Shown here piece by piece: positions 1 to 64,000 of a stretch of DNA of 64,000 bases. The notes beneath the pieces were generated by a model. The model saw only the letters and a program-made list of their open reading frames with translations. It was not told where the DNA came from and did no database searches. Origin of the DNA: Xanthomonas sp. 10-10. Lineage in GTDB: Bacteria; Pseudomonadota; Gammaproteobacteria; Xanthomonadales; Xanthomonadaceae. The stretch lies in the NCBI RefSeq assembly GCF_040182365.1, contig NZ_CP144460.1, positions 4,578,935 through 4,642,934 on the forward strand, given 5' to 3'. The position numbers and the translations under genes are program-made. How positions within the stretch are numbered: the stretch's first letter is position 1; each line of letters opens with the position of its first letter.

Positions 1-1
1 C

Positions 2-1120
2 AGCGAGGGCTGGCCGGAAAACGGCTACCGCGGCGACTACATCGCCGATGTGGCCAACGCCTACCTGGCCGGCGACACCGTCGACCTGGAAGGCCACCTG
101 GTCACCGGCACCAAGGACCCGGCCGACCTGGAATCGATCCGCCGCTTTGCGGTGGCGTATCTACGCAACGAGCAGAACCACGACCTGGCCGCGTTCCGCG
201 TCGACTTCGATATCTATTTCCTGGAAAGCTCGCTGTACAAGGACGGCAAGGTCGAAGAAGCGGTGCAGAAGCTGATCGCCTCCGGCCATACCTACGAGGA
301 AGGCGGCGCGTTGTGGCTGAAGTCCACCGACTTCGGCGACGACAAGGACCGCGTCATGCGCAAGTCCGACGGCACCTACACCTACTTCGTGCCGGACGTG
401 GCCTATCACCTGACCAAGTGGCAGCGCGGCTACGAGCGCGCGATCACCGAACTGGGCGCCGACCACCACGGCTCGCTGACGCGCGTGCGCGCCGGCCTGC
501 AGGCGCTCGAGCTGGGCATCCCGCAGGGCTGGCCGGAATACGTGCTGCACCAGATGGTCACGGTGATGCGTGGCGGCGAGGAAGTGAAGCTGTCCAAGCG
601 TGCCGGCAGCTACGTCACCTTGCGCGACCTGATCGAAGAGACCAGCGCCGATGCGGTGCGCTGGTTCCTGATCGCGCGCAAGCCCGATTCGCAGCTCACC
701 TTCGACATCGACCTGGCCCGCGCGCAGAGCAACGACAACCCGGTGTTCTACGTGCAGTACGCGCATGCACGGGTGTGCAGCGTGCTGCGCCAGGCGCAGG
801 AAAAGGGCTTCAAGTACGAGCAGGCCAACGGTCTTGCACAGCTCGCTCGGCTGGACGACGAGCATTCGCTCAACGTGATGCTGGAGCTGTCGCGCTATAC
901 GGAAGTGGTGGAAATCGCCGGCCAGGCACTGGAGCCGTACCAGATCGCGCAGTACCTGCGTGAATTGGCGCATGCCTTCCACACGTGGTATCACAACACC
1001 AAGCTGTTGGTGGACGATGCCGCAGAGCGCGACGCCAAACTCACCCTCGCCGTCGCGACCCAGCAGGTGCTTGCCAACGGCCTGGAGTTGCTCGGCGTCA
1101 GCGCCCCGGAAAAGATGTAG
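2..1120 (+). CDS. argS: Arginine--tRNA ligase (ArgRS), 3' portion; the 5' end lies outside the window
   Basis: The translation shows the class I ArgRS anticodon-binding/DALR region ([17 protein letters not shown]-like SKRAGS). The ORF is open to the window edge. Confidence 0.9.
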
Positions 1121-1289
1121 TCACTGCAAGCAACCGGGCAGGCGTGGAGCGCACGCCTGCCTGCGCGGTCAGCGGCGGCCTCCATCGCCCCGCGCGTCCG
1201 TTGCGCCGCCCAAGGCAGACGCAGCGGCAGCGATCGCCGCACCAAGCCGGGCGCACCGCCCGCAACGACACGATTCGGAGAAGTGGTAG

Positions 1290-3621
<2,332 letters not shown>

Positions 3622-3744
3622 CGATGGCCTGCAACGCCAATGCCCCGGTCGCGTCGCGATCCGATGGTGGGTTGGTCGGCGCGTGGGCAGATTGCGCAGC
3701 ATCCAAGCTCGGTGCGGCCCTGCAACCGGCGCACCGCCAGGGAT

Positions 3745-3782
3745 GACGAAAACGCCGCGCATTGCGCGGCGTTTTGCTTTGC
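3745..3782. terminator. Bidirectional intrinsic terminator between the convergent SDR and acyltransferase genes
   Basis: AAAACGCCGCGCAttgCGCGGCGTTTT forms a perfect stem and is followed by GCTTTG. It is flanked by A- and T-tracts. Confidence 0.75.
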
Positions 3783-3786
3783 CCGG

Positions 3787-4914
3787 TCAGCCGCGACCGG
3801 CGGCAGTCAACGGCCGCGCTGCTGGCCGCAGCAGCTTGTCGCGCAGTTGCAGGAACGGGCGCTCCACCACGTAATGCAACAGCGCGCCACCCAGCACTGC
3901 CGCCAGGCCATACACCGCAAATGCCAGCACACCCCGCCCCTCCAGCGCCGGGCCGAACCATCCCTGGGTGAGATGGAACACGGCCTTGTGGGTCAGATAC
4001 AGGCTGTAGGAGATGGCTGCCAGCCAAGCCGCGCCCGGCACGCGCAAACCGCCAAGCACACCGCTACTGGCGGTGCCGGCGAGCACCAGCAAGGCCAGTC
4101 CCAGCGACAGCACCGGCCAGCCCACCGCATTGCCGATCAGGCCGGTGCGCTCGCGGAACAGCCACAGTGCCAGCGCCAGAATCGCCACGCCGGCACACAG
4201 AATGGCGTTGCCGTGCTGCTGCAGCCGTTGCCACAGCGTGGGGCGAAACACCTTCAGCACCGCCAGTACGACACCGGCCAGCAGGCCGTCCAGACGATTC
4301 CAGGTCGGGTAGTAGATGTCTTCGATAAACCAGTTGCGCTGCAGACCTAGGCCAGCGCTGTCCAGGGCAGTGTTGTGCAACCAGAAGCCGGCGCGCAGCG
4401 CGATGCCCGCGATTACCACCGCCATGCACAGCATCACAAACCGCGCTGCAGAGGGTCGACGCAGCAGCAGCGTCGCCAGCAACGGAAACACCAGATAGAA
4501 ATGTTCTTCCACGCACAGCGACCAGGCGTGCGAGAACGCGGCATCACGGCCGTAGTCGACGAACAGGTTCAGGGTGAAGGTGACGAACATCCACCACGGC
4601 GCCAACCCGGGGGACTCGCGAAAATCCGGCCACACCATGTAGATCACCAGCACCAGCAAGAACGCCGGCAGGATGCGCAACGCGCGGCGCAGATAGAACT
4701 CCTTGAAATCCAGGCGTTGCCCGCGCGCCAGCGGCCTCAGCACCTGCGTGCCGATCAAAAACCCGCTGAGCACGAAGAACAGGTCCACCCCCATCCAGCC
4801 ATAGCGCGACAGCCATGCCCAGTCCGGCCCCAGCCCACCGACCACAAACGAATGGAACAGCATCACCCAGACGATGGCGATACCACGCAGCAGGTCCAGG
4901 GCGGGATAGCGCAT
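3787..4914 (-). CDS. Membrane acyltransferase family 3 protein (OafA/OpgC-like O-acyltransferase)
   Basis: It is a multi-TM protein. The start is taken at MRYPALDLLRG, and LLRGIAI...FFVLSGFLI is typical of PF01757. The ORF extends upstream to 5163, so the chosen start is an inference. Confidence 0.75.
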   Translation of the reverse strand: MRYPALDLLRGIAIVWVMLFHSFVVGGLGPDWAWLSRYGWMGVDLFFVLSGFLIGTQVLRPLARGQRLDFKEFYLRRALRILPAFLLVLVIYMVWPDFRESPGLAPWWMFVTFTLNLFVDYGRDAAFSHAWSLCVEEHFYLVFPLLATLLLRRPSAARFVMLCMAVVIAGIALRAGFWLHNTALDSAGLGLQRNWFIEDIYYPTWNRLDGLLAGVVLAVLKVFRPTLWQRLQQHGNAILCAGVAILALALWLFRERTGLIGNAVGWPVLSLGLALLVLAGTASSGVLGGLRVPGAAWLAAISYSLYLTHKAVFHLTQGWFGPALEGRGVLAFAVYGLAAVLGGALLHYVVERPFLQLRDKLLRPAARPLTAAGRG

Positions 4915-5176
4915 AGGGGCGATCGGCAATGAGGAAGACCGATTGTGCCGTATGTCCCACGCCCATGCGCAGGTTGCGCGCACCCGTCTGGAGGTAGGCA
5001 ACGCACGCTCAGAGAACCAGCGTGTGCCAGTGGCACGTGCCGCAACGAGCACGGCTGTGCGCCCTGACGGCGAGCGCGGCGTTGTGTTGGCCGCGCTTAC
5101 CCGCTGGCGCATGCATGACACTGCCCCGTCGGCGGGCACGCCGCGCGCCGCTGAGGCCGACACGGCACTCCCGGCC

Positions 5177-6508
5177 TCAGGCCACCGCCGCCTGCTCGAT
5201 TCGTGTCATCCGCGCGCCTGGATGCAACAGCCCCCACGCTTCCAGTTGATCGACTGCACTGCGCACGCCGTCTTCGTCGCGGATGCGCTGGCCCAGCGCG
5301 CGTGCCGCCGCACGCATGGCCGGGGCACTGGCCTGGCGCAATGCCTCGGCCAGCGTCTCCGGCTGCAAGCCGGCACGCACCAGGGCCGGTGGCGCCACGC
5401 CACGTCGTGCCAGGCAGTGCGCCCAGAACGGTTGGTCGTAGCCGAACGGCAACACCACCGACGGAATCCCGGCCGTCAGCGCAGCACCGGTGGTGCCGGC
5501 GCCGCCGTGGTGCACGGCTGCGGTCACCCGTGGAAACAACCAATCGTGCGGCGCTTGGTCCAGATGGAAGAAACGCCCGGCGTCATCCGCAGCGGCGGTG
5601 TCGGCGGTTTCCAGCCCGCCCCAGCCACTGGCCAGCAAGGCGCGTTGCCCGGTCAGGCGCACGGCGGCCTTGACCGTGGCGGTGAGCTGCACCGCATCGC
5701 GGCTGGTCATGCTGCCGAAGCCGATATACAACGGCGGCGGCCCGGCCTGCAGAAACGCCTGCAATGCGGCAGGCGGTTGCCATTGCGGCTGCGGCAGTTG
5801 CCAGAATCCGCAGACCTGCGCGCTTTGCGGCCAGTCCGGCGGACGTGGGCACAGCTGCGCGCTGTAACCGTAGATCACACGCAGCGCGCTGCGGTCCGGG
5901 CCTCGCCACGGATACGCCGGCAGCCCCAGCGCCGGCCGCACGATATCGTTGAGCGCCGGGCGCATCAGCTGCCAGCCGGCAAACCGCACCGCGTGGTGCA
6001 AGGCCACGCTCACACGCCCGGGCAGACGCACGTTGGGCATCACCATCAACGGCAGATGGCGCGAGGCCGTGAGCGGTTGCAGCTGTGCAAAGCACACCGG
6101 CACCCCATAGGCCTGACCCAGGCTATGCGCAAGGAAACTTGCGCTGCCCACGCCCAGGATCAAGCCGGCATCGGCGCACGCCGCCCGGCCCTGCTCTGCC
6201 CAGTCGCGTGCCCAGCTCAGCAGCTGTGCGCGCAATGTGCCCCAGATACCGCGCCAGCCGCCACGCATTTCTGCAACGTCCGGGTTGCCCTGCAGCAACT
6301 TCTGGTGGTCGCCGCTGAGCGGGAAAAACTCCAGCCCGTTGGCGCGAATCAATGCCTCGAAGTTGGTGCTGGTCAGTACCCGCACCAGGTAACCGCGCTG
6401 CTGCAGACCGCGGCCCAGCGCGATGATCGGGCGCACATCGCCGTGCGTGCCCAGGGTGGCGATGACGACCGGGCGGTTGGCTGCAGCCGAAGCGAGAGAC
6501 TCAGGCAT
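5177..6508 (-). CDS. Glycosyltransferase family 1, RhlB/MGT/UGT-like (nucleotide-sugar dependent)
   Basis: The N-terminal ATLGTHGDVRP matches the GT1 GSRGD-type motif. The C-terminal half carries a UDP-sugar binding signature (HHGGAGTT). Its start overlaps the NRPS stop by 8 nt. Confidence 0.8.
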   Translation of the reverse strand: MPESLASAAANRPVVIATLGTHGDVRPIIALGRGLQQRGYLVRVLTSTNFEALIRANGLEFFPLSGDHQKLLQGNPDVAEMRGGWRGIWGTLRAQLLSWARDWAEQGRAACADAGLILGVGSASFLAHSLGQAYGVPVCFAQLQPLTASRHLPLMVMPNVRLPGRVSVALHHAVRFAGWQLMRPALNDIVRPALGLPAYPWRGPDRSALRVIYGYSAQLCPRPPDWPQSAQVCGFWQLPQPQWQPPAALQAFLQAGPPPLYIGFGSMTSRDAVQLTATVKAAVRLTGQRALLASGWGGLETADTAAADDAGRFFHLDQAPHDWLFPRVTAAVHHGGAGTTGAALTAGIPSVVLPFGYDQPFWAHCLARRGVAPPALVRAGLQPETLAEALRQASAPAMRAAARALGQRIRDEDGVRSAVDQLEAWGLLHPGARMTRIEQAAVA

Positions 6509-9500
6509 ATTCGGCTACCCCGTCGTTGGCACTGGCGCTGGCGATGCTGGCATCGCGCTGCGGCACCTGTGCAGTGGCCTGGTGCAGCAGCGCACATAGC
6601 GTTGCCGAGTGCGCAGCCGACAGCATCGAGTGATGATCGCTGTCCAGGGCGTACAGATGCAGCGTGCGCACATACGGACGCCATGCCTGCGGCCGGTAAT
6701 CCACCCATTGCGCCTCGTCGCCACCGGAGCTCATACGCACGCTGGCTTCGACGAACAGCACATCCTGGTTCAATGTGCGCGGCCGGTGACGCCGCGCCAG
6801 GTGCAGGTGATGCTGGGTCACTGCGCCCAGGTCGTCCAGCAGCGTGGGGCGCTGCTTCAGCAACTGCTGCACCGCCGGCAAGGTGGTCAAGCCGTAGTGA
6901 TCGCACAACAGGCTGGCCAGCTGAGCCACGGTGGTCGGCATCGGTTGGTCGTGCGCCAGCGTCAGCCCGAGCGCATGTACCGATGCACGTACGTTTTCCG
7001 CTTCGGGCAGTGCGGCGGCCTGTTCCAGATGCGGGTAGCTGTCGAGCATCGCCAGCAACTCGACCTGTTCGCCCAGGTCATGCAATTCGGCGGCCATGGC
7101 GTGCGCGATCAGGCCGCCCAGCGACCAGCCCATCAAGCGATACGGGCCATGCGGCTGCACGCTGCGCAGACGCGCCAGATAATCGCGGGCGATCGCCTCG
7201 ATGCTTTCAGGACGGTGCTGCGGGTCGCTCAATGCCGGCGACTGCAATGCGTACACCGGCCACTGCGGATCGAGCTGGCCAAGCAGGGTGAGATACGACC
7301 AGCCCAGGCCGATGACTGGATGGATGCAGAACAACGGCGTGACGCCCGCGCTGCCTGCGCGCATCGGCAACAGCACGCTCAGCGGGTCGTTGGGTGCCTG
7401 CGCGCTGCGTTTGATCACCTCCGACAGGCCGGCAATCGTCGGCGCATGGAACAGCGCGCCCAGCGGCAGCTCCACGCCGAACAGTTGCGGGAAGCGTGCC
7501 GCCATCTCTGCCGCCCGTAGCGAATCGCCACCGAGCTCGAAGAAGTTGTCGTCCACCCCCACCACCTCGATGCCCAGCACCTCCTGCAGCAGGGCCGCCA
7601 GTTGATGTTCGAGTGCATCGCGCGGCGCCACATGCGCACGCTTGGGCAATGCGCCCGGCGCGGGCAAGGCGCGGCGATCCAGCTTGCCATTGGCCGTCAG
7701 CGGCAACGCCGGCAGTGGCATCCACAGGCTGGGAATCATCGAGGCCGGCAGACGCTGTTGCAGATGGGCGCGCAGCAACTCGCTCGATGGCGTGTTGCCA
7801 TGCTTGCCCACCACGTAGGCGAGCAGTTGCACGGCGTTGTCGCCATCGTTGTGCGCAACCACCGCCACCTGCGCCACCTGCGCATGCAGCAGCAATGCAT
7901 TTTCGATTTCCGCCGGCTCCACGCGGTGGCCGCGGATCTTCAATTGCGCATCGGCGCGGCCGATGAATTCCAGCAGGCCGTCGCGACGCTGACGTACGCG
8001 GTCGCCGGTGCGGTACATGGTGCTGCCGTCGTCGGCGAACGGGTCGCGCAGGAAACGCTCGCTGGTGAGCTGGCGCTTGCCGCGATAGCCCTTGGCCACG
8101 CCGGCACCGCCGATGTACAGCTCGCCGATCGCACCGGTCGGCAACGGCTGCCGCTGCGCATCCAGCACATAGACGCGTGTGTTGAGCAGCGGCCTGCCGA
8201 TTGGCGGCGCGGCCGCATCGGTCAACTGCAGCGGCATGATGGTCGACCAGATGGTGGTTTCGGTCGGCCCGTACAACTGGGTCAGGCGCCCAACCCGGCT
8301 CAACAATTGCGTCGCCAACTCGGGCACCAGGGCCTCGCCACCGACAAGGGCATGGATGCGATCCAGCGCCAGATCCTGATTGGCCAGCAGGATGCGCCAT
8401 AGCGACGGCGTGGCCTGCACCAGGCTGATCTGCTCGTGGACGATCAGGCGCGACAGACTGCGCGGATCGTGACTGATGCCGGCCGGTGCGATGACCACGC
8501 GCGCGCCCACCAGCAATGGCAGATACAGCTCCAGCCCGGCGATGTCGAAGGTGATGGTGGTGACCGCCAGCACGCGGTCGCGCGGACGCAAGGCGAGCTC
8601 GTGTTCCATCGCATGCAGGAAATTGAACAGGTTGCGATGGCTGATCTCCACGCCCTTGGGCGTGCCGGTGGAGCCGGAGGTGTACAGCACGTACGCCGTC
8701 CCATCCGGAGTCGCCCTTGGGGCGATCGCCGCCGGCAGCTGCGCCGGGCGCGGGTCCAGCCAGACCATGCCGCCAAGCAGATAGCGCTCGCACAATGCCG
8801 GCTCGCAGACCAGCGCAATCGCACCGGAATCGTTGAGCATCTGCCGATTGCGCGCCGCCGGGCTTTCCGGGTCCAGCGGCAGGTAGGCCGCGCCGCTCCA
8901 CATGATGGCCAGCAAGGCCACCAACAGATGCTCGCTGCGCGGCAACGCGACAGCGACCACATCGCCAGGGCGCACCCCATCGGCCACCCATTGCGCAGCG
9001 ATCCGCGAGGCGAGCTCGCACAGCGTGGCGTAGTCCAGGGTGCGGTTTTCGTATTGCACGACAACGGCCGCAGGCATGATCTCGGCACGCTGCAACATGC
9101 CGTGCAACAACGTGGCCGGCTCCGGCAGCGTTGCGGCGGTGTGATTCCAGGTGTGCAGCAACCGGTGGCGCTCTTGCTCGCCCAGCACGTCCACTTCACC
9201 CAGCGCGCATTCCGGGTTTGCCAGCACGGAATCGGCCAGATGGGTCAGGCGACGGCAGTGTTCGGCCAGCTCGTCGCTGTCGTACAACGCCGGATTGGCG
9301 TCCAGATCGAAGCGCAGGGCCGCGCCGTCGCCACGCTCGTAGCAAAAAATGGTCAGATCGTCGGCCGGGCCGTTGCACAGGTTATGCGGTATCGCGTACG
9401 CCTCGCCAAAGCGCAGCGCGTAATCGAAGGCTTCGATATTGACGGCCAGGCGGGCGAACTTCTGGTCGATGCCGAACATGCCGATGTCGCGGCGTACGTC

Positions 9501-10487
9501 CTCGAAGCGATATTGCTGATGCCGCAAGGCATGCCTGACTACCGATGCGACCTGCCCAAACAACGCATGGATCGGCTGCTGCGGGTCCATCTTCAGGCGC
9601 AGCGAGATCACATTGGCCACCAACCCGGCAGTCTGGCGGTAACGCGCATTGATGCGGCCGGTCACCGGCATCGCCAGCACCAGATCTTCGGCACCGGTGC
9701 AGCGGTAGTAATAGGCGGCGATCAGCGAGATCAGCATCTGCGGCAGGCTGGCGCCGTAGTCCTTGCCCATCGCACGCAGGCGCACCACCTGCTGCGGCGA
9801 AAACTGCCCGGTGCCGCGCAACAACCCGGTGGACAGATGATTGCCCGGGCGTGCCAGGGTTGCCGGTGGCGGCAGATCGGCCAGCTGCTGCATCCAGTAG
9901 TCGCGATCGCGCTGGAAGCGGTCGGAGGCGCGGTACTGCTGCTCCATCTCCACCAGCGACAGCGCACTGCCGTAGTGCGCAGGTTCCGGCTCCACGCCTG
10001 CGGCGTACGCGTTGTACAGCACCGACATGCGCTGCATCATGATCGATGCGCAATAACCGTCCATCACCAGATGGCTGACGCACTGCACCCACATATGGTG
10101 GTCTTCGCCGAGCCGGAACACCGCGCAATGCCACAGCGGCCCATGCTCCAGGTTTTCCGGCTGGCGGATCTGTTCGTCCACCCAGTGCTCGGCGGCATTG
10201 CGCGGTGCGGGATCTTCGCTGACGTTGAGGTAGGGAACCGGCGCCGTGTACTCGGGCAGGATCACCTGCCGCGGCACGCCGTCGTGCTCCACGATGCACA
10301 GCCGCAGCGTGTCGAACTCGCGCGCCAGCTGCAACGTGGCGCGGATCAATAGCGCAGGGTCCAGTGGACCGAACATCTCCAGTGCCTCGGACAACATCAA
10401 GGTGTTGTCGGTATGCAACTTGCTGGCCACCCACAGGCCGCGTTGCGCTCTGGTCAAGGGAAACAGCGGGGCGGCATCGGCGTGCAT
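6501..10487 (-). CDS. Single-module non-ribosomal peptide synthetase, C-A-T-TE (1328 aa)
   Basis: The C domain carries SHLVMDG (an HHxxxDG variant). A-domain motifs are LYTSGSTGTPKG, FDIAG, YGPTE, YRTGD and NGKLDR. The PCP has LGGDSL and the thioesterase has GWSLGG. AAGGAAG SD lies 7 nt before the ATG. Confidence 0.9.
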   Translation of the reverse strand: MHADAAPLFPLTRAQRGLWVASKLHTDNTLMLSEALEMFGPLDPALLIRATLQLAREFDTLRLCIVEHDGVPRQVILPEYTAPVPYLNVSEDPAPRNAAEHWVDEQIRQPENLEHGPLWHCAVFRLGEDHHMWVQCVSHLVMDGYCASIMMQRMSVLYNAYAAGVEPEPAHYGSALSLVEMEQQYRASDRFQRDRDYWMQQLADLPPPATLARPGNHLSTGLLRGTGQFSPQQVVRLRAMGKDYGASLPQMLISLIAAYYYRCTGAEDLVLAMPVTGRINARYRQTAGLVANVISLRLKMDPQQPIHALFGQVASVVRHALRHQQYRFEDVRRDIGMFGIDQKFARLAVNIEAFDYALRFGEAYAIPHNLCNGPADDLTIFCYERGDGAALRFDLDANPALYDSDELAEHCRRLTHLADSVLANPECALGEVDVLGEQERHRLLHTWNHTAATLPEPATLLHGMLQRAEIMPAAVVVQYENRTLDYATLCELASRIAAQWVADGVRPGDVVAVALPRSEHLLVALLAIMWSGAAYLPLDPESPAARNRQMLNDSGAIALVCEPALCERYLLGGMVWLDPRPAQLPAAIAPRATPDGTAYVLYTSGSTGTPKGVEISHRNLFNFLHAMEHELALRPRDRVLAVTTITFDIAGLELYLPLLVGARVVIAPAGISHDPRSLSRLIVHEQISLVQATPSLWRILLANQDLALDRIHALVGGEALVPELATQLLSRVGRLTQLYGPTETTIWSTIMPLQLTDAAAPPIGRPLLNTRVYVLDAQRQPLPTGAIGELYIGGAGVAKGYRGKRQLTSERFLRDPFADDGSTMYRTGDRVRQRRDGLLEFIGRADAQLKIRGHRVEPAEIENALLLHAQVAQVAVVAHNDGDNAVQLLAYVVGKHGNTPSSELLRAHLQQRLPASMIPSLWMPLPALPLTANGKLDRRALPAPGALPKRAHVAPRDALEHQLAALLQEVLGIEVVGVDDNFFELGGDSLRAAEMAARFPQLFGVELPLGALFHAPTIAGLSEVIKRSAQAPNDPLSVLLPMRAGSAGVTPLFCIHPVIGLGWSYLTLLGQLDPQWPVYALQSPALSDPQHRPESIEAIARDYLARLRSVQPHGPYRLMGWSLGGLIAHAMAAELHDLGEQVELLAMLDSYPHLEQAAALPEAENVRASVHALGLTLAHDQPMPTTVAQLASLLCDHYGLTTLPAVQQLLKQRPTLLDDLGAVTQHHLHLARRHRPRTLNQDVLFVEASVRMSSGGDEAQWVDYRPQAWRPYVRTLHLYALDSDHHSMLSAAHSATLCALLHQATAQVPQRDASIASASANDGVAEYA

Positions 10488-10977
10488 TGCAAGCTTCCTT
10501 TTGTGTGGCGCGCGGTCGCCCGGAGCGCCCTGGCCGCATTGCGGTCAAAGTGACGCCGGATCAGCACCTGGTAATGAAACGCAAGATAGAAAACACCATC
10601 GACTGCCGGCAGATGCCGGCAATACACAGTGGAAACGCACAATGGACAGGCAACTACGAGGCGACAGGCACGATCGAAACCCCGATGTGCAGATGTCTGA
10701 TTGGAGCAACTTGCATCCCGACAAGTTAAACAGACACTAACAATTCGTCTTCGGACAGAACCGTGCAAAAATCACGAATTGCGCGTGAGGTGCAAAATTT
10801 TTTTACCGAAGTGTGATTTCAACTAGTGTTCTGGATGCATAGCTGCAGGCAGACGCAATGCCACACCGATGCGCATTGCAAGAAAAGCACCTGGAATGCA
10901 GCGTCAAATGCGCAATGCTCTGCGCCCGGCAAGCGAACAGACGCTGCGCTTATCGGGTTACTCGCAGCGAGCAGTAC

Positions 10978-11230
10978 GCATAAGACCAGTGCGCGCGCCA
11001 GCGTTGATACGGCTGTATTTCTAGCCAATCACTGCGTAAAACGGCGGGCATTTGGCATGCATGCGCCATCTGCAACCACAGCGCATGGGATGTCGATGTC
11101 CTGAGCGCAACAATGGATAGGATGCGGCGCCCGCCCCGCTTCGACGATCGCCAAGCATAAGACCAGTACGCATGCAGGCGTTGATGCGCCTGCGTCGTGT
11201 GCAAATCACTGCACGAAACACGCTGTTTTC
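10978..11230. repeat. Two paralogous ~75-bp direct repeats (10978-11052 and 11155-11230) in the noncoding region upstream of the NRPS operon
   Basis: Both copies start with the identical 13-mer GCATAAGACCAGT and share the motifs GCGTTGAT and CAAATCACTGC. Overall identity is ~75%. Confidence 0.6.
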
Positions 11231-11577
11231 TGCAGCAACCTCGCCGGTGGTCGCACGATCACGCAAGCGTCGCCTGCGTGTCATCGGCATGAAGCGTCGC
11301 TGGGTTTCGCTGCTGGTGCTGGTGCTGCGACGCTGCGCAGACCGCAATGCATGGTGTAGCTGAGCCCGCCTGACACACGACCTTAAGCCGCGCCATCAAG
11401 ACGCCACCGTGCGATGAAGATCGCGTGCGACGTGGCGGATGCTGGTCGCCGCATTGCGCCGTTGGGCAATGCGGCGACCAGTGCCCTGCACGGGCTTCCA
11501 CACCGGCAGCGCACGAAGCGGATTGCTCGATGACAAGGATCAACGCGCTGCGGGGCAGGCCCGCAGCGCGCGATGCA

Positions 11578-13464
11578 TCAGCCCAACGGCTCGTCGGACA
11601 GATAGGTATAGCCGGTCAGGCCGGCCTCCAGCGCGTCGTGCAGCTCCTGCGCGCGCTCGGGCGACAGTTGCGCTGCGGCGATGCGTTCGGCATAGGTCGC
11701 GCGCAGCGTGTCCAGCTGGTAGCCCACGTAGTCCAGCATCACATCGGTGGTGTCGCCGCGACGCTGCTGCACGATGCGATAGCCCTCGCCGTCCACGGCA
11801 ACTTCCACCGCATCGGTATCGCCGAACAGGTTATGGATATCGCCGAGGATTTCCTGGTAGGCACCGACCAGGAAGAAACCGATGCGATAACTCTCGCCCG
11901 GGTTCAAGGTGTGCAACGGCATCGAGCTGTCCAGACTCTCGTTCTCGACGTAGGTCTTGACCATGCCGTCGGAGTCGCAGGTCATGTCGGCAATGATGCC
12001 GCGCCGCTGCGGGGCTTCGTTCAGGCGCTCGATCGGCACGATCGGGAACACCTGATCGATCGCCCACACATCCGGGATCGACTCGAACACGCTGAAGTTG
12101 ACGAAGTACTTGTCCACCAGCCGCTCGTTGAGCTCGTCCAGCACCGGGCGGTGGCTCTTCTCGTCGAAGCTCAGGCGTGCACGCACACCGTGCGCGATGG
12201 CATAGAACAGGTCGTCGATGCGCGCGCGGTGGGTCAGGTCAATCTGGCCCAGTGCATACGCGCTCAAGCCTTCGGCATGGAAGTGCTGCGCCTCCTGGAA
12301 CAATTCCACCGCCGGTCGCACATCGAGCTCGTCGTGGATCTCGCGCAGGTGGCGGATCGCTGCCGGCTCGTCGTCGTGCGCGTCCGGCACGCGGCCTTCC
12401 GGCGCCTGCTCCACCTCGGACACGTTGGCGATCAGCACCGCATGGTGGGCGGTCATCGCGCGGCCGCATTCGGTGACGATGCGCGGCGGGGTCAGGCCGT
12501 GTTCTTCGCAGGCGCTGGCCAACGGCTGCACGATGTTGCTGGCGTAGGAATGCAGGCCGTAGTTGATCGAGCAATAGCTGCGCGAGCGGGTGCCTTCGTA
12601 ATCGATGCCCAGGCCGCCGCCGACGTCCACGTGGCTGATCTTCGCGCCCAGCCGCGACAACTCCACGAAATAGCGCGTGGCCTCGCGCATGCCGTTGGCG
12701 ATGTCGCGCACATTGGAGATCTGCGAGCCCATGTGGAAATGCAGCAGCTTCAGGCTGTCGGCGTACTCGGTGTCGCGCAGCGTCTTCCACAGGTCCAGCA
12801 CCTGCCGCGGCGACAGCCCGAACTTGGCCTTGTCGCCGCCGCTGTTCTGCCATTTGCCCGCGCCCAGCGAGGCCAGGCGCATGCGCACGCCCAGGCCCGG
12901 CTTGACGTCCAGCGCGCGCGCCTCTTCCAGCACCAGCTTCAGCTCGGAGGGCTTTTCGATGACGATGAAGGTCTGCAGGCCGAGCTTGCGGCCGATCAGC
13001 GCCAGGCGGATGTATTCGCGGTCCTTGTAGCCGTTGCAGACGATCAGCCCGCCCGGACGCGACAGCGCCAGCACTGCCATCAGCTCCGGCTTGCTGCCCG
13101 CTTCCAGGCCGAAGCCCTCGCCATGGTGGCTGGCCAGCGTGCCGGCCACGCCACGGTGCTGGTTGACCTTGATCGGGTACACCGCGGTATAGCCGCCGGC
13201 GTAATCCCACTCGGACTGCGCCTGCGCGAACGCCGCCTGCAGCTTGCCCAGGCGCTGGCCGAGGATGTCGGGGAAACGCACCAGCAGCGGCAGCTTGGCG
13301 CCGGCCGCACGCGCGGCATCCACCACCTCCGGCAAGGACACCGACGGGCCGTCGACGGTGGGGGTGACCACCACGTGGCCGGCGGCGTTTACATCGAAAT
13401 ACCCATCGGCCCAATGCGGGATCGAGTAGGTCTTGCGGGCTTGGTCGAGGGACCAATCGCTCAT
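11578..13464 (-). CDS. speA: Biosynthetic arginine decarboxylase
   Basis: It aligns with E. coli SpeA from TYSIPHWADGYFDV onward. The start is taken at MSDWS. The upstream in-frame extension to 13548 would contain the leader hairpin. Confidence 0.9.
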   Translation of the reverse strand: MSDWSLDQARKTYSIPHWADGYFDVNAAGHVVVTPTVDGPSVSLPEVVDAARAAGAKLPLLVRFPDILGQRLGKLQAAFAQAQSEWDYAGGYTAVYPIKVNQHRGVAGTLASHHGEGFGLEAGSKPELMAVLALSRPGGLIVCNGYKDREYIRLALIGRKLGLQTFIVIEKPSELKLVLEEARALDVKPGLGVRMRLASLGAGKWQNSGGDKAKFGLSPRQVLDLWKTLRDTEYADSLKLLHFHMGSQISNVRDIANGMREATRYFVELSRLGAKISHVDVGGGLGIDYEGTRSRSYCSINYGLHSYASNIVQPLASACEEHGLTPPRIVTECGRAMTAHHAVLIANVSEVEQAPEGRVPDAHDDEPAAIRHLREIHDELDVRPAVELFQEAQHFHAEGLSAYALGQIDLTHRARIDDLFYAIAHGVRARLSFDEKSHRPVLDELNERLVDKYFVNFSVFESIPDVWAIDQVFPIVPIERLNEAPQRRGIIADMTCDSDGMVKTYVENESLDSSMPLHTLNPGESYRIGFFLVGAYQEILGDIHNLFGDTDAVEVAVDGEGYRIVQQRRGDTTDVMLDYVGYQLDTLRATYAERIAAAQLSPERAQELHDALEAGLTGYTYLSDEPLG

Positions 13465-13489
13465 TTCGTTGTCTCGGCTGGGGCAAAAA

Positions 13490-13552
13490 GGGCGTGAAGT
13501 GTAACGCCTGGCACGCGCAGGGTCCGTTACAATCCGCGCCGACTTCACGCCC
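13490..13552 (-). promoter_or_regulatory. Terminator-like nested hairpin plus U-tract in the speA 5' leader (candidate attenuator)
   Basis: On the minus strand: GGGCGTGAAGT...GTAACG(18 nt)CGTTAC..ACTTCACGCCC TTTTTG. The outer stem is 11 bp. The U-tract ends 20 nt before the speA ATG. Confidence 0.5.
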
Positions 13553-13646
13553 TGCTCCTGGTCGGAGCGGGGCCGAGCAAGGGTCAGCCGCCACGCAGTC
13601 CGACTGCATGAGGCTGCGCCCGACCCTCATCCGGCGCCACGCGCCA

Positions 13647-13667
13647 CCTTCTCCCGCAGGGAGAAGG
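13647..13667. repeat. REP-like palindrome CCTTCTCCC-GCA-GGGAGAAGG in the speE leader
   Basis: It is a perfect 9-bp inverted repeat. The same family occurs at 54946-54966 (and in gcccc-GCA-ggggc form at 43507-43519). Confidence 0.6.
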
Positions 13668-13701
13668 AACAGCCCGCTTCTTCCAGAATTAGGACGTCCG
13701 C

Positions 13702-14559
13702 ATGAGCACCAACGACAACTGGTACATCGAACACTTCCAGCCCACCGGCTCGGCGATCGGCTTCCGCATCAGTGGCAAGCTGGACGAGGTGCAGTCCCCG
13801 TTCCAGAAGATCGAGATCTACCAGACCACCGACTGGGGCAAGCTGATGCTGATCGATGGCGCGGTGATGCTCACCAGCCGCGACAATTTCTTCTATCACG
13901 AGATGATCAGCCATCCGGCGCTATTCACCCACGCCGCGCCCAAGCGCGTGGTGATCATCGGCGGCGGCGACTGCGGCACCCTGCGCGAGGTGCTCAAGCA
14001 CCCGGGCGTGGAAAGCGCCACCCAGTGCGATATCGACGAGCAGGTCACCCGCATGTCGGAGAAGTACTTCCCCGAGCTGTGCGATTCCAACCACGACGCG
14101 CGCGCCGAGCTGCTGTTCGACGACGGCGTGGCCTACATGGCCAACTGCCCGGCCGGCAGCGTGGACATCGTGATCGTCGATTCCACCGACCCGGTCGGCC
14201 CGGCCGAGGGCCTGTTCAACAAGGCCTTCTACGAGAGCTGCTTCAAGGCACTGAAGGACGACGGCATCCTGGTGCAGCAGTCCGAGTCGCCGCTGGCGCT
14301 GCTGGCGCTGATCCAGGAAATGCGCACCGAAATGGGCAAGGCCGGCTTCCAGTCGTTCAAGACCCTGCCGTTCCCGCAGCCGTGCTACCCCACCGGCTGG
14401 TGGAGCGTGACCATGGCCAGCAAGCAGGCCAACGCCGATTTCGCCTTCCGCCAGGACGCTGCGCAGGCCAAGGGCTTCGAGACGCTGTACTACACCGCGC
14501 ACCTGCATACCGGCGTGCTGGTCGCACCGCCGTTCGTGGCCAAGGCGCTGGACGAGTAA
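13702..14559 (+). CDS. speE: Polyamine aminopropyltransferase (spermidine synthase)
   Basis: Motifs VVIIGGGDCGTLREV and DSTDPVGP are present. It lies divergent to speA. Confidence 0.9.
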   Translation: MSTNDNWYIEHFQPTGSAIGFRISGKLDEVQSPFQKIEIYQTTDWGKLMLIDGAVMLTSRDNFFYHEMISHPALFTHAAPKRVVIIGGGDCGTLREVLKHPGVESATQCDIDEQVTRMSEKYFPELCDSNHDARAELLFDDGVAYMANCPAGSVDIVIVDSTDPVGPAEGLFNKAFYESCFKALKDDGILVQQSESPLALLALIQEMRTEMGKAGFQSFKTLPFPQPCYPTGWWSVTMASKQANADFAFRQDAAQAKGFETLYYTAHLHTGVLVAPPFVAKALDE

Positions 14560-14958
14560 GACTGCCAGCGGCACCAAGGTGAACGCTCGTCAGATGGGCA
14601 TGGCAGGCGGAGCAGCCGCCATGTCCATGCGGCAAACAGCGAAGCTGCGTCCGCCCGCCTGACGACCACGTGCCGGTCTTGACTGCCGTAGCTTGGCACC
14701 CCACGACCGGCGTAGCGGTCTGCGCGCCGGCTGCGGCAAGTGCAGAGCACGCAGAGCGCCGCTTGAAGTGACTTCCCGAACCCACGCATGCACCGCTTGG
14801 TACGGCCGGTGCTCGGAATCGGCATGCACCACGCTTTACGCTCCGGTTCTCGGCGCACCGTCCGCACGGCTTACGATTGCTCGCTAGTTTCGTCAGGCAT
14901 TCCTGGGTCCGCGCAATCCCCGCCAGCTGACGGCTACCTGCTGCATCTGCCAGCAGCC

Positions 14959-15570
14959 TTACAGCCGTGCCAATACCTCGGCCTTTTTGGCATCGAATTC
15001 TTCCTGCGTGACCAAACCCGCATCCAATAGCTGCTTGAGCTTGCTCAGCACCTGCATCGGATCATCGGTGACGGCCACCGCGATCGGCGGGGCCGACGGC
15101 ACCGTACCCGGCGCCGCAGGAGCGTGCACCACCACACCGCCAGCAGAGGCGCGCAACTTGTCGAATTCCAGCTGCTGGCGTTTTTCGTAGGCCGATTCTT
15201 CCACCTGCTGCGCATAGGCATACACGCGACGCGCCTGCTTTTTTGGCAGGCTATCGATGGATGCATACGCACCCTGCGTGGTGCGGCACATGATGGTGGC
15301 CCCGAGCATCTGTTCGCTCATGTGCACATCGAGCACCTCGCGCCAGGGGAAATCGCGAAACGTCATGCCGAACAGTTTCGGGGAGACCACGATGAACCTG
15401 CGGTTGGTCAGCACCACCGCATCCGGCGACAGGTTCATCACCATCTTCTTCTGCACGGCGATGTACTCGACCTGCTCGTCCCGTGTCAGCAACTCGTTCA
15501 CCTTGGGCAGGATCTTGCCCACGGCTACCGGGTCCTGTTCGTCAGTCAAAAACTGCGCCACTGCGTCCAT
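14959..15570 (-). CDS. Bacterial PH-domain protein with a C-terminal SHOCT domain
   Basis: The YdbT-like PH fold region reads LTNRRFIVV. The C terminus LSKLKQLLDAGLVTQEEFDAKKAEVL is SHOCT-like. Confidence 0.6.
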   Translation of the reverse strand: MDAVAQFLTDEQDPVAVGKILPKVNELLTRDEQVEYIAVQKKMVMNLSPDAVVLTNRRFIVVSPKLFGMTFRDFPWREVLDVHMSEQMLGATIMCRTTQGAYASIDSLPKKQARRVYAYAQQVEESAYEKRQQLEFDKLRASAGGVVVHAPAAPGTVPSAPPIAVAVTDDPMQVLSKLKQLLDAGLVTQEEFDAKKAEVLARL

Positions 15571-15726
15571 CTGCCCTCACCAACGGCTGAGCTAATGCGT
15601 TGACCGTGACACTACAACAACCCGCATGGATGTCCGTGCAACGCCAATGACCGTATGCGGCGCGTCATCAAGGTGCGGCCTCAACAAAAACTGCCGTCTG
15701 CCAAGTCGCTGTTGAAATACATCCGA

Positions 15727-15756
15727 CGCGGAAGGGCGGACGCCACCGCCCGCCCT
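15727..15756 (-). terminator. Hairpin terminator downstream of the outer-membrane protein gene
   Basis: GGAAGGGCGG(10 nt)CCGCCCTTCC is a 10-bp perfect stem. It lies 20 nt after the stop on the minus strand with a weak U-run. Confidence 0.5.
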
Positions 15757-15776
15757 TCCTGGATCATTCGCTTACA

Positions 15777-16604
15777 TCAGAAGCGGACTTCGAGTGCCGC
15801 GTTCAGTACATCGGCACGATTGATGGTGGTGTCTTCGGCGTAGTCATAGTAATCGTTGGCGTAAATGTAGTTGGTGTACATCGCGCTCACACTCGCGTGC
15901 TTGCCGAGATCGACGCCCAGGCCAAGGCTAGCGTAGCCACCGTAGATTTCATCACTCATTTCTGCGACCTCCGCATACCATGAGCCAATACGCACCACAG
16001 CAAACAGTGGAGTGTCACCAAAATTGAAACGGGCCGTACCGCCGATGCCGACAAACTTCACTGCTGGAATAAACACATCGTCGGTCGAGTCTCCGCGGTC
16101 CAGGCGCCCAACCGACCCCTCGAGCCCGATCAACGTCACCGAGCCGGCACGCCAGCGATAGCCGGCGCTGAGGCCAAGCATGTCCTGCTTGTAGCCACTG
16201 AACACCTCGCCCCTACCCCGCTGCACGCTAATAAACGCGCCGCTGTCGATCCGCGATTGCTCGGTCTGCTCAGTGCCCGTTGCCTGGACTGGCGCTGCTG
16301 CGTAAGCCGGCGCCTGTGGCGCATCTACCGCGGGCGTCTGCGCCGTGACGGTGGCAAATCCGCCGGTCTGGTCGACCACACTCACGCTTCCGCTTCCACC
16401 GACGGCGGTGGGCGCGCCGCCGCTGCCGGCTTGCGACGGACGCGACGGCGGCGCTGCCGGCGCAGGGGCCCCCTGCGTACCGGCCTGCGATTGCTTTTGC
16501 TGCTGCCGGTAGCTGTCCCAGCCGCGCGACAACGATTGCGCCGAGGCCTGTGCCGTGACGCCAAGCGCCGTGCAGGCCAACAGCAGTGTTGCAGTCCTTT
16601 TCAT
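15777..16604 (-). CDS. Outer-membrane beta-barrel protein (OmpA/OmpW-like porin family)
   Basis: The signal peptide is MKRTATLLLACTALGVTAQA. The sequence shows alternating beta-strand pattern and ends with a C-terminal aromatic residue (RF). The Gln/Ala/Pro-rich N-terminal linker is present. Confidence 0.65.
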   Translation of the reverse strand: MKRTATLLLACTALGVTAQASAQSLSRGWDSYRQQQKQSQAGTQGAPAPAAPPSRPSQAGSGGAPTAVGGSGSVSVVDQTGGFATVTAQTPAVDAPQAPAYAAAPVQATGTEQTEQSRIDSGAFISVQRGRGEVFSGYKQDMLGLSAGYRWRAGSVTLIGLEGSVGRLDRGDSTDDVFIPAVKFVGIGGTARFNFGDTPLFAVVRIGSWYAEVAEMSDEIYGGYASLGLGVDLGKHASVSAMYTNYIYANDYYDYAEDTTINRADVLNAALEVRF

Positions 16605-17069
16605 CGCATTCCCCATGAGTGGTCCTCCATCGTTCCCGCATCCGTGCGCGCGCAGGCGAACCCGACGGCGTCTGGAAGTGGCGCAGTTGCCGTCATCTCT
16701 TCGGGAGCTTCCCCGCATCACCGCAATGCCCAAGGCACCGACCGTGGCACACCGACGTGGATGTGCGCGACGCGCGTGTGATGCAGCCCCCTGACCGCAG
16801 CGCGCACAGTGTCTGGAGTCTCATTGACTGTCAAGAAGCGGCGCGACGCGTATCCGACCGCACGCAGCCGCAAGCGGCTTCGACATGTGCCGCACCCCCG
16901 CCGATCAACCGCGAGCCGATCGCCAGCTTCGGTCCCGGTCGGGCGAGATCGCACCGCGGCCGTGGTGCCGCGTGCGGCCGCCCAGCGCACCGGCACAGTG
17001 CTCCCGCATGGCCTCTTCCCCGGTAATTTCGCAAGGCCCGAGCGCTTCAACCGCCTGAATTGAAAGGCT

Positions 17070-17106
17070 GTTCCATGTCCGGAACATTTCATTTGTTAAA
17101 CAAATG
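17070..17106. promoter_or_regulatory. Two adjacent perfect palindromes in the AT-rich region upstream of the kinase-like gene
   Basis: GTTCCatgtccGGAAC is immediately followed by CATTTGTT-A-AACAAATG (8-bp arms). They lie 110-145 bp upstream of the ATG at 17217. Confidence 0.45.
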
Positions 17107-17216
17107 TAATTTCAATACTCGCAAGTTCTAAAATTGCGCGATCCCGATCCATCGTGATCCCCATGGACCTGCGTCCCGCGTGACACCTCCGCGCCGCCAG
17201 GGTCTGGAGAACTGTC

Positions 17217-17873
17217 ATGCATTACCAACCGCTGGATGTGTCCAGCCTGCAGGTCGTCACTCCCGTTCTGCTCAAGCAGGGCACGCGGCTGCTCGAGCCC
17301 GACGTCTACCGCACCCATCTGGACGGGCAGCTGGCAGTGGTCAAGGACTACGGCCGGTATCGCCGCACGCTGCTGGCACCGATCGCACGGCTGATGGTCC
17401 GCCATGAGGCGCGCATGCTGCGCCGCTTGCACGGCTGGCGGCATGCCCCGGCACTGCTCGGCACGTTGGGCGGTCTGGCGCTGGGCATGGAGTTCATCCC
17501 GGGCGACACGCTCAGCGCCAGTGCGGTGGTGGGCCAGGAAGTCTTTCAACAGTTGCAGCAGGCGCTGCGTCGCCTGCATGCCTTCGGCATCACCCATAAC
17601 GATCTGCACGGCACCAACGTGGTGGTCAGTGCCGGGGTGCCGGTGTTGATCGATTTCACCTCGGCCTGGCGCTTCCCGCGCTGGCTGCGGCGTGGCACGT
17701 TGGCCCGCCAGCTGCAACGCAGCGACGTGGCCAATTTCCACAAGATGCGCCAGCGCCTGGCCGGTATCGCACCCACCGCCGACGAGGCCGCGCGCAGCGC
17801 CGAGCCGGGCTGGGTGCGTGGCCTGCGCGGCGGCTGGAAGCGGCTCTATCGCCGTCTCAAACGCGGCGCGTGA
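17217..17873 (+). CDS. Small protein-kinase-fold protein (lipopolysaccharide/Kdo kinase-RIO-like family)
   Basis: VVKDY holds the VAIK-type lysine. HNDLHGTN is the catalytic loop and LIDF the DFG-equivalent. Length is 218 aa. Confidence 0.6.
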   Translation: MHYQPLDVSSLQVVTPVLLKQGTRLLEPDVYRTHLDGQLAVVKDYGRYRRTLLAPIARLMVRHEARMLRRLHGWRHAPALLGTLGGLALGMEFIPGDTLSASAVVGQEVFQQLQQALRRLHAFGITHNDLHGTNVVVSAGVPVLIDFTSAWRFPRWLRRGTLARQLQRSDVANFHKMRQRLAGIAPTADEAARSAEPGWVRGLRGGWKRLYRRLKRGA

Positions 17874-17900
17874 CTCCCTCAAGAGCCAGTAGCGCCGTCG

Positions 17901-19868
17901 TCAGTGCTCCACCGCCGCCGACGCGGCTGGCCCCCTGTAGGCGATCAGCGTCGGGGCGTCTGCCACGAAGCGGTCGAGCACCCCGTCGGCAATCTTGACC
18001 GGCCCGCCGAAACGCGTGGCGCCGGGAATCGAGGGGATCGCTGCCGCTTCGGCGGCGATCCGCCTGGCATCGGCGAATGCAACTGAGCCCTGCGCGTCAC
18101 CGCGATTGGCGGCCTCCAGCCCGGCCGCGGTCTTCTGCAGCGCGCGGCCCCAACCCTCCATCGCCTCCAGCCATGGGCGTGATTGTTCGGCAAAGCCCTT
18201 GTCAGCGACGCCATCGCGAATGATCTGCGGCGCGGCGGCGATGTCGTCGGCGGTGCGCGCCAATGTTGCAATCGCCTGGCTGCGCGCTGCGGCATCGCCC
18301 AGTGCGATCGCCTCGCGCACCTGGTCCAGCACGGCCTTCAGGCGTGGTGCCTGCTCCTGCCAGGGCTGGCTGCCGAAGGTGGGCGCCAGATGCTGGGTAT
18401 CGAAGAAGGTCAGCAACGCCGCTGTCACCCGCGCATCGCCACCGGCCAGATCGCGCGCCGCTGCATGCCAGGTGCGTTGCGCGTCGTAGCCGGTGTCGTT
18501 CCAGGCGTACGCGGTCAGCCCCATCACCGCCACGCGGCTGGGCACCTCCTGGTTCATCGGGTTGGACACGATGCCGGACAGCTCGGCCGACAGCCCGGCC
18601 TCGCGCCGCGCATACGGTGCCATCAACAAGCGCCCGGCCGAGGTTTCGAAATCGTTGACCGGGTAGTTGTCCCACAGCAGCGTCTTGCGTCCGAACGCCT
18701 TGGTGGCGGCGCGCGCATCCGGGATGGAAATGGCCGGCGGCACCACGTCGGTGCCGGTCCACTGCACCACGATCTTCGGGTCCAGGTGCTTGCGCAGCGC
18801 TTCCTTGTACGGGCTTTCCTTGGCGTCGTAATACTCGGTGGGCACCATGATCAGTTCCGATGCCGCGTCGTGGCGGGCGACCAGATCGGCCTGCACCAGA
18901 TTGAGCAGATGCGACTGCGCGATGCCCGCCGCCTGCGCACCGGAATCGCCGAAGGTGGTCTTGTCGCGTTCGCAGTTCCACTTGGTGTATTCGATGTCGT
19001 CCAACGCCACATAGAAGCTGCGCACGCCCAGTGCGCGGAACGCATCGAACTTGCGCAGCAGCGCCTTGGCATCGGCGGGATCGGAAAAACACACGCTGGG
19101 CCCGGGCGAGATCGCATAGACGAAATCGACATGGTTGCGCCTGGCGTTGGCCGCCAGTTTGCCCAGCGCCTTCAAGGTCGCTTTCGGGTACGGATCGCGC
19201 CAGCGGTCGCGCGCGTACGGGTCGTCCTTGGGGCTATAGATGTAGGTATTGGCCTTGGTGCGCGCCAGAAAATCGATGTGCTTGCTGCGATCGGCCATCG
19301 ACCAGGGCGCGCCGTAAAAGCCTTCGATCGTGCCGCGGATCGGCATGGCCGGGTAATCCTGGATGGTCAGCGCCGGAATGGCCGGCCGCTCCAGCAGCTG
19401 ACGCAGCGTCTGCACGGCATGGAACAGGCCATCGCTGTCCTGCCCGGCCAGCGTGATCAGGCCACTACCCAGCGCGACGCTGGTCAGCGTGTAGCCTTCG
19501 GCATGGGTGTCCTGCGTCGCCTTGCTGCGCGTCAATGCATCGCGCACCACAGCCGCCTCGCCGGTGCCGATGACGATGTGCGGACGGTCGAGCGTGGCCG
19601 GCAGGCGCGAGGCGGTGGCGATCTTGCGGACGCCGGCCGCACCGAGCAGGCTGCGCACCAACGCGACCGAGGCCGGGTCCGCGCCCGGCGCGACGACCAG
19701 CACCACCGACTGGCCCAAGGCGATCGTCTCCCCGTCCAGCGCGATCGACACCGGGGTCGGGAACAGCGCCGGCTGGGTGACCGGCTCGGCCAGCGCAGGT
19801 GCGGCCAGTCCTGCCGCCACCAAGACCGAGAGCAGGCGCAGGCCCGACTTCCTGTTGCGTCGCTTCAT
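17901..19868 (-). CDS. Secreted GH84 beta-N-acetylglucosaminidase (O-GlcNAcase/NagJ-like)
   Basis: It has a signal peptide. The GH84 catalytic region reads IRGTIEGFYGAPW...YIYSPKDDPY...ISPG...ALDDI...WDNYPVND. Confidence 0.8.
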   Translation of the reverse strand: MKRRNRKSGLRLLSVLVAAGLAAPALAEPVTQPALFPTPVSIALDGETIALGQSVVLVVAPGADPASVALVRSLLGAAGVRKIATASRLPATLDRPHIVIGTGEAAVVRDALTRSKATQDTHAEGYTLTSVALGSGLITLAGQDSDGLFHAVQTLRQLLERPAIPALTIQDYPAMPIRGTIEGFYGAPWSMADRSKHIDFLARTKANTYIYSPKDDPYARDRWRDPYPKATLKALGKLAANARRNHVDFVYAISPGPSVCFSDPADAKALLRKFDAFRALGVRSFYVALDDIEYTKWNCERDKTTFGDSGAQAAGIAQSHLLNLVQADLVARHDAASELIMVPTEYYDAKESPYKEALRKHLDPKIVVQWTGTDVVPPAISIPDARAATKAFGRKTLLWDNYPVNDFETSAGRLLMAPYARREAGLSAELSGIVSNPMNQEVPSRVAVMGLTAYAWNDTGYDAQRTWHAAARDLAGGDARVTAALLTFFDTQHLAPTFGSQPWQEQAPRLKAVLDQVREAIALGDAAARSQAIATLARTADDIAAAPQIIRDGVADKGFAEQSRPWLEAMEGWGRALQKTAAGLEAANRGDAQGSVAFADARRIAAEAAAIPSIPGATRFGGPVKIADGVLDRFVADAPTLIAYRGPAASAAVEH

Positions 19869-19878
19869 GTCCGAACTC

Positions 19879-19896
19879 CGGTATTGGAATGGTATT
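19879..19896. promoter_or_regulatory. Tandem direct repeat CGGTATT-GGAA-TGGTATT (NagQ-like GntR operator candidate), site 1, in the 5' UTR of the GH84 gene
   Basis: Two 7-mers are separated by 4 bp and lie immediately upstream of the RBS/ATG on the minus strand. A second copy is at 20033-20050. Confidence 0.45.
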
Positions 19897-20032
19897 ACAG
19901 CCTAGAGTAGGCAACTCGTTGCGCGGCGACAAGCGTGTCTTGGCCTTTGGGGGTCGAGCCTGGTTTGGCCTGCTTGCCAAGCGCGTCTGCGCCGCGTGGG
20001 TGGAATGGAACCAGGCGCGCCGCTCGTCGGTG

Positions 20033-20050
20033 CGGTATTGAAATGGTATG
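20033..20050. promoter_or_regulatory. Second copy: CGGTATT-GAAA-TGGTATG
   Basis: It has the same architecture, 150 bp upstream of site 1. Confidence 0.45.
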
Positions 20051-20574
20051 CCAAGCGGGACGCTTGGCTTTGTCAGGACTACGGTTCCGGTATCAGCGAC
20101 CCCGCCGCCAGGCCACCTCTTCAGATGGCACGTGGGCGTCTTCGACGCTCGATCAGAGAGCGGCTAGCAGAACGTGACCCGCCGAGGCCTCACGCTGCGC
20201 AGGAACCGACCTGGGTCCATGGCCCGTCTAAGGCGTTGATCGCATGGGCAGACGCGTCTGCGCCGCGTCATTGCCGGCCAGGGGCAGTTATTCCCGCAGT
20301 TCCGTGTTGCTCGCAACACGGCGTCGCCGCATGCATCGATCGATCGGCGTGTGCGGCGCAGGAACTCATGCGTGCGTGAATGACGCCGCCGCTACGCCAG
20401 TGGCAGGGGCGTTGCGGCCGCACCGGTTTGCCTGCACCGCGGGATTGCCCAACGCATCCATCAATCGGCGCATGCACTGTCAGCGTTGAGAAGTCCTGAT
20501 GCGCGCCGCACTGCCGTCAGCATCTTTCAGCAAGCAGCAGAGGCGCCGCAACGCAGCGCCACGCGCGACAGGGC

Positions 20575-20988
<414 letters not shown>

Positions 20989-21100
20989 TCACCGCGGACG
21001 ACAGTCGAATGGGACTATCCTTACCGCCTGCCGACTGCCTTGCCGATGTCCCGGGAGTGACGGCCTGCACTAGGCTTCCTACGGACCTGCGGAGAACACC

Positions 21101-21385
21101 ATGATCGATTTCAATCAGCTCGACGACCTCGCCCGCCGCCTCAGCGACCTGGTGCCGCCAGGCCTGCGCCAGTCGCGCGAAGAATTGCAGAGCACCTTCA
21201 AGGGCGCGCTACAGGCCGGCCTGGGCAAGCTGGACCTGGTCACCCGCGAAGAATTCGACGTGCAACGCGCGGTACTGCTGCGCACGCGCGAAAAGCTCGA
21301 CGCGCTGGAGCAGGCCGTTGCCGCACTGGAAGCGCGCGCATCCGGCGCATCGCCCAGTGCGGTGCCCGGTTCCGACACTCCCTGA
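21101..21385 (+). CDS. ubiK: Ubiquinone biosynthesis accessory factor UbiK (YqiC/BMFP family)
   Basis: MIDFNQLDDLARRLSDLVP...LVTREEFDVQRAVL is the typical coiled-coil BMFP pattern. Confidence 0.75.
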   Translation: MIDFNQLDDLARRLSDLVPPGLRQSREELQSTFKGALQAGLGKLDLVTREEFDVQRAVLLRTREKLDALEQAVAALEARASGASPSAVPGSDTP

Positions 21386-21400
21386 CCCGAGCCTTCCACC

Positions 21401-22921
21401 ATGAGTCTGGCGCTGGTGCACAGCCGTGCCCGCGTGGGGGTGCACGCACCTGAAGTTCGGGTGGAAGTGCATCTCTCCGGCGGCCTTCCGTCCACCCAGA
21501 TCGTGGGCCTGCCCGAGGCTGCGGTACGCGAATCGCGCGAGCGCGTACGTGCCGCCCTGCTCTGCGCACAATTCGAATTCCCGGCCCGGCGGATCACCAT
21601 CAATCTGGCGCCGGCGGATCTGCCCAAGGACGGCGGCCGCTTCGATCTGCCGATCGCACTCGGCATTCTTGCGGCCAGTGGCCAGATCGATCGGCAGGCG
21701 CTGGCCGATTACGAATTCATCGGCGAACTCGCGCTGACCGGCGAGCTGCGTGGCGTCGATGGCGTGTTGCCGGCCGCCCTGGCTGCCGCGCAGGCCGGAC
21801 GGCGGCTCATCGTGCCGCTGGCCAATGGCGCCGAGGCCGCCATTGCCGGACACGTCCAGGCCTTTACCGCGCGCACCCTGCTGGAAGTCTGTGCCGCGCT
21901 CAACGGCACCCGGCAGGCGCCTGCTGCCGAGCTGGCGGTTGCCGCCGTGGGCGCACCTGCACTGCCCGACATGGCCGACGTGCGTGGCCAGCCACATGCG
22001 CGCCGCGCACTGGAGATCGCCGCAGCCGGCTGCCACCACCTGCTGCTGGTCGGCAGCCCCGGATGCGGCAAGACCCTGCTCGCCTCGCGCCTGCCTGGCC
22101 TGCTGCCGGAAGCCAGCGAAGCCGAAGCCCTGGAAACTGCCGCAATTACCTCCATCAGCGGCCGCGGGCTAGATCTTGCCCGCTGGCGGCAGCGCCCCTA
22201 CCGCGCCCCGCATCACACCGCCAGCGCGGTCGCCCTGGTCGGTGGTGGCACCCATCCGCGTCCCGGCGAGATCTCGCTGGCCCATCACGGCGTGCTGTTT
22301 CTGGATGAACTGCCAGAATGGCAGCGACAAACGCTGGAAGTGCTGCGCGAGCCGTTGGAGTCGGGTCTGGTCACGATCTCGCGGGCAGCGCGCAGCGTGG
22401 ATTTCCCGGCACGGTTTCAGCTGGTGGCGGCGATGAACCCGTGTCCCTGCGGGTGGGCCGGCGATGGCAGCGGGCGTTGCCGCTGCAGCAGCGACAGCAT
22501 CCGCCGGTATCGCAGCCGCATCTCCGGTCCGCTGCTGGACCGCATCGACCTGCATGTCGACGTGCCGCGTCTGCCACCGCAAGCATTGCGGACCGGCAAT
22601 GTGGGCGAGGACAGCGCCAGTGTGCGTGCGCGCGTGGTCGCCGCGCGGCAGCGCCAGCTCGCCCGCGGGCCGCTGCCCAATGCGCAGCTCGACCAACCCG
22701 ACACCGATCGCCATTGCCGGCTGCACAACGACGACCAACTGCTGCTGGAGCGTGCGATCGAGCATCTGCAGCTGTCCGCACGCTCGATGCATCGCATCCT
22801 GCGCGTGGCGCGCACCATCGCCGATCTCGACAACAGCGCGGACATCGCCACGCACCATCTGACCGAAGCAATCGGCTATCGCAAGCTGGATCGCGCACTG
22901 ACCGCCGCAAGCGCGGCGTAG
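21401..22921 (+). CDS. comM: YifB/ComM family Mg-chelatase-like AAA+ ATPase
   Basis: The N-terminal Lon-like domain is followed by Walker A GSPGCGKT and a C-terminal ChlI region. Confidence 0.85.
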   Translation: MSLALVHSRARVGVHAPEVRVEVHLSGGLPSTQIVGLPEAAVRESRERVRAALLCAQFEFPARRITINLAPADLPKDGGRFDLPIALGILAASGQIDRQALADYEFIGELALTGELRGVDGVLPAALAAAQAGRRLIVPLANGAEAAIAGHVQAFTARTLLEVCAALNGTRQAPAAELAVAAVGAPALPDMADVRGQPHARRALEIAAAGCHHLLLVGSPGCGKTLLASRLPGLLPEASEAEALETAAITSISGRGLDLARWRQRPYRAPHHTASAVALVGGGTHPRPGEISLAHHGVLFLDELPEWQRQTLEVLREPLESGLVTISRAARSVDFPARFQLVAAMNPCPCGWAGDGSGRCRCSSDSIRRYRSRISGPLLDRIDLHVDVPRLPPQALRTGNVGEDSASVRARVVAARQRQLARGPLPNAQLDQPDTDRHCRLHNDDQLLLERAIEHLQLSARSMHRILRVARTIADLDNSADIATHHLTEAIGYRKLDRALTAASAA

Positions 22922-23299
22922 TCAGGCGACACGCACACTGTCGAGCAGTCGCCAGCTGGAGATGGATCGCGCACTTGAAACCGGCGTGTCCGAGTGGCCC
23001 ATGCCGCACCGAGTGCCGGCCGTGCCCGCATGCTGGTGCGCCGTGGCTCTGTGAGCCGCTCCTGGCTGGCTGGGCCGACGCGGCAGATCCCGCGCGGTGC
23101 GGTGTCTGCAATGCCGTGCACCGATGGCAGGTCAGGGTGTGGCCATACCGGCAGCCGATCGCTCGCATGCCGCGTCGACGGGCGACGGCAGTGACAGCGC
23201 AAGCGATGGCGCGCAGCTGGCAGCCGGTCTGCGCGTGCCAACATCCACTTCATGGCCCTGCACGTACAACGACTGCCATCCCTTTGCGCAGAGGCCGTC

Positions 23300-23809
23300 A
23301 TGAGCCGACTTCCCGAGTTGATCACCGTTGCATCGCTGGACCTGAACCGCTATCTCGGCACCTGGTACGAGATCGCCAGGTTGCCGATCCGCTTCGAGGA
23401 CGCCGACTGCACCGATGTGTCCGCGCATTATTCGCTTGCCGACGACGGCAGCGTAAGCGTGCAGAACCGCTGCCTGACCGCAGCCGGCGAGCTGGAGGAA
23501 GCGGTCGGTCAGGCGCGCGCCATCGACGCGACAAATGCCAGGCTCGAAGTGACCTTCCTGCCCGAGGGGCTGCGCTGGATTCCCTTCACCAAGGGCGACT
23601 ATTGGGTGATGCGCATCGACGCGGAGTACACCGCCGCGTTGGTCGGCAGTCCCGATCGCAAGTATCTGTGGCTGCTCGCGCGCCTGCCGCAGCTGGACGA
23701 AAACATTGCCCAGGCCTATCTGGCGCAGGCGCGCGAACAGGGGTTCGACCTGGCGCCGTTGATCCACACCCCGCACACCGGCCGGCTCACCGAACAACCG
23801 CTGCCCTGA
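23300..23809 (+). CDS. blc: Bacterial lipocalin (Blc-like)
   Basis: LDLNRYLGTWYEIARLP is the SCR1 motif and YWVMRIDAEYTAALVGSPDRKYLWLLAR follows. No obvious lipobox is present, so the start is uncertain (23252 or 23300). Confidence 0.75.
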   Translation: MSRLPELITVASLDLNRYLGTWYEIARLPIRFEDADCTDVSAHYSLADDGSVSVQNRCLTAAGELEEAVGQARAIDATNARLEVTFLPEGLRWIPFTKGDYWVMRIDAEYTAALVGSPDRKYLWLLARLPQLDENIAQAYLAQAREQGFDLAPLIHTPHTGRLTEQPLP

Positions 23810-24280
23810 GGACGCTTAGCGGCCGCTGCGACGGCCGCTGCGACTGCGCCAGGCAAGGCCGACGGCGCACGAGCACGCGCGCCGCAATGTCCGCCTCAGC
23901 CTCGATTCCATACACACCGCTGCGCGATGCCGGGCAGTGCGTCGCGCACGCCAGATGGCTCCGCGCGTTGAGACGAGTCAGGCACGGCCGTGCCGTGACC
24001 GAGCGGCCCGATCGCGGACTCACGTCCGCAGATCGGCCTGTTCGCCCGCAGCAACACGACCGGCCCCACACCGCGATCAACCCAGCCGCATCACACCGAT
24101 CCTGACTCCGCCACCCTACACAACGACGGCCGGAGCAGGCAGGCCGCAGCACACATGATGCACCCGCCTGGTTGCTCCGGCCGTCTCGCCCCGTGGTTGC
24201 TGGGATGCCCCTGCTGTCGACTGCATCGAGCGTCGCAATCCGCTGCGGACTCCCCCATTGGCGGCGTTCAATCCTGCGAC

Positions 24281-24457
24281 TCAGCCGTTGAGCGTGCCCA
24301 GATCCTTGGCGGCGGCCTGCGCGCCTTCCAGGCTGTCGAAGGCCACGCCGGTGTCGCCGACCACGTACTTGACCAGTTCGCCGTCGCGCGTGGTTTCGTG
24401 CATCTTGAAGATCGGTACCGCATCGGTACCGCCGACGCGTTCTTTCTGCGTTGCCAT
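24281..24457 (-). CDS. Small conserved-looking protein (58 aa), absent from the six-frame track
   Basis: It reads MATQKERVGGTDAVPIFKMHETTRDGELVKYVVGDTGVAFDSLEGAQAAAKDLGTLNG. A perfect SD GGAGGA lies 7 nt upstream of the ATG and codon bias is good. Confidence 0.55.
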   Translation of the reverse strand: MATQKERVGGTDAVPIFKMHETTRDGELVKYVVGDTGVAFDSLEGAQAAAKDLGTLNG

Positions 24458-24837
24458 GGGTGATTCCTCCAGTGAGAGCGCCTTGCCGGGGACCGGACGG
24501 CCCCGCAGCCCGCCGTGGCGAGCGCAGACGCAACGACCCTAGCGCGCGACTGCGTGCAGGCGCGTGAATCCATCGGCCGCGTCAATTGCTGCATTGCAGG
24601 GGCGGCTTCCGGTAGAAAATCACATCCACTTCGCTCGCCAGACGCGCGCAATGCACGCGTGTGTCGTACATTCGCGACGTGCAGCCTCATCAGTCCATAT
24701 CTGTGGTCCACATCACGCCGGCAAGGCGGGCTGCTGCGTGTGGCGACGCAGCCGTGGCAGACGCGCAGACCGTGGCGTGCAGACCGCACGGCAGGCCGCG
24801 CGCATGAGCTGGCCCCCATGCCGATGCGGGTGGTGAC

Positions 24838-26409
24838 GTGAAGCGTCAACGCATCATCAGTCTGACCGTGCTGCTGGTGCTGCTCTGCGCAACGCTCCCG
24901 ATCGGCCTGTCCTATTACCTGGCCTGGAGGCTGGCGCTGTCGCGCGAGGAAAGCAGGCTCAGCCAACTGGCGGCGCTGTCGATCCGACGGACCGAAACCG
25001 CCTTCGACGAGGCGCATGGCGCCCTGCTGAGCATGGCCGCCTCACGGCTACCGCCCTGCTCGCCCACGCATCTGGCGCAGATGCGCGCGCTGGTACTGAC
25101 CAGCCACTACATCGTCGAGCTGGGGCATTTCGAGCAACGCCGCCTGCACTGCACGTCGTGGGGGTTGCTGCCCAACAGCATCCCGCAGACCCGCCCGGAC
25201 TTCGTGGTCAAGCGCGGCATCGCGGTGACCACCCGGCTGCTGCCGCTGGCCAATCCGCAGCACCCCTTGATGGCGCTGCAGCTTGGCGACTACAACGTCC
25301 TGATCAATCCCGATACGCTGGCCGATATCAATATTCCGCCGGGCCTGCAGCTGGCGATCGGCACGCCCGACGGGCAGGTGCTCAGCAGCACCGGCACGGC
25401 AGCCGAGCAGTTGCTGGTGACGCCGCTCGAGGACACCGGCACCGCCGCCGCGCAGCCGCAGGTGCTGTCCGGCCGCGACCGGCGTGGCGACTGGGTCGCG
25501 GTGGTCACCGAGCCGATGGCGTACCTGCGCGGGCCGCTGGCGGCCGCACGGCTGCAAGTGGTCCCCGGCGGTATCGTGCTGGCAGTGCTGCTGGTCGGCG
25601 TGGTGCTGTGGGTGTCTCGGCGCCGCCTGTCGCCGCTGGCGCGGCTGGAGATTGCGGTGCAGCGCGGCGAATTCATCGTGCACTACCAGCCCATCATTGC
25701 GCTCGACGACGGCCGCTGTGTCGGCGCCGAGGCATTGGTGCGCTGGCAACAGCAAGACGGCGTGCTGGTGCCGCCGGATGCCTTCATTCCGCTGGCAGAA
25801 GAAAGCGGCCTGATCCTGCCGATCACCGATCTGGTGGTGGCCGAAGTCATCCGCGACCTGGGCCCTACCCTGGCTGCAGATCCGGCGCTGCACGTGGCCA
25901 TCAACGTCTCGGCCGACGACATCAAGAGCGGCCGTGTGCAGTCGGTGCTGGCCCAGGCCCTGCAGGGCACCGGGGTGGACAGCGGGCAGCTGTGGGTGGA
26001 GGCGACCGAGCGCAGCCTGATGGACATCGACGCGGCGCGCACCACCATCACCCATCTGCGCGGGGCCGGCCACACCGTGTCGATCGACGACTTCGGCACC
26101 GGCTATTCGAGCCTGCAGTACCTGCAAGGCCTGCCGCTGGATGCGTTGAAGATCGACAAGTCGTTCGTGGACACCATCGGCACCCACTCGGCCACCAGCT
26201 CGGTGACCGCGCACATCATCGAAATGGCCAAGACCTTGCAGCTGCGCACCATCGCCGAAGGCGTGGAGCGCCAGGAGCAACTGGACTACCTGCGCGCCCA
26301 CGGCGTGGACCTTGCGCAGGGCTGGCTGTTCTCGCGCGCGCTGCCGGCGACCGGCTTCATCGCGTATCACGCGCAGGCGCGTACCGTCTCGGCGCACGGG
26401 TTCAAGTAG
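24838..26409 (+). CDS. Membrane c-di-GMP phosphodiesterase: periplasmic CSS-motif sensor domain + EAL domain
   Basis: It has an N-terminal TM segment, a CSS-type periplasmic domain and a second TM segment. The EAL region reads EALVRW...QPI...DDFGTGYSSL...KIDKSF. It starts with GTG. Confidence 0.8.
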   Translation: MKRQRIISLTVLLVLLCATLPIGLSYYLAWRLALSREESRLSQLAALSIRRTETAFDEAHGALLSMAASRLPPCSPTHLAQMRALVLTSHYIVELGHFEQRRLHCTSWGLLPNSIPQTRPDFVVKRGIAVTTRLLPLANPQHPLMALQLGDYNVLINPDTLADINIPPGLQLAIGTPDGQVLSSTGTAAEQLLVTPLEDTGTAAAQPQVLSGRDRRGDWVAVVTEPMAYLRGPLAAARLQVVPGGIVLAVLLVGVVLWVSRRRLSPLARLEIAVQRGEFIVHYQPIIALDDGRCVGAEALVRWQQQDGVLVPPDAFIPLAEESGLILPITDLVVAEVIRDLGPTLAADPALHVAINVSADDIKSGRVQSVLAQALQGTGVDSGQLWVEATERSLMDIDAARTTITHLRGAGHTVSIDDFGTGYSSLQYLQGLPLDALKIDKSFVDTIGTHSATSSVTAHIIEMAKTLQLRTIAEGVERQEQLDYLRAHGVDLAQGWLFSRALPATGFIAYHAQARTVSAHGFK

Positions 26410-26914
26410 GCGACCGCCGCCTTCAAGGCATCCGGCCGACAAGCCGCTTCGATGTCTTGAAGACACCATGCAGGGCCAAGGCTGCGTCATCGCGATCCCT
26501 GGCCTCGCCTGGCCCGATTGAAACGCTCAGGCTTACCGCCGCCGTCGGGCTAACACGCTGCAACCCGGGCAAGCACTCCCACCATGGCGTGGCGTCGAAG
26601 TGACGCTCGCAACCACTGCGCTGTTGCCCGGCCCACCGCGTTGGGACACCGTTCGGTGCCCTGGCTACCTACGCCAGTGACGCATGCGTGTTGCATGCGG
26701 GCACGTGGCCGCATCGCTGATGTCGGCCCTGGCCCGTTATCGAAACGGCAACCGCGACCACTGCGTCGTCGCTCGGCCAATCTCACCCGCACGCCGGTCA
26801 GGTGCCTAGCGTTTGCCCGCGCCAAACGCGCTGGCAGGCTGCAGGCAGACCCGTGGCCGCATCGCCACGCTCACCTTGCTGCATTGCGTGCCGCTGCTTC
26901 GATTACCTCACATC

Positions 26915-26946
26915 CAGAAAAAAGGCCGCCAAGGGCGACCTTTTTA
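26915..26946 (-). terminator. Intrinsic terminator after the desaturase gene
   Basis: On the minus strand: AAAAAGGTCGCCcttgGCGGCCTTTTTTCTGG. Confidence 0.65.
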
Positions 26947-26953
26947 GTATCAC

Positions 26954-28075
26954 TCAAGCGCCCTGCAACGCAGCGCTGCGTTGGCGCACCGGCTTGGGCC
27001 GGCTGGGGAAGGCATGCCGCACGATCCGCCACATCACCTGGCCGAACTGACGCGGCAGCGAGCCGGTGTTGTAGTGCTGGCCGTAGCGCGCACAGATCTG
27101 CCTCACTTCGACCGCGATCTGCGCATAACGATTGGCCGGCAGGTCCGGGTAGAAGTGATGCTCGATCTGGTGGCTCAGATTGCCCGACAGCACGTTCATC
27201 AGCTTGCCGCCGGTCAGATTCGACGAGCCGCGCAACTGACGCAGATACCAGTGGCCGCGCGACTCGTTGCGGATCGATTCCTTCGGAAACACTTCCGCAT
27301 CGGCGGTGAAGTGACCGCAGAAGATGATCACGAAGGTCCAGATGCTGCGCAGCACGTTGGCGGCCAGGTTGCCCAGCAGCACGGTCAGGAAGAACGGGCC
27401 TGCCAGCAGCGGGAACACGATGTAGTCCTTGAGCATCTGGCGGCCGATCTTGCGGCCCACCGGCAGGAACGAGGCGCGCAATTCGGCCGCCTTCATCTTG
27501 CCCGCGAACCACCGGCCCAGGCGCAGGTCCTGGATCGCCACGCCCCATTCGAACAACAGCGCAAACACCACCGCGATGAACGGCTGCAGCAGGTAGAACG
27601 GGCGCCAGCGCTGCTCGGGGAAGATGCGCAGCAGGCCGTAGCCGATGTCGTCGTCCATGCCGCGCACGTTGGTATAGGTGTGGTGCTTGAAGTTGTGCGT
27701 CTTGCGCCAGTTGTCGCCGGTGGCAACGATGTCCCACTCGTAGGTGTTGCCGTTGAGCTGAGGGTCGCCCATCCAGTCGTACTGACCGTGCATGACGTTG
27801 TGGCCCAGCTCCATGTTCTCCAGGATCTTGGACAGGGTCAGCAGCACCACACCGGCGATCCAGGCCGGAATCAGCACGCTGTGCACGAACGCGCCCAAAA
27901 ACAACAGCGCGCGGCCAGCCACGCCGGTCCAGCGCACCGCCGCCACGATGCGGCGGATGTAACGCGCATCGGCGGCGCCGACCTGGGCCTGCACGCGGGC
28001 GCGGATGGCATCGAGTTCGTCGCCGAAGGACTGCAGTTCGGCAGCGGACAGGGCGCGGTTATGGACTCGGCTCAT
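26954..28075 (-). CDS. desB: Membrane acyl-CoA/acyl-lipid fatty acid desaturase (DesB-like)
   Basis: It carries the histidine boxes HNVMHGQY, HNFKHH and HQIEHH and is multi-TM. Confidence 0.8.
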   Translation of the reverse strand: MSRVHNRALSAAELQSFGDELDAIRARVQAQVGAADARYIRRIVAAVRWTGVAGRALLFLGAFVHSVLIPAWIAGVVLLTLSKILENMELGHNVMHGQYDWMGDPQLNGNTYEWDIVATGDNWRKTHNFKHHTYTNVRGMDDDIGYGLLRIFPEQRWRPFYLLQPFIAVVFALLFEWGVAIQDLRLGRWFAGKMKAAELRASFLPVGRKIGRQMLKDYIVFPLLAGPFFLTVLLGNLAANVLRSIWTFVIIFCGHFTADAEVFPKESIRNESRGHWYLRQLRGSSNLTGGKLMNVLSGNLSHQIEHHFYPDLPANRYAQIAVEVRQICARYGQHYNTGSLPRQFGQVMWRIVRHAFPSRPKPVRQRSAALQGA

Positions 28076-28084
28076 GAGGATTCC

Positions 28085-29179
28085 TTACAGATCCAGGATC
28101 AGGTCAGTGCTCGGGGCACTGATGCACAGGCGGACCTGTGCGGTGGGTTCGTTGCTGCGCTCACCGGTCAACAGGTGGCGCGTGGTGCCGGACTGACGCG
28201 CGCAGGCGCAGCTGTTGCAGATGCCCATGCGGCAGCCGTGCTTCGGCCGCAGGCCTTGCGCTTCCAGCCCTTCCAGCAGCGACTGGCCGCGCGGCAGGGT
28301 CAGCGTACGGCCGCTGCGTGACAGCTGGACCTGCACCTCACCGGCTTCGCCGTCATCCAGCACCGGCACGCTGAAGGCTTCGGCCTGAAACGCCGCCACC
28401 TGGCCTTCCAGCCGCGCGCGCGCTGCCTGCACGAAGCCGCCCGGCCCGCAGACCATGACGTGGCGGCTGGAGAGATCGGCGATCTGCTGCAACGGGTAGG
28501 TATCGATGCGCGCAGCTGGCGCGGCGCCTTCGCGAGTGGTCAGCAGCCGCACACGCAGGCGCGGGTGTGCAGCGGCCATCGCCTCGAATTCGTCGACGAA
28601 GCAGGCTTCGTCGCGCTGGCGCACCCAGTACAGCAGGTCCACGTCCATCGGCATGCCGGCCTGCGCGGCGGCCTGCAGCAGCGCGCGCATCGGGGTGATG
28701 CCCGAGCCGGCAGCCAGCAGCAACAGCGGCGTCGGGGCAGTCGGCAGCAACATGTCGCCGAAGGCCGGATCCAGCGACACCACCGTCCCGATCGGCGCAT
28801 CGCCGGCCAGGTAGCGGCTGACCAGCCCGCCCTCGATCGCCTTGACGGTGATGGCCAGGCGGCCATCGGCCAGCACGGTCGGGCTGTAGCTGCGCAGCAG
28901 GCGGCGGCCGTCGATCTCCACGCCCAGGCTCACGTGCTGGCCGGCCTGCAGGCCCTGCCAGTGGCCGTTGGCCTGAAGCACCAAGGTCACCGCGTCGCGG
29001 CTGGCAGTGCTGCGCTCGACCAGACGGGCCATCGGCCGATCCAGCGTCCACAGCGGATTGATCCGGGTTGCCCAGAAATCGAACAGCTGTGGCGACACCA
29101 GCCGGCGCGCCAGCCGTGCGGACAGCGGGGCTTTGCTCTTTGGAGTGGATGCCAGGCTCATAGGTCGCACTATACGCAT
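28085..29179 (-). CDS. desC: Ferredoxin-NAD(P)H reductase with a C-terminal 2Fe-2S ferredoxin domain (DesC-like desaturase partner)
   Basis: It has an FAD-binding RxYS motif, an NAD-binding GSGITP motif, and a C-terminal CRMGICNSC 2Fe-2S cluster motif. It lies 9 nt downstream of the desaturase gene. An alternative start is at 29161. Confidence 0.75.
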   Translation of the reverse strand: MRIVRPMSLASTPKSKAPLSARLARRLVSPQLFDFWATRINPLWTLDRPMARLVERSTASRDAVTLVLQANGHWQGLQAGQHVSLGVEIDGRRLLRSYSPTVLADGRLAITVKAIEGGLVSRYLAGDAPIGTVVSLDPAFGDMLLPTAPTPLLLLAAGSGITPMRALLQAAAQAGMPMDVDLLYWVRQRDEACFVDEFEAMAAAHPRLRVRLLTTREGAAPAARIDTYPLQQIADLSSRHVMVCGPGGFVQAARARLEGQVAAFQAEAFSVPVLDDGEAGEVQVQLSRSGRTLTLPRGQSLLEGLEAQGLRPKHGCRMGICNSCACARQSGTTRHLLTGERSNEPTAQVRLCISAPSTDLILDL

Positions 29180-29253
29180 GCATGCACATGCGTGTATACA
29201 GTTGTATATTCCTAGAAGGGCTATGATTCATCCCCTCGCCCGGCCGCCGCCCC
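29180..29253. promoter_or_regulatory. Divergent desT/desCB control region with an imperfect ~28-bp palindrome
   Basis: TATACGCATGCATGCACATGCGTGTATA is a near-perfect inverted repeat. TGTATACA lies in a 55%-AT island. Confidence 0.5.
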
Positions 29254-29901
29254 ATGACCTCCATCGCCCTGCCTTCCCACGACGCGCCGCCGTCACGCAA
29301 GCCGGCGATTTCACGCGAGGACCTGATTGCCGCGGCGCTGTCGCTGATCGGCCCGCACCGCAGCCTGTCCACGCTGAGCCTCAGGGAAGTGGCACGCGAA
29401 GCCGGGATTGCGCCAAACAGCTTCTACCGCCAGTTCCGCGACATGGATGAGCTCGCGGTAGCGCTGATCGATCTGGCCGGCCGCTCGCTGCGCACCATCA
29501 TCGGGCAAGCCCGCCAGCGCGCCACCTCCACCGACCGCAGCGTGATCCGCGTGTCCGTGGAGGCGTTCATGGAGCAGCTGCGCGCCGACGACAAGCTGCT
29601 GCACGTGCTGCTGCGCGAAGGCGCGGTGGGCTCGGATGCCTTCAAGCAGGCGGTGGAGCGTGAGCTGACCTATTTCGAAGACGAACTGCGCGTGGACCTG
29701 ATCCGCCTGGCCGCCGCCGACAACGCCAAGTTGCACGCACCGGCGCTGGTGTCCAAGGCGATCACCCGCCTGGTCTTTGCGATGGGAGCGGTGGCGATGG
29801 ACTCACCGCCGGAAAAGGACCCGGAACTGATCGAACAGATCTCGCAGATGCTGCGCATGATTCTGACCGGCGCGCGTACGCTGGGCACCCACGGCGGCTG
29901 A
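29254..29901 (+). CDS. desT: TetR-family transcriptional regulator (DesT-like)
   Basis: The N-terminal HTH reads LSLREVAREAGIAPNSFYRQFRDMDEL. It is divergent to the desaturase operon. Confidence 0.7.
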   Translation: MTSIALPSHDAPPSRKPAISREDLIAAALSLIGPHRSLSTLSLREVAREAGIAPNSFYRQFRDMDELAVALIDLAGRSLRTIIGQARQRATSTDRSVIRVSVEAFMEQLRADDKLLHVLLREGAVGSDAFKQAVERELTYFEDELRVDLIRLAAADNAKLHAPALVSKAITRLVFAMGAVAMDSPPEKDPELIEQISQMLRMILTGARTLGTHGG

Positions 29902-30952
29902 GCGCGGCTCACGGCGCCTCGCGCGCAGTTGTCAGGCAGTTGCTGACCGGGTGCTCATCACCACAGCGATCCGTGCTGCACGCCGCATCGCAAACCACGC
30001 GCATCCGCCTGGCGTTGCGCTCCATGGGCTTGTTCGCCGCTCTCATTCTTCGGACGGCAGCCTGCTGGCGGCGTACGTCTTGCACCCTGCGCAGTGAATG
30101 ACCGGCGGGGCGGCTGTGCGCGGCAGGCGCGCGATTGGCGCGAGGTCATCACGGCAACCCATCCACCGAAGCACACTGATCGCCCATTCCCCGGCGCCCT
30201 ACTCGCGCAACATCGGCCTGGCGTGCAACTGCGCGCACCACCGCATCGGTCTACCGGGAATGCTGCTCGTGTGCACAGCCACGCATCGACAACCCCAGCA
30301 CCAAACATGCAGACGATTATCCAACCACTCCAAGCCTTATCCATCCCCGGCCCGCACTTTCAATCGCCAAACTGCCAGCACCTGAAAAAACATAATCAAT
30401 TATTTTCATAAAGTGCTTGCATAACCAAAAACCTGCAGGTAATGTTCGCGCCCTACGCAGCACTGCCTGCACCCGGAACTGACGCACTCTCATGCACACC
30501 AGCCATTTTATCCAACGCAATCGACTGCCCGGCGCCCTTGGCGCGGCATCGTTTGCGTGCACGGCCAAACAGGACGTGCGCACCATCATCGGCTGATGTC
30601 CTGATTCAAGGAGATCGGTCACCCGATCTCCGAGGCACGCGAACGCCCTCGGATGCTGCATCCGGGGGCATTTTCGTTATGCGTTCGCAGCGAACCTGTG
30701 AATGACCGCAGTTGAAACCCGGGCATGGACTGCCCGACGACAGGGATGTCGGATTGCCACGAGGCGCGACAGCGCTGTGCCCAGGTTTCGGGCACGGGTG
30801 GTGCGTGGTCATGCACCGACTGAATTGCCGTTTGAATAAAACGGTAATCGGAAACAGTGCGGAAGATCGTCAGCGGAGTGGAGTTTATTCCAACCGGTGC
30901 GTGCGGCTGTGCCGTGGCGTATATCGATATCTTTCTCGTGTTTCTCGTTTTG

Positions 30953-31020
30953 GGTAACGGCTCGTGGTCGAGCGGCGGCACTATCCGCAGGCGCGGTTCA
31001 ATTCCGCATTACCCACCACT
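30953..31020 (+). pseudogene. Decayed tRNA remnant (~65 nt) ending in CCA
   Basis: The acceptor stem is GGGTAAC/ATTACCC. A T-arm-like GCGGTTCAATTCCGC is followed by discriminator A and CCA. The anticodon arm cannot be folded and the element is too short. Confidence 0.4.
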
Positions 31021-31089
31021 GGATAGCTCAGAGGGTAGAGCAACAGATTTCAAATCTGTCTGTCGCGGGTTCGATTCCCGCTCCAAGCA
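31017..31089 (+). tRNA. tRNA-like element with a UCA anticodon; the 5' acceptor strand is unpaired at positions 1-3 (probable pseudo-tRNA)
   Basis: The D arm is canonical (TAGCTCAGAGGGTAGAGC). The anticodon stem ACAGA/TCTGT has the loop TTTCAAA. The T arm is GCGGGTTCGATTCCCGC. The acceptor 3' strand TCCAAGC pairs only 4/7 with the 5' strand CACTGGA, and no CCA follows. Confidence 0.4.
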
Positions 31090-31439
31090 ATGACCTTCCC
31101 GGTCATTCCGGGGACGCAAGTCCCTTTACGGAAACGCCCATGCCGCGTGCAATCACGCAATCCATCGCTTGAATGCACGCGGCAGCGGCGGCCTCGCCGG
31201 GCGGTTGCCCTGGACGCGTCGCCCTGCGCTCGTCCGTGACTTCGCAAACCATCGCGGGGCTGCGGCAACGCATCGGCAGGCGCCAACAGCGCAGCGTGCC
31301 CCGCACGGCCGCCGTCACCGGCGTTTCCACCCTCAAACGCCGCGTTGCATCGGCACACGTTCGCCACCAGTCCGATCCGGGCGGCGCGACGGCAGTCCCT
31401 GCGGATCGGACCACCAGAGCCAACCCAAGGAGAAGTGTC

Positions 31440-32561
31440 ATGTTCTGGAGCAAGAGGGTCGTGATCGGCGACGGCGAGCGCGGCCTGGTGTATCGGAATC
31501 GCCGGTTCGCGCGCGTGCTCGCGCCCGGCGTCTACCGCCTGTTCGACCCGCTGGGCCGTACCGAGGTCAGCGTCCACACCATCCACAGCGGCGAGGAGGT
31601 CGGCCGCGATGCCGACAGGCTGATCGACACGCTGGGCGCCGCATTGCCGCAGCACTTCGTGCTGGCGGACATCGGCAGCGCGCAGGTGGGCCTGCTGAGC
31701 CGCAACGGCAAGCTCGATCAGGTACTGCCACCGGGCACCCGCGCGCTGTACTGGCGCGGCGCAGCCACCATCGAGGTGCTGAGCCTGCCCTTGGCCGATG
31801 GCCTGCAGGTGCCGGGTGACGTGCAGCGACGCCTGCGTCAGCTCGGCACGTTGTCGCGCGTTGCCGTGTGCATGGACGTGCCCGCCGAGTCGCAGGGGCT
31901 GGTGTTCGTCGACGGCAGGCTGATGGCACCCTTCGGCCCCGGCGCCTACGCGTTCTGGAATTTCCAGAAGAACGTGGTCATCGAGGTGATCGACCTGCGT
32001 GTGCAGTCGGTCGAGGTCTCCGGCCAGGAACTGCTGACGCGCGACAAGGTATCGCTGCGGGTCAATCTGGCAGCGAGCATGCGCGTCACCGATGCCGTGG
32101 CGATGCGCACGCGCGTGGCGAAGGCGGGCGACTACCTGTACCGCCAATTGCAGTATGGGTTGCGCCGCGCCGTTGCGTCCAAGACGCTGGACGAATTGCT
32201 GGGCGACAAGGCATCGCTGGACGCGGATATCTTCGGCTATGTGCGTGGCAGCGTCGGTGGGTTCGGCATCGACGTGCTCGGCGTTGGCGTCAAGGACGTG
32301 ATCCTGCCCGGCGAAATGCGCGCAATCCTCAATGCAGTGGTGCAGGCGGAGAAGCAGGCGCAAGCCAATGTGATCCGTCGGCGTGAGGAAGCCAATGCCA
32401 CCCGCTCGTTGCTCAACACCGCCAAGCTGATCGAAGACAGCCCGGTACTGATGCGATTGAAGGAGCTGGAGGCGCTGGAAAAGGTCACCGAAAAGATCGA
32501 CAAGCTCACCGTGTTCGGCGGCCTGGATGGCGTGCTGAAGCAGTTGGTGACGCTCAGATAG
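31440..32561 (+). CDS. SPFH/band-7 (stomatin-prohibitin-flotillin-HflKC) domain protein with a C-terminal coiled coil
   Basis: The band-7 core reads VSLRVNLAASMRVTDAVAMRTRVAKAGDYLYRQL...AEKQAQANVIRRREEA. AAGGAGAAG SD is present. Confidence 0.75.
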   Translation: MFWSKRVVIGDGERGLVYRNRRFARVLAPGVYRLFDPLGRTEVSVHTIHSGEEVGRDADRLIDTLGAALPQHFVLADIGSAQVGLLSRNGKLDQVLPPGTRALYWRGAATIEVLSLPLADGLQVPGDVQRRLRQLGTLSRVAVCMDVPAESQGLVFVDGRLMAPFGPGAYAFWNFQKNVVIEVIDLRVQSVEVSGQELLTRDKVSLRVNLAASMRVTDAVAMRTRVAKAGDYLYRQLQYGLRRAVASKTLDELLGDKASLDADIFGYVRGSVGGFGIDVLGVGVKDVILPGEMRAILNAVVQAEKQAQANVIRRREEANATRSLLNTAKLIEDSPVLMRLKELEALEKVTEKIDKLTVFGGLDGVLKQLVTLR

Positions 32562-32618
32562 CCATGCGGGTGTGCGGCCAAGGGATTGGCCGCGCACCCG
32601 CGCAAAGGAATCAACACC

Positions 32619-33842
32619 ATGAGTACTTCACAACAGTTCGAATGGCTGCACGCCGAAGGCAGCACCACTCCGATCAAGGGCTGGGTGCGTGGCGTGCCGC
32701 TGGAAGAACAGGCGCATGCGCAGTTGCGCAATATCGCCGCAGTCCCGTTCGTCGGGCCGTGGGTGGCGGTGATGCCCGACGTGCACCTGGGCAAGGGCGC
32801 AACCGTGGGCTCGGTGATCCCGACCCGCGGCGCCATCATCCCGGCGGCAGTCGGCGTGGACATCGGCTGCGGCATGGCGGCAGTGCGTACCACGCTGCGC
32901 GCCAGCGACCTGCCCGACAATCTGGCGCAACTGCGCTCCAGCATCGAGCGTAGCGTGCCGGTGGGCAACGGCCGGGGTGGCGAGCATCGCAATCTGCCCG
33001 ACAGCATCGACACGCGGATCGCGCAATCGGGGCTGGTGCAGCGGCTGGAGGCGATCAAGCAGCAGCACCGGCGCATCCGTACCGACAAGCTGGCATGCCA
33101 GATCGGCACGCTGGGTGGCGGCAACCACTTCATCGAAATCTGTCTGGACGAGACCGACGCGGTGTGGGTGATGTTGCACAGCGGCTCGCGTGGCACCGGC
33201 AACCTGATCGGCACCTACTTCATCGAGCGGGCGCGCGAGCAACTGGCGCACCGCGTGCTGGGCTTTCATCTGCCCGACAAGGACCTGGCCTTTTTCATGC
33301 AGGGCGAGCGGTTGTTCGATGAGTACGTGGAAGCGGTGTCGTGGGCGCAGGATTACGCCCGCGAAAATCGTGAAGCGATGATGGCTCGGGTGTTGGCGGA
33401 GATGCGCCACCGCCTGCCGAAGTTCCAGCTGGAGAAGCTGGCGGTCAACTGCCACCACAACTATGTGCAAAAGGAGACGCACCATGGCGAGGAATTGCTG
33501 ATCACCCGCAAGGGCGCGGTAAGCGCCCGGACAGGCGAGCTGGGCATCATTCCCGGCAGCATGGGCACGCGCAGCTATATCGTGCGCGGGCTGGGCAACG
33601 CCGAGAGCTTCCACAGCTGCAGCCACGGCGCGGGACGGGTGATGAGCCGAACCGCAGCGCGTGCGCAGATCACCCTGGCCCAGCACCGCGAGGCAACCGC
33701 ACATGTGGAATGCCGCAAGGACGCGGCCGTGATCGACGAATCGCCTGCGGCATACAAGTCGATCGATGCGGTGATGGCTGCGCAGCAGGATCTTGTCGAG
33801 GTGCTGCACACGCTGCGCCAGGTGGTGTGTATCAAGGGGTGA
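32619..33842 (+). CDS. rtcB: RNA-splicing ligase RtcB (3'-phosphate/5'-OH RNA ligase)
   Basis: Metal and GTP-binding motifs are present: DIGCGM, HSGSRGTGN, NCHHNY and the His-nucleophile region HGAGR. AAGGAA SD is present. Confidence 0.9.
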   Translation: MSTSQQFEWLHAEGSTTPIKGWVRGVPLEEQAHAQLRNIAAVPFVGPWVAVMPDVHLGKGATVGSVIPTRGAIIPAAVGVDIGCGMAAVRTTLRASDLPDNLAQLRSSIERSVPVGNGRGGEHRNLPDSIDTRIAQSGLVQRLEAIKQQHRRIRTDKLACQIGTLGGGNHFIEICLDETDAVWVMLHSGSRGTGNLIGTYFIERAREQLAHRVLGFHLPDKDLAFFMQGERLFDEYVEAVSWAQDYARENREAMMARVLAEMRHRLPKFQLEKLAVNCHHNYVQKETHHGEELLITRKGAVSARTGELGIIPGSMGTRSYIVRGLGNAESFHSCSHGAGRVMSRTAARAQITLAQHREATAHVECRKDAAVIDESPAAYKSIDAVMAAQQDLVEVLHTLRQVVCIKG

Positions 33843-33848
33843 CCAAGG

Positions 33849-33873
33849 GCCGCAATAGCGGCCTTTGTTTCGC
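33849..33873 (+). terminator. Intrinsic terminator after rtcB
   Basis: GGGCCGCaataGCGGCC is followed by TTTGTTTCG. Confidence 0.75.
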
Positions 33874-34058
33874 GACACTGTGCGATGGCATCACTGCAGA
33901 ATGTCGGCGGCCTCATCCGCAAGCGCGCATGCACAGTTCAGGCATGTCGCGACGCCACTCACATCAAAGCACAAGCGTTTCACTCCCGCGCCGCCATGGT
34001 TGCGCCACATTCGCGGCCTGCCCTCGCAGGCTGCATCCATCAGGTAACCGGAGGCGGC

Positions 34059-34859
34059 ATGAGCAATCTCGACAAGCAGGAACGCAAGGCAGAAGCACAG
34101 GACTTGAACCGCGACCCGATCTCCGGTGCTCCCGGCTCGCATCCGGTTGGCGTGGGCGTGGGCGGCATCGCCGGGGGTGCGGCAGCTGGCGCATTGGCAG
34201 GAACGGTATTCGGCCCGCTCGGCACCTTGATCGGTGCAGCCGCCGGCGTCCTGGCAGGTGCTGCGGCAGGCAAGGGCGTGGCCGAACGCCTCGACCCGAC
34301 GGTGGAAACCGAATACTGGCGCCAGGAGCATCAGAACCGCCCGTACTACAAAGAAGGCACCGACTACGACCGCGACTACGCCACCGTCTACGGCTTCGGG
34401 CTGCAGGCACGCGAAACGCGCCCGACCAGCACCTGGGAAGAAACCGAGGCCACGTTGGCTGGCGAGTGGCCGCGCAATCGCGGCGAATCGCGTCTGGAAT
34501 GGGATGAAGCGCGCCTGGCCGCACGCGATGCATGGGAACGTGCCGATCGCACCCACAGCGTGTATCGCGATGGCGACACGCACTATGCCGGCCGTTTCGA
34601 CAGCGCCAGCTACCGCGACAGCGAATACTCGTATGACGACTATCGCCCCGCTTATCGCTATGGCATGCAGGCCCGTCAGCAGCATGCCGGCCGCCAGTGG
34701 GACGACCATCTGGAACGCGACCTGGGCGATGGCTGGGACCGCTTCAAGGCCGACTCGCGTCTGACTTGGGAAAAGGCCAAGCACGCCGTGCGTGAGGCCT
34801 TCGATTCGGATCATCATGGCGATGCGGCACGTCGCAACCCGACCGATCCGCGCGTGTAA
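34059..34859 (+). CDS. Hypothetical protein: an N-terminal glycine-zipper membrane segment plus a Trp/acidic repeat domain
   Basis: GGAGG lies before the ATG. The glycine-zipper stretch reads GVGVGGIAGGAAAGALAGTVFGPLGTLIGAAAGVLAGAAAG. The repeats are EYWRQE, STWEET, LEWDEA, DAWERA, RQWDDH, DGWDRF and LTWEKA. Confidence 0.6.
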   Translation: MSNLDKQERKAEAQDLNRDPISGAPGSHPVGVGVGGIAGGAAAGALAGTVFGPLGTLIGAAAGVLAGAAAGKGVAERLDPTVETEYWRQEHQNRPYYKEGTDYDRDYATVYGFGLQARETRPTSTWEETEATLAGEWPRNRGESRLEWDEARLAARDAWERADRTHSVYRDGDTHYAGRFDSASYRDSEYSYDDYRPAYRYGMQARQQHAGRQWDDHLERDLGDGWDRFKADSRLTWEKAKHAVREAFDSDHHGDAARRNPTDPRV

Positions 34860-34904
34860 TCCGAGCACACCGGCCGCGCCAAGCGCCAGTAACCAGGAAG
34901 AAAA

Positions 34905-34931
34905 CTGACGGGCCCGCGAGGGCCCGTTTGC
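34905..34931 (+). terminator. Intrinsic terminator after the glycine-zipper protein gene
   Basis: CGGGCCCgcgaGGGCCCG is followed by TTTGCG. Confidence 0.7.
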
Positions 34932-35084
34932 GTAGGGGGGTTGTTGTGGTCTGGCCGCGTACCGGCCGACGTGCAACGCCTGGGTATCGTCGCGCGGTAT
35001 CCCGTTGGGTTGCGGGATTTCCGCATGGCCAGTGGGTAAGCGACACACCGCGCTTACCTGTGCGGGGAGGCAACCCACAGCAGA

Positions 35085-35948
35085 TCAACCGGACGAGTTC
35101 TCCACCGCCCGGATATCGCCGCGAAACGCGAGTGAATCCTGTCCCGACCGCGTAGCGTCGCCCTGCTGCCTCAGCATCTGCTTGCGCGCGGCCACCACCT
35201 CCTTGGCCAGGGCAATCCGGCGGCCCACCACCATTTCGGTCAACCAATCGATCAACGCGCGGGTGTATTCCTGCTGATGCTCCTTGACGCTCAACGCATG
35301 GTCCGCGCCGGCAATCACGCGTGAGGTCAGCGAGCGCGCCTTGACGAAGGCATTGGCATAGTTACGCAGCACCGGATGCGGCACGATGACGTCGCTTTCG
35401 GCTTCGACGAGCAGTACGTCGCCGGTATAGGCAGCGCAGGCTGCCAGCGCGATGTTGTCGTCGGGCGTCAGCGCACGTTGGCGGTACGCGGTCAGATCCG
35501 GATCGGCATTGAGGCTGACTTTGGGCTGGTCCCAGTGCGCGTCCTTGTAGAGCGCTGGCGATCGCAATGCCAGCCACTCCACCGGGCGCTCGCGGGTCAG
35601 CAATGCCGACAGATAGCCGCCATAACTCAGGCCGACCACGGCAATCGACTGTTGATCCACGTACGCGAGCGCTGCCAGCTGATCGTAGGCGGCGATGATG
35701 TCTTGCAGGTTCTGCGCGCGGGTCACGGTCTGCCGCATCGAGGCATGGCCCTCGTGACCGCGCAGATCGAAGGTCATGCAGATACAGCCCAGACCCACCG
35801 CTTCGCGCGCGCGCACCAGGCTGTGATGCTGGCTGCCGCCCCAGCCATGGACGAACAGCACTGCCGGAATGCCGGTCGGCGTGAGCAAGGTGCCGCTGAG
35901 CGCGTCGTGATCGACCGGGATGTCGATGCTGGAAAGTTTTGCTTCCAT
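35085..35948 (-). CDS. Alpha/beta hydrolase (dienelactone hydrolase/esterase-like)
   Basis: [10 protein letters not shown] is present and GLSYGG is the nucleophile elbow. The start is taken at MEAKLSS, where the ATG overlaps the upstream TGA by 1 nt. Confidence 0.75.
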
Positions 35949-37054
35949 CAGTCGGTTGAGACCCTTCGGTATTTGTAGCGCGGACCGGCGCCGGGCTGGG
36001 TTGCACGGTAATACACCTGCGCATCGGCCGGTGGTTGACCCGCATAGATTTCGTGCGTGGATGCGCGCACCCAGTGCAGGTCGGGGTATTGCTGAAAACA
36101 GGCGATCGCCGCAAGCTCGGCCGGCGTCGCACCGCCAATCCGCCAGGATTGCTCCAGCACACCGCAGACAGCCACCGCAGATGCATCTTCGCCGCTGACC
36201 ACATCGTAATTGCGCCGCGAAATGTGCAAGCCGGCAGTGGCGGCAACGATGCAGCGATCGTAGCGGCATGCCTGTTCCACCACGCGCCGCTGCAACGGCG
36301 GCAATGCGGTGGCCAACAGCGCTTCCAACGATCCGCGATGGACATGCAACGACGATCCGCCGTAGACCTCATCGCCTTGCGCATTGCGCACACTGCATTG
36401 CGTGCCGTAATACGCGATCTGGATACCGGCCACGCACAGCTCGCCCACGCTATGGGTCACTGGCTGCAGGATGTTGCGCTCCAGGACGGCGCCGTGGGTG
36501 CGCAGGTAATCCTCCGGCAACGTGTCCAACGCCTGCAACAGCGCGCCGCTGTCGGCGATGCGCCATTGCCCATTGCCGCCCACGCCGGTGGGCAGCTTCA
36601 GACGCACCCCGCCGTCGGCCAGCAGCAGATCCAGCGCAAGCAGCGCGTCTTCGCGCGAAAACACGGTGTAGCCCGGCAACGTGGCCGGCATCAATGCAGT
36701 GGCCAGTGCCTGGTTCCAGCCGTGGATCTGCGCGGCTGTCTCGCCGATCAACGGGTGGCCGATGACCTTGGTGGCGACAAATGCGTACGGCACGATACCG
36801 CCCAACAGGTCGACCGCATCGTCAATGGCCAATGCGCGTGCCTGTTCCGTGGTCAAGGTATCGTCGGGCACATGCAAGATGCGATGCTCGGCGCCTTCTT
36901 CACACATCACCGGATCGCAGAGCCCGCCATCACGGGCACCTAGCAGGCGTGCAATGTCGCTGCACACCCAGGCATGCGTGACACGTTCGTGTCCATCCGC
37001 AGGCACCGCACGCAGGGTGTATCCACGCACCAACCCGTAAGGCGGATCTGCCAT
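35948..37054 (-). CDS. DUF3182-like protein (possible ATP-grasp-like fold), translationally coupled to the downstream hydrolase
   Basis: It is a ~370-aa conserved-looking protein ([16 protein letters not shown]). The start is uncertain: TTG at 37072, ATG at 37054, or GTG at 37057. The stop overlaps the hydrolase ATG. Confidence 0.6.
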
Positions 37055-37142
37055 CACATCCCCTTGCGGCAAGGCCGCATCCCGGCGCCGATCCCGTGAC
37101 CGCCGGACGGCGCAGTGCGATGTTGCAGGTGCGCGTCTGCGC

Positions 37143-37307
37143 TTATTTCATGGCCAGATACAGGCCTACCACGATCAGCACCACCACGATCAGGCTGATG
37201 GCCATGCGCCCACCACGCAGCTCCAACAAGGCCTGCCACCACACGCGCGCTTCGGGTGTACCGCTGGCGTGGTGCGGCTTACGACGACTGCTTTCGCTCT
37301 CCTGCAT
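37143..37307 (-). CDS. Possible small membrane protein (54 aa)
   Basis: GGAGAG SD lies 10 nt before the ATG (MQESESS...). The C-terminal TM segment is MAISLIVVVLIVVGLYLAMK. Confidence 0.3.
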   Translation of the reverse strand: MQESESSRRKPHHASGTPEARVWWQALLELRGGRMAISLIVVVLIVVGLYLAMK

Positions 37308-37712
37308 CCTGTCTGCTCTCTCCATTACGTCATGGCATAGAGTAAGGATTAGACGTTACACAAGTGTGGAGCGGTTCAGAATCTTCCGTAAAATGCGGTA
37401 CTGCACGCCTGTTTTCTCGCGAGCACCGCACGCGCAGTGGCGGTCGACACGATAGCGACTGACACGCCGCATCCTGGCGCGCTGCAGCTGGCCGATCGCA
37501 TGTGCTGGCCTGTGCATCGCGTTTGCTCGGCTGCATTGAGACAGATCAAGCCAACGCGCCTGCATGCAACGCGTGTAGAAGCGCAGAAACAAGCTGACCA
37601 GTTAAGCGTCGCGTTGCGTGGGTGCAGGCCAATGGTCGGGTTCGATGATCATTCGTTGACATACCCGCAGTTACTCTGCGGGTCAAGTTTGTTTAACCCC
37701 GGAACGCCCCAA

Positions 37713-37997
37713 GTCATGAGCAGAGACCCCTCCGTCATCGATGTACAAGCCGAAATCGCGCATTGGCAGGCGCGGCATGCCCAGGGAAATCTGGGTGCAG
37801 GCAAGTTCAGCGAATTGTCTCCGGTGGTGAAGATGGCCTGCGATATCTATCTGCAGGCACCGCGTTCAAGCGACCAGGAACGTCTGCGTCTGTTTCGCGA
37901 CCGCCTTGAGCATCACTTCATTTCGTCCAGCACACAGTCCAACTACGAGCAGCTGGCAACCGATTGCTGGCAGCGCCTGGGTGCGCGCAACAGTTGA
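37713..37997 (+). CDS. Hypothetical protein (94 aa) in a lower-GC patch
   Basis: The ORF begins MSRDPSVIDVQAEIAHWQARHAQ. It is the first of two tandem small ORFs. The RBS is weak. Confidence 0.4.
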   Translation, partial: VMSRDPSVIDVQAEIAHWQARHAQGNLGAGKFSELSPVVKMACDIYLQAPRSSDQERLRLFRDRLEHHFISSSTQSNYEQLATDCWQRLGARNS

Positions 37998-38041
37998 GCA
38001 CATCCGTCGTACGCAAGACCCGTTACTCATTGGAGATCGTC

Positions 38042-38308
38042 ATGAAAACCTCGTATCAAGTGCAGCAGGAGCTGGAACGACTGGAGCGATTGGTGCCGCA
38101 CATCATCAGCGACCAGGGCGACCGCGCGGAGGAAATCCTTGGCTTCCATGTGGCCAGCCTGCTGGGCAGCGCCCCAGTCAGCGAGCACGCCATGATTCGC
38201 GAACGTACCGTGCGCATGGCACGCCAGTGCCGCACCGCGCAGGATGCGATCCGCACACCGATCAGATCCCTGGGCATGGCACCGGCCGCCCAGCCGCAGT
38301 GGGCCTGA
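38042..38308 (+). CDS. Hypothetical protein (88 aa)
   Basis: GGAGA SD is present. It begins MKTSYQVQQELERLERLVPHII and lies 44 nt after the previous ORF. Confidence 0.45.
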   Translation: MKTSYQVQQELERLERLVPHIISDQGDRAEEILGFHVASLLGSAPVSEHAMIRERTVRMARQCRTAQDAIRTPIRSLGMAPAAQPQWA

Positions 38309-38384
38309 TCAACGTCGTACCGGAGCCGCGTAGCGGCTCCTTTGCATTTCACCGTCGGCATTGCCGACTCACCCTGAGACATTC

Positions 38385-38978
38385 ATGAAATCCACTCTTG
38401 TTGCTGCATCGTTGCTGGCCATGTTGACCCTTACCGCCTGCGATCGCCCCGGTGGCGACGCATCGCGCACTGCACCGGCAGTATCGCCGGAGCCGACCGC
38501 CGCACCGGTGAGCGGGAGCGGAGCAACCGAACTGGCCAAGGGCGATGGCGGTGCGCTGGGCGTGCTGGCTGCGATCGACGAAAACGAGATTGCACTAGCC
38601 AAGCAGGCCGTCGAGCAAGACCTGGGCGGCGCTACCGGCGAGTTCGCCCAGCAGATGTTGCGCGACCACGAAGCCAACCTGGAGAAGACCAAGGCGCTGG
38701 GGGCAACAGACAGCGCGCGTGCGGATGCGATGCGCGCCAGGGGCAAGGCCGCTGTAGAAGCGCTGTCCAAGACGCTCACCCTGCCCGACGGCAAGGACGC
38801 GTACCGCAACGCCTTCATGCGCAACATGGTCATCGACCATGGCGACACCATCAAGATCATCGACGCCGAACTGCTGCCCGCCGCCGAAAGTGCGCCGGTC
38901 AAGCAGCACCTGGAAGAGACCCGTCGCGTGGTGTCGGCACATTTCGAACGCGCCCACGCGGTCTCGTCGTCGAAGTAA
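38385..38978 (+). CDS. DUF4142-family lipoprotein
   Basis: The lipobox is LTLTAC. The region with conserved His/Asp residues reads DHEANL...IDHGDTI. Confidence 0.65.
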   Translation: MKSTLVAASLLAMLTLTACDRPGGDASRTAPAVSPEPTAAPVSGSGATELAKGDGGALGVLAAIDENEIALAKQAVEQDLGGATGEFAQQMLRDHEANLEKTKALGATDSARADAMRARGKAAVEALSKTLTLPDGKDAYRNAFMRNMVIDHGDTIKIIDAELLPAAESAPVKQHLEETRRVVSAHFERAHAVSSSK

Positions 38979-39002
38979 GCGCACCGCCGCTGCACCCTGC
39001 AA

Positions 39003-39034
39003 CGCGCCGGCCTGTTCGGCGCGTTTGCGTTTTG
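39003..39034 (+). terminator. Intrinsic terminator after the DUF4142 gene
   Basis: GCGCCGgcctgttCGGCGC is followed by GTTTGCGTTTTGG. Confidence 0.7.
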
Positions 39035-39263
39035 GCCGTCGCAGTGCATCGAGCGCATTGCAGCGCGGCTGCATTCGCGGGCCCGACACGCTAGGTGCGG
39101 TTGCACGTCACCACCTTGGACGCCGCCGTCCCGAGCCATCTGCACGAAGACATCGGCCGCAGCATCGGTAAGGTTGCCTGCGTTCCGCGCGCCCGCTTCA
39201 CTTCACTGCGCCTGGGTCCGCCCTGGCCTATGGTGCCGCATCGACTCGACCCAGGATCCTCAC

Positions 39264-40151
39264 ATGCGTTTGCTCATCACCGGCGGCACCGGCTTCATCG
39301 GCCAGGCCTTGTGCCCCGCGCTGCTGCATGCCGGCCATCAGATCAGCGTGCTGACGCGGGACATCCGCCGGGCCAGCCGTACCCTGCCCGGCGTGACCGC
39401 CGTCGACACACTGAACGGGGTGCAGGCCGATGCCGTCATCAACCTGGCCGGCGAACCATTGGCCGCCGGACGCTGGACCGCCGCCCGCAAGCAACGTTTT
39501 CGCGATTCGCGGCTGGGCATCACCCGCCAACTGCACGACTGGATTGCGCAACAGCCAGCTGCGCAGCGGCCGTCGGTGCTGATCTCCGGCTCGGCGGTGG
39601 GCTATTACGGCGAGCGCGGCGACACCACCTTGACCGAAGCAGATGCCGCAGGCGATGACTTCTCGGCCGCGCTGTGCCGCGAATGGGAAGCGGAAGTCGC
39701 ACGCATCGGCGCGCTTGGCCCGCGCGTAAGCTGGGTGCGCACTGGTATCGTGCTGGACCGCAACGGCGGCGCGCTGGCACGCATGCTGCCGGCGTTTCGG
39801 CTGGGCGGCGGCGGGCCGTTCGGCAACGGCCGGCACTGGATGAGCTGGATCCACCGCGCCGACATGGTCGCGCTGCTGGTCTGGCTGCTGCAGCACGGCC
39901 AGCCCGGCGCCTACAACGCCACCGCGCCCAACCCGGTCAGCAATGCCGAGTTCGCGCGCACGCTGGCCAAGGCACTGCATCGCCCCGCGCTGCTGGCGCT
40001 GCCGGCCGGGCTGCTGCGGCTGGGATTCGGCGAGATGGCCGACCTGCTGCTGATCAGTCAACGCGTGCTGCCGCAGCGTGCGCTCGATGGCGGATTCCGC
40101 TTCCAGTACACGCAACTGGAGCCGGCGCTGCGCGCCATCCTGCAGCACTGA
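39264..40151 (+). CDS. TIGR01777-family NAD-dependent epimerase/dehydratase-like protein (YfcH/SDR39U1, DUF1731 C-terminus)
   Basis: MRLLITGGTGFIGQAL is followed by the C-terminal DUF1731-like region. Confidence 0.8.
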   Translation: MRLLITGGTGFIGQALCPALLHAGHQISVLTRDIRRASRTLPGVTAVDTLNGVQADAVINLAGEPLAAGRWTAARKQRFRDSRLGITRQLHDWIAQQPAAQRPSVLISGSAVGYYGERGDTTLTEADAAGDDFSAALCREWEAEVARIGALGPRVSWVRTGIVLDRNGGALARMLPAFRLGGGGPFGNGRHWMSWIHRADMVALLVWLLQHGQPGAYNATAPNPVSNAEFARTLAKALHRPALLALPAGLLRLGFGEMADLLLISQRVLPQRALDGGFRFQYTQLEPALRAILQH

Positions 40152-40298
40152 GCCGCCCGGCGAGCCCTGCGGTTCGGGCTCCTGGGCCGCCCATCGGGGA
40201 CGCAGCCGCGCCGGACGGGGCATGCACTAATATTTCCCTAACGCGCATCTTCGACAGTGCTGCGGATCTCGGATTGCCCGATGCCCAGCGGACCCCTT

Positions 40299-40964
40299 AT
40301 GCACCTGCTCCTCGTCGAAGACGACACCATGCTGGCCAATGCCATCTGCGACGGCGTACGCCAGCAGAGCTGGACCATCGACCATGTCGGCAGCGCCAAC
40401 GCGGCCAAGACCGCCCTGGTGGATCACCGCTACACCGCAGTGCTGCTGGATATCGGCCTGCCCGGCGAGTCCGGGCTGACGGTGATCCGCTTTTTGCGCA
40501 GCCACTACGACGCCACCCCGGTGATTGCGCTGACCGCACGCGGCCAGCTCACCGACCGCATCCGCGGCCTGGACGCCGGCGCCGACGATTACCTGGTCAA
40601 GCCCTTCCAGTTCGACGAGCTGATGGCGCGGCTGCGCGCGATCACCCGGCGCAGCCAGGGCCGCGTGGTACCGGTGCTCAGCCAGGGCGATGTCTGCGTG
40701 GATCCGAGCAGCCGCAAGGTCACCCGTGCAGGTACCTGGGTGGCATTGAGCGCGCATGAATATCGATTGCTGCTGGCATTGATGGAGCGTGCCGGGCGCG
40801 TGGTCACCAAGGATCAGCTGGAAGAAGGCGTGTATGGCGGCCCGTCGGAAGGCGGCAGCAACATGATTGCGGTGTATGTGCATCAGTTGCGGCGCAAGCT
40901 CGGCGATGAGCTGATCTCCACCGTCTACGGCCAGGGATACATGATCGGCAAGGCACCGGAATGA
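40299..40964 (+). CDS. OmpR-family response regulator
   Basis: The receiver domain reads LLVEDD...D. The winged-helix region reads LSAHEYRLLLALMERAGRVVTKDQL. The stop overlaps the HK start (ATGA). Confidence 0.85.
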   Translation: MHLLLVEDDTMLANAICDGVRQQSWTIDHVGSANAAKTALVDHRYTAVLLDIGLPGESGLTVIRFLRSHYDATPVIALTARGQLTDRIRGLDAGADDYLVKPFQFDELMARLRAITRRSQGRVVPVLSQGDVCVDPSSRKVTRAGTWVALSAHEYRLLLALMERAGRVVTKDQLEEGVYGGPSEGGSNMIAVYVHQLRRKLGDELISTVYGQGYMIGKAPE

Positions 40965-42151
40965 CCTCCTTGCAGGCGCGCATGCTGGCGGCATTGGCGG
41001 CCATCGTCCTGCTGAGCTGGTCGACCTCGCTATGGATCCTGATCGCGCTGGTCACCCAGGGCCATCACAGCGTGGTCGAGCAGGAACTCAACCTGCTTGG
41101 CGACCGCCTGGTCAGCGCGCTGCCCGATACGCTGGAACGGCGCTTCGATATGGCCAGCGATGCCACCGGCACGCCGGGCGTTGTCGCCACGACAGGTGCC
41201 ATGTCCTCGCGCATGAGCCTCAACCAGACATTGACCGCCGTGGTGCTCAACACCTTGCAGCTGGCGATCCTGGGCGTGCTGGTGTGGTGGGCGGTACGCA
41301 CCTCGCTCGGGCCGCTGCGGTCGGTCTCGCTCGCCATTGCGCAGCGCACCGGGCTGGACACCGAGCCGGTGCCGCTGGAGCGTGTACCGGATGAAATCCG
41401 CCCGCTGATCGCCTCGTTCAACACCTTGCTGGCGCGCGTGGAAAAAACAGTGCAGGCCGAGCGCGATTTCGTTGCCGACGCCGCACACGAGCTGCGCACG
41501 CCACTGTCGGCGCTGCATGCGTATGCAGAGGTCGCCCTGCGTGCGCCCACGCTGGAGGCCAAGGACGCGGCGCTGCATCAGTTGCTGGAGACCGCACGCC
41601 GCAGCAACCGCCTGGCCGAACAGTTGCTGGATCTGGCGCGCCTGGATGCGGGCATCAGTTCGGCCGCCTATCACCAGGTCGACATGGGCGAATTGATTTC
41701 GCATGTACTGGACGAGTTCAGCGTGCAGGCCGACGCACGTCAGATCAACCTGCAGGTGGAGGCATCGCCGTGCCTGTTGCGCTGCGATGTGGATGCGGTG
41801 GGCATCCTGATCCGCAACCTGGTCGACAACGCCATCCGCTACGGGCGCACCCACGGCACGGTGGAAGTGAGTTGCGGCTACTGCCTGCGTGCCGATGTGC
41901 TGCACCCCTTCGTGCAGGTGAGCGACGACGGCCCCGGCGTGCCGGAGGCCGCGCATGCGTCGATCTTCGAGCGCTTTTATCGCGTGCCCGGCAGCGAAGT
42001 GCAGGGCAGCGGAATCGGGCTGTCGTTGGTCGCCGGCATTGCCCGACTGCATGGCGCGACGATCGAAACCTGCGAAGGCACCGAAGGACGCGGCCTGTGC
42101 GTGCGCGTGGTGTTTGCCGGCACCAGCGCGCCAACTGCCAAGCGCAGCTGA
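40961..42151 (+). CDS. Sensor histidine kinase (two TM segments, HAMP, HisKA, HATPase)
   Basis: The H-box is AHELRTPL. The N, G1 and G2 boxes are NLVDNAIRYG, DDGPGV and GSGIGL. Confidence 0.85.
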   Translation: MTSLQARMLAALAAIVLLSWSTSLWILIALVTQGHHSVVEQELNLLGDRLVSALPDTLERRFDMASDATGTPGVVATTGAMSSRMSLNQTLTAVVLNTLQLAILGVLVWWAVRTSLGPLRSVSLAIAQRTGLDTEPVPLERVPDEIRPLIASFNTLLARVEKTVQAERDFVADAAHELRTPLSALHAYAEVALRAPTLEAKDAALHQLLETARRSNRLAEQLLDLARLDAGISSAAYHQVDMGELISHVLDEFSVQADARQINLQVEASPCLLRCDVDAVGILIRNLVDNAIRYGRTHGTVEVSCGYCLRADVLHPFVQVSDDGPGVPEAAHASIFERFYRVPGSEVQGSGIGLSLVAGIARLHGATIETCEGTEGRGLCVRVVFAGTSAPTAKRS

Positions 42152-42443
42152 CCAAACATGGCGCGGCCGCCACGCAGGTGTGGCTCGCGCCTTGAAACCG
42201 GGATGGACGGCTGCCCCTTGCCGCTTCCCTGCGCGAGCGGGGAGATCGCATAGGCCTGACCTCGCTGTAGGACCCAGCGCACAACGACGTCGCCAGCGTA
42301 AGCGGCCGCGCTCATCCGGTGGGCGCAGGGGGTTTGCCGATCCCAGCAAGAGGTCATGCGCGCTGTGGCGGGGTGCTGTCGGCTTCCAATAACTTTCTAA
42401 ACCTGCCTGCCTAGAGTGCACTCACCGCACGCATCCAGGATGC

Positions 42444-42740
42444 ATGGTGATGATTCGCCCGACCCGCTCCACCCCACAGGTTTCGACCACGCTGTCGCAA
42501 CTGGCCATGCAACGCGCCGCCAACGACAGTGTGATCGCGTCTAGCACGGCGTTGGCACCGGCAGCGGAATTTCGCTGCGGCCGCACCGGTACGCGCAACC
42601 GCGACATCTGGTGTGCGTTACCGGACATCCGCAGCGCACGCCAGACACATCGCCTGCAACGCTGGGCCACGCGCGGTGTGTTGTTCACGGCTGCCGGTGC
42701 GCTGTTTGCGCTGGCGCTGGCACGTCTTCTGCTGCGTTGA
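42444..42740 (+). CDS. Possible small tail-anchored membrane protein (98 aa)
   Basis: It is the only sizeable ORF in a 640-bp gap. The C-terminal TM segment is GVLFTAAGALFALALARLLLR. The start context is weak. Confidence 0.25.
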   Translation: MVMIRPTRSTPQVSTTLSQLAMQRAANDSVIASSTALAPAAEFRCGRTGTRNRDIWCALPDIRSARQTHRLQRWATRGVLFTAAGALFALALARLLLR

Positions 42741-42795
42741 GCATTCGCGCACGCCGCTTCCTTCACAACCGTTTTGTGTCTTACAGGACCCAGTC

Positions 42796-43458
42796 ATGCC
42801 TGTCCATGTCATCACCCGTTGCTGCACGCTTGCCGTTGTCGGCATCACCCTGATCGGCTGCGCCAGCACCGGCCCCATGCCGTATCGCCAGTTGCCATCG
42901 TCCGGTTACCTGCGTCCGCACGACGGCAGCCGCGGCGATCGCATGCCGTACGCGTATCACAGCGATGTGGATTGGACGCACTACCACGCAGCCATTGTCG
43001 AGCCGGTCGCCATCTACCGCGGTCCGGACGCGCAGTTCGAGAACGTGCCGGAGCAGGACAAGCGCATGCTGGCCGACGTCATGCAGCAGGAATTCGGCAA
43101 TGCCATTGCGCGGCGCTGGCGCCCGACGACGTCGGCCAATCGCGACACATTGCGGGTACGCATCACCCTGACCGGCGCCAAGCCCAGCAAGCGCGTGCTG
43201 GGCACCATCATGAAGGTGGATCTGGGCGGCGGTTCGTACAACGCCGTACAGGCCGCACGCGGCAAGGAAGGCGCATTCTCCGGGTCGGTCAGTTATGCGG
43301 TGGAGATCTTCGATGCGCAAAGCGATCGCCTGCTCGCCGCGTATGTCGAGAAGCAGTATCCCAGCGCAATGAACATCAAGGCCAGCCTGGGCGCATACGA
43401 TGCGGCAAAGGCGGGAATCCGCAAGGGGGCCGAGCAGCTCGTTGAAGGGCTCGAGTAG
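42796..43458 (+). CDS. DUF3313-family lipoprotein
   Basis: The lipobox is LIGCAS. Conserved tails HYHAAIVEP...KRMLAD are present. Confidence 0.65.
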   Translation: MPVHVITRCCTLAVVGITLIGCASTGPMPYRQLPSSGYLRPHDGSRGDRMPYAYHSDVDWTHYHAAIVEPVAIYRGPDAQFENVPEQDKRMLADVMQQEFGNAIARRWRPTTSANRDTLRVRITLTGAKPSKRVLGTIMKVDLGGGSYNAVQAARGKEGAFSGSVSYAVEIFDAQSDRLLAAYVEKQYPSAMNIKASLGAYDAAKAGIRKGAEQLVEGLE

Positions 43459-43735
43459 CCAAGAGCAGGAGCTGCTTCCCTTGCCCCACCGGGAGAAAAA
43501 GGCGCCCCGCAGGGGCAGACGAGGGTACGCGCGCAGCCTCGCGAATGATGAGCGTGGGCGCGCGGCCTTGTGCAGTTGTAGCAACGCGACGTGGAGTCGA
43601 AATCCCTTTGGAGCATCACGCGCCGTAATCGAATCACCCTGCGCGCTTCGCCCCGTGCCCTCACCCCACCCGCAGGAGGGGCTTGAGCTCAGCGCCGGCT
43701 TACCCACCGCGGCGAACGCGTCTGCTACGCACATG

Positions 43736-43775
43736 AAAAAGGCCGGCGCTCTACGAGCGCGCCGGCCTCTCTCGA
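43736..43775 (-). terminator. Strong hairpin terminator downstream of the histone-like gene
   Basis: GGCCGGCGC(loop)GCGCCGGCC is a 9-bp stem followed by TTTTTTC on the minus strand. An A5 tract lies on the plus side, so it may act bidirectionally. Confidence 0.65.
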
Positions 43776-43787
43776 TATGCATCACCT

Positions 43788-43815
43788 TTACGTAAATCTC
43801 GTTACGTAAATCTCA
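43788..43815. repeat. Tandem 14-bp direct repeat TTACGTAAATCTC(G/A) x2, each containing the palindrome TTACGTAA
   Basis: Two contiguous copies lie between the histone-like gene 3' end and its terminator. Confidence 0.6.
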
Positions 43816-43898
43816 ACTTGCACGTCTATCTCGTCCTGCACGTACGTCCAAGTTGCCGCACACATCTGCGCTGACAGCACGAGCGACGCGACGCAATG

Positions 43899-43929
43899 CC
43901 ACCCTCAACCCTCAACCCTCAACCCTCAG
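43899..43929 (-). repeat. (GGGTTGA)n heptad repeat abutting the histone-like gene stop codon, a G3N4G3N4G3N4G3 quadruplex motif
   Basis: The minus strand reads TGA-GGGTTGAGGGTTGAGGGTTGAGGGTGG. The first TGA is the stop codon. The unit is one mismatch from the telomeric TTAGGG. Confidence 0.6.
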
Positions 43930-44765
43930 CGCGTGACGCGCTTGACGGCCTTTTTGCCCACGGCCTTGCGAGCCGCAGTAGTCTTGGCCACGGCGCGCGT
44001 TGCCGGGGTCTTGGTGACTTTGGCCGCCTTCTTCAAGGCGGTCTTGGTCACGGCCTTCTTCAGCGGGGCCTTCTTTACTGCCGCCTGCTTGGTCGCGGTC
44101 TGCTTGGCGATCGGTGCTTTCTTGGCGATGCCTTTGGCCACCGACTTCTTGAGCGAGGCCGATTTGGCTGCGGCCTTCTTCGCGGCCGTGCGCGCGCTCA
44201 CCGTTGCCACTGCGGTCTTGCGCGCCGCACTCTTGGCGGCGGTCTTGGCGCTCAGCGCAGCGGCTTCGGCCTTGGCGTTGGCCTTGGCGGTTTCCAGCTT
44301 CTGCCTGGTGTTGGCCTTGGTATCGGAGATCTTCTTCCTGGCCGCCGCGCTGGTGCTGCTCAACTTCTGCTTGGCGGCATCCTTGGTCGAGGTCAGCTTG
44401 TGCTTGGCCGCATCCTTGGTGGAAAGCAACTTCTGCTTGGCTGCATCCTTGGTGGCCGTCAGCTTGTCTTTGGCGGCGTCCTTGGTCGCGGTCAATGAGC
44501 GCTTGGTCTTGGCCACGCTACGCTTGACTGCGGTCGCCGCTTCGCCGGCCTTGGCAACCGCGTTCTTCTCCGCCTTGACCACCGCCTTGCGGGCCTTGGC
44601 GACGCGCGTCTTGACCTCTGCCACAGCCACGCCTGCAGCTTCCTGCGCGCTGGTCACCGCCTCGCTGGTGGTGCTGGCGATGGTGTCGGTCAGCTCGGTT
44701 GCAGTGCTCTTTACGCTATCGACGGCGTCGGACAGGGTTGCCGTCACACCATTGCCGTTGCTCAT
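43926..44765 (-). CDS. Lys/Ala-rich histone H1-like/AlgP-like nucleoid protein
   Basis: It is 279 aa and extremely K/A/T-rich. It contains 11-aa tandem repeats of the form TKDAAK(Q/D/H)KL(T/L/S)(A/S). The C-terminal AKKA-type motifs are typical of bacterial H1-like proteins. Confidence 0.7.
   Translation of the reverse strand: MSNGNGVTATLSDAVDSVKSTATELTDTIASTTSEAVTSAQEAAGVAVAEVKTRVAKARKAVVKAEKNAVAKAGEAATAVKRSVAKTKRSLTATKDAAKDKLTATKDAAKQKLLSTKDAAKHKLTSTKDAAKQKLSSTSAAARKKISDTKANTRQKLETAKANAKAEAAALSAKTAAKSAARKTAVATVSARTAAKKAAAKSASLKKSVAKGIAKKAPIAKQTATKQAAVKKAPLKKAVTKTALKKAAKVTKTPATRAVAKTTAARKAVGKKAVKRVTR
44364..44495. repeat. Four tandem 33-bp repeats inside the histone-like CDS
   Basis: CTTCTGCTTGGCGGCATCCTTGGTCGAGGTCAG-type units are 80-90% identical and encode the 11-aa repeats. 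Confidence 0.75.
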
Positions 44766-45007
44766 AGACCCTCCTTAGGGGCGTCAGTGCGGGAAACGTG
44801 GGCGATGCACGACGGCATGCATATGCTGAACAGGCATCGGATCAAGCGGACGCTACGCCCGGCTCGGCGGGCTGTCAACGCAATGGCGGCAAGGCATGCG
44901 CGGCTCTTTCACCGGCAGTTAAATTGCTGGCTGGCACTCTCGTTCAGCTTGATTTACGCAGCCAGACCCCCTATTGCTCTTCCACCGCGTAACCCGGAAT
45001 CCGTTCC

Positions 45008-46444
45008 ATGCGACCGCTTCCCACCTTGCTGACGCTTTCCCTGGCCGCCGCCTTCGGCGGCTTTGCCGCCACCGGCATCAACGCGTGGCTGGACAACCGC
45101 GCCGAAGCCACGCCGGCCGGCACTACCAACTTCACCTTGCCGGCAGCTGCCGCGTTACCGGCCGCGGTTGCCGGGCAACCGGTGCCCTCGCTGGCACCGA
45201 TGCTGCAGCAGGCGATGCCGGCGGTAGTGAGCGTCAACACCAAGCAGGTGGTGCGCGTGCGCAACCCCTTCTTCAACGACCCCATCCTGCGCCGGCTGTT
45301 TCCGGAGATTCCGCAGGACCGCATCAACGAATCGCTGGGCTCGGGCGTGATCATCGATGCGCAAAAAGGCTATGTGCTGACCAACCATCATGTCATCGAA
45401 AATGCCGACGACGTGCAGGTGACGCTCGGCGACGGACGCACGGTCAAGGCCGACTTCATCGGCTCCGATGCCGACACCGACATCGCACTGATCCGCATCA
45501 AGGCCGACAACCTCACCGACATCAAGCTGGCCGACAGCAACGCCTTGCGCGTAGGCGACTTTGTGGTGGCGATCGGCAACCCGTTCGGCTTCACCCAGAC
45601 CGTGACCTCCGGCATCGTCTCGGCGGTGGGACGCAGCGGTATTCGCGGCCTGGGCTACCAGAACTTCATCCAGACCGACGCCTCGATCAACCCCGGCAAT
45701 TCCGGCGGTGCGCTGGTCAACCTGCAGGGTCAGCTGGTCGGCATCAACACCGCCAGCTTCAACCCGCAGGGCAGCATGGCCGGCAATATCGGCCTGGGGC
45801 TGGCGATTCCCTCCAACCTTGCGCGCAACGTGGTCGAGCAACTGGTGACCAAGGGCGTGGTGGTGCGCGGCACGCTCGGCCTGGAAACCCAGAACCTCAC
45901 CCAGCAAATGCTGCAGGGCCTGGGTGTGGATTCGCTGCGCGGCGCACTGGTGACGCGCGTGTTGCCAGGCTCTGCGGCGGCCGCGGCCGGTGTGCAGCCC
46001 GGCGACGTCGTGGTGGCCGCCAACGATCAACGTGTGGACAGCGCAGAAGCGCTGCACAACTACGAAGGCCTGCAAGCGGTTGGCAGTGCGGTGACACTGG
46101 ACATCCGTCGCGACGGCAAGCCGCTCAAGCTCAAGGCCACGCTGAAGGAACAGGACCGCGCGGTCACCGGCGACATGCTCGACCCGCGGCTGGGCGGCGC
46201 CACGTTCGTGGACCTGCCAGAGTCGCTACGTCAGTCCGGCATCACCGGTGTCATGGTCAGCGAGGTCAAACGCGGCGGACGCGCAGCGGCCAACGGCCTG
46301 GTGTCCGGCGATGTGATCGTGGCCAGCAGCATGGGCGAGTTTGCGGACCTGGCCAGCTGGCGCGCCAATTTCCAGCGCAGACCGCAGCAGCTGGTGGTGC
46401 GCATCCTGCGCGGCAACGCGCAATACGACGCGCTGATGCGTTGA
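45008..46444 (+). CDS. Periplasmic serine endoprotease DegP/DegQ/MucD (trypsin domain + two PDZ domains)
   Basis: It has a signal peptide and the catalytic triad context TNHHV, DIALIR and GNSGGAL. Two PDZ regions follow. Confidence 0.9.
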   Translation: MRPLPTLLTLSLAAAFGGFAATGINAWLDNRAEATPAGTTNFTLPAAAALPAAVAGQPVPSLAPMLQQAMPAVVSVNTKQVVRVRNPFFNDPILRRLFPEIPQDRINESLGSGVIIDAQKGYVLTNHHVIENADDVQVTLGDGRTVKADFIGSDADTDIALIRIKADNLTDIKLADSNALRVGDFVVAIGNPFGFTQTVTSGIVSAVGRSGIRGLGYQNFIQTDASINPGNSGGALVNLQGQLVGINTASFNPQGSMAGNIGLGLAIPSNLARNVVEQLVTKGVVVRGTLGLETQNLTQQMLQGLGVDSLRGALVTRVLPGSAAAAAGVQPGDVVVAANDQRVDSAEALHNYEGLQAVGSAVTLDIRRDGKPLKLKATLKEQDRAVTGDMLDPRLGGATFVDLPESLRQSGITGVMVSEVKRGGRAAANGLVSGDVIVASSMGEFADLASWRANFQRRPQQLVVRILRGNAQYDALMR

Positions 46445-46559
46445 GGCGCCGTGACTGCACGCTGTTTCCACTAACGCCTCCTACACCCCCCCGATGCTAT
46501 TGCTACTGCACGACCGCACGTAAGTGGCGGCTGCCATCAATGACCGAAGGAGATATCGC

Positions 46560-46922
46560 ATGAGCCCCACCAATACCGATCAGCTGAAGGAAAACCTGAG
46601 CGAAGCCGGCACCCACCTGAAGTCGGCCGCCAGCGCCGCCGGTGAAGCCGTCAAGGGCGCCACCAGCGCTGCGGGCGACGAGCTCAAACTCGGTCGTGCC
46701 AACGTCAAGGCCGAACTGTCCGACACCGCACTGGCTGGCATGGCCGCGGCCGAGTTCGGCGGCGCAGCAGCGAAGGAACAGATGGACGTGCTGGTCGCCA
46801 AGGGCAACGACTTGCTCGACAGCGCCACCGACCTGATCCGCGAGCGTCCGCTGGCCGCATTCGGCGTTGCGTTTGCCGCTGGCTGGGTCATCGCCAAGCT
46901 GGCACGTAGCAACGATAACTAA
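46560..46922 (+). CDS. DUF883 family protein (ElaB/YqjD/YgaM-like)
   Basis: AAGGAGA SD is present. The protein has a coiled-coil region and a C-terminal TM anchor (PLAAFGVAFAAGWVIAKL). Confidence 0.75.
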   Translation: MSPTNTDQLKENLSEAGTHLKSAASAAGEAVKGATSAAGDELKLGRANVKAELSDTALAGMAAAEFGGAAAKEQMDVLVAKGNDLLDSATDLIRERPLAAFGVAFAAGWVIAKLARSNDN

Positions 46923-46925
46923 GTC

Positions 46926-47411
46926 GTGAGCGATCAGGCTTCTACAGCTGCCGGTTCCGGCGCGCCAGAGGCGCGTCCGGAAACGCCGGGCCTGGACGAA
47001 AGCGTACGTGCGGTCGGCGCTGCAGGCCGCGCAACGCTGGGCTCGGCCAAGGACACCGGTCGCGCATTGCGCCGGTTGGTGTCGGCCGACTTACGGCTGG
47101 CACGCAGTGCATTCGGACGTGGCCTGGCGTGGGCGTGCGTGGCAGTGGTGTTCGGCGCGTCGTCATGGCTGTTGCTGGCAGGCGCCATCATCGCCTTGCT
47201 GCAACGCGCCGGCTTGTCGTGGTTTCAGGCGATGTTTTTCACCGCCCTGGCCAGTTTGCTGGTCACCGGTATCGCGGCATGGCGAGTGTTCTTCTATTTC
47301 GATCATACCGGCATGAACGCAACGCGGCGTCAGTTGATCAAGTTGGGCATCTTCGACGATTCCAACGAGGACGATACCGCCGCCGCACCTGTCAGTGGGG
47401 GACATCCATGA
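46926..47411 (+). CDS. YqjE-like inner-membrane protein (DUF1469/phage-holin-3_6-like)
   Basis: It starts with GTG 4 nt after the DUF883 gene and has two TM segments. The operon order matches elaB/yqjD-yqjE-yqjK. Confidence 0.6.
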   Translation: MSDQASTAAGSGAPEARPETPGLDESVRAVGAAGRATLGSAKDTGRALRRLVSADLRLARSAFGRGLAWACVAVVFGASSWLLLAGAIIALLQRAGLSWFQAMFFTALASLLVTGIAAWRVFFYFDHTGMNATRRQLIKLGIFDDSNEDDTAAAPVSGGHP

Positions 47412-47791
47412 AGTTCGGCACCATGCGTCAACACGTGGAACGCGCTGAATTGTTGGTGGAAGGGCGCGCGCAGGAAACGCGCACGCACTGGAGCCAGTTG
47501 CGCCAGACCTGGCGTGCAGGCTGGTCGCCGGCACGCATCATGCTGGTTGGCTTCGGGCTGGGCTTTGTCACCGGCCGTAACGAACCACAGGCCGCGCTGG
47601 GCAGCATCGCCAGCAAGCTGGGCGGCATTCCCAAGATTCTGCAGATGATCAGCACGATCTCTGCGTTGTTTACGGCGCACCGCGCGCAGGAAGCCTCCGA
47701 GCAGGCCGAGCGTGCAGCCGATAATGCCGAAGAAGTGGCGGCCGAACCGACGGTCACGGTGGTACAGGTACCCGCCGAACGCGCCGCCTGA
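47408..47791 (+). CDS. YqjK-like protein
   Basis: The ATG overlaps the upstream TGA (ATGA). MKFGTMRQHVERAELLVEGRAQETRTHWSQLRQ is the YqjK pattern. Confidence 0.6.
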   Translation: MKFGTMRQHVERAELLVEGRAQETRTHWSQLRQTWRAGWSPARIMLVGFGLGFVTGRNEPQAALGSIASKLGGIPKILQMISTISALFTAHRAQEASEQAERAADNAEEVAAEPTVTVVQVPAERAA

Positions 47792-47960
47792 TCGTCGCTA
47801 TTGGATGCGGCGCTCTTGCGCCGCGTCCTGGCATGGTCGAGGCCGCCAGCTCTGCATCCTCGCACTGACACCGCACGCACAGGCCCTGTGCGCGCCGTTG
47901 ACGCATTGTGCCGATAATGGCCCACCGCTGGCAGCACGCCAGTCTGCTGCCAGGGCGCGC

Positions 47961-49067
47961 ATGTCTATCCCCGTTGATTCCTTGGACACTGCCATTCCGG
48001 CAGATCCGCTCCCCCCGCCTCCGGCGCCTCGCCCACGGGCACCGGCCTCGCTGGTGGTGCTGGCAACGCTTGCGGTGGGCTACACCTTATGGGCGGCGCA
48101 GACGATCATCCTGCCGATCATGCTGGCGGCATTCTTCGCACTGATCGGCAATCCCATCCTGCGTGGACTGCGCAAGCTCTACATCCCGCGCTTTCTCGGC
48201 GCCCTGCTGGTGCTGTGCCTGGGCCTGGCCGGTACGGTGACGCTGGCCGCACAATTGGCCGGCCCTGCCGCCGAATGGGTGCAACAGGCGCCGCGCCAGA
48301 TGCGGCAGATCGCACGCGATGTGCGCGATTTCACCAAGCCGGTGATGCAGGCCAATCAGGCGGCGGAAAACTTTGCACGCGCGGCCGGTGGCGAAGGCCA
48401 GCGCGGCGTGCAGATCGTGCGCACGCAGATGGACGACCCGTACAAGGCGCTGGTACGTACACCCAAGCTGGCCGCCTCGGTGCTTGCCGTGGTGCTGCTG
48501 ACGTTTTTCTTCATGGTCTATGGCGAAAGCCTGCAACGGCATGCGATTGCGTTGTTGCCCAACCGGCAACAGCAACGCTTCACGACCGAGATCATGCTCG
48601 ACATCGAGCGCGAGGTGTCGCGCTATGTGCTCACCATCAGCGTGATCAATACGCTGGTCGGGCTGATTTTTGCCGGCATTTTGTATGTCTTGCAGATTCC
48701 GCTGCCCGAAGCCCTGCTCTGGGGCACGGTGGTGGCGCTGCTGAATTTCGCACCCTACGTCGGCCCACTGATCGGCGTGATGCTGATGCTGCTGATGGGC
48801 TTTGTGGAATTTCGCACCCCGCTGTCGGCGATGCTGCCGGCGATCCTGTATCTGGCGCTGCACACCATCGAGGGCCAGGTGGTCACCCCGATCGTACTGG
48901 GCCGGCGCATGGCGATCTCGCCATTGATGCTGATCCTGGCGCTGATGCTGTTCGGCTGGCTGTGGGGCATGATCGGCCTGCTGCTGGCGGTACCGCTGCT
49001 GGTCTGCATCAAGATGGTGCTGAGCCGGGTGGAGGGAATGCAGCGCTGGGCCAGGCTGCTTGAGTAG
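47961..49067 (+). CDS. AI-2E family transporter (PerM/YhhT/UPF0118)
   Basis: It is a multi-TM protein with the conserved PYVGPLIG and LALHTIEGQVVTPIVLGRRM signatures. Confidence 0.85.
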   Translation: MSIPVDSLDTAIPADPLPPPPAPRPRAPASLVVLATLAVGYTLWAAQTIILPIMLAAFFALIGNPILRGLRKLYIPRFLGALLVLCLGLAGTVTLAAQLAGPAAEWVQQAPRQMRQIARDVRDFTKPVMQANQAAENFARAAGGEGQRGVQIVRTQMDDPYKALVRTPKLAASVLAVVLLTFFFMVYGESLQRHAIALLPNRQQQRFTTEIMLDIEREVSRYVLTISVINTLVGLIFAGILYVLQIPLPEALLWGTVVALLNFAPYVGPLIGVMLMLLMGFVEFRTPLSAMLPAILYLALHTIEGQVVTPIVLGRRMAISPLMLILALMLFGWLWGMIGLLLAVPLLVCIKMVLSRVEGMQRWARLLE

Positions 49068-49153
49068 CCGGGATTTGGGATTGGAGATTCGGGATTGGTA
49101 AACGCAACAGGCAGCTGCCGTTGCCAATCCCCAATCCCGATTCCCCAATCCCA
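49068..49153. repeat. Palindromic GGGATTGG-repeat element with a central hairpin (terminator/REP-like)
   Basis: GGGATTTGGGATTGGAGATTCGGGATTGG ... CCAATCCCCAATCCCGATTCCCCAATCCC are inverted arms. The inner hairpin is GCAACAGGCAGCTGCCGTTGC. Confidence 0.6.
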
Positions 49154-49176
49154 ACGCAAGACCGTAAAATCTCGCG

Positions 49177-49914
49177 ATGAGTTTCCCAATCCGCGCCATC
49201 ACCCTCGACCTCGACGATACGTTGTGGCCCTTCGCACCGATCGGTGCGCGCATCGATCAGGTGCTGTACGACTGGATGCGCGAGCACAGCCCGGTCACTG
49301 CCGAGCGGTTTCCGGTGGAGGCGATGCGCGAGTTGCGCGAGCGCAGCTTTGCCGACAACCCGCAGCTGCATCACGACCTCAGCGCGCTGCGCCGGTTGAC
49401 GCTGGAAATGGCCCTGCGCGAAAGCGGCGGCGATCTGGAGCTGCTGGAACCGGCCTACGAGGTGTTCTATGCCGCGCGCAACCAGGTGGAATGCTATCCG
49501 GATGCGCTCGACGCGCTGGCACGCATCGCCGCACATGTGCCGGTGGCCGCGCTCAGCAACGGTAATGCCGATCTGCAGCGCATCGGGCTGATGCACCACT
49601 TCGCGTTTCAGCTGGGCTCGCGCGAACACGGCAGCGCAAAACCCGATGCGAGCATTTTTCTGGCGGCCTGCGCGCGGCTGGAGGTGCCGCCCGCGCAGGT
49701 GCTGCATGTGGGCGACCACATCCGCATGGATGTGCTGGGCGCGCTGGATGCCGGCTTGCGTGCCTGCTGGATCAATCGCGACGGCGCAGCGTGGTCGCAC
49801 CCGACCCAGCAGCCGGACCTGGAGTTCGACAGCATGACCGGGCTGGCCGACTGGCTGGACGCGCAGCAACCGCACCCAGGCGCCGCGCGCGACGGCGTCT
49901 GCATTCCCGCCTGA
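49177..49914 (+). CDS. HAD-superfamily hydrolase, subfamily IA
   Basis: Motif I is ITLDLDDTL, motif II SNG, and motif III K...GDHIRMDV. Confidence 0.8.
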   Translation: MSFPIRAITLDLDDTLWPFAPIGARIDQVLYDWMREHSPVTAERFPVEAMRELRERSFADNPQLHHDLSALRRLTLEMALRESGGDLELLEPAYEVFYAARNQVECYPDALDALARIAAHVPVAALSNGNADLQRIGLMHHFAFQLGSREHGSAKPDASIFLAACARLEVPPAQVLHVGDHIRMDVLGALDAGLRACWINRDGAAWSHPTQQPDLEFDSMTGLADWLDAQQPHPGAARDGVCIPA

Positions 49915-49953
49915 GTTCAATCCGACCGCGCACACCGCCATTGAAGGATGTCC

Positions 49954-51324
49954 ATGTCGCACCTCACCGGTTTCACCGATCCCGCCGCCGCCGCGCTGCC
50001 GCTGTATGTGCTCGACCGCGAGGGCTTTGCGCGCTGGTGCGCCGAGCAGCCCACGCGGGTGCTGGCGTGGGCGCAGGCGCAGCGCTTCGATGCCGCGCCC
50101 GGTAGCGTGTTGTTGCTGCCCGGCGACCAGGGCCTGGCCGGCGCGATCGTGGGCGTCGGCGACCGCGCCGATGCATATGCCTATGCGCATGCACCGATGG
50201 CGCTGCCGCCAGCCAGCCGCTGGACGCTGGCCAACAGCCTGAGCGACGCCGAACTGGGGTTGCTGCATCTGGGGTGGGGGCTGGGTGCCTATCGCTTCGC
50301 GCGCTACCGCAAGGTGCCGCGCGCACCGGCCGAGTTGGCGGCCACGCCATCGGCCGCCACGCGCGCACTGATTGCTGCGTGCCTGCAGGTGCGCGACTGG
50401 GTCAATACGCCGACTGAAGACATGGGCCCGCAGCAACTGGAAGACGCCACCCGCGCAGTGGCGCAGGCCCACGGCGCGCAGGTGGAGGCGATCGTGGGCG
50501 ATGCGCTGCTGGCGCAGAACTTCCCCACCATCCACGCCGTGGGCCGCGCCTCGCATCGTGCGCCGCGGCTGATCCAGCTGCAGTGGGGCGACGCCGCGCA
50601 TCCGCATCTGGTGCTGGTCGGCAAGGGCGTGTGCTTCGACACCGGCGGGCTGGATCTCAAGCCCGCCGATGGCATGCGCAACATGAAGAAGGATATGGGC
50701 GGCGCGGCGCATGCGTTGGCGCTGGCTGGCCTGGTGATGGCGCAGCAGTTGCCGGTGCGGCTGACCCTGTTGATCGCCGCGGTGGAAAACGCGGTCGGCC
50801 CGGATGCGTTCCGCCCGGGCGAAGTCATCACCACCCGCGCCGGCGTCACGGTGGAAGTGGACAACACCGATGCCGAAGGCCGCCTGGTGCTGTGCGATGC
50901 GCTGAGCTACGCCACCGAACAGCGCCCGGACCTGATCCTGGATTTCGCCACGCTCACCGGTGCCGCACGCATCGCGCTGGGCCCGGATCTGCCAGCCCTG
51001 TTCGCCAACGACGATGCATTGGCACAGGCCTGGATCAGCGCCGGCGAGCAGACCCGCGACCCGGTCTGGCGCATGCCGTTGTGGCGGCCGTACCTGCGCT
51101 ATCTCAACAGCCATGTGGCCGACATGGCCAATGCCGGCTCGCGCATGGCCGGCGCGGTGACCGCGGCGCTGTATCTGGAGCGCTTCGTGGCACCAGGCCA
51201 GCCATGGGCGCATCTGGACGTCTACGCCTGGAACGACAGCGACCGCCCAGGCCGCCCCGCCGGCGGCGAAGCGCTGGCGCTGCGCTCGGCATTTGCGATG
51301 CTGCAGCAACGCTACGGCGGCTGA
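49954..51324 (+). CDS. M17 family leucyl aminopeptidase (PepA/PepB-like)
   Basis: Metal-binding signatures are LVGKGVCFDTGG, NTDAEGRL and the M17 C-terminal domain. Confidence 0.85.
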   Translation: MSHLTGFTDPAAAALPLYVLDREGFARWCAEQPTRVLAWAQAQRFDAAPGSVLLLPGDQGLAGAIVGVGDRADAYAYAHAPMALPPASRWTLANSLSDAELGLLHLGWGLGAYRFARYRKVPRAPAELAATPSAATRALIAACLQVRDWVNTPTEDMGPQQLEDATRAVAQAHGAQVEAIVGDALLAQNFPTIHAVGRASHRAPRLIQLQWGDAAHPHLVLVGKGVCFDTGGLDLKPADGMRNMKKDMGGAAHALALAGLVMAQQLPVRLTLLIAAVENAVGPDAFRPGEVITTRAGVTVEVDNTDAEGRLVLCDALSYATEQRPDLILDFATLTGAARIALGPDLPALFANDDALAQAWISAGEQTRDPVWRMPLWRPYLRYLNSHVADMANAGSRMAGAVTAALYLERFVAPGQPWAHLDVYAWNDSDRPGRPAGGEALALRSAFAMLQQRYGG

Positions 51325-51341
51325 GCGGCATCGGCCGGGAA

Positions 51342-51701
51342 ATGAAACGCGCCTTTCTCGCACTGACGATAGCGACGTTTTCGTTTCTCTTGCATGCCGA
51401 GACGCCGCGTTCGAACGCGTGGCGGGAAAACCTGCACCTCCTCGGCGAGAATGGCGGAAGTCGGTCGCGGTTGGTTGATCTTCTTGGTACCCCTGCCATC
51501 ACACAACAGCTGCTTGTCAGCAACCCGACTACCTATCTCAAGGGCGGCCCAACGCACTGCGTTGCGGTCTCCAAAGGGCAAACGCTTCAAGCGTGGTATT
51601 ACCCGATCGACGACGCGGGCTATTGGGTGATGCTGAAGGACGGCATGATCCAGTGCATTGCCTTTGAGCCGGCACACTCCGCTCCCTTACTGCCGCCTTG
51701 A
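51342..51701 (+). CDS. Hypothetical secreted protein (119 aa)
   Basis: The signal peptide is MKRAFLALTIATFSFLLHA. It sits in a lower-GC patch. Confidence 0.45.
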   Translation: MKRAFLALTIATFSFLLHAETPRSNAWRENLHLLGENGGSRSRLVDLLGTPAITQQLLVSNPTTYLKGGPTHCVAVSKGQTLQAWYYPIDDAGYWVMLKDGMIQCIAFEPAHSAPLLPP

Positions 51702-51786
51702 TCCGGACATCGGCAGCAAGACCCGCCTCGGCGGCGACTGACTCCTTGCTGGTCGCTGGCGATGTAGCAGGCGTTCCCACCAGCCA

Positions 51787-52545
51787 CTACCCCGGCGAGC
51801 GCAACAACGGCGCAATCGTGCGCATGCGTGTCTGGGTGGCCGGGCCGACCAAGGCAAATGCGGTTTCGCCTTCAGCCCAGTACTGCGCCAACAGCCGGCC
51901 ATCGCGACGTTCGCCAGTCGGCATCGGCCCGCTGCGTGGACGCAGATACAGACCAATGCGCGCGCCGTCGGCATCGCTATACACCAGCATCGCGGCCGCG
52001 CCTTCCGGTGTGGAAAGCAACTGCCCCCCATGCAGCGTATAGCCCTGCGCACGCAGATCCGGCACGGCGCCGGCGCGGCCGAAATGCGCGCGTAACCACG
52101 GCTCCAGCTCGCTGCGGCGCCGCACGTCCAATGCCACGCCCTGATGCGCACCAACTTCGGCATCGGCAAACAGGCGATACGCGGCCACGGCATCGGCCAT
52201 CGGAACACGCTGGCTGGCCAATTGGCGCTCACGCAGCTGCCAGCCCAGCCCGGTGCCCAGACCCAGCGCCAAGACGCAGCTGGCTGCCACACCGGCGATG
52301 GTGCGCCGTCGCTGCTGCAGGCGGCGACGCACGGCTGCCGGTGTCACCAAGGCAGTGGACTCAACCAGCTGCGGACCTGCATAGGCCGCGCGCAATGCCT
52401 CGGCGTCACGCTTCCAGCCGGCCACGCGTGAGGCGGTGTCGGGATGCGCCTGCAACCAGGCCGACACCCAGGCGCGCGCATCGGCGTCCAGGCGACCATC
52501 GACGTAGGCGTGCAGATCATGCTCGGTGGGCGTCGGGCGCGTCAT
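51787..52545 (-). CDS. Anti-sigma factor (zinc-finger/ChrR-RsrA-like N-terminus, TM segment, periplasmic domain)
   Basis: The N-terminal motif is HDLHAYVDGRLD. It has a single TM segment and its start overlaps the sigma gene stop (ATGA). Confidence 0.75.
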   Translation of the reverse strand: MTRPTPTEHDLHAYVDGRLDADARAWVSAWLQAHPDTASRVAGWKRDAEALRAAYAGPQLVESTALVTPAAVRRRLQQRRRTIAGVAASCVLALGLGTGLGWQLRERQLASQRVPMADAVAAYRLFADAEVGAHQGVALDVRRRSELEPWLRAHFGRAGAVPDLRAQGYTLHGGQLLSTPEGAAAMLVYSDADGARIGLYLRPRSGPMPTGERRDGRLLAQYWAEGETAFALVGPATQTRMRTIAPLLRSPG

Positions 52546-53072
52546 TTCAGGATCCTCAACGCCGGTTCCGGCGAGACGGTCTTCGGTGCCGTCGCACCTT
52601 CATTGAGCAGCCGCAGGCGGTCGCGGGCCCGCGACAGACGCGACATCACCGTGCCGATCGGGATGCCGAGGGTATCGGCCACCTCGCGGTAACTGAAACC
52701 CTCCACGCTGACCAGCAACAGCAGTGCGCGTTGCTCCGGTGGCAACTGGCCAAGGCTGGCGAGTAAGGTCCTGCCAGCATGCACCCGTTCGGCGGAGGCG
52801 GATTGGCTCTCCTGTTGCGCCGAGAACAGGCCAAGCACGCGTTGCCAGCGCGCGGCACGCCGCTTTCCGTCTAGGAACTGCCGGTACAGGATGGCGAACA
52901 GCCAGGGCTGCAAGGCATCGCTGGTATGGCGGGTGCGCCAGCGGCGTAGTGCGCGCTCCAGGGTGGCCTGCACGAGATCGTCGGCAGCGGCCGGTTCGCC
53001 GGCGAGCGAACGCGCAAAACGCCGCAACGGGGGCAGCACCGCCTGTAGCTGGGTGTCGTCGAGCTCATGCAT
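52542..53072 (-). CDS. ECF-family RNA polymerase sigma factor (sigma-70 regions 2 and 4)
   Basis: Region 2 reads DLVQATLERALRRW...WLFAILYRQFLD. Region 4 reads FSYREVADTLGIPIGTVMSRLSRAR. The start is taken at MHELDD because the autoregulatory promoter overlaps the upstream ATGs. Confidence 0.8.
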   Translation of the reverse strand: MHELDDTQLQAVLPPLRRFARSLAGEPAAADDLVQATLERALRRWRTRHTSDALQPWLFAILYRQFLDGKRRAARWQRVLGLFSAQQESQSASAERVHAGRTLLASLGQLPPEQRALLLLVSVEGFSYREVADTLGIPIGTVMSRLSRARDRLRLLNEGATAPKTVSPEPALRILK

Positions 53073-53101
53073 GGGCAGTGGTGGCAGTGGCATCACGATA
53101 T

Positions 53102-53127
53102 GGACGCGCCGGGAGGAGGATTATTCC
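53102..53127 (-). promoter_or_regulatory. ECF-type promoter GGAAT-N16-CGTCC for the sigma/anti-sigma operon
   Basis: The minus strand reads GGAATaatcctcctcccggcgCGTCC. It mirrors the divergent promoter on the plus strand. Confidence 0.5.
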
Positions 53128-53166
53128 CTGCCTGCAGCGAACGTCTCGCACCGCATGCACGGTCGT

Positions 53167-53192
53167 GGAATAGATGGGTCTACGCGCCGTCT
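53167..53192 (+). promoter_or_regulatory. ECF-type promoter GGAAT-N16-CGTCT for the catalase-related/cyt b561 operon
   Basis: GGAATagatgggtctacgcgcCGTCT lies ~30 nt upstream of the ATG at 53221. Confidence 0.5.
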
Positions 53193-53220
53193 CACTCCAT
53201 CCATCCACTCGGAGCCAGCC

Positions 53221-54312
53221 ATGACGTTGCCACCTCCCTCCCCCGGACACACGCGCCGCCCGGTGCTCCCGTTGCTGGGCATTGCTGCCATCGCCGGTGG
53301 GATCGCCATCGCGTTTGCCTGGACCGCCGGCTGGATCGGCGGCGACCGGCTCACCGCCGCGCGCATGACCGATACCATCGAATCCAGCGGGCCGCCGCAT
53401 CCGGGCTTTCGGCGTGCGCATACCAAGGGCGTGTGCGTGAGCGGGCAATTCCAGTCCAGCGGCAAGGCGAGCTGGCTGTCGTCGGCGCGCATCTTCAGCC
53501 AGGCCAGCACGCCGGTGCTGGGGCGCATGTCGATCGGCGGCGGCGACCCGCATGGCGCCGATGGCGCGGCGCGCGTGCGCAGCATGGCGCTGCTGTTGCG
53601 CAGCGACGACGGGCAGGAATGGCGCACCGCCATGAACAGCTTTCCGTTCTTCGTGGTGGCCACGCCGGCCGGCTTCCAGGCCCTGAATGTGGCCTCCAAG
53701 CCGGACCCGGCCACTGGCAAACCGGATCCGGAAAAACTGGCCGCCTTCGGCAAGCAATATCCAGAGGCCGCCAAGTTCCAGCAGTGGGCCAAGACCGCAC
53801 CGTGGTCGGATAGCTGGGCCAACACGCAGTACAACGGCGTCAATGCGTTCCGCGCGATCGCAGCGGATGGGCGCGAGCGCTACATCCGTTGGTCGATGCG
53901 CCCGCATACGCCGTTCAAGGAATTGAGCGCCGAGCAACGCAAGCAGGCCGATGGCGATTTTCTCGCCACCGACCTGGATGCGCGGCTGGCGCAGGGGCCG
54001 TTGCGCTGGGACATGGTGTTGACCGTGGCCGAACCCGGCGATGCGGTGGATGATCCCTCGCAGCCGTGGCCGGAGAGCCGCAAGCAGATCGTGGCCGGGA
54101 CGCTGACCCTGAATCATGCGCAACCGCAGGCCAACGGGCCGTGCCGCGATCTGAACTACGATCCGCTGATCCTGCCCAAGGGCCTTGCCGCCTCCAACGA
54201 CCCGATCCTGGCCGCGCGCTCGTCGGTGTATTCGCAGTCGTTCAACCGCCGCGAGCGCGAGATCGCCAGCGGCAAGGGCAGTGCCGCCACCGGCCAGGGA
54301 GCCCATCAATGA
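53221..54312 (+). CDS. Catalase-related peroxidase (mini-catalase/SrpA-like haem protein)
   Basis: The N-terminal TM/signal segment is followed by the catalase core fragments RRAHTKGVCVSGQF and the NSFPFFVV pattern. GGAG SD is present. Confidence 0.7.
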   Translation: MTLPPPSPGHTRRPVLPLLGIAAIAGGIAIAFAWTAGWIGGDRLTAARMTDTIESSGPPHPGFRRAHTKGVCVSGQFQSSGKASWLSSARIFSQASTPVLGRMSIGGGDPHGADGAARVRSMALLLRSDDGQEWRTAMNSFPFFVVATPAGFQALNVASKPDPATGKPDPEKLAAFGKQYPEAAKFQQWAKTAPWSDSWANTQYNGVNAFRAIAADGRERYIRWSMRPHTPFKELSAEQRKQADGDFLATDLDARLAQGPLRWDMVLTVAEPGDAVDDPSQPWPESRKQIVAGTLTLNHAQPQANGPCRDLNYDPLILPKGLAASNDPILAARSSVYSQSFNRREREIASGKGSAATGQGAHQ

Positions 54313-54851
54313 GCCGTCCGACGCACTTCAACCTGCCCGCGCGCGTGCTGCATTGGCTGATGGCCGCGATGATCCTGACCATGCTGTTCGTCGGTGTCGG
54401 CATGGTCGCCTCGGTGACGCAACGGCCGTGGTTGATCGATCTGCATCGCCCGTTGGGTATCGCGATCCTGGTCCTGGCGGTGCTGCGCCTGATCAACCGC
54501 CTGCGCCATCGGCCGCCGGCACTGCCTGCGGATTTGCCTGCCTGGCAGAAGGCCGCCGCGATCGCCTCGCACTGGCTGTTGTATGCGTTGATGCTGGGCA
54601 TGCCGTTGATCGGCTGGGCGATGCTGTCGGCCGGTGGCTACCCGATCGTGCTGTGGCCCGGCGCGAACCTGCCGGCGATCGCTCCGCACGACCCGGCGCT
54701 GTATGCGTGGCTACGCACGGCGCATGGCTGGCTGGCGTATCTGCTGTTCGCCACCGTGCTGGGGCATCTGAGCGCGGCGCTGTTCCATGCGTGGGTGCGC
54801 CGCGACGGCGTGTTTTCGAGCATGGCGCGTGGGGAGCGGTCTGCGCGTTGA
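54309..54851 (+). CDS. Cytochrome b561 family protein (CybB-like)
   Basis: It has four TM helices with conserved His residues (LHWLMA, HRPLG, HWLLY, HGWLAY). The ATG overlaps the upstream TGA. Confidence 0.8.
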   Translation: MSRPTHFNLPARVLHWLMAAMILTMLFVGVGMVASVTQRPWLIDLHRPLGIAILVLAVLRLINRLRHRPPALPADLPAWQKAAAIASHWLLYALMLGMPLIGWAMLSAGGYPIVLWPGANLPAIAPHDPALYAWLRTAHGWLAYLLFATVLGHLSAALFHAWVRRDGVFSSMARGERSAR

Positions 54852-54929
54852 CAGGGTTTAGGTTGATCGTGGATTGACGGAGAGCTGCGAGAGATCGGCA
54901 GATGGTCCACTGCATTCAGCGGCAGCGCC

Positions 54930-55110
54930 AAATTCCCTCCTCCCGCCGGGAGAAGGTGCCCCACGGGGCGGATGAGGGGAGGGGCGGAGCCTATTGCGGT
55001 TGGAGCCACACGCGTGGCTTCGCCCCGTCCACTCGCCCCACCCCCTCTCCCGTGGGAGAGGGGCTTTATCACGCTCGGCACTTCGGTTGGCAGAGAGCTG
55101 CGCAACCCAG
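54930..55110. repeat. Cluster of REP-like palindromes
   Basis: CCTCCTCCC-GCC-GGGAGAAGG, GCCACACGCGTGGC and CCCCTCTCCC-GTG-GGAGAGGGG all occur within 180 bp between convergent genes. Confidence 0.65.
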
Positions 55111-55176
55111 CCTTGCGCTTCGCATTGACGCAGCGCGGCTCGGTTTCGTCCTGCATGTATGCAAGAGCGCGGTGGT

Positions 55177-55965
55177 TCAGCGGGCGCGTTTTGCTTTTGT
55201 CGCAGATTCCGGCGCTGCGATGCCCTTGCCGGTCGCTGCCCAGTAAATCCCGCCGTACAGATGCTCCAGATAGCGCGGGTCGTTGTACGCCTCGGCCAGA
55301 TGACCAAGCGCCGTTGCGAAGACACGGCCGCCTTCGAAATGGTGGTACCACGCCACCGGGTGGTGTTTGCCCATGCCCTTGGCGACCTGGCCCGGCCAGA
55401 TCAGCGTTGGGTCGTAGCTGGTTTCATCCACCGTCAGCAGCGTGACCAGATCGTCGCTGTAGGGCGGGTCGTATTCGTACCACTCGTCGCTCCACACCCA
55501 GCGCTTGGGCAGGCCCGCGGTGGCGGGGAAATTGGCCTCTACCACGTCCACCATCGCGGTCTGCATGTACGGATGGGTGCGGAACGAGCGGCCGATCAGA
55601 TGGTCGTACCACTCCCACTCGCCGCGCCTGATCGCAAATGCCTTGTGCACCAACACCACGCCGCCGCCGTTGCGCACGTATTTCTGGAAGTTGGCCCGCT
55701 GGGCAGGATCCAGATCGGTGGCCGGCGTATTGAGCAGCACGATGGCTGCGTATTGCGAGAGGTCGCCATCGAAGGCCTTGGCATTCCATGCCCACACCAT
55801 CTCGACGTAATGCTTGCGCGCCATCGCCTCGAACTGCGGTTTGGCCACCGGGATGTAATCGTGGTGGTACTGGTTGGGGATAGCCGCCACCAGAATCTTG
55901 AATTGCTCGGCCGATGCATTGAATGCGCAGATCAGCAGCAAGCCCAACAGCCACACAGGTTTCAT
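55177..55965 (-). CDS. ThuA-family protein (class-I glutamine amidotransferase-like fold; trehalose-utilisation associated)
   Basis: The signal peptide is MKPVWLLGLLLICAFNASA. ThuA motifs are VLLNTPA and VLVHKAF. Confidence 0.65.
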   Translation of the reverse strand: MKPVWLLGLLLICAFNASAEQFKILVAAIPNQYHHDYIPVAKPQFEAMARKHYVEMVWAWNAKAFDGDLSQYAAIVLLNTPATDLDPAQRANFQKYVRNGGGVVLVHKAFAIRRGEWEWYDHLIGRSFRTHPYMQTAMVDVVEANFPATAGLPKRWVWSDEWYEYDPPYSDDLVTLLTVDETSYDPTLIWPGQVAKGMGKHHPVAWYHHFEGGRVFATALGHLAEAYNDPRYLEHLYGGIYWAATGKGIAAPESATKAKRAR

Positions 55966-56318
55966 GCAGTTACTCGTGTTGGTGACGATCGCCGGGCAGT
56001 GTACCTGCGCGGCGACGGCATGCCTTCGCACGCATTTGGAATAGCTGTGATTCGCGCCAGAGCGCATGGGCGATGCAGGCGGCTGCGTATCGACGCGATC
56101 GCAAAGCACGCACTGCGTGCAACGTCGCAGTGCGCTTGCTTACACGATGCCGCACACACGCGCACCAGATGCATGGCTGCAGTGCGGCGACCGGCCGCTC
56201 GCAGGATCTCTGCCGATTCACCGCCCTGGCCGCGTTCGCTCTGCGCTCAGCAGCACTGTGCCGATGCCGCAAGCTAAACACGCCGATGGCGATCACGTAC
56301 TGCGGCGTCCACCAGCAG

Positions 56319-56921
56319 CTACAACCAGCCTTTCTGCCTTGCCAACCGATACGCTTCGATGCGATTGGCAACGCCCAACTTGCCGATGCACTCGGACAGG
56401 TAATTGCGTACGGTGCCATGCGAGAGCTGCAGCTGCTGTGCGATCTCGCTGGCCGAGCGGCCTTCGCCGGCCAGCCGCAGCACGGTGCGTTCGCGCTCGC
56501 TCAACGGGTCGGCTTCCACCCAGGCATCCATCGCCAGTTGCGGGTCGATCACCCGGCCGCCCCGGTGCACCTGGCGCAGCGCACTGACCAACTGTTCGGC
56601 CGGCGCGTCCTTGAGCAGATAGCCGGCTACGCCGGCCTCCAGCGCGCGGCGCAGGAATCCTGGCCGGGCAAAGGTAGTGACGATCATCACCCGCACCGGC
56701 AGCGCCTGACGCTGGATGCGCTGCGCCAGTTCCAGGCCGCTCAACCCGGGCATCTCGATATCGGTGACCAGCACATCCGGCTGCAACCGCTGCAGCTCGC
56801 GCCAGGCGGCTTCGCCATCGCCGGCGCTGCCGACCACGTCGATGTCCTCTTCCAGCCCCAGCAGGGCCACCAGGGCGCCGCGCAGCAGCGCCTGGTCTTC
56901 GGCCAACAACACCCGGATCAT
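56319..56921 (-). CDS. NarL/FixJ-family response regulator (LuxR-type HTH)
   Basis: The receiver domain reads VLLAEDQ...D. The C-terminal HTH reads LSERERTVLRLAGEGRSASEIAQQLQLSHGTVRNYL. Confidence 0.85.
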   Translation of the reverse strand: MIRVLLAEDQALLRGALVALLGLEEDIDVVGSAGDGEAAWRELQRLQPDVLVTDIEMPGLSGLELAQRIQRQALPVRVMIVTTFARPGFLRRALEAGVAGYLLKDAPAEQLVSALRQVHRGGRVIDPQLAMDAWVEADPLSERERTVLRLAGEGRSASEIAQQLQLSHGTVRNYLSECIGKLGVANRIEAYRLARQKGWL

Positions 56922-57009
56922 CGCGCGCGCTCGTCTGTGTGCAACGGCTGAGCACGATAACAGCGCTGACGCATGACGTGCATGGCAGCGCTGCGCCAGC
57001 CAGGAGCGA

Positions 57010-58197
57010 TCAGCGCGGTTGCGGCATCAGCGGCGCGGACAGCGGCGGACTTGCCGGCTCCGACGCGGACTGCGGCAATGGCACGCTGGCGCGCAGGCGC
57101 ATGCCGCGCGGCAAGGCCTCCACCTCCAACGCACCGCCCACGCTCTGCACGCGTGCGCGCATGCCGTCCAGGCCGTTGCCGGGCACGATCACCCCACCGC
57201 GTCCGTCGTCGGTGATTTCCAGCAATGCGTGTTGGCCATGGGCACGCAGGCTCACCCGCACGCGCCGTGCCTGTGCGTGACGCTGCACGTTGGTGGCCGC
57301 CTCGCGCACCACCAGCGCCAACGCAGTTTCGTGCTCGGGCGGCAGTGGCAGCGGCTCCAATGTGTGCTCCAGCGCGATGCCGTCCATGTCCAGCAGCACC
57401 CTGGCCGATGCCAGCTCGGCCACCAGCCCGGCGGCGCGGATGCCGGTGACCGCACGCCGCACCTGCGCCAGTGCATCGCGAGAGATCTGCGCCACCGCAT
57501 CGATCTCGTTCCGTGCAGCCTGCGGATCGCGCTCGATCAGGCGCGCGGCCAGGTCGGATTTGAGCGCCACCAGCGACAAGGTGTGGCCCAGCAGGTCGTG
57601 CAGATCGCGGCCGATGCGCTCGCGCTCGGCAGTGGCGGCCAGCCGGCGCACTTCGTCCTGCGATAGCCGCAGCAGCGCATCCTTGCGTTCGTTGATGCTG
57701 TACACCGCGCCCACCGCTGCCATGCCCAGCACCGACACCGGCAACCACACCAGCGATTGCAGGCGCATCCCCAGCCAATGCGCCCAGCCCAGGTAGAGCA
57801 CATTCATCACCACCAATATCGCGAAATGCCGCCACAGCGCATGCCGCGTGGAAGGGCGCAGGCTCAGGCAGGCAAATACGAAGTAGCTGATGCCCGACGC
57901 GTACACCGGCAGCAGCGCGGCGCTGAGCGCCCCCATCGCCCAGGCATAGCGGTACAGCGTGCCGCGCGGCGCCAGCAACATGCGCGCGTACAACAACAGG
58001 AAGACCGGGTACGACAGCAACGTGCACAGCCACCAGGTGCTGTCGTAGCCGCGCGTGGAAAACACCGGCACCACAAACACCCAGGCCGACCACAGCAGAT
58101 GCACCGCATCCATCCACGGCGATTGGCCCTGCGCCAGGCGCGCGGCCACTTGCGAATTTGCGTCCGGACGAAGCCAGGTCGGGAGACTCAGGTGCAT
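57010..58197 (-). CDS. Sensor histidine kinase, HisKA_3/DesK-like (multi-TM sensor)
   Basis: It has ~6 N-terminal TM helices. The H-box is RDLHDLLGHTLS (HisKA_3). The HATPase_c region reads EAATNVQRHA and DDGRG. Confidence 0.8.
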   Translation of the reverse strand: MHLSLPTWLRPDANSQVAARLAQGQSPWMDAVHLLWSAWVFVVPVFSTRGYDSTWWLCTLLSYPVFLLLYARMLLAPRGTLYRYAWAMGALSAALLPVYASGISYFVFACLSLRPSTRHALWRHFAILVVMNVLYLGWAHWLGMRLQSLVWLPVSVLGMAAVGAVYSINERKDALLRLSQDEVRRLAATAERERIGRDLHDLLGHTLSLVALKSDLAARLIERDPQAARNEIDAVAQISRDALAQVRRAVTGIRAAGLVAELASARVLLDMDGIALEHTLEPLPLPPEHETALALVVREAATNVQRHAQARRVRVSLRAHGQHALLEITDDGRGGVIVPGNGLDGMRARVQSVGGALEVEALPRGMRLRASVPLPQSASEPASPPLSAPLMPQPR

Positions 58198-58458
58198 CGG
58201 AATGGATCCGTGGGAGTGAGCGGATTCTGCCACCGCCGCGCTCGCCTGGGCGCGCTCCGTGGCAGGACAGGATGGGTGAGCGGCCTCATGCATGTGGAGT
58301 GAAGCTGGCTGCGGATGGCACGCCTTGCGGCGGCGCGGCAGCCAGCGCATTGATGGTGGAGCGGCACCCGTAACGCAAACGGAGTCGGTAGTCAGGCCTC
58401 GGCGCAAGCATGCTCGCTCGCGCGGGCTACGCACAGTCGCGCCTGTCATGGCATGCAG

Positions 58459-58472
58459 GTGACACCTGTCAC
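58459..58472. promoter_or_regulatory. CRP/Clp-like site GTGACA-cc-TGTCAC (GTGA-N6-TCAC core) in the divergent HK/efflux promoter region
   Basis: It is a perfect 6-bp inverted repeat with the spacing of the TGTGA-N6-TCACA class. It lies 160 bp upstream of the MFP ATG. Confidence 0.4.
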
Positions 58473-58630
58473 TGGTCGCGGCGGCCGGCCAGCCGCATGC
58501 TGCGCAGCACCTTGCAGTTGCACCGTACCGGCTGACCGTTGGTCGCCTCGCTGCAGTTGGTGACTTCCGGCAGCTTGCGGCGCGCCCTGCAGGCGGTCAC
58601 ATTCTGCGCAGCCTTCTGTCCTGGTTATCG

Positions 58631-59875
58631 ATGAACACATCCGCCGATCTGCTCAAGCAACTCCGCATCGACCGCCAGCGTCCTGCCACGCCGCCGCCCG
58701 CGCGCCGCACCGGCTGGATCATTGCCACCATCGTCGTGGTCATCGTGCTGGCTGTGGGCGCATGGTGGTTCACGCGCACACCGGTGCTGAAGGTGCAGAC
58801 CGCGCCGGTGGTGGCGATCAGCGCCGGCAGCAGCAGCGCCTCGGTGCTGGATGCCTCGGGCTATGTGGTGGCGCGCCGCATGGCCACGGTGTCGGCGCAG
58901 GTGACCGGCAAGGTGCGCGAAGTGATGATCGAAGAAGGCATGCGCGTCGAACAGGGCCAGGTGATGGCCACGCTCGACCCATTGGATGCCGATGCGCAGC
59001 GCACGCTGTCTGCATCGCAGTTGTCGGCCGCGCGCAGCCAGGTCGACAACATGCAGGCGCAACTGGCCGTGGCCAATGCCGATGCCACACGCCTGCAATC
59101 GCTGGTGGGTGCGCAACTGGTGTCGCGCTCGCAGTACGAACAGGCCACCGCGCAGCGCGACGCATTGCGCGCGCAGTTGCAGAACGCGCAACGCAACGTG
59201 CAGGTGGCATCGGACCAGTTGGCCATCGCCGGCATCCGCTCGGACTTCAACGTGGTGCGCGCGCCGTTTGCCGGCGTGGTCACCGCCAAGGCGGCGCAAC
59301 CGGGCGAAATCGTCTCGCCACTGTCTGCCGGTGGCGGCTTCACCCGCACCGGCATCGGCACCATCGTGGACATGGAATCGCTGGAAATCGAAGTAGAAGT
59401 GGGAGAGTCGTATATCGGCCGGGTGCAGCCGAAGATGCCCGTGGAAGCGGTGCTCAACGCCTACCCGGAATGGAAGATTCCTGGCGAGGTGATCGCCATC
59501 ATCCCTACCGCAGACCGCGGCAAGGCGACGGTGAAAGTGCGCGTGGCGCTCAAGGTCAAGGACCCGCGCATCGTGCCGGAAATGGGCGTGCGGGTGAGCT
59601 TTCTGGAGCAGGCCAAGCCGCAGGAAGCCGCCAAGCCGCAAGGCGTGCGCGTGCCCGCAGCGGCGCTGGTCGAACGCGATACGCGCACCGTGGCCTTCGT
59701 GGTCGGCGAGCGCAACGCGGTCAGCGAGCGCGCCGTCACCACCGGCATGACCATGGGCGAAGACCGCCAGGTGGTGTCCGGATTGCGTGCCGGCGACAGT
59801 GTGGTGCTCAACCCGCCAACGGCATTGAAGGATGGCGACACCGTGGCCGAAGCGGATGCGGACGCTGCGCAGTAA
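58631..59875 (+). CDS. Efflux transporter periplasmic adaptor subunit (HlyD/MacA family)
   Basis: The N-terminal TM anchor is followed by coiled-coil, lipoyl-like and beta-barrel domains (VRAPFAGVV, IPTADRGKATVKV). Confidence 0.85.
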   Translation: MNTSADLLKQLRIDRQRPATPPPARRTGWIIATIVVVIVLAVGAWWFTRTPVLKVQTAPVVAISAGSSSASVLDASGYVVARRMATVSAQVTGKVREVMIEEGMRVEQGQVMATLDPLDADAQRTLSASQLSAARSQVDNMQAQLAVANADATRLQSLVGAQLVSRSQYEQATAQRDALRAQLQNAQRNVQVASDQLAIAGIRSDFNVVRAPFAGVVTAKAAQPGEIVSPLSAGGGFTRTGIGTIVDMESLEIEVEVGESYIGRVQPKMPVEAVLNAYPEWKIPGEVIAIIPTADRGKATVKVRVALKVKDPRIVPEMGVRVSFLEQAKPQEAAKPQGVRVPAAALVERDTRTVAFVVGERNAVSERAVTTGMTMGEDRQVVSGLRAGDSVVLNPPTALKDGDTVAEADADAAQ

Positions 59876-60247
59876 TGGCTGGCCCGGCGAACACAGCGCC
59901 GGTCCGCGTTATCGCTCGCAGCACCGTAGCGATGTTGTCCCCACCACGCTGCATCCGGATGGGCTTGCTGCAATGAAACATCCTCGCTGGAGAGCCGAAC
60001 GCGATCCAGCCCATCGGCCTGAAGCAGGTTGTTGTGCTGTTTGAAGGGCTTCGAACGGCATCGAACACGAGGTTACCCGCGAGTGCTGCATACGGCGATC
60101 CGGCTGGGTTGGCTCGCCTCGCACACCGCGCAGCAACGCGCTGCCGCTTGATCGCCTTACCGTCGTCGTGCATCGCATCGCCGCTCTTGCAGTCGCAGTC
60201 GCTGTGCCGCACCGCTTCCTCATCCCATTGCATCGCCAGGAGTCGCC

Positions 60248-60937
<690 letters not shown>

Positions 60938-60949
60938 GGGAGCGCTGCC

Positions 60950-62110
60950 ATGAAGTATTTCTCGCTGGTATGGGCGCAGTTGTTCCGCAGCAAGACGCGG
61001 ACCTTGCTGACCTTGTTGTCTGTGGTGGCTGCGTTCTTATTGTTCGGCATGCTGGATTCGGTACGCGTGGCCTTCAACTCCGGCGGCAGCGTCAGCGGCG
61101 TCGACCGCCTGGTGGTGGCCTCGCGCCTGTCGATCACCCAGTCGCTACCGATCCGGCTGGAAGCGCAGGTGCGCAGCGTGCCGGGCGTACGCGATGTGAC
61201 CTCGGCGATGTGGTTCGGCGGCATCTATCGCGACCCGAAGAACTTCTTCGCCAACTTTTCGGTGGCGCCGAACTTTTTCGATGTCTACAGCGAATACGCG
61301 CTGCCCAAGGACCAGCTCAAGGCGTTCCAGACCACGCGCACCGGCGCGGTGGTCGGCGAAACCCTGGCCAAGGAATTCGGCTGGAAGCTCGGCGACACCA
61401 TCCCGTTGCAGGCCACCATCTTCCCGCGCGGCGGCAGCAACGACTGGCCGCTGCAACTGGTCGGCATCTTTCGTGTGAAAGACCGCACCGTGGCGGCCAA
61501 TCAGGAGCGCCAGTTGATGATGAACTGGAAATACTTCGACGAATCCAACGACTACATCAAGAACCAGGTGAGCTGGTTGACGGTGACCCTGAGCAACCCC
61601 GACCAGGCCTCGCGCGTGGCGCAGGCCATCGATGCGTTGTCGGCCAACTCCGATCACGAGACCAAATCGCAAACCGAATCGGCGTTTCAGCAGGCCTTCG
61701 TCAAGCAGTTTGCCGATATCGGGCTGATCGTCACCTCGATCATGGCCGCGGTGTTCTTCACCTTGCTGCTGCTGACCGGCAACACCATGGCGCAGGCGGT
61801 ACGCGAGCGCATTCCGGAGCTGGCCACACTCAAGACGCTGGGCTTTCAGGATCGCACGGTGCTGAGCCTGGTGATGATCGAATCGGTGTTGTTGATCGGC
61901 CTGGGTGGCCTGATCGGCATGGGCCTGGCAGCCTTGGTCATCCCTGCGGTGTCCGCGCGCAGCGGCGGGCTGATGCCCACCCAGACCGTGCCGCTGCAGA
62001 CCTGGCTGGTGGCGTTTGGCCTGATGGCCGGCATCGGCATCGTGGTGGGTGTGCTGCCGGCGTTACGCGCGCAGCGCTTGAAGATCGTCGATGCCCTCGC
62101 CGGCCGCTGA
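60950..62110 (+). CDS. ABC transporter permease, FtsX/MacB-type (4 TM segments + periplasmic domain)
   Basis: The FtsX-like C-terminal domain reads RIPELATLKTLGFQDRTVLSLV. Confidence 0.8.
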   Translation: MKYFSLVWAQLFRSKTRTLLTLLSVVAAFLLFGMLDSVRVAFNSGGSVSGVDRLVVASRLSITQSLPIRLEAQVRSVPGVRDVTSAMWFGGIYRDPKNFFANFSVAPNFFDVYSEYALPKDQLKAFQTTRTGAVVGETLAKEFGWKLGDTIPLQATIFPRGGSNDWPLQLVGIFRVKDRTVAANQERQLMMNWKYFDESNDYIKNQVSWLTVTLSNPDQASRVAQAIDALSANSDHETKSQTESAFQQAFVKQFADIGLIVTSIMAAVFFTLLLLTGNTMAQAVRERIPELATLKTLGFQDRTVLSLVMIESVLLIGLGGLIGMGLAALVIPAVSARSGGLMPTQTVPLQTWLVAFGLMAGIGIVVGVLPALRAQRLKIVDALAGR

Positions 62111-62123
62111 CAGGAGCATGCAC

Positions 62124-63443
62124 ATGCAACGCAAATGGAAAGATCGTGGCGTTACCTTGTTGTCCATCGTGCTGCTGGCGCTCGGCCTGGGGCTGTGGAT
62201 CGTGCTGCCGTGGATGTGGTTGCTGCCGATCGCGGTGCTGCTGGCGGTGTGGCTGGCGGTCACGCGCACGGGCCGCCTGTCGCTGGCGGCCGCGCGCATC
62301 GGCATCGCCAGCCTGCCGCAACGCTGGGGGTCCACGTCGGTGATCGTGGTCGGCATTGCCGGCGTGGTCGGCGTGCTGGTGGCGATGCTGGCGATGGGCC
62401 AGGGCTTCCAGGCCACGCTCAACAGCACCGGCGACGACACCACCGCGATCGTCTTGCGTGGCGGCTCGCAGGCGGAAACCAACTCGGTGATCACCCGCGA
62501 CCTGGTGCCGCTGATCGGCAGCCTGCCCGGCATTGCCGCCGATGCCAACGGGCGCCCGATGGTATCGCCGGAGTTGTCGCAGGTGGTCAACATCGCCTCG
62601 CGCTCCGATGGCACCGACGTCAACGCGCAGTTGCGTGGCGTGGGCGAGCAGGCCTGGGGCGTGCACGACAAGGTCAAGATCGTGCAGGGCCGCCGCTTCA
62701 CCACCGGCCTGCGCGAGATGGTGGTCGGCAAGGGCGCGTTGAACCAGTTCCGCGGCCTGGAGCTGGGCAACACGCTGACCCTGGGCAGCCAGCAATGGAC
62801 GGTGGTGGGCGTGTTCGCCTCCGGCGATGCGCACGACTCGGAGATGTGGACCGATGCGCAGACGCTGGCCACCACCTACAACCGCCGCGCGTACCAGTCG
62901 ATCACCGTGCGTACCGCCGGCAAGGCCGGCTTCGATCAGTTCAAGACGGCCATGGCGGCCGACCCGCGGCTCAAGCTGGATGTGGAAACCACCCGCGCGT
63001 ATTACGGCAAGCAGGGCGGCGGGTTGAACAGGTTGATCAGCATCCTGGGCACGGTGATCGGCGCGATCATGGCGGTGGGCGCGGTGTTCGGCGCGCTCAA
63101 CACCATGTACGCGGCGGTGGCCACGCGTGCGCGCGAGATCGCCACGATGCGCGCGATCGGGTTTCGCGGCACGCCGGTGATCATGGCGCTGATGCTGGAA
63201 ACCATGTTGCTGGCACTGCTGGGCGGGTTGCTGGGCGGATTGATCGCCTGGGCGGTGTTCAACGGCTATACCGTCTCCACGCTGGGCAACAACTTCAGCC
63301 AGGTGGTGTTCCAGTTCAAGGTGTCGCCGGAGCTGCTGTGGAGCGGCTTGAAATGGGCGCTGGGCATTGGCCTGGTCGGGGGGTTGTTCCCGGCGTTGCG
63401 GGCGGCGCGCTTGCCGATCACCACGGCATTGCGTGAGGTGTAG
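62124..63443 (+). CDS. Second ABC transporter permease, FtsX/MacB-type
   Basis: REIATMRAIGFRGTPVIMALMLE is present. AGGAG SD lies 7 nt upstream of the ATG (alternative ATG at 62118). Confidence 0.8.
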   Translation: MQRKWKDRGVTLLSIVLLALGLGLWIVLPWMWLLPIAVLLAVWLAVTRTGRLSLAAARIGIASLPQRWGSTSVIVVGIAGVVGVLVAMLAMGQGFQATLNSTGDDTTAIVLRGGSQAETNSVITRDLVPLIGSLPGIAADANGRPMVSPELSQVVNIASRSDGTDVNAQLRGVGEQAWGVHDKVKIVQGRRFTTGLREMVVGKGALNQFRGLELGNTLTLGSQQWTVVGVFASGDAHDSEMWTDAQTLATTYNRRAYQSITVRTAGKAGFDQFKTAMAADPRLKLDVETTRAYYGKQGGGLNRLISILGTVIGAIMAVGAVFGALNTMYAAVATRAREIATMRAIGFRGTPVIMALMLETMLLALLGGLLGGLIAWAVFNGYTVSTLGNNFSQVVFQFKVSPELLWSGLKWALGIGLVGGLFPALRAARLPITTALREV

Positions 63444-63612
63444 GCGGGCCTTTGGCCCGTCGGGATTCGGGATTCGTAGAGTCGAGCAAGGCGCGTGCTT
63501 TCGGTATCTGAATGTATTGCAGGCTGTCATCGTTTTGTCACCGCAGTGCGGTAGATGCGCGGGCCGGGCAGGCCGTAGCCTGCTCGGCCGTTTGATCCAG
63601 CGATGTACTGCC

Positions 63613-64000
63613 ATGACGCGCCTGTTTCTGCTGGCCTGCGCCTGCCTGTGGCTGGCCGGCTGTTCTTCGTCCTCCACCTCGCTCAGCGAGCGCCTGGTCG
63701 CGCCCGGCGGCGTGTCGCCGTTGCTGGACGAAGAACGCATCGCCGCCACCATCGCCACGGTGCCCAGCCGCAGCGGCCACGTGACCACGCGCGATCAGGT
63801 GCCGATCTTCTGGCGTGCGATCGATCCGGGTCAGTACGCCATGCGCTACCGCTACCTGGGCCAGCGCAACGACCCGGCGCATGCGCTGGATGTAGATTTC
63901 AGCTTCAGCGTACCCCACGTGCCGCCGCCAGCGCCGCGTGGCACCGTGGTGGTGCTGCACGGCTGGATGATGGACGGCGATTCGCTGTTGCCGTGGTCGC
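63613..64000 (+). CDS. Lipoprotein alpha/beta hydrolase, 5' part (3' end outside the window)
   Basis: The lipobox is LWLAGCSSS. HGW (VVLHGWMMDG) is typical of esterase N-termini. The ORF is open to the window end, so it is not in the track. Confidence 0.55.
   Translation, partial: MTRLFLLACACLWLAGCSSSSTSLSERLVAPGGVSPLLDEERIAATIATVPSRSGHVTTRDQVPIFWRAIDPGQYAMRYRYLGQRNDPAHALDVDFSFSVPHVPPPAPRGTVVVLHGWMMDGDSLLPWS

What the first reader, a model, noticed from the sequence alone, without database searches (positions are those of the whole stretch)
3787..10487. Compact NRPS / glycosyltransferase / membrane O-acyltransferase operon with no described product
A lone-module NRPS (C-A-T-TE) is followed on the same strand by a GT1 RhlB/MGT-like glycosyltransferase and, after 263 bp, by an acyltransferase-3 membrane protein. 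The NRPS stop overlaps the GT start by 8 nt. The only well-known C-A-T-TE unimodular NRPS is SwrW, which makes the lipo-amino-acid dimer serratamolide. RhlB-type GTs glycosylate the 3-OH of 3-hydroxyacyl chains. Combined with the predicted Gly specificity, the simplest model is an N-(3-hydroxyacyl)-glycine that is glycosylated and possibly O-acylated. That would be a glycolipoamino-acid surfactant or signal not described for this group. The locus sits among core genes (argS ... speA) at genomic GC, so it is not an obvious recent island.
Basis: partly seen in the sequence, partly recalled or inferred. Interest (0 to 1): 0.85.

Follow-up and report, generated by a model that had tools for sequence, protein, structure and literature searches.

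The report
Known Xanthomonas short NRPS–glycosyltransferase gene pair
The three genes are real, but the synthetase plus sugar-transferase pair was already described in Xanthomonas in 2013 with the same predicted glycine-lipid-sugar product, and the third gene, a membrane acyltransferase, looks like an unrelated older neighbour.

Summary
On the minus strand lie a 1328-aa C-A-T-TE NRPS (6501-10487), a 443-aa GT1 glycosyltransferase (5177-6508) that overlaps it by 8 nt, and a 375-aa Acyl_transf_3 protein (3787-4914) after a 262-nt gap.

The C domain is a starter (lipoinitiation) type. The A-domain code is DILQLGLIWK (Gly). The predicted glycosylated N-(3-hydroxyacyl)-glycine is therefore reasonable.

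It is not new. Royer et al. 2013 (PMC3849588) described these "short NRPS genes" overlapping a GT gene in X. campestris (XCC3867/3866), X. citri (XAC3922/3921) and X. albilineans. They reported the same Gly code, predicted the same product, and noted the homologous ABO_1784/1783 pair of Alcanivorax borkumensis, which makes a glycine-glucolipid.

Comparative genomics separates the acyltransferase from the pair. The NRPS-GT pair recurs without it in Dyella, Spongiibacter, Acidobacteriaceae, Acetobacteraceae and Nitrospirillum. The acyltransferase sits next to speA without any NRPS-GT in X. indica and in a second genome of unidentified organism. The NRPS-GT pair is thus an insertion into a conserved speA-AT3-SDR-SPOR-argS backbone.

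Both genes are under purifying selection (dN/dS about 0.1). The Xanthomonas metabolite itself has not been isolated. Interest is low to moderate.

The parts
6501..10487 (-). Single-module NRPS, 1328 aa. Domains are starter C (about 9156-10463), A (about 7683-9086), PCP (about 7416-7604) and TE (about 6582-7337). It is the orthologue of XCC3867 / XAC3922.
   Evidence: Pfam domains. Best solved relatives of the C domain are the 7C1H/K/P entries (RzmA starter C by my recollection) and CDA-C1. Stachelhaus code DILQLGLIWK, C3 motif SHLVMDG, PCP GGDSL, TE GWSLG. 94-98% identical to X. pisi and 79-93% to X. prunicola. dN/dS 0.08-0.10.
5177..6508 (-). GT1-family glycosyltransferase, 443 aa. Its start overlaps the NRPS stop by 8 nt. 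It is the orthologue of XCC3866 / XAC3921 ('ugt').
   Evidence: Pfam PF03033 + PF06722. Best solved relative is the yeast sterol 3-beta-glucosyltransferase 5GL5/5XVM (3e-46), then GtfD/A/B. 95% identical to X. pisi and 87% to X. citri. The overlap was read directly. dN/dS 0.11-0.15.
3787..4914 (-). Acyl_transf_3 (OafA/YrhL-like) membrane acyltransferase, 375 aa. It is a conserved backbone neighbour and probably not part of the NRPS-GT module.
   Evidence: Pfam PF01757. The 100% hit P0121 is 375 aa; homologues are 64-70% identical in Pseudoxanthomonas and Niveibacterium. It lies next to speA with no NRPS/GT in X. indica L085 and in L086. It is absent next to NRPS-GT in L004, L005, L007, L014, L025, L056, L081 and L084.
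4915..5176 (-). 262-nt spacer between the GT stop and the acyltransferase start. Whether transcription reads through it is undecided.
   Evidence: No promoter-like or terminator-like site was found. A GC hairpin right after the GT stop folds no better than shuffled sequence (z -0.03). The spacer is alignable only to X. pisi (87.5%) and not to other loci.
10488..10841 (-). Conserved upstream block of about 350 nt immediately 5' of the NRPS start. It is the likely promoter/leader of the NRPS-GT unit.
   Evidence: 75-80% identical in X. pisi, X. prunicola and X. euvesicatoria, while the rest of the speA-NRPS spacer is not alignable. No sigma-70 consensus match. No Rfam family.
11431..11492 (-). 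Strong hairpin downstream of the speA stop. It probably ends the speA transcript, so NRPS-GT would be transcribed separately.
   Evidence: Inverted repeat with 27-nt arms. Fold energy -46.2 kcal/mol, z -4.24, with 0 of 200 shuffles folding as well. No U-tract follows it, so the terminator function is inferred.

Best explanation
The locus is the Xanthomonas copy of a widespread two-gene biosynthetic module: a one-module NRPS (starter C-A(Gly)-PCP-TE) and a translationally coupled GT1 glycosyltransferase. It most likely makes a glycosylated N-(3-hydroxyacyl or oligo-3-hydroxyacyl)-glycine, a glycine glycolipid of the kind made by Alcanivorax borkumensis.

Inferred mechanism:
1. The A domain loads glycine on the PCP.
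2. The starter C domain N-acylates it with a 3-hydroxyacyl (or ester-linked oligo-3-hydroxyacyl) thioester drawn from fatty-acid metabolism.
3. The TE releases the lipo-amino acid.
4. The GT adds a hexose, probably glucose from UDP-glucose, to the free 3-hydroxyl.

The module lies between speA and an older, independently conserved Acyl_transf_3 gene, which is a neighbour and not a pathway member.

What is shown: gene and domain content, Gly code, starter-C type, coupling to the GT, conservation, purifying selection, and the independence of the acyltransferase.

What is inferred: the acyl donor, the chain number, the sugar, and the release chemistry.
For: - Domains are C-A-T-TE followed by GT1.
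- The C domain is closest to solved lipoinitiation starter C domains.
- The Gly code is DILQLGLIWK. It is the same as published for XCC3867, XAC3922, XALc_0364 and ABO_1784.
- The start/stop overlap is 8 nt. The same 8-nt overlap occurs in X. albilineans L081 and Dyella L084.
- C-A-T-TE + GT pairs with Gly-type codes occur in Acidobacteriaceae, Spongiibacter, Acetobacteraceae and Nitrospirillum.
- In Spongiibacter the pair is followed by an Sfp-type PPTase. That is the layout Royer et al. report for ABO_1784-1783-1782.
- Royer et al. 2013 made the same product prediction for the Xanthomonas orthologues.
- The A. borkumensis glycine-glucolipid is four ester-linked 3-hydroxy acids with glucose at one end and glycine in amide linkage at the other.
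- A 2025 paper on its biosynthesis exists (Cui et al., Nat Chem Biol, cited). It assigns, from my memory only, an NRPS + GT + PPTase cluster.
- dN/dS is 0.08-0.15 for the NRPS and GT, and all catalytic motifs are intact.
- XAC3921 and XAC3922 are both induced by DSF quorum sensing in planta.
- The acyltransferase is independent of the pair.
Against: - No product has been isolated from any Xanthomonas, as far as the held literature shows.
- I could not obtain the ABO_1783/1784 sequences. Homology to the Alcanivorax system therefore rests on Royer's published figures (38-39% for the NRPS, 41% for the GT) and on the Spongiibacter loci (38-50% across the four NRPS domains, 40-47% for the GT).
- The Cui 2025 paper could not be read.
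- No Sfp-type PPTase lies in the window. Royer et al. reported that no XaPPTase homologue exists in X. campestris or X. citri.
- The sugar and acyl chain cannot be read from sequence.
- The first His of the HHxxxDG motif is Ser here.
- X. euvesicatoria ATCC 11633 shows a frame change in the A domain.
Confidence: 0.7

Rival explanations
1. One reading: a three-gene operon in which the Acyl_transf_3 protein O-acylates the glycosylated acyl-glycine.
For: The gene is on the same strand, immediately downstream, only 262 nt away, with no detectable terminator. The arrangement is kept in X. pisi, X. prunicola, X. euvesicatoria and X. translucens. Acetylated congeners with no in-cluster acetyltransferase are known for the related variovoracins, so acylation of such glycolipids does occur.
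Against: The acyltransferase lies next to speA with no NRPS-GT in X. indica and in a second genome of unidentified organism (L086). It is 64-70% identical in genera such as Pseudoxanthomonas and Niveibacterium; in the Niveibacterium locus that was checked no NRPS or GT is nearby. None of eight NRPS-GT loci outside the speA site has an AT3 neighbour. In X. translucens it has diverged like the backbone (75%, against SDR 76%) while NRPS and GT are about 57%.
Confidence: 0.12
2. The genes are a decaying relic. Without a dedicated Sfp-type PPTase the NRPS stays apo and makes nothing. Royer et al. suggested this for X. campestris and X. citri.
For: No PPTase is in the window. Royer's table lists the XaPPTase homologue as absent in Xcc and Xac. 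There are frame changes in the NRPS and AT3 of X. euvesicatoria ATCC 11633. The pair is absent from X. oryzae and X. sacchari according to Royer.
Against: dN/dS is 0.08-0.15 over dS 0.19-0.74. The reading frames and catalytic motifs are intact in the window, X. pisi, X. prunicola and X. translucens. Expression is regulated in planta. A HetI-like, Sfp-family PPTase has been reported in Xanthomonas (title of Chen et al. 2022, cited).
Confidence: 0.1
3. An EntF-type siderophore synthetase, which is how XAC3922 is annotated ('entF, serine activating enzyme').
For: NCBIfam gives strong partial matches to EntF and MxcG. EntF has the same C-A-T-TE layout, and EntF ranks second among solved TE matches. 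The X. citri literature lists the gene under iron uptake.
Against: The scores are far below the EntF and MxcG cut-offs (637 against 2400 bits; 707 against 2300). The A-domain code is Gly, not Ser. The C domain is closer to lipoinitiation C domains than to EntF. No entA/B/C/E-like or receptor genes are nearby. The gene is always coupled to a GT1 gene.
Confidence: 0.03

Closest known systems
Xanthomonas 'short NRPS genes' with an overlapping glycosyltransferase (XCC3867/XCC3866, XAC3922/XAC3921, XALc_0364/XALc_0365; Royer et al. 2013, PMC3849588)
   Same: Same genus. Same C-A-PCP-TE layout, same DILQLGLIWK (Gly) code, starter C domain, and a GT gene overlapping the 3' end. The GT is 87% identical to the X. 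citri protein. The predicted product is the same.
   Different: None of substance: this is another species' orthologue. The overlap is 8 nt here, against 4 nt reported for XALc_0364. Royer et al. did not discuss the Acyl_transf_3 neighbour or the speA insertion site.
Alcanivorax borkumensis glycine-glucolipid genes ABO_1784 (NRPS), ABO_1783 (GT) and ABO_1782 (PPTase)
   Same: C-A-PCP-TE with an identical Gly code, and a GT gene that overlaps the NRPS 3' end. The known product contains glycine, 3-hydroxy acids and glucose.
   Different: Only about 38-41% identical to the X. albilineans proteins (published values; not tested directly here). There is no adjacent PPTase in Xanthomonas. The organism is a plant-associated bacterium, not a marine alkane degrader. 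The Xanthomonas product, chain number and sugar are unknown.
Variovoracin (rlpB/rlpC) and rhizoleucinoside (Bbta_4110/4109) glycolipopeptide clusters
   Same: An NRPS with a starter C domain plus a GT1 that glycosylates an oligo-3-hydroxyacyl chain. Mono-modular versions exist.
   Different: RlpB has two modules and ends in a reductase domain. There is an MbtH partner, rhamnose is the sugar, and the amino acids are Ser/Leu. Bbta_4109 is only 23% identical to the X. albilineans GTs, so it belongs to a different GT1 lineage.
SwrW (serrawettin W1) and EntF, the other C-A-T-TE single-module NRPSs
   Same: Same domain order. Both N-acylate one amino acid with an acyl or aryl thioester.
   Different: Both activate serine and use the TE to oligomerise through the serine hydroxyl. 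Neither has a coupled GT. Glycine has no side-chain hydroxyl, so that release chemistry cannot apply here.

Membership tests
Short NRPS + overlapping GT module (Royer 2013; Alcanivorax glycine-glucolipid type) | Single NRPS module with C-A-PCP-TE order | tested here: met
   Pfam domains in that order.
Short NRPS + overlapping GT module (Royer 2013; Alcanivorax glycine-glucolipid type) | Starter (lipoinitiation) type C domain | tested here: met
   Best solved matches are the 7C1H/K/P entries (RzmA starter C by my recollection; 1e-68 to 1e-69) and CDA-C1 (1e-49). Elongation-type C domains such as the tyrocidine and surfactin synthetase entries score 1e-20 or weaker.
Short NRPS + overlapping GT module (Royer 2013; Alcanivorax glycine-glucolipid type) | A-domain code DILQLGLIWK (Gly) | tested here: met
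   Extracted by script. Identical to the published codes of XCC3867, XAC3922, XALc_0364 and ABO_1784.
Short NRPS + overlapping GT module (Royer 2013; Alcanivorax glycine-glucolipid type) | GT1 gene directly downstream, overlapping the NRPS stop | tested here: met
   8-nt overlap ATGCCTGA.
Short NRPS + overlapping GT module (Royer 2013; Alcanivorax glycine-glucolipid type) | Sequence orthology to XCC3867/3866 and XAC3922/3921 | tested here: met
   The GT is 87% identical to the X. citri protein and 95% to X. pisi. NRPS domains are 79-98% identical in X. pisi, X. prunicola and X. euvesicatoria at the same speA site.
Short NRPS + overlapping GT module (Royer 2013; Alcanivorax glycine-glucolipid type) | Direct sequence homology to ABO_1784 / ABO_1783 | not tested
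   The sequences could not be retrieved: the genome scan and the third protein search did not return Alcanivorax. Indirect support comes from Royer's table (38-41%) and from the Spongiibacter NRPS-GT-PPTase loci (38-50% across the NRPS domains, 40-47% for the GT).
Short NRPS + overlapping GT module (Royer 2013; Alcanivorax glycine-glucolipid type) | Dedicated Sfp-type PPTase next to the pair (Alcanivorax / Spongiibacter layout) | tested here: not met
   No PF01648 protein among the window ORFs scanned, and no PPTase motif in six frames. This matches Royer's note for Xcc and Xac.
Short NRPS + overlapping GT module (Royer 2013; Alcanivorax glycine-glucolipid type) | Product is a glycine-containing glycolipid | not testable with these tools
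   Needs mutants and LC-MS/MS.
EntF / enterobactin-type synthetase | Reaches the curated EntF score; Ser-specific A domain; ent genes nearby | tested here: not met
   637 bits against a cut-off of 2400. The code is Gly. The neighbours are speA, speE, AT3, SDR, SPOR and argS.
SwrW / serrawettin synthetase | C-A-T-TE with a Ser-specific A domain and no tailoring GT | tested here: not met
   The layout is met, but the code is Gly and a coupled GT is present. No SwrW sequence was available for direct comparison.
Acyl_transf_3 (OafA/YrhL-like) membrane acyltransferases | PF01757 domain over the whole membrane protein | tested here: met
   E 3.7e-25, aa 87-429 of the long ORF. Database relatives are named OafA/YrhL. 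The substrate is unknown.

The most novel reading that the evidence does not exclude
After the NRPS-GT module landed next to it, the old backbone acyltransferase may have been recruited in Xanthomonas to O-acylate the sugar of the glycine glycolipid. That would give a genus-specific acylated surfactant, made under DSF quorum-sensing control, that helps colonisation of plant surfaces or vessels.
Probability: 0.1. Interest if true: 0.5.

Novelty: already known. Interest (0 to 1): 0.25.

Why it matters
The locus itself adds little. The gene pair, its glycine specificity and its predicted product were published for Xanthomonas in 2013, and a homologous cluster is tied to a known biosurfactant in Alcanivorax.

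What remains open is practical:
- No one appears to have isolated the Xanthomonas compound.
- The genes are under clear purifying selection despite the earlier suggestion that they are inactive for lack of a PPTase.
- In X. citri they are switched on by DSF quorum sensing during infection.

A glycine glycolipid surfactant could matter for wetting, spreading or biofilm behaviour of a major group of plant pathogens. That would be an incremental result, not a new kind of system.

Tried and rejected
1. Reading Cui et al. 2025 (Nat Chem Biol, doi 10.1038/s41589-025-01908-1). It is not held by DOI or PMID, and five literature searches found no open paper describing its gene assignments. Its content is therefore cited from memory only.

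2. Retrieving the Alcanivorax proteins. A third protein search seeded with the Spongiibacter pelagi GT returned Zhongshania, Spongiibacter, Microbulbifer and Marinomonas, but no named Alcanivorax.

3. A terminator between the GT and the acyltransferase. The GC hairpin after the GT stop folds no better than shuffles (z -0.03), and the pattern scan found nothing there. Co-transcription stays undecided.

4. Promoter and RNA elements upstream of the NRPS. There was no sigma-70 consensus match, no Rfam family, and no MbtH-like or other conserved small ORF.

5. A conserved acyltransferase promoter shared with genomes that lack NRPS-GT. No alignable intergenic sequence was found.

6. dN/dS for the GT and AT3 against X. 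translucens. My ORF picker chose a spurious overlapping frame, so those two values are discarded.

7. The plasmid search. It gave only an 18-kb X. phaseoli record with a fragment of the NRPS 5' end, and nothing suggests mobility.
Full report
**Observation**

The window is 66% GC. On the minus strand, ORF listing and translation give three genes.
- An ORF of 1328 aa at 6501-10487.
- An ORF of 443 aa at 5177-6508.
- An ORF ending at 3787. Its longest form starts at 5163, but its real start is the ATG at 4914: a 100%-identical database protein is 375 aa (P0121), and the Pfam domain begins at residue 87 of the long form.

Pfam assigns Condensation, AMP-binding, AMP-binding_C, PP-binding and Thioesterase, in that order, to the first protein. 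The second has Glyco_transf_28 N-terminal plus EryCIII-like C-terminal domains, which is a GT1 fold. The third has Acyl_transf_3.

The NRPS stop and the GT start overlap by 8 nt, ATGCCTGA. The spacer before the acyltransferase is 262 nt. The flanks are argS, a SPOR-domain gene and an SDR on one side, and speA and speE on the other.

**Enzymology that can be read from sequence**

- *A domain.* The Stachelhaus code, extracted by anchoring on the A4, A5 and A10 motifs, is DILQLGLIWK. This is the glycine code, and it is identical to the code published for the Xanthomonas orthologues and for ABO_1784.
- *C domain.* By a wide margin its closest solved relatives are 7C1H/7C1K/7C1P (E 1e-68 to 1e-69) and the CDA synthetase first C domain 4JN3 (1e-49). 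The tool names the first set only as "non-ribosomal peptide synthetase modules"; I recognise them from memory as the rhizomide RzmA starter C domain. Both are lipoinitiation domains. ObiF1 and EntF follow. Elongation-type C domains such as the tyrocidine and surfactin synthetase entries score 1e-20 or worse.
- *Catalytic residues.* The catalytic His of the C3 motif (SHLVMDG), the PCP serine (GGDSL) and the TE serine (GWSLG) are all present.
- *GT.* Its best solved relative is the yeast UDP-glucose sterol 3-beta-glucosyltransferase (3e-46), followed by the vancomycin-group Gtf enzymes. NCBIfam gives only sub-threshold matches to antibiotic glycosyltransferases.
- *NCBIfam matches of the NRPS.* The best matches are MxcG and EntF, but at about a quarter to a third of their curated cut-offs.

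**It is already described**

Royer et al. 2013 (PMC3849588) devote a section to "short NRPS genes". These are single C-A-PCP-TE modules of about 4 kb whose 3' end overlaps a glycosyltransferase gene by 4 or 8 bp. They occur in X. albilineans (XALc_0364/0365 and XALc_1145/1144), X. campestris (XCC3867/3866, XC_3952/3951) and X. citri (XAC3922/3921). Their C domains fall in the starter clade.

Their Additional file 3 lists DILQLGLIWK (Gly) for all of these except XALc_1145. It lists the same code for ABO_1784 of Alcanivorax borkumensis, whose GT (ABO_1783) and PPTase (ABO_1782) are contiguous.

The window GT is 95% identical to the X. pisi protein, 87% to X. citri, and 80-87% to the other named clade-2 Xanthomonas species with full-length hits. 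So this is the same gene pair in another Xanthomonas.

A. borkumensis makes a glycine-glucolipid. It consists of four ester-linked 3-hydroxy acids, with glucose glycosidically bound at one end and glycine in amide linkage at the other (PMC10710537). A 2025 paper on its biosynthesis exists (Cui et al., Nat Chem Biol, cited), but it is not held. From memory only, it assigns a three-gene NRPS/GT/PPTase cluster to this lipid.

Related glycolipopeptide clusters have also been linked to products. These are the variovoracin rlpB/rlpC cluster and the rhizoleucinoside producer Bradyrhizobium BTAi1, which the variovoracin paper reports carries a cluster strongly homologous to the variovoracin one; Royer's table lists its short NRPS-GT pair as Bbta_4110/4109.

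**How far the module extends**

I scanned one genome per species with a GT alignment and compared the window proteins with the resulting loci by tblastn.
- *Same site in Xanthomonas.* The speA-NRPS-GT-AT3 order is kept in all four loci, and SDR and argS follow in the three whose contigs extend that far. Identities are 94-99% in X. pisi, 79-98% in X. prunicola, and similar in X. euvesicatoria. In X. translucens the NRPS and GT are only about 57% identical, but speA is 90%, argS 86%, SDR 76% and AT3 75%.
- *Other lineages.* A C-A-T-TE NRPS directly followed by the GT also occurs in Acidobacteriaceae (L004, L005), Spongiibacter (L007, L014), an Acetobacteraceae MAG (L025), Nitrospirillum (L056), Dyella (L084) and at a different site in X. 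albilineans (L081). None of these has an Acyl_transf_3 neighbour.
- *Specificity across lineages.* Their A-domain codes are Gly-type (DILQLG[LF][IV]WK, or DILQMGLIWK in the Acetobacteraceae MAG), except in Dyella and XALc_1145.
- *PPTase.* In both Spongiibacter loci the gene after the GT is an Sfp-type PPTase (4PPT_N + ACPS). This reproduces the Alcanivorax layout.
- *More distant GTs.* GT homologues below about 43% identity (Chloroflexota, cyanobacteria, Actinomadura) lack an adjoining C-A-T-TE gene.

**The acyltransferase is a backbone gene**

Its homologues are 64-70% identical in Pseudoxanthomonas and even in Niveibacterium. That is more conserved than the GT, which is 50-54% identical in Lysobacter, Luteimonas and Dyella.

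In X. indica (L085) the order is speE-speA-AT3, followed by other genes. In a 3.8-Mb JGI genome of unidentified organism (L086) it is speE-(M48 peptidase)-speA-AT3-SDR-SPOR-argS. Neither has an NRPS or GT.

The simplest reading is that the roughly 6.4-kb NRPS-GT segment is an indel between speA and a pre-existing acyltransferase. The three-gene "operon" is therefore a two-gene module plus a neighbour. Co-transcription cannot be excluded: no terminator or promoter is detectable in the 262-nt spacer. The spacer aligns only with X. pisi.

**Transcription upstream**

speA is followed by strong hairpins. The one at 11431-11492 folds at -46 kcal/mol with z -4.2. The 350 nt just 5' of the NRPS are conserved among clade-2 species, while the rest of the spacer is not. 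This fits an own promoter for NRPS-GT, though that is an inference.

**Is it functional?**

Royer et al. suggested that the pair may have lost function in species without the XaPPTase gene. No PPTase lies in this window. Four observations argue for function.
- dN/dS is 0.08-0.10 for the NRPS and 0.11-0.15 for the GT, over dS of 0.19-0.74.
- All catalytic motifs are intact.
- In X. citri both genes are induced by DSF/Rpf quorum sensing in planta: log2 1.42 for XAC3922 and 1.52 for XAC3921 (PMC6337780).
- A HetI-like PPTase has been reported in Xanthomonas (title of Chen et al. 2022, seen).

One draft genome, X. euvesicatoria ATCC 11633, shows frame changes in the A domain and in AT3. These may reflect lineage-specific decay or sequencing error.

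**Mechanism**

What is shown:
- a glycine-activating module with a lipoinitiation C domain and a TE;
- translational coupling to a GT1 enzyme that is related to a UDP-glucose sterol glucosyltransferase.

What is inferred, by homology with the Alcanivorax and variovoracin systems:
- N-acylation of PCP-bound glycine by a 3-hydroxyacyl or oligo-3-hydroxyacyl thioester;
- release by the TE;
- glycosylation of the free 3-hydroxyl.

How an oligomeric acyl chain would be built is unresolved even for the variovoracins.

**Verdict**

The finding is not novel: the locus is an orthologue of a published Xanthomonas gene pair with a published product prediction, and it is homologous to a system tied to a known biosurfactant.

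The points added here are:
- the acyltransferase is an independent backbone gene;
- the pair is an indel at the speA site;
- the glycine code is conserved across phyla;
- the genes are under purifying selection.

The Xanthomonas metabolite remains to be isolated, which keeps a modest residual interest.

Noticed in passing
window 10842-11577: The speA-proximal part of the speA-NRPS spacer has about 58% GC. It cannot be aligned even to X. pisi, whose flanking genes are 94-99% identical. It contains a 65-nt direct repeat (10978-11042 and 11155-11219, 72% identical). Its origin is unknown.
   Followed up: partly
window 11431-11492 (minus strand): A strong hairpin with 27-nt arms lies downstream of the speA stop (-46 kcal/mol, z -4.2). 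A second GC hairpin lies directly after the stop codon. Neither has a clear U-tract.
   Followed up: partly
L002 (X. euvesicatoria ATCC 11633), about 8203 and about 11825: The reading frame changes inside the NRPS A domain and inside the Acyl_transf_3 gene. This could be pseudogenisation in this lineage or errors in the draft assembly.
   Followed up: no
L088 = NZ_CP020970.1 (X. phaseoli CFBP6164 'plasmid unnamed1', 18 kb): A record deposited as a circular plasmid carries speE and an unannotated 954-bp piece of the NRPS 5' end (84.5% identical to window 9534-10487). It looks like a chromosomal fragment, not a true plasmid.
   Followed up: partly
L083 (Lysobacter antibioticus), 8001-12995: Here the GT homologue is followed by two stand-alone Condensation-domain proteins and a GT2, not preceded by a C-A-T-TE NRPS. 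This is a different architecture built around the same GT lineage.
   Followed up: no
L084 (Dyella caseinilytica), 9385-13781: A MacAB-type ABC efflux set with an outer-membrane factor lies next to the NRPS-GT pair. It is a candidate exporter. This NRPS has a non-Gly code, DILWLGLVLK.
   Followed up: no
window about 10040-10060 (NRPS C3 motif): The three clade-2 Xanthomonas sequences examined (the window, X. pisi, X. prunicola) have SHxxxDG in place of HHxxxDG. X. translucens, X. albilineans and all non-Xanthomonas homologues that could be read keep HH.
   Followed up: partly
L007 10275-11144 and L014 11221-12051 (Spongiibacter): An Sfp-type PPTase gene directly follows the GT. This gives the same NRPS-GT-PPTase trio reported for Alcanivorax borkumensis. 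Relatives of this GT also occur in the alkane degrader Zhongshania.
   Followed up: partly
window 26954-29901: A fatty-acid desaturase gene, a ferredoxin-reductase-type gene (FAD/NAD/2Fe-2S) and a divergent TetR regulator form a compact unit. It has no apparent link to the finding.
   Followed up: no
window 31020-31085: The single tRNA gene found in the window (Rfam RF00005, 56.9 bits).
   Followed up: no

What the first reader, a model, noticed from the sequence alone, without database searches (positions are those of the whole stretch)
7667..9110. A-domain specificity code reads as glycine (DILQ[V/L]GLIWK)
Anchoring on FDIAG (D235, I236, L239), on QLYGPTETTIW (L322, I330, W331), and on G at 301 and Q at the 278-equivalent position gives D-I-L-Q-(V/L)-G-L-I-W-K. 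This is the canonical glycine Stachelhaus code. Manual alignment has a 4-residue indel uncertainty between the two anchors.
Basis: seen in the sequence. Interest (0 to 1): 0.6.

Follow-up and report, generated by a model that had tools for sequence, protein, structure and literature searches.

The report
Glycine-activating single-module NRPS in Xanthomonas
The amino-acid-selecting domain of this Xanthomonas enzyme does carry the standard glycine code, but that was published for its orthologues in 2013; the enzyme and the sugar-transferase gene next to it probably make a still-unisolated sugar–fatty-acid–glycine lipid.

Summary
Window 7667-9110 (minus strand) is the adenylation domain of a 1328-aa C-A-T-TE non-ribosomal peptide synthetase (6501-10487, minus). 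A profile alignment to GrsA-PheA (1AMU) gives D648 I649 L652 Q691 L714 G716 L738 I746 W747 K935, that is DILQLGLIWK. Position 299 is Leu714, not Val715.

The pocket segment aligns without gaps to DhbF-A1 (PDB 5U89, solved with a glycine analogue). It is identical there at all nine code positions in that segment. The next best match with a known substrate is AB3403, solved with glycine.

This is not new. Royer et al. 2013 listed DILQLGLIWK (Gly) for the orthologues XALc_0364, XCC3867 and XAC3922, and for Alcanivorax ABO_1784.

The context points to a product:
- The C domain is of the starter (lipoinitiation) type.
- A GT1 glycosyltransferase gene overlaps the NRPS stop codon by 8 bp.
- An Acyl_transf_3 gene follows.
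- The NRPS-GT pair recurs in several phyla, nearly always with a Gly-type code.

The inferred product is a glycosyl-(3-hydroxyacyl)n-glycine lipid, like the Alcanivorax glycine-glucolipid. The "EntF/serine/siderophore" annotation is wrong. The gene is under purifying selection (dN/dS about 0.1). Interest is low to moderate: a known prediction and an unknown product.

The parts
6501..10487 (-). Single-module NRPS gene (1328 aa), domain order C-A-T-TE
   Evidence: ORF and translation. Pfam finds Condensation, AMP-binding, AMP-binding_C, PP-binding and Thioesterase. It is 95% identical to Xanthomonas sp. WHRI 10064A and 82-90% identical to the proteins of other Xanthomonas species. dN/dS is 0.08-0.10 against X. 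pisi and X. prunicola.
9156..10463 (-). Condensation domain, starter (lipoinitiation) type. The catalytic motif reads SHLVMDG (residues 138-144, window 10056-10076).
   Evidence: Pfam residues 9-444. The best PDB matches are the RzmA starter C domain 7C1K/7C1H/7C1P (237 bits), then CDA-C1, ObiF1 and EntF. PMC7804268 identifies 7C1H and 7C1K. Royer et al. placed the orthologues' C domains in the starter clade.
7683..9086 (-). Adenylation domain (the finding). Core motifs present: YTSGSTGTPKG, YGPTE, YRTGD, GRxDxQxKIRGxRVE and NGKLDR.
   Evidence: Pfam residues 468-801 and 860-935.
8247..8546 (-). Nine of the ten specificity-code residues: D648 (8544-8546), I649 (8541-8543), L652 (8532-8534), Q691 (8415-8417), L714 (8346-8348), G716 (8340-8342), L738 (8274-8276), I746 (8250-8252), W747 (8247-8249)
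   Evidence: hhalign against GrsA, ungapped alignment to DhbF-A1 5U89, codon check.
7683..7685 (-). K935, the Lys517 equivalent in motif A10 (NGKLDR); tenth code residue
7416..7604 (-). Carrier (T/PCP) domain. The phosphopantetheine-attachment Ser is Ser989 in GGDSL (residues 986-990, window 7518-7532).
   Evidence: Pfam PP-binding at residues 962-1024. The motif is nearly invariant in the family.
6582..7337 (-). Thioesterase domain. The nucleophile motif is GWSLGG (residues 1120-1125, window 7113-7130).
   Evidence: Pfam Thioesterase at residues 1051-1302. The G, S and G of the GxSxG motif are nearly invariant in the family; a nearly invariant Asp and His further downstream in the TE region may be the rest of the catalytic triad, which I did not verify.
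5177..6508 (-). GT1-family glycosyltransferase (443 aa). Its ATG overlaps the NRPS stop codon by 8 bp (ATGCCTGA).
   Evidence: Pfam Glyco_transf_28 and EryCIII-like_C. The best PDB match is sterol 3-beta-glucosyltransferase 5XVM/5GL5 (E = 3e-46), then GtfD/A/B. The overlap was read directly. The pairing with the NRPS is conserved in Lysobacter, Dyella, both X. albilineans paralogues, Acidobacteriaceae, Spongiibacter, Janthinobacterium and Acetobacteraceae.
3787..4914 (-). Membrane acyltransferase (Acyl_transf_3, 375 aa as called on the public contig). Possibly a tailoring O-acyltransferase.
   Evidence: Pfam PF01757. Gene call on the identical Logan contig. It is also present downstream of the X. 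albilineans XALc_0364-type locus, but absent from the Lysobacter, Dyella and XALc_1145-type loci. Its membership of the system is inferred only.

Best explanation
The region is the glycine-activating adenylation domain of a free-standing C(starter)-A(Gly)-T-TE NRPS in a Xanthomonas chromosome, closest to X. pisi.

Proposed steps:
1. The A domain adenylates glycine. Asp648 and Lys935 hold the amino and carboxyl groups. Trp747, hydrogen-bonded to Gln691, fills the side-chain pocket so that only Gly fits, by analogy with DhbF-A1.
2. The A domain loads Gly onto the phosphopantetheine arm at Ser989 of the T domain.
3. The N-terminal starter C domain N-acylates Gly-S-T with a fatty acyl thioester, most likely a 3-hydroxyacyl or oligo(3-hydroxyacyl) thioester on CoA or ACP.
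4. The TE releases the N-acyl-glycine, most simply by hydrolysis to a free carboxylate.
5. The GT1 enzyme, whose start codon overlaps the NRPS stop codon, glycosylates a lipid hydroxyl.
6. The Acyl_transf_3 protein may O-acylate the sugar.

The end product would be a glycosyl-(3-hydroxyacyl)n-glycine surfactant or envelope lipid.

What is shown: the domain order, intact catalytic motifs, the Gly code, the starter-type C domain, conservation of the NRPS-GT pair, and purifying selection. What is inferred: the acyl donor, the mode of TE release, the identity of the sugar, the role of the acyltransferase, and the product itself.
For: Gly code:
- Code extraction.
- Identity to codes already published as Gly for the orthologues, including A. 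borkumensis ABO_1784.
- For the pocket segment, the glycine-bound structures 5U89 and 4ZXH rank first and third in the PDB; second is 8www, substrate unknown.
- The Q278-W331 pocket occlusion in DhbF is described in PMC11253843.
- All 24 sequences carrying this exact code are the query or its closest relatives, nearly all from Xanthomonas. Most other Lysobacterales homologues carry DILQLG[F/L/C/M][V/I]WK.

Starter C domain.

NRPS-GT cassette:
- It is conserved across phyla, with Gly-type codes in 14 of the 16 further linked loci checked; one of these, X. euvesicatoria, is truncated after position 301.
- The GT is most similar to a lipid-hydroxyl glucosyltransferase.

Chemistry in related systems:
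- A. borkumensis makes Glc-(3-OH-acyl)4-Gly.
- Variovoracins come from an N-terminal-C NRPS followed by a GT1 gene. That paper reports that half of the homologous clusters it aligned have a single NRPS module.
- Royer et al. proposed amino acid + beta-hydroxy acid + glycosyl for these genes.

Functionality:
- dN/dS is 0.08-0.10.
- XAC3922 and XAC3921 are both higher in wild type than in an rpfF mutant in planta.
Against: - No product has been isolated from any Xanthomonas in the searchable literature.
- The link between ABO_1784 and the glycine-glucolipid is circumstantial. The pathway was described as 'not elucidated' in 2023.
- Nothing in the window explains how an oligo(3-hydroxyacyl) chain would be built.
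- Royer et al. noted that X. campestris and X. axonopodis lack the XaPPTase gene, so activation of the T domain is unproven. No PPTase was found among the window genes scanned.
- The X. euvesicatoria ATCC 11633 orthologue carries a frame change.
- Specificity codes are predictive, not proof. A. borkumensis also makes minor alanine congeners.
Confidence: 0.85

Rival explanations
1. It is an EntF-like, serine-activating siderophore synthetase. Several public annotations say so: JGI 'enterobactin synthetase component F', and X. citri XAC3922 'entF, ATP-dependent serine activating enzyme'.
For: The architecture, C-A-T-TE, is the same as in EntF. The NCBIfam EntF model gives 637 bits, and EntF 5JA1 is a strong PDB hit over the whole length. 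These annotations are quoted.
Against: - The EntF equivalog score of 637 is far below its curated cut-off of 2400.
- The code DILQLGLIWK differs from serine codes (DVWH[LM]SLVDK) at seven of the ten positions (236, 239, 278, 301, 322, 330 and 331).
- For the pocket segment, EntF is not among the matches at E <= 1e-8, and the only serine-activating domain listed (FscH) scores 44 bits against 101 for DhbF-A1 (Gly).
- The locus has no DHB-synthesis genes, no aryl carrier and no dedicated receptor. It has a glycosyltransferase gene overlapping the NRPS stop codon instead.
Confidence: 0.02
2. The A domain mainly activates another small amino acid, such as L-Ala, beta-Ala or Ser, despite its Gly-like code.
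For: - Codes are imperfect predictors.
- A. borkumensis, whose ABO_1784 has the same code, also makes minor alanine congeners.
- Some family members have diverged codes, so specificity does change within the family: DILWLGLVLK, DIFQLTLVWK, DVLQLALVYK, DILELGMVWK.
Against: - The match to Gly-assigned domains is exact, and the pocket residues are identical to a Gly-analogue-bound structure.
- The Trp331-Gln278 pair that occludes the side-chain pocket in DhbF is present here.
- In A. borkumensis glycine is by far the dominant residue.
Confidence: 0.06
3. The gene is an inactive relic in this Xanthomonas clade. It cannot be phosphopantetheinylated because the Sfp-type XaPPTase is missing, so the Gly code has no present-day function.
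For: - Royer et al. raised this for X. campestris and X. axonopodis.
- No PPTase was found in the window.
- The X. euvesicatoria ATCC 11633 orthologue has a frame change.
Against: - The 4-kb ORF is intact and all catalytic motifs are present.
- dN/dS is 0.08-0.10 against X. pisi and X. prunicola, and 0.04-0.08 for the A domain.
- Full-length orthologues occur in more than a dozen Xanthomonas species.
- The X. citri genes are expressed and respond to DSF signalling in planta.
- A PPTase could be encoded anywhere else in the genome, which I could not examine.
Confidence: 0.07

Closest known systems
'Short NRPS genes' of Xanthomonas (XALc_0364, XCC3867/XC_3952, XAC3922; Royer et al. 2013, PMC3849588)
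   Same: These are orthologues. XALc_0364 is P0016, 66% identical; the X. campestris and X. axonopodis proteins are about 87% identical. They share the C-A-PCP-TE order, the DILQLGLIWK (Gly) signature, the starter-clade C domain and a glycosyltransferase gene overlapping the 3' end by 4-8 bp. The X. albilineans locus has the same neighbours on one side, speE and speA.
   Different: Only the species differs; the window is closest to X. pisi DSM 18956. Neither the product nor the function was determined there.
DhbF module 1 A domain (bacillibactin synthetase; PDB 5U89, Geobacillus, with Gly-AVS)
   Same: This is the closest A domain with a known substrate: 427 bits for the whole domain and 101 bits, ungapped, for the pocket segment. 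The code positions DILQLGLIW are identical. B. subtilis DhbF1 is DILQVGLIWK.
   Different: DhbF is a dimodular siderophore synthetase. Its first C domain takes 2,3-dihydroxybenzoate from an aryl carrier. It needs an MbtH-like protein and has no glycosyltransferase partner.
AB3403 of Acinetobacter baumannii (PDB 4ZXH/4ZXI)
   Same: It is a free-standing C-A-T-TE module of about 1320 aa, crystallised with glycine and AMP. Its code reads DILQLGVVW in the alignment.
   Different: Similarity is lower: 316 bits for the A domain. From my own knowledge, its gene cluster has no adjacent GT1; I did not test this here.
Alcanivorax borkumensis ABO_1784/ABO_1783 and the glycine-glucolipid
   Same: It has a C-A-PCP-TE NRPS with the DILQLGLIWK code overlapping a glycosyltransferase gene. 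The organism makes glucose-(3-hydroxyacyl)4-glycine. That is the kind of product predicted here.
   Different: Identity to XALc_0364 is only 38%. A PPTase gene lies next to it there but not here. No genetic proof that ABO_1784 makes the lipid was found in the literature I could search.
Variovoracin (rlp) and rhizoleucinoside pathways (PMC12964202)
   Same: An NRPS with an N-terminal lipoinitiating C domain is followed by a GT1 glycosyltransferase of about 440 aa. The products are sugar-(3-hydroxydecanoyl)3-amino acid/peptide surfactants. The paper notes single-module variants.
   Different: - RlpB is dimodular (Ser-Leu) and ends in a reductase domain, giving leucinol, not a TE.
- The sugar is rhamnose.
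- An MbtH gene is present.
- No acyltransferase gene lies in that cluster.
SwrW (serrawettin W1 synthetase, Serratia)
   Same: From my own knowledge, not tested here: a unimodular C-A-T-TE NRPS that N-acylates one amino acid with 3-hydroxydecanoate.
   Different: It activates serine, its TE dimerises and cyclises the product, and it has no glycosyltransferase.

Membership tests
NRPS adenylation domain (ANL superfamily, amino-acid activating) | AMP-binding fold with core motifs A3 (YTSGSTGxPKG), A5 (NxYGPTE), A7 (YRTGD), A8 (GRxDxQVKIRGxRIE) and A10 (NGKxDR) | tested here: met
   Pfam AMP-binding E = 6e-78 and AMP-binding_C E = 6e-11. NCBIfam AA-adenyl-dom scores 403.8, above its cut-off of 317.4. 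The motifs were located.
Glycine-specific A domain (Stachelhaus code D-I-L-Q-x-G-x-x-W-K) | Residues at GrsA positions 235, 236, 239, 278, 301, 331 and 517 are D, I, L, Q, G, W and K, with hydrophobic residues at 299, 322 and 330 | tested here: met
   The code is DILQLGLIWK by hhalign against 1AMU. It is identical to the Gly-analogue-bound DhbF-A1 at all nine pocket-segment positions. It fits the pattern reported for 83 of 93 Gly domains.
Glycine-specific A domain | Experimental preference for glycine in adenylation or thiolation | not testable with these tools
   This needs an ATP-PPi exchange or hydroxamate assay, or intact-protein mass spectrometry of the loaded T domain.
Starter (lipoinitiation) condensation domain | An N-terminal C domain of the first module that is closer to characterised starter C domains than to LCL, DCL or dual C/E domains, with the catalytic xHxxxDG motif retained | tested here: met
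   The top PDB hits are RzmA-Cs (237 bits) and CDA-C1 (170 bits); ordinary elongation C domains score much lower. The motif is SHLVMDG, with the second His kept. I built no phylogeny myself. Royer et al. did so for the orthologues.
Xanthomonas 'short NRPS + overlapping glycosyltransferase' system (Royer et al. 2013) | One module, C-A-PCP-TE, whose 3' end overlaps a glycosyltransferase gene, and orthology to XALc_0364, XCC3867 and XAC3922 | tested here: met
   Domains. Identity to the Xanthomonas proteins is 66-95%. The X. albilineans locus shares the speE and speA neighbours.
EntF (enterobactin synthetase component F) | Score above the NCBIfam equivalog cut-off, a serine code, and ent/DHB gene context | tested here: not met
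   It scores 637 bits against a cut-off of 2400. The code is of the Gly type. No ent genes are nearby.
Glycolipo-amino-acid surfactant pathways (glycine-glucolipid, rhizoleucinoside, variovoracin class) | A product made of sugar, oligo(3-hydroxyacyl) chain and amino acid | not testable with these tools
   Only the gene architecture matches. The product has to be isolated.

The most novel reading that the evidence does not exclude
Xanthomonas plant pathogens make an as yet undescribed, DSF-quorum-sensing-responsive glycosyl-(3-hydroxyacyl)n-glycine lipid, possibly O-acylated. The same is implied for many Lysobacterales, Acidobacteriaceae, Spongiibacter, Janthinobacterium and Acetobacteraceae that carry the same cassette. 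The conserved C(starter)-A(Gly)-T-TE + GT1 cassette would then be the missing genetic basis of the Alcanivorax glycine-glucolipid class. That would make this widespread lipid family predictable from genomes.
Probability: 0.5. Interest if true: 0.5.

Novelty: already known. Interest (0 to 1): 0.25.

Why it matters
The glycine call itself adds nothing new. It repeats a 2013 in-silico result for the orthologous genes.

Its practical value is corrective and predictive:
- Many database entries still name this protein EntF, or a serine-activating siderophore enzyme. That misleads transcriptome interpretation; for example, XAC3922 was counted among iron-uptake genes.
- The real open question is the product. 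The cassette is conserved under purifying selection across the genus and recurs in distant phyla with the same Gly code. No Xanthomonas metabolite has been assigned to it.
- If the product is a glycine-glycolipid surfactant or envelope lipid, it could bear on leaf-surface colonisation. It would also supply the missing gene-to-molecule link for the Alcanivorax biosurfactant.

Tried and rejected
- Pairwise MAFFT and BLASTP against GrsA put the single-residue gap just before YGPTE, which gives a spurious Q at position 322. I rejected this in favour of the profile alignment and the ungapped alignment to DhbF-A1.
I rejected it because GGE aligns with GrsA A301-G302-S303.
- In the whole-A-domain PDB ranking LgrA comes first, but only because two of its A domains are summed: 265 + 274 bits. 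I did not use that as evidence for Gly.
- I looked for a glycine riboswitch or any other RNA element in the 1.1-kb region upstream of the NRPS. There was no Rfam hit at the gathering threshold or at E <= 1 apart from an implausible plant miRNA match.
- I looked for a PPTase, an MbtH-like gene, an acyl-CoA ligase, an ACP or an RhlA/PhaC-like gene among the window genes. None was found.
- The Cui et al. 2022 paper (PMC9397105) is not held in the library. Literature searches found no paper linking ABO_1784 genetically to the glycine-glucolipid and none describing a Xanthomonas product.
- PDB entries 8XJZ and 8WWW are close A-domain hits, but I could not trace them to a publication, so their substrates are unknown to me.
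A direct comparison with those systems was therefore not possible.
Full report
**What is at the coordinates.** The interval 7667-9110 lies inside one long ORF on the minus strand, 6501-10487, of 1328 aa. Pfam divides the protein as follows:
- Condensation, residues 9-444
- AMP-binding, residues 468-801
- AMP-binding_C, residues 860-935
- PP-binding, residues 962-1024
- Thioesterase, residues 1051-1302

It is therefore a complete single C-A-T-TE module. The window has about 66% G+C.

The protein is 95% identical to that of Xanthomonas sp. WHRI 10064A. It is 82-90% identical to those of X. arboricola, X. codiaei, X. campestris, X. hortorum, X. fragariae and others. At locus level the closest genome is X. 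pisi DSM 18956: 98.6% amino-acid identity for the A domain and 95% for the neighbouring glycosyltransferase.

**Checking the code.** It proved 100% identical to PDB 1amu_A residues 35-527, and the chain numbering equals the Stachelhaus numbering.

- A profile built from 15 family members and aligned to GrsA (hhalign) maps the ten positions to D648, I649, L652, Q691, L714, G716, L738, I746, W747 and K935. That reads DILQLGLIWK. I confirmed the codons on the DNA.
In 'ALVGGEALVP' the GGE aligns with GrsA A301-G302-S303, and the downstream Pro aligns with P307.
- The query has three extra residues relative to GrsA, two between 278 and 299 and one between 301 and 322.
- Simple pairwise aligners place the single-residue gap immediately before YGPTE, which would give Q at position 322. 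The profile alignment places it earlier and gives Leu738, the residue that precedes the invariant Tyr of motif A5.

There is also a check with no indel ambiguity. Residues 640-760 align without a single gap to the Geobacillus DhbF first A domain (PDB 5U89). All nine code positions in that segment are identical.

**Is it glycine?**
- Royer et al. 2013 list DILQLGLIWK as Gly for several modules, including the orthologues of this gene.
- B. subtilis DhbF module 1, the glycine module of bacillibactin synthetase, has DILQVGLIWK according to PMC4169593. That is 9/10 identical.
- A 2025 compilation reports that 83 of 93 Gly-activating domains from characterised assembly lines share one code that varies only at positions 299, 322 and 330.
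- In the PDB search with the pocket segment alone, the ranking is 5U89 (101 bits), 8WWW (99 bits, substrate unknown to me) and 4ZXH, which is AB3403 (79 bits). The next hits score 61, 50 and 44 bits, and the 44-bit hit is the serine-activating FscH.
- A 2024 review tabulates 5U89 as solved with a glycine analogue (Gly-AVS) and 4ZXH/4ZXI as solved with glycine and AMP. It reports that in DhbF the pocket is occluded by the Trp at position 331, which hydrogen-bonds to the Gln at position 278. The query has both residues, W747 and Q691.

I could not run NRPSpredictor2, SANDPUMA or any assay. The assignment therefore remains a very well supported prediction.

**Already known.** Royer et al. (BMC Genomics 2013, PMC3849588) described 'short NRPS genes' in X. 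albilineans (XALc_0364, XALc_1145), X. campestris (XCC3867, XC_3952, Xccb100_4052), X. axonopodis pv. citri (XAC3922) and Alcanivorax borkumensis (ABO_1784). Each has one C-A-PCP-TE module with a starter-clade C domain, and each overlaps a glycosyltransferase gene at its 3' end. Their Additional file 3 gives DILQLGLIWK (Gly) for all of these except XALc_1145.

**The rest of the module.**
- The C domain's best solved relatives are the RzmA starter C domain (7C1K/7C1H/7C1P, 237 bits). The next are CDA-C1 (170 bits), ObiF1 and EntF. PMC7804268, on lipoinitiation, is the source of 7C1H and 7C1K. From my own knowledge, at least RzmA-Cs, CDA-C1 and EntF take a non-aminoacyl (acyl or aryl) donor.
- The active-site motif reads SHLVMDG in the Xanthomonas clade and HHxxxDG in the more distant relatives. 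The second, catalytic His is kept.
- The carrier-domain GGDSL motif (Ser989) and the thioesterase GWSLGG motif are present and nearly invariant in the family.
- dN/dS for the whole gene is 0.08 against X. pisi, 0.10 against X. prunicola and 0.25 against X. albilineans. The A domain is the most constrained part against the two close relatives, at 0.04-0.08.

**Genomic context.**
- The NRPS stop codon and the start codon of the next gene overlap by 8 bp (ATGCCTGA).
- That next gene (5177-6508, minus) encodes a GT1 glycosyltransferase (Glyco_transf_28 and EryCIII-like_C). Its best solved relative is yeast sterol 3-beta-glucosyltransferase (E = 3e-46), followed by the vancomycin Gtf enzymes.
- An Acyl_transf_3 membrane acyltransferase follows (3787-4914).
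- The flanking genes are housekeeping genes: argS, an FtsN/SPOR-like gene and a YdfG-like SDR on one side, speA and speE on the other.
- The window genes I scanned include no PPTase, MbtH-like protein, ACP, acyl-CoA ligase or RhlA/PhaC-like enzyme.

**How conserved the cassette is.**
- The NRPS-GT pair is conserved in Lysobacter capsici, Dyella tabacisoli and both X. albilineans paralogues. The third gene differs in each: patatin, penicillin amidase, Acyl_transf_3 or peptidase S10.
- A genome scan with a GT profile also found C-A-T-TE genes next to the GT in Acidobacteriaceae, Spongiibacter, Janthinobacterium, Acetobacter and other Acetobacteraceae.
- Of the 16 further linked loci I examined, 14 carry a Gly-type code. 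One of these 14, the X. euvesicatoria orthologue, is interrupted after position 301, so only its first six positions could be read. The exceptions are Lysobacter capsici (DIFQLTLVWK) and Actinoallomurus, which has a Thr-type code.
- Among the query and its 120 homologues, 24 sequences have DILQLGLIWK exactly, and these are the query and its closest, mostly Xanthomonas, relatives. Most others have DILQLG[F/L/C/M][V/I]WK. Small groups have DILWLGLVLK, DIFQLTLVWK, DVLQLALVYK or DILELGMVWK.

**Most likely function.** The architecture implies four steps: activation of glycine, N-acylation by the starter C domain, release by the TE, and glycosylation of the lipid by the GT. Royer et al. proposed exactly this, an amino acid linked to a beta-hydroxy acid and a glycosyl residue. 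Three known compound families fit this logic:
- The A. borkumensis glycine-glucolipid is glucose-(3-hydroxyacyl)4-glycine, with minor alanine congeners.
- Rhizoleucinoside comes from Bradyrhizobium sp. BTAi1.
- The variovoracins are attributed to a cluster in which an NRPS with an N-terminal C domain is followed by a 439-aa GT1. That paper notes that half of the homologous clusters it aligned have a single NRPS module.

The biosynthesis of the Alcanivorax lipid was still described as unelucidated in 2023. How the oligo(3-hydroxyacyl) chain is assembled is an open question even for variovoracin. The identity of the acyl donor, the sugar, the mode of TE release and the role of Acyl_transf_3 are all inferences.

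**Rival readings.**
- The EntF/serine/siderophore annotation appears in JGI names and in a X. citri transcriptome paper that lists XAC3922 under iron uptake. It fails on three counts: the NCBIfam EntF score is 637 against a cut-off of 2400, the code is not of the Ser type, and the gene context is wrong.
- A different small amino acid as the main substrate is unlikely, given that the pocket is identical to that of DhbF-A1.
- Royer et al. suggested that the genes may be non-functional in species without the XaPPTase. Two observations support this: no PPTase was found in the window, and the X. euvesicatoria ATCC 11633 orthologue has a frame change. Three argue against it: strong purifying selection, the intact motifs, and the joint higher expression of XAC3922 and XAC3921 in wild type than in an rpfF mutant in planta (log2 1.42 and 1.52).

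**Verdict.** The region is an ordinary, well-behaved Gly-type A domain. The unresolved and more interesting matter is the product of the conserved NRPS-GT cassette. I found no report of it in the searchable literature.

Noticed in passing
L007:4100-4300 (Xanthomonas euvesicatoria ATCC 11633, NZ_JAJIUJ010000105.1): The orthologous NRPS gene changes reading frame at about residue 732, inside the A domain between code positions 301 and 322. tblastn shows frame 1 up to L007:4203 and frame 3 from there. This is either a pseudogene in that strain or a draft-assembly error.
   Followed up: partly
window 10488-11577: A 1.09-kb stretch between speA and the NRPS start has no convincing ORF, and G+C for 10001-12000 is lower (0.61 against about 0.67). 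No Rfam family matches it, and there is no glycine riboswitch. It is presumably the promoter and regulatory region of the NRPS-GT operon.
   Followed up: partly
window 10056-10076 (residues 138-144): In the Xanthomonas clade, including the X. albilineans XALc_0364 type, the first His of the C-domain HHxxxDG motif is Ser (SHLVMDG). The XALc_1145 type, Lysobacter, Dyella, Spongiibacter, Acetobacteraceae and the others keep HH.
   Followed up: partly
proteins P0036-P0047 (named members are Dyella), P0076/P0077/P0100 (Lysobacter), P0063/P0094/P0101 (named members are Lysobacter), P0025/P0030 (X. albilineans paralogue): Some members of this single-module NRPS family have codes that depart from the Gly pattern: DILWLGLVLK, DIFQLTLVWK, DVLQLALVYK and DILELGMVWK. 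This suggests other amino acids in some lineages. My alignment gives DILELGMVWK for the XALc_1145 type, whereas Royer et al. printed DMLELGMVWK.
   Followed up: no
L003:13285-19230 (Dyella tabacisoli): Downstream of the NRPS-GT pair this locus carries a penicillin-amidase-family gene, two free-standing condensation-domain genes and a GT2 glycosyltransferase. It is a more elaborate version of the cassette.
   Followed up: no
L009, L010, L012, L013, L018, L021, L023, L036: C-A-T-TE NRPS genes with Gly-type codes lie next to a homologous GT1 gene in Acidobacteriaceae MAGs, Spongiibacter, Janthinobacterium lividum, Acetobacter thailandicus and Acetobacteraceae MAGs. In Janthinobacterium (L013) and one Acetobacteraceae MAG (L023) the NRPS lies after the GT.
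   Followed up: partly
window 6501-10487, public annotations: Public sources name close relatives 'enterobactin synthetase component F' or 'L-serine-[L-seryl-carrier protein] ligase'. The X. citri gene is called entF, a serine-activating enzyme. The NCBIfam EntF model scores only 637 against its cut-off of 2400, so these names are over-annotations.
   Followed up: yes
window 31020-31085 (+): This is the only Rfam hit at the gathering threshold in the window: a tRNA gene (56.9 bits). It matches model positions 4-67 of 71.
   Followed up: no
window 26954-29901: A fatty-acid desaturase gene, a ferredoxin-reductase-type gene (FAD_binding_6, NAD_binding_1, Fer2) and a divergent TetR regulator lie about 16 kb from the NRPS. 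They are not conserved next to the NRPS in the other loci examined, so they are probably unrelated.
   Followed up: no
window 58463-63443 (+): A MacAB-type export system: an HlyD-family membrane-fusion protein, an ABC ATPase and two FtsX/MacB permease genes. It is preceded by a two-component system on the opposite strand (56319-58596).
   Followed up: no
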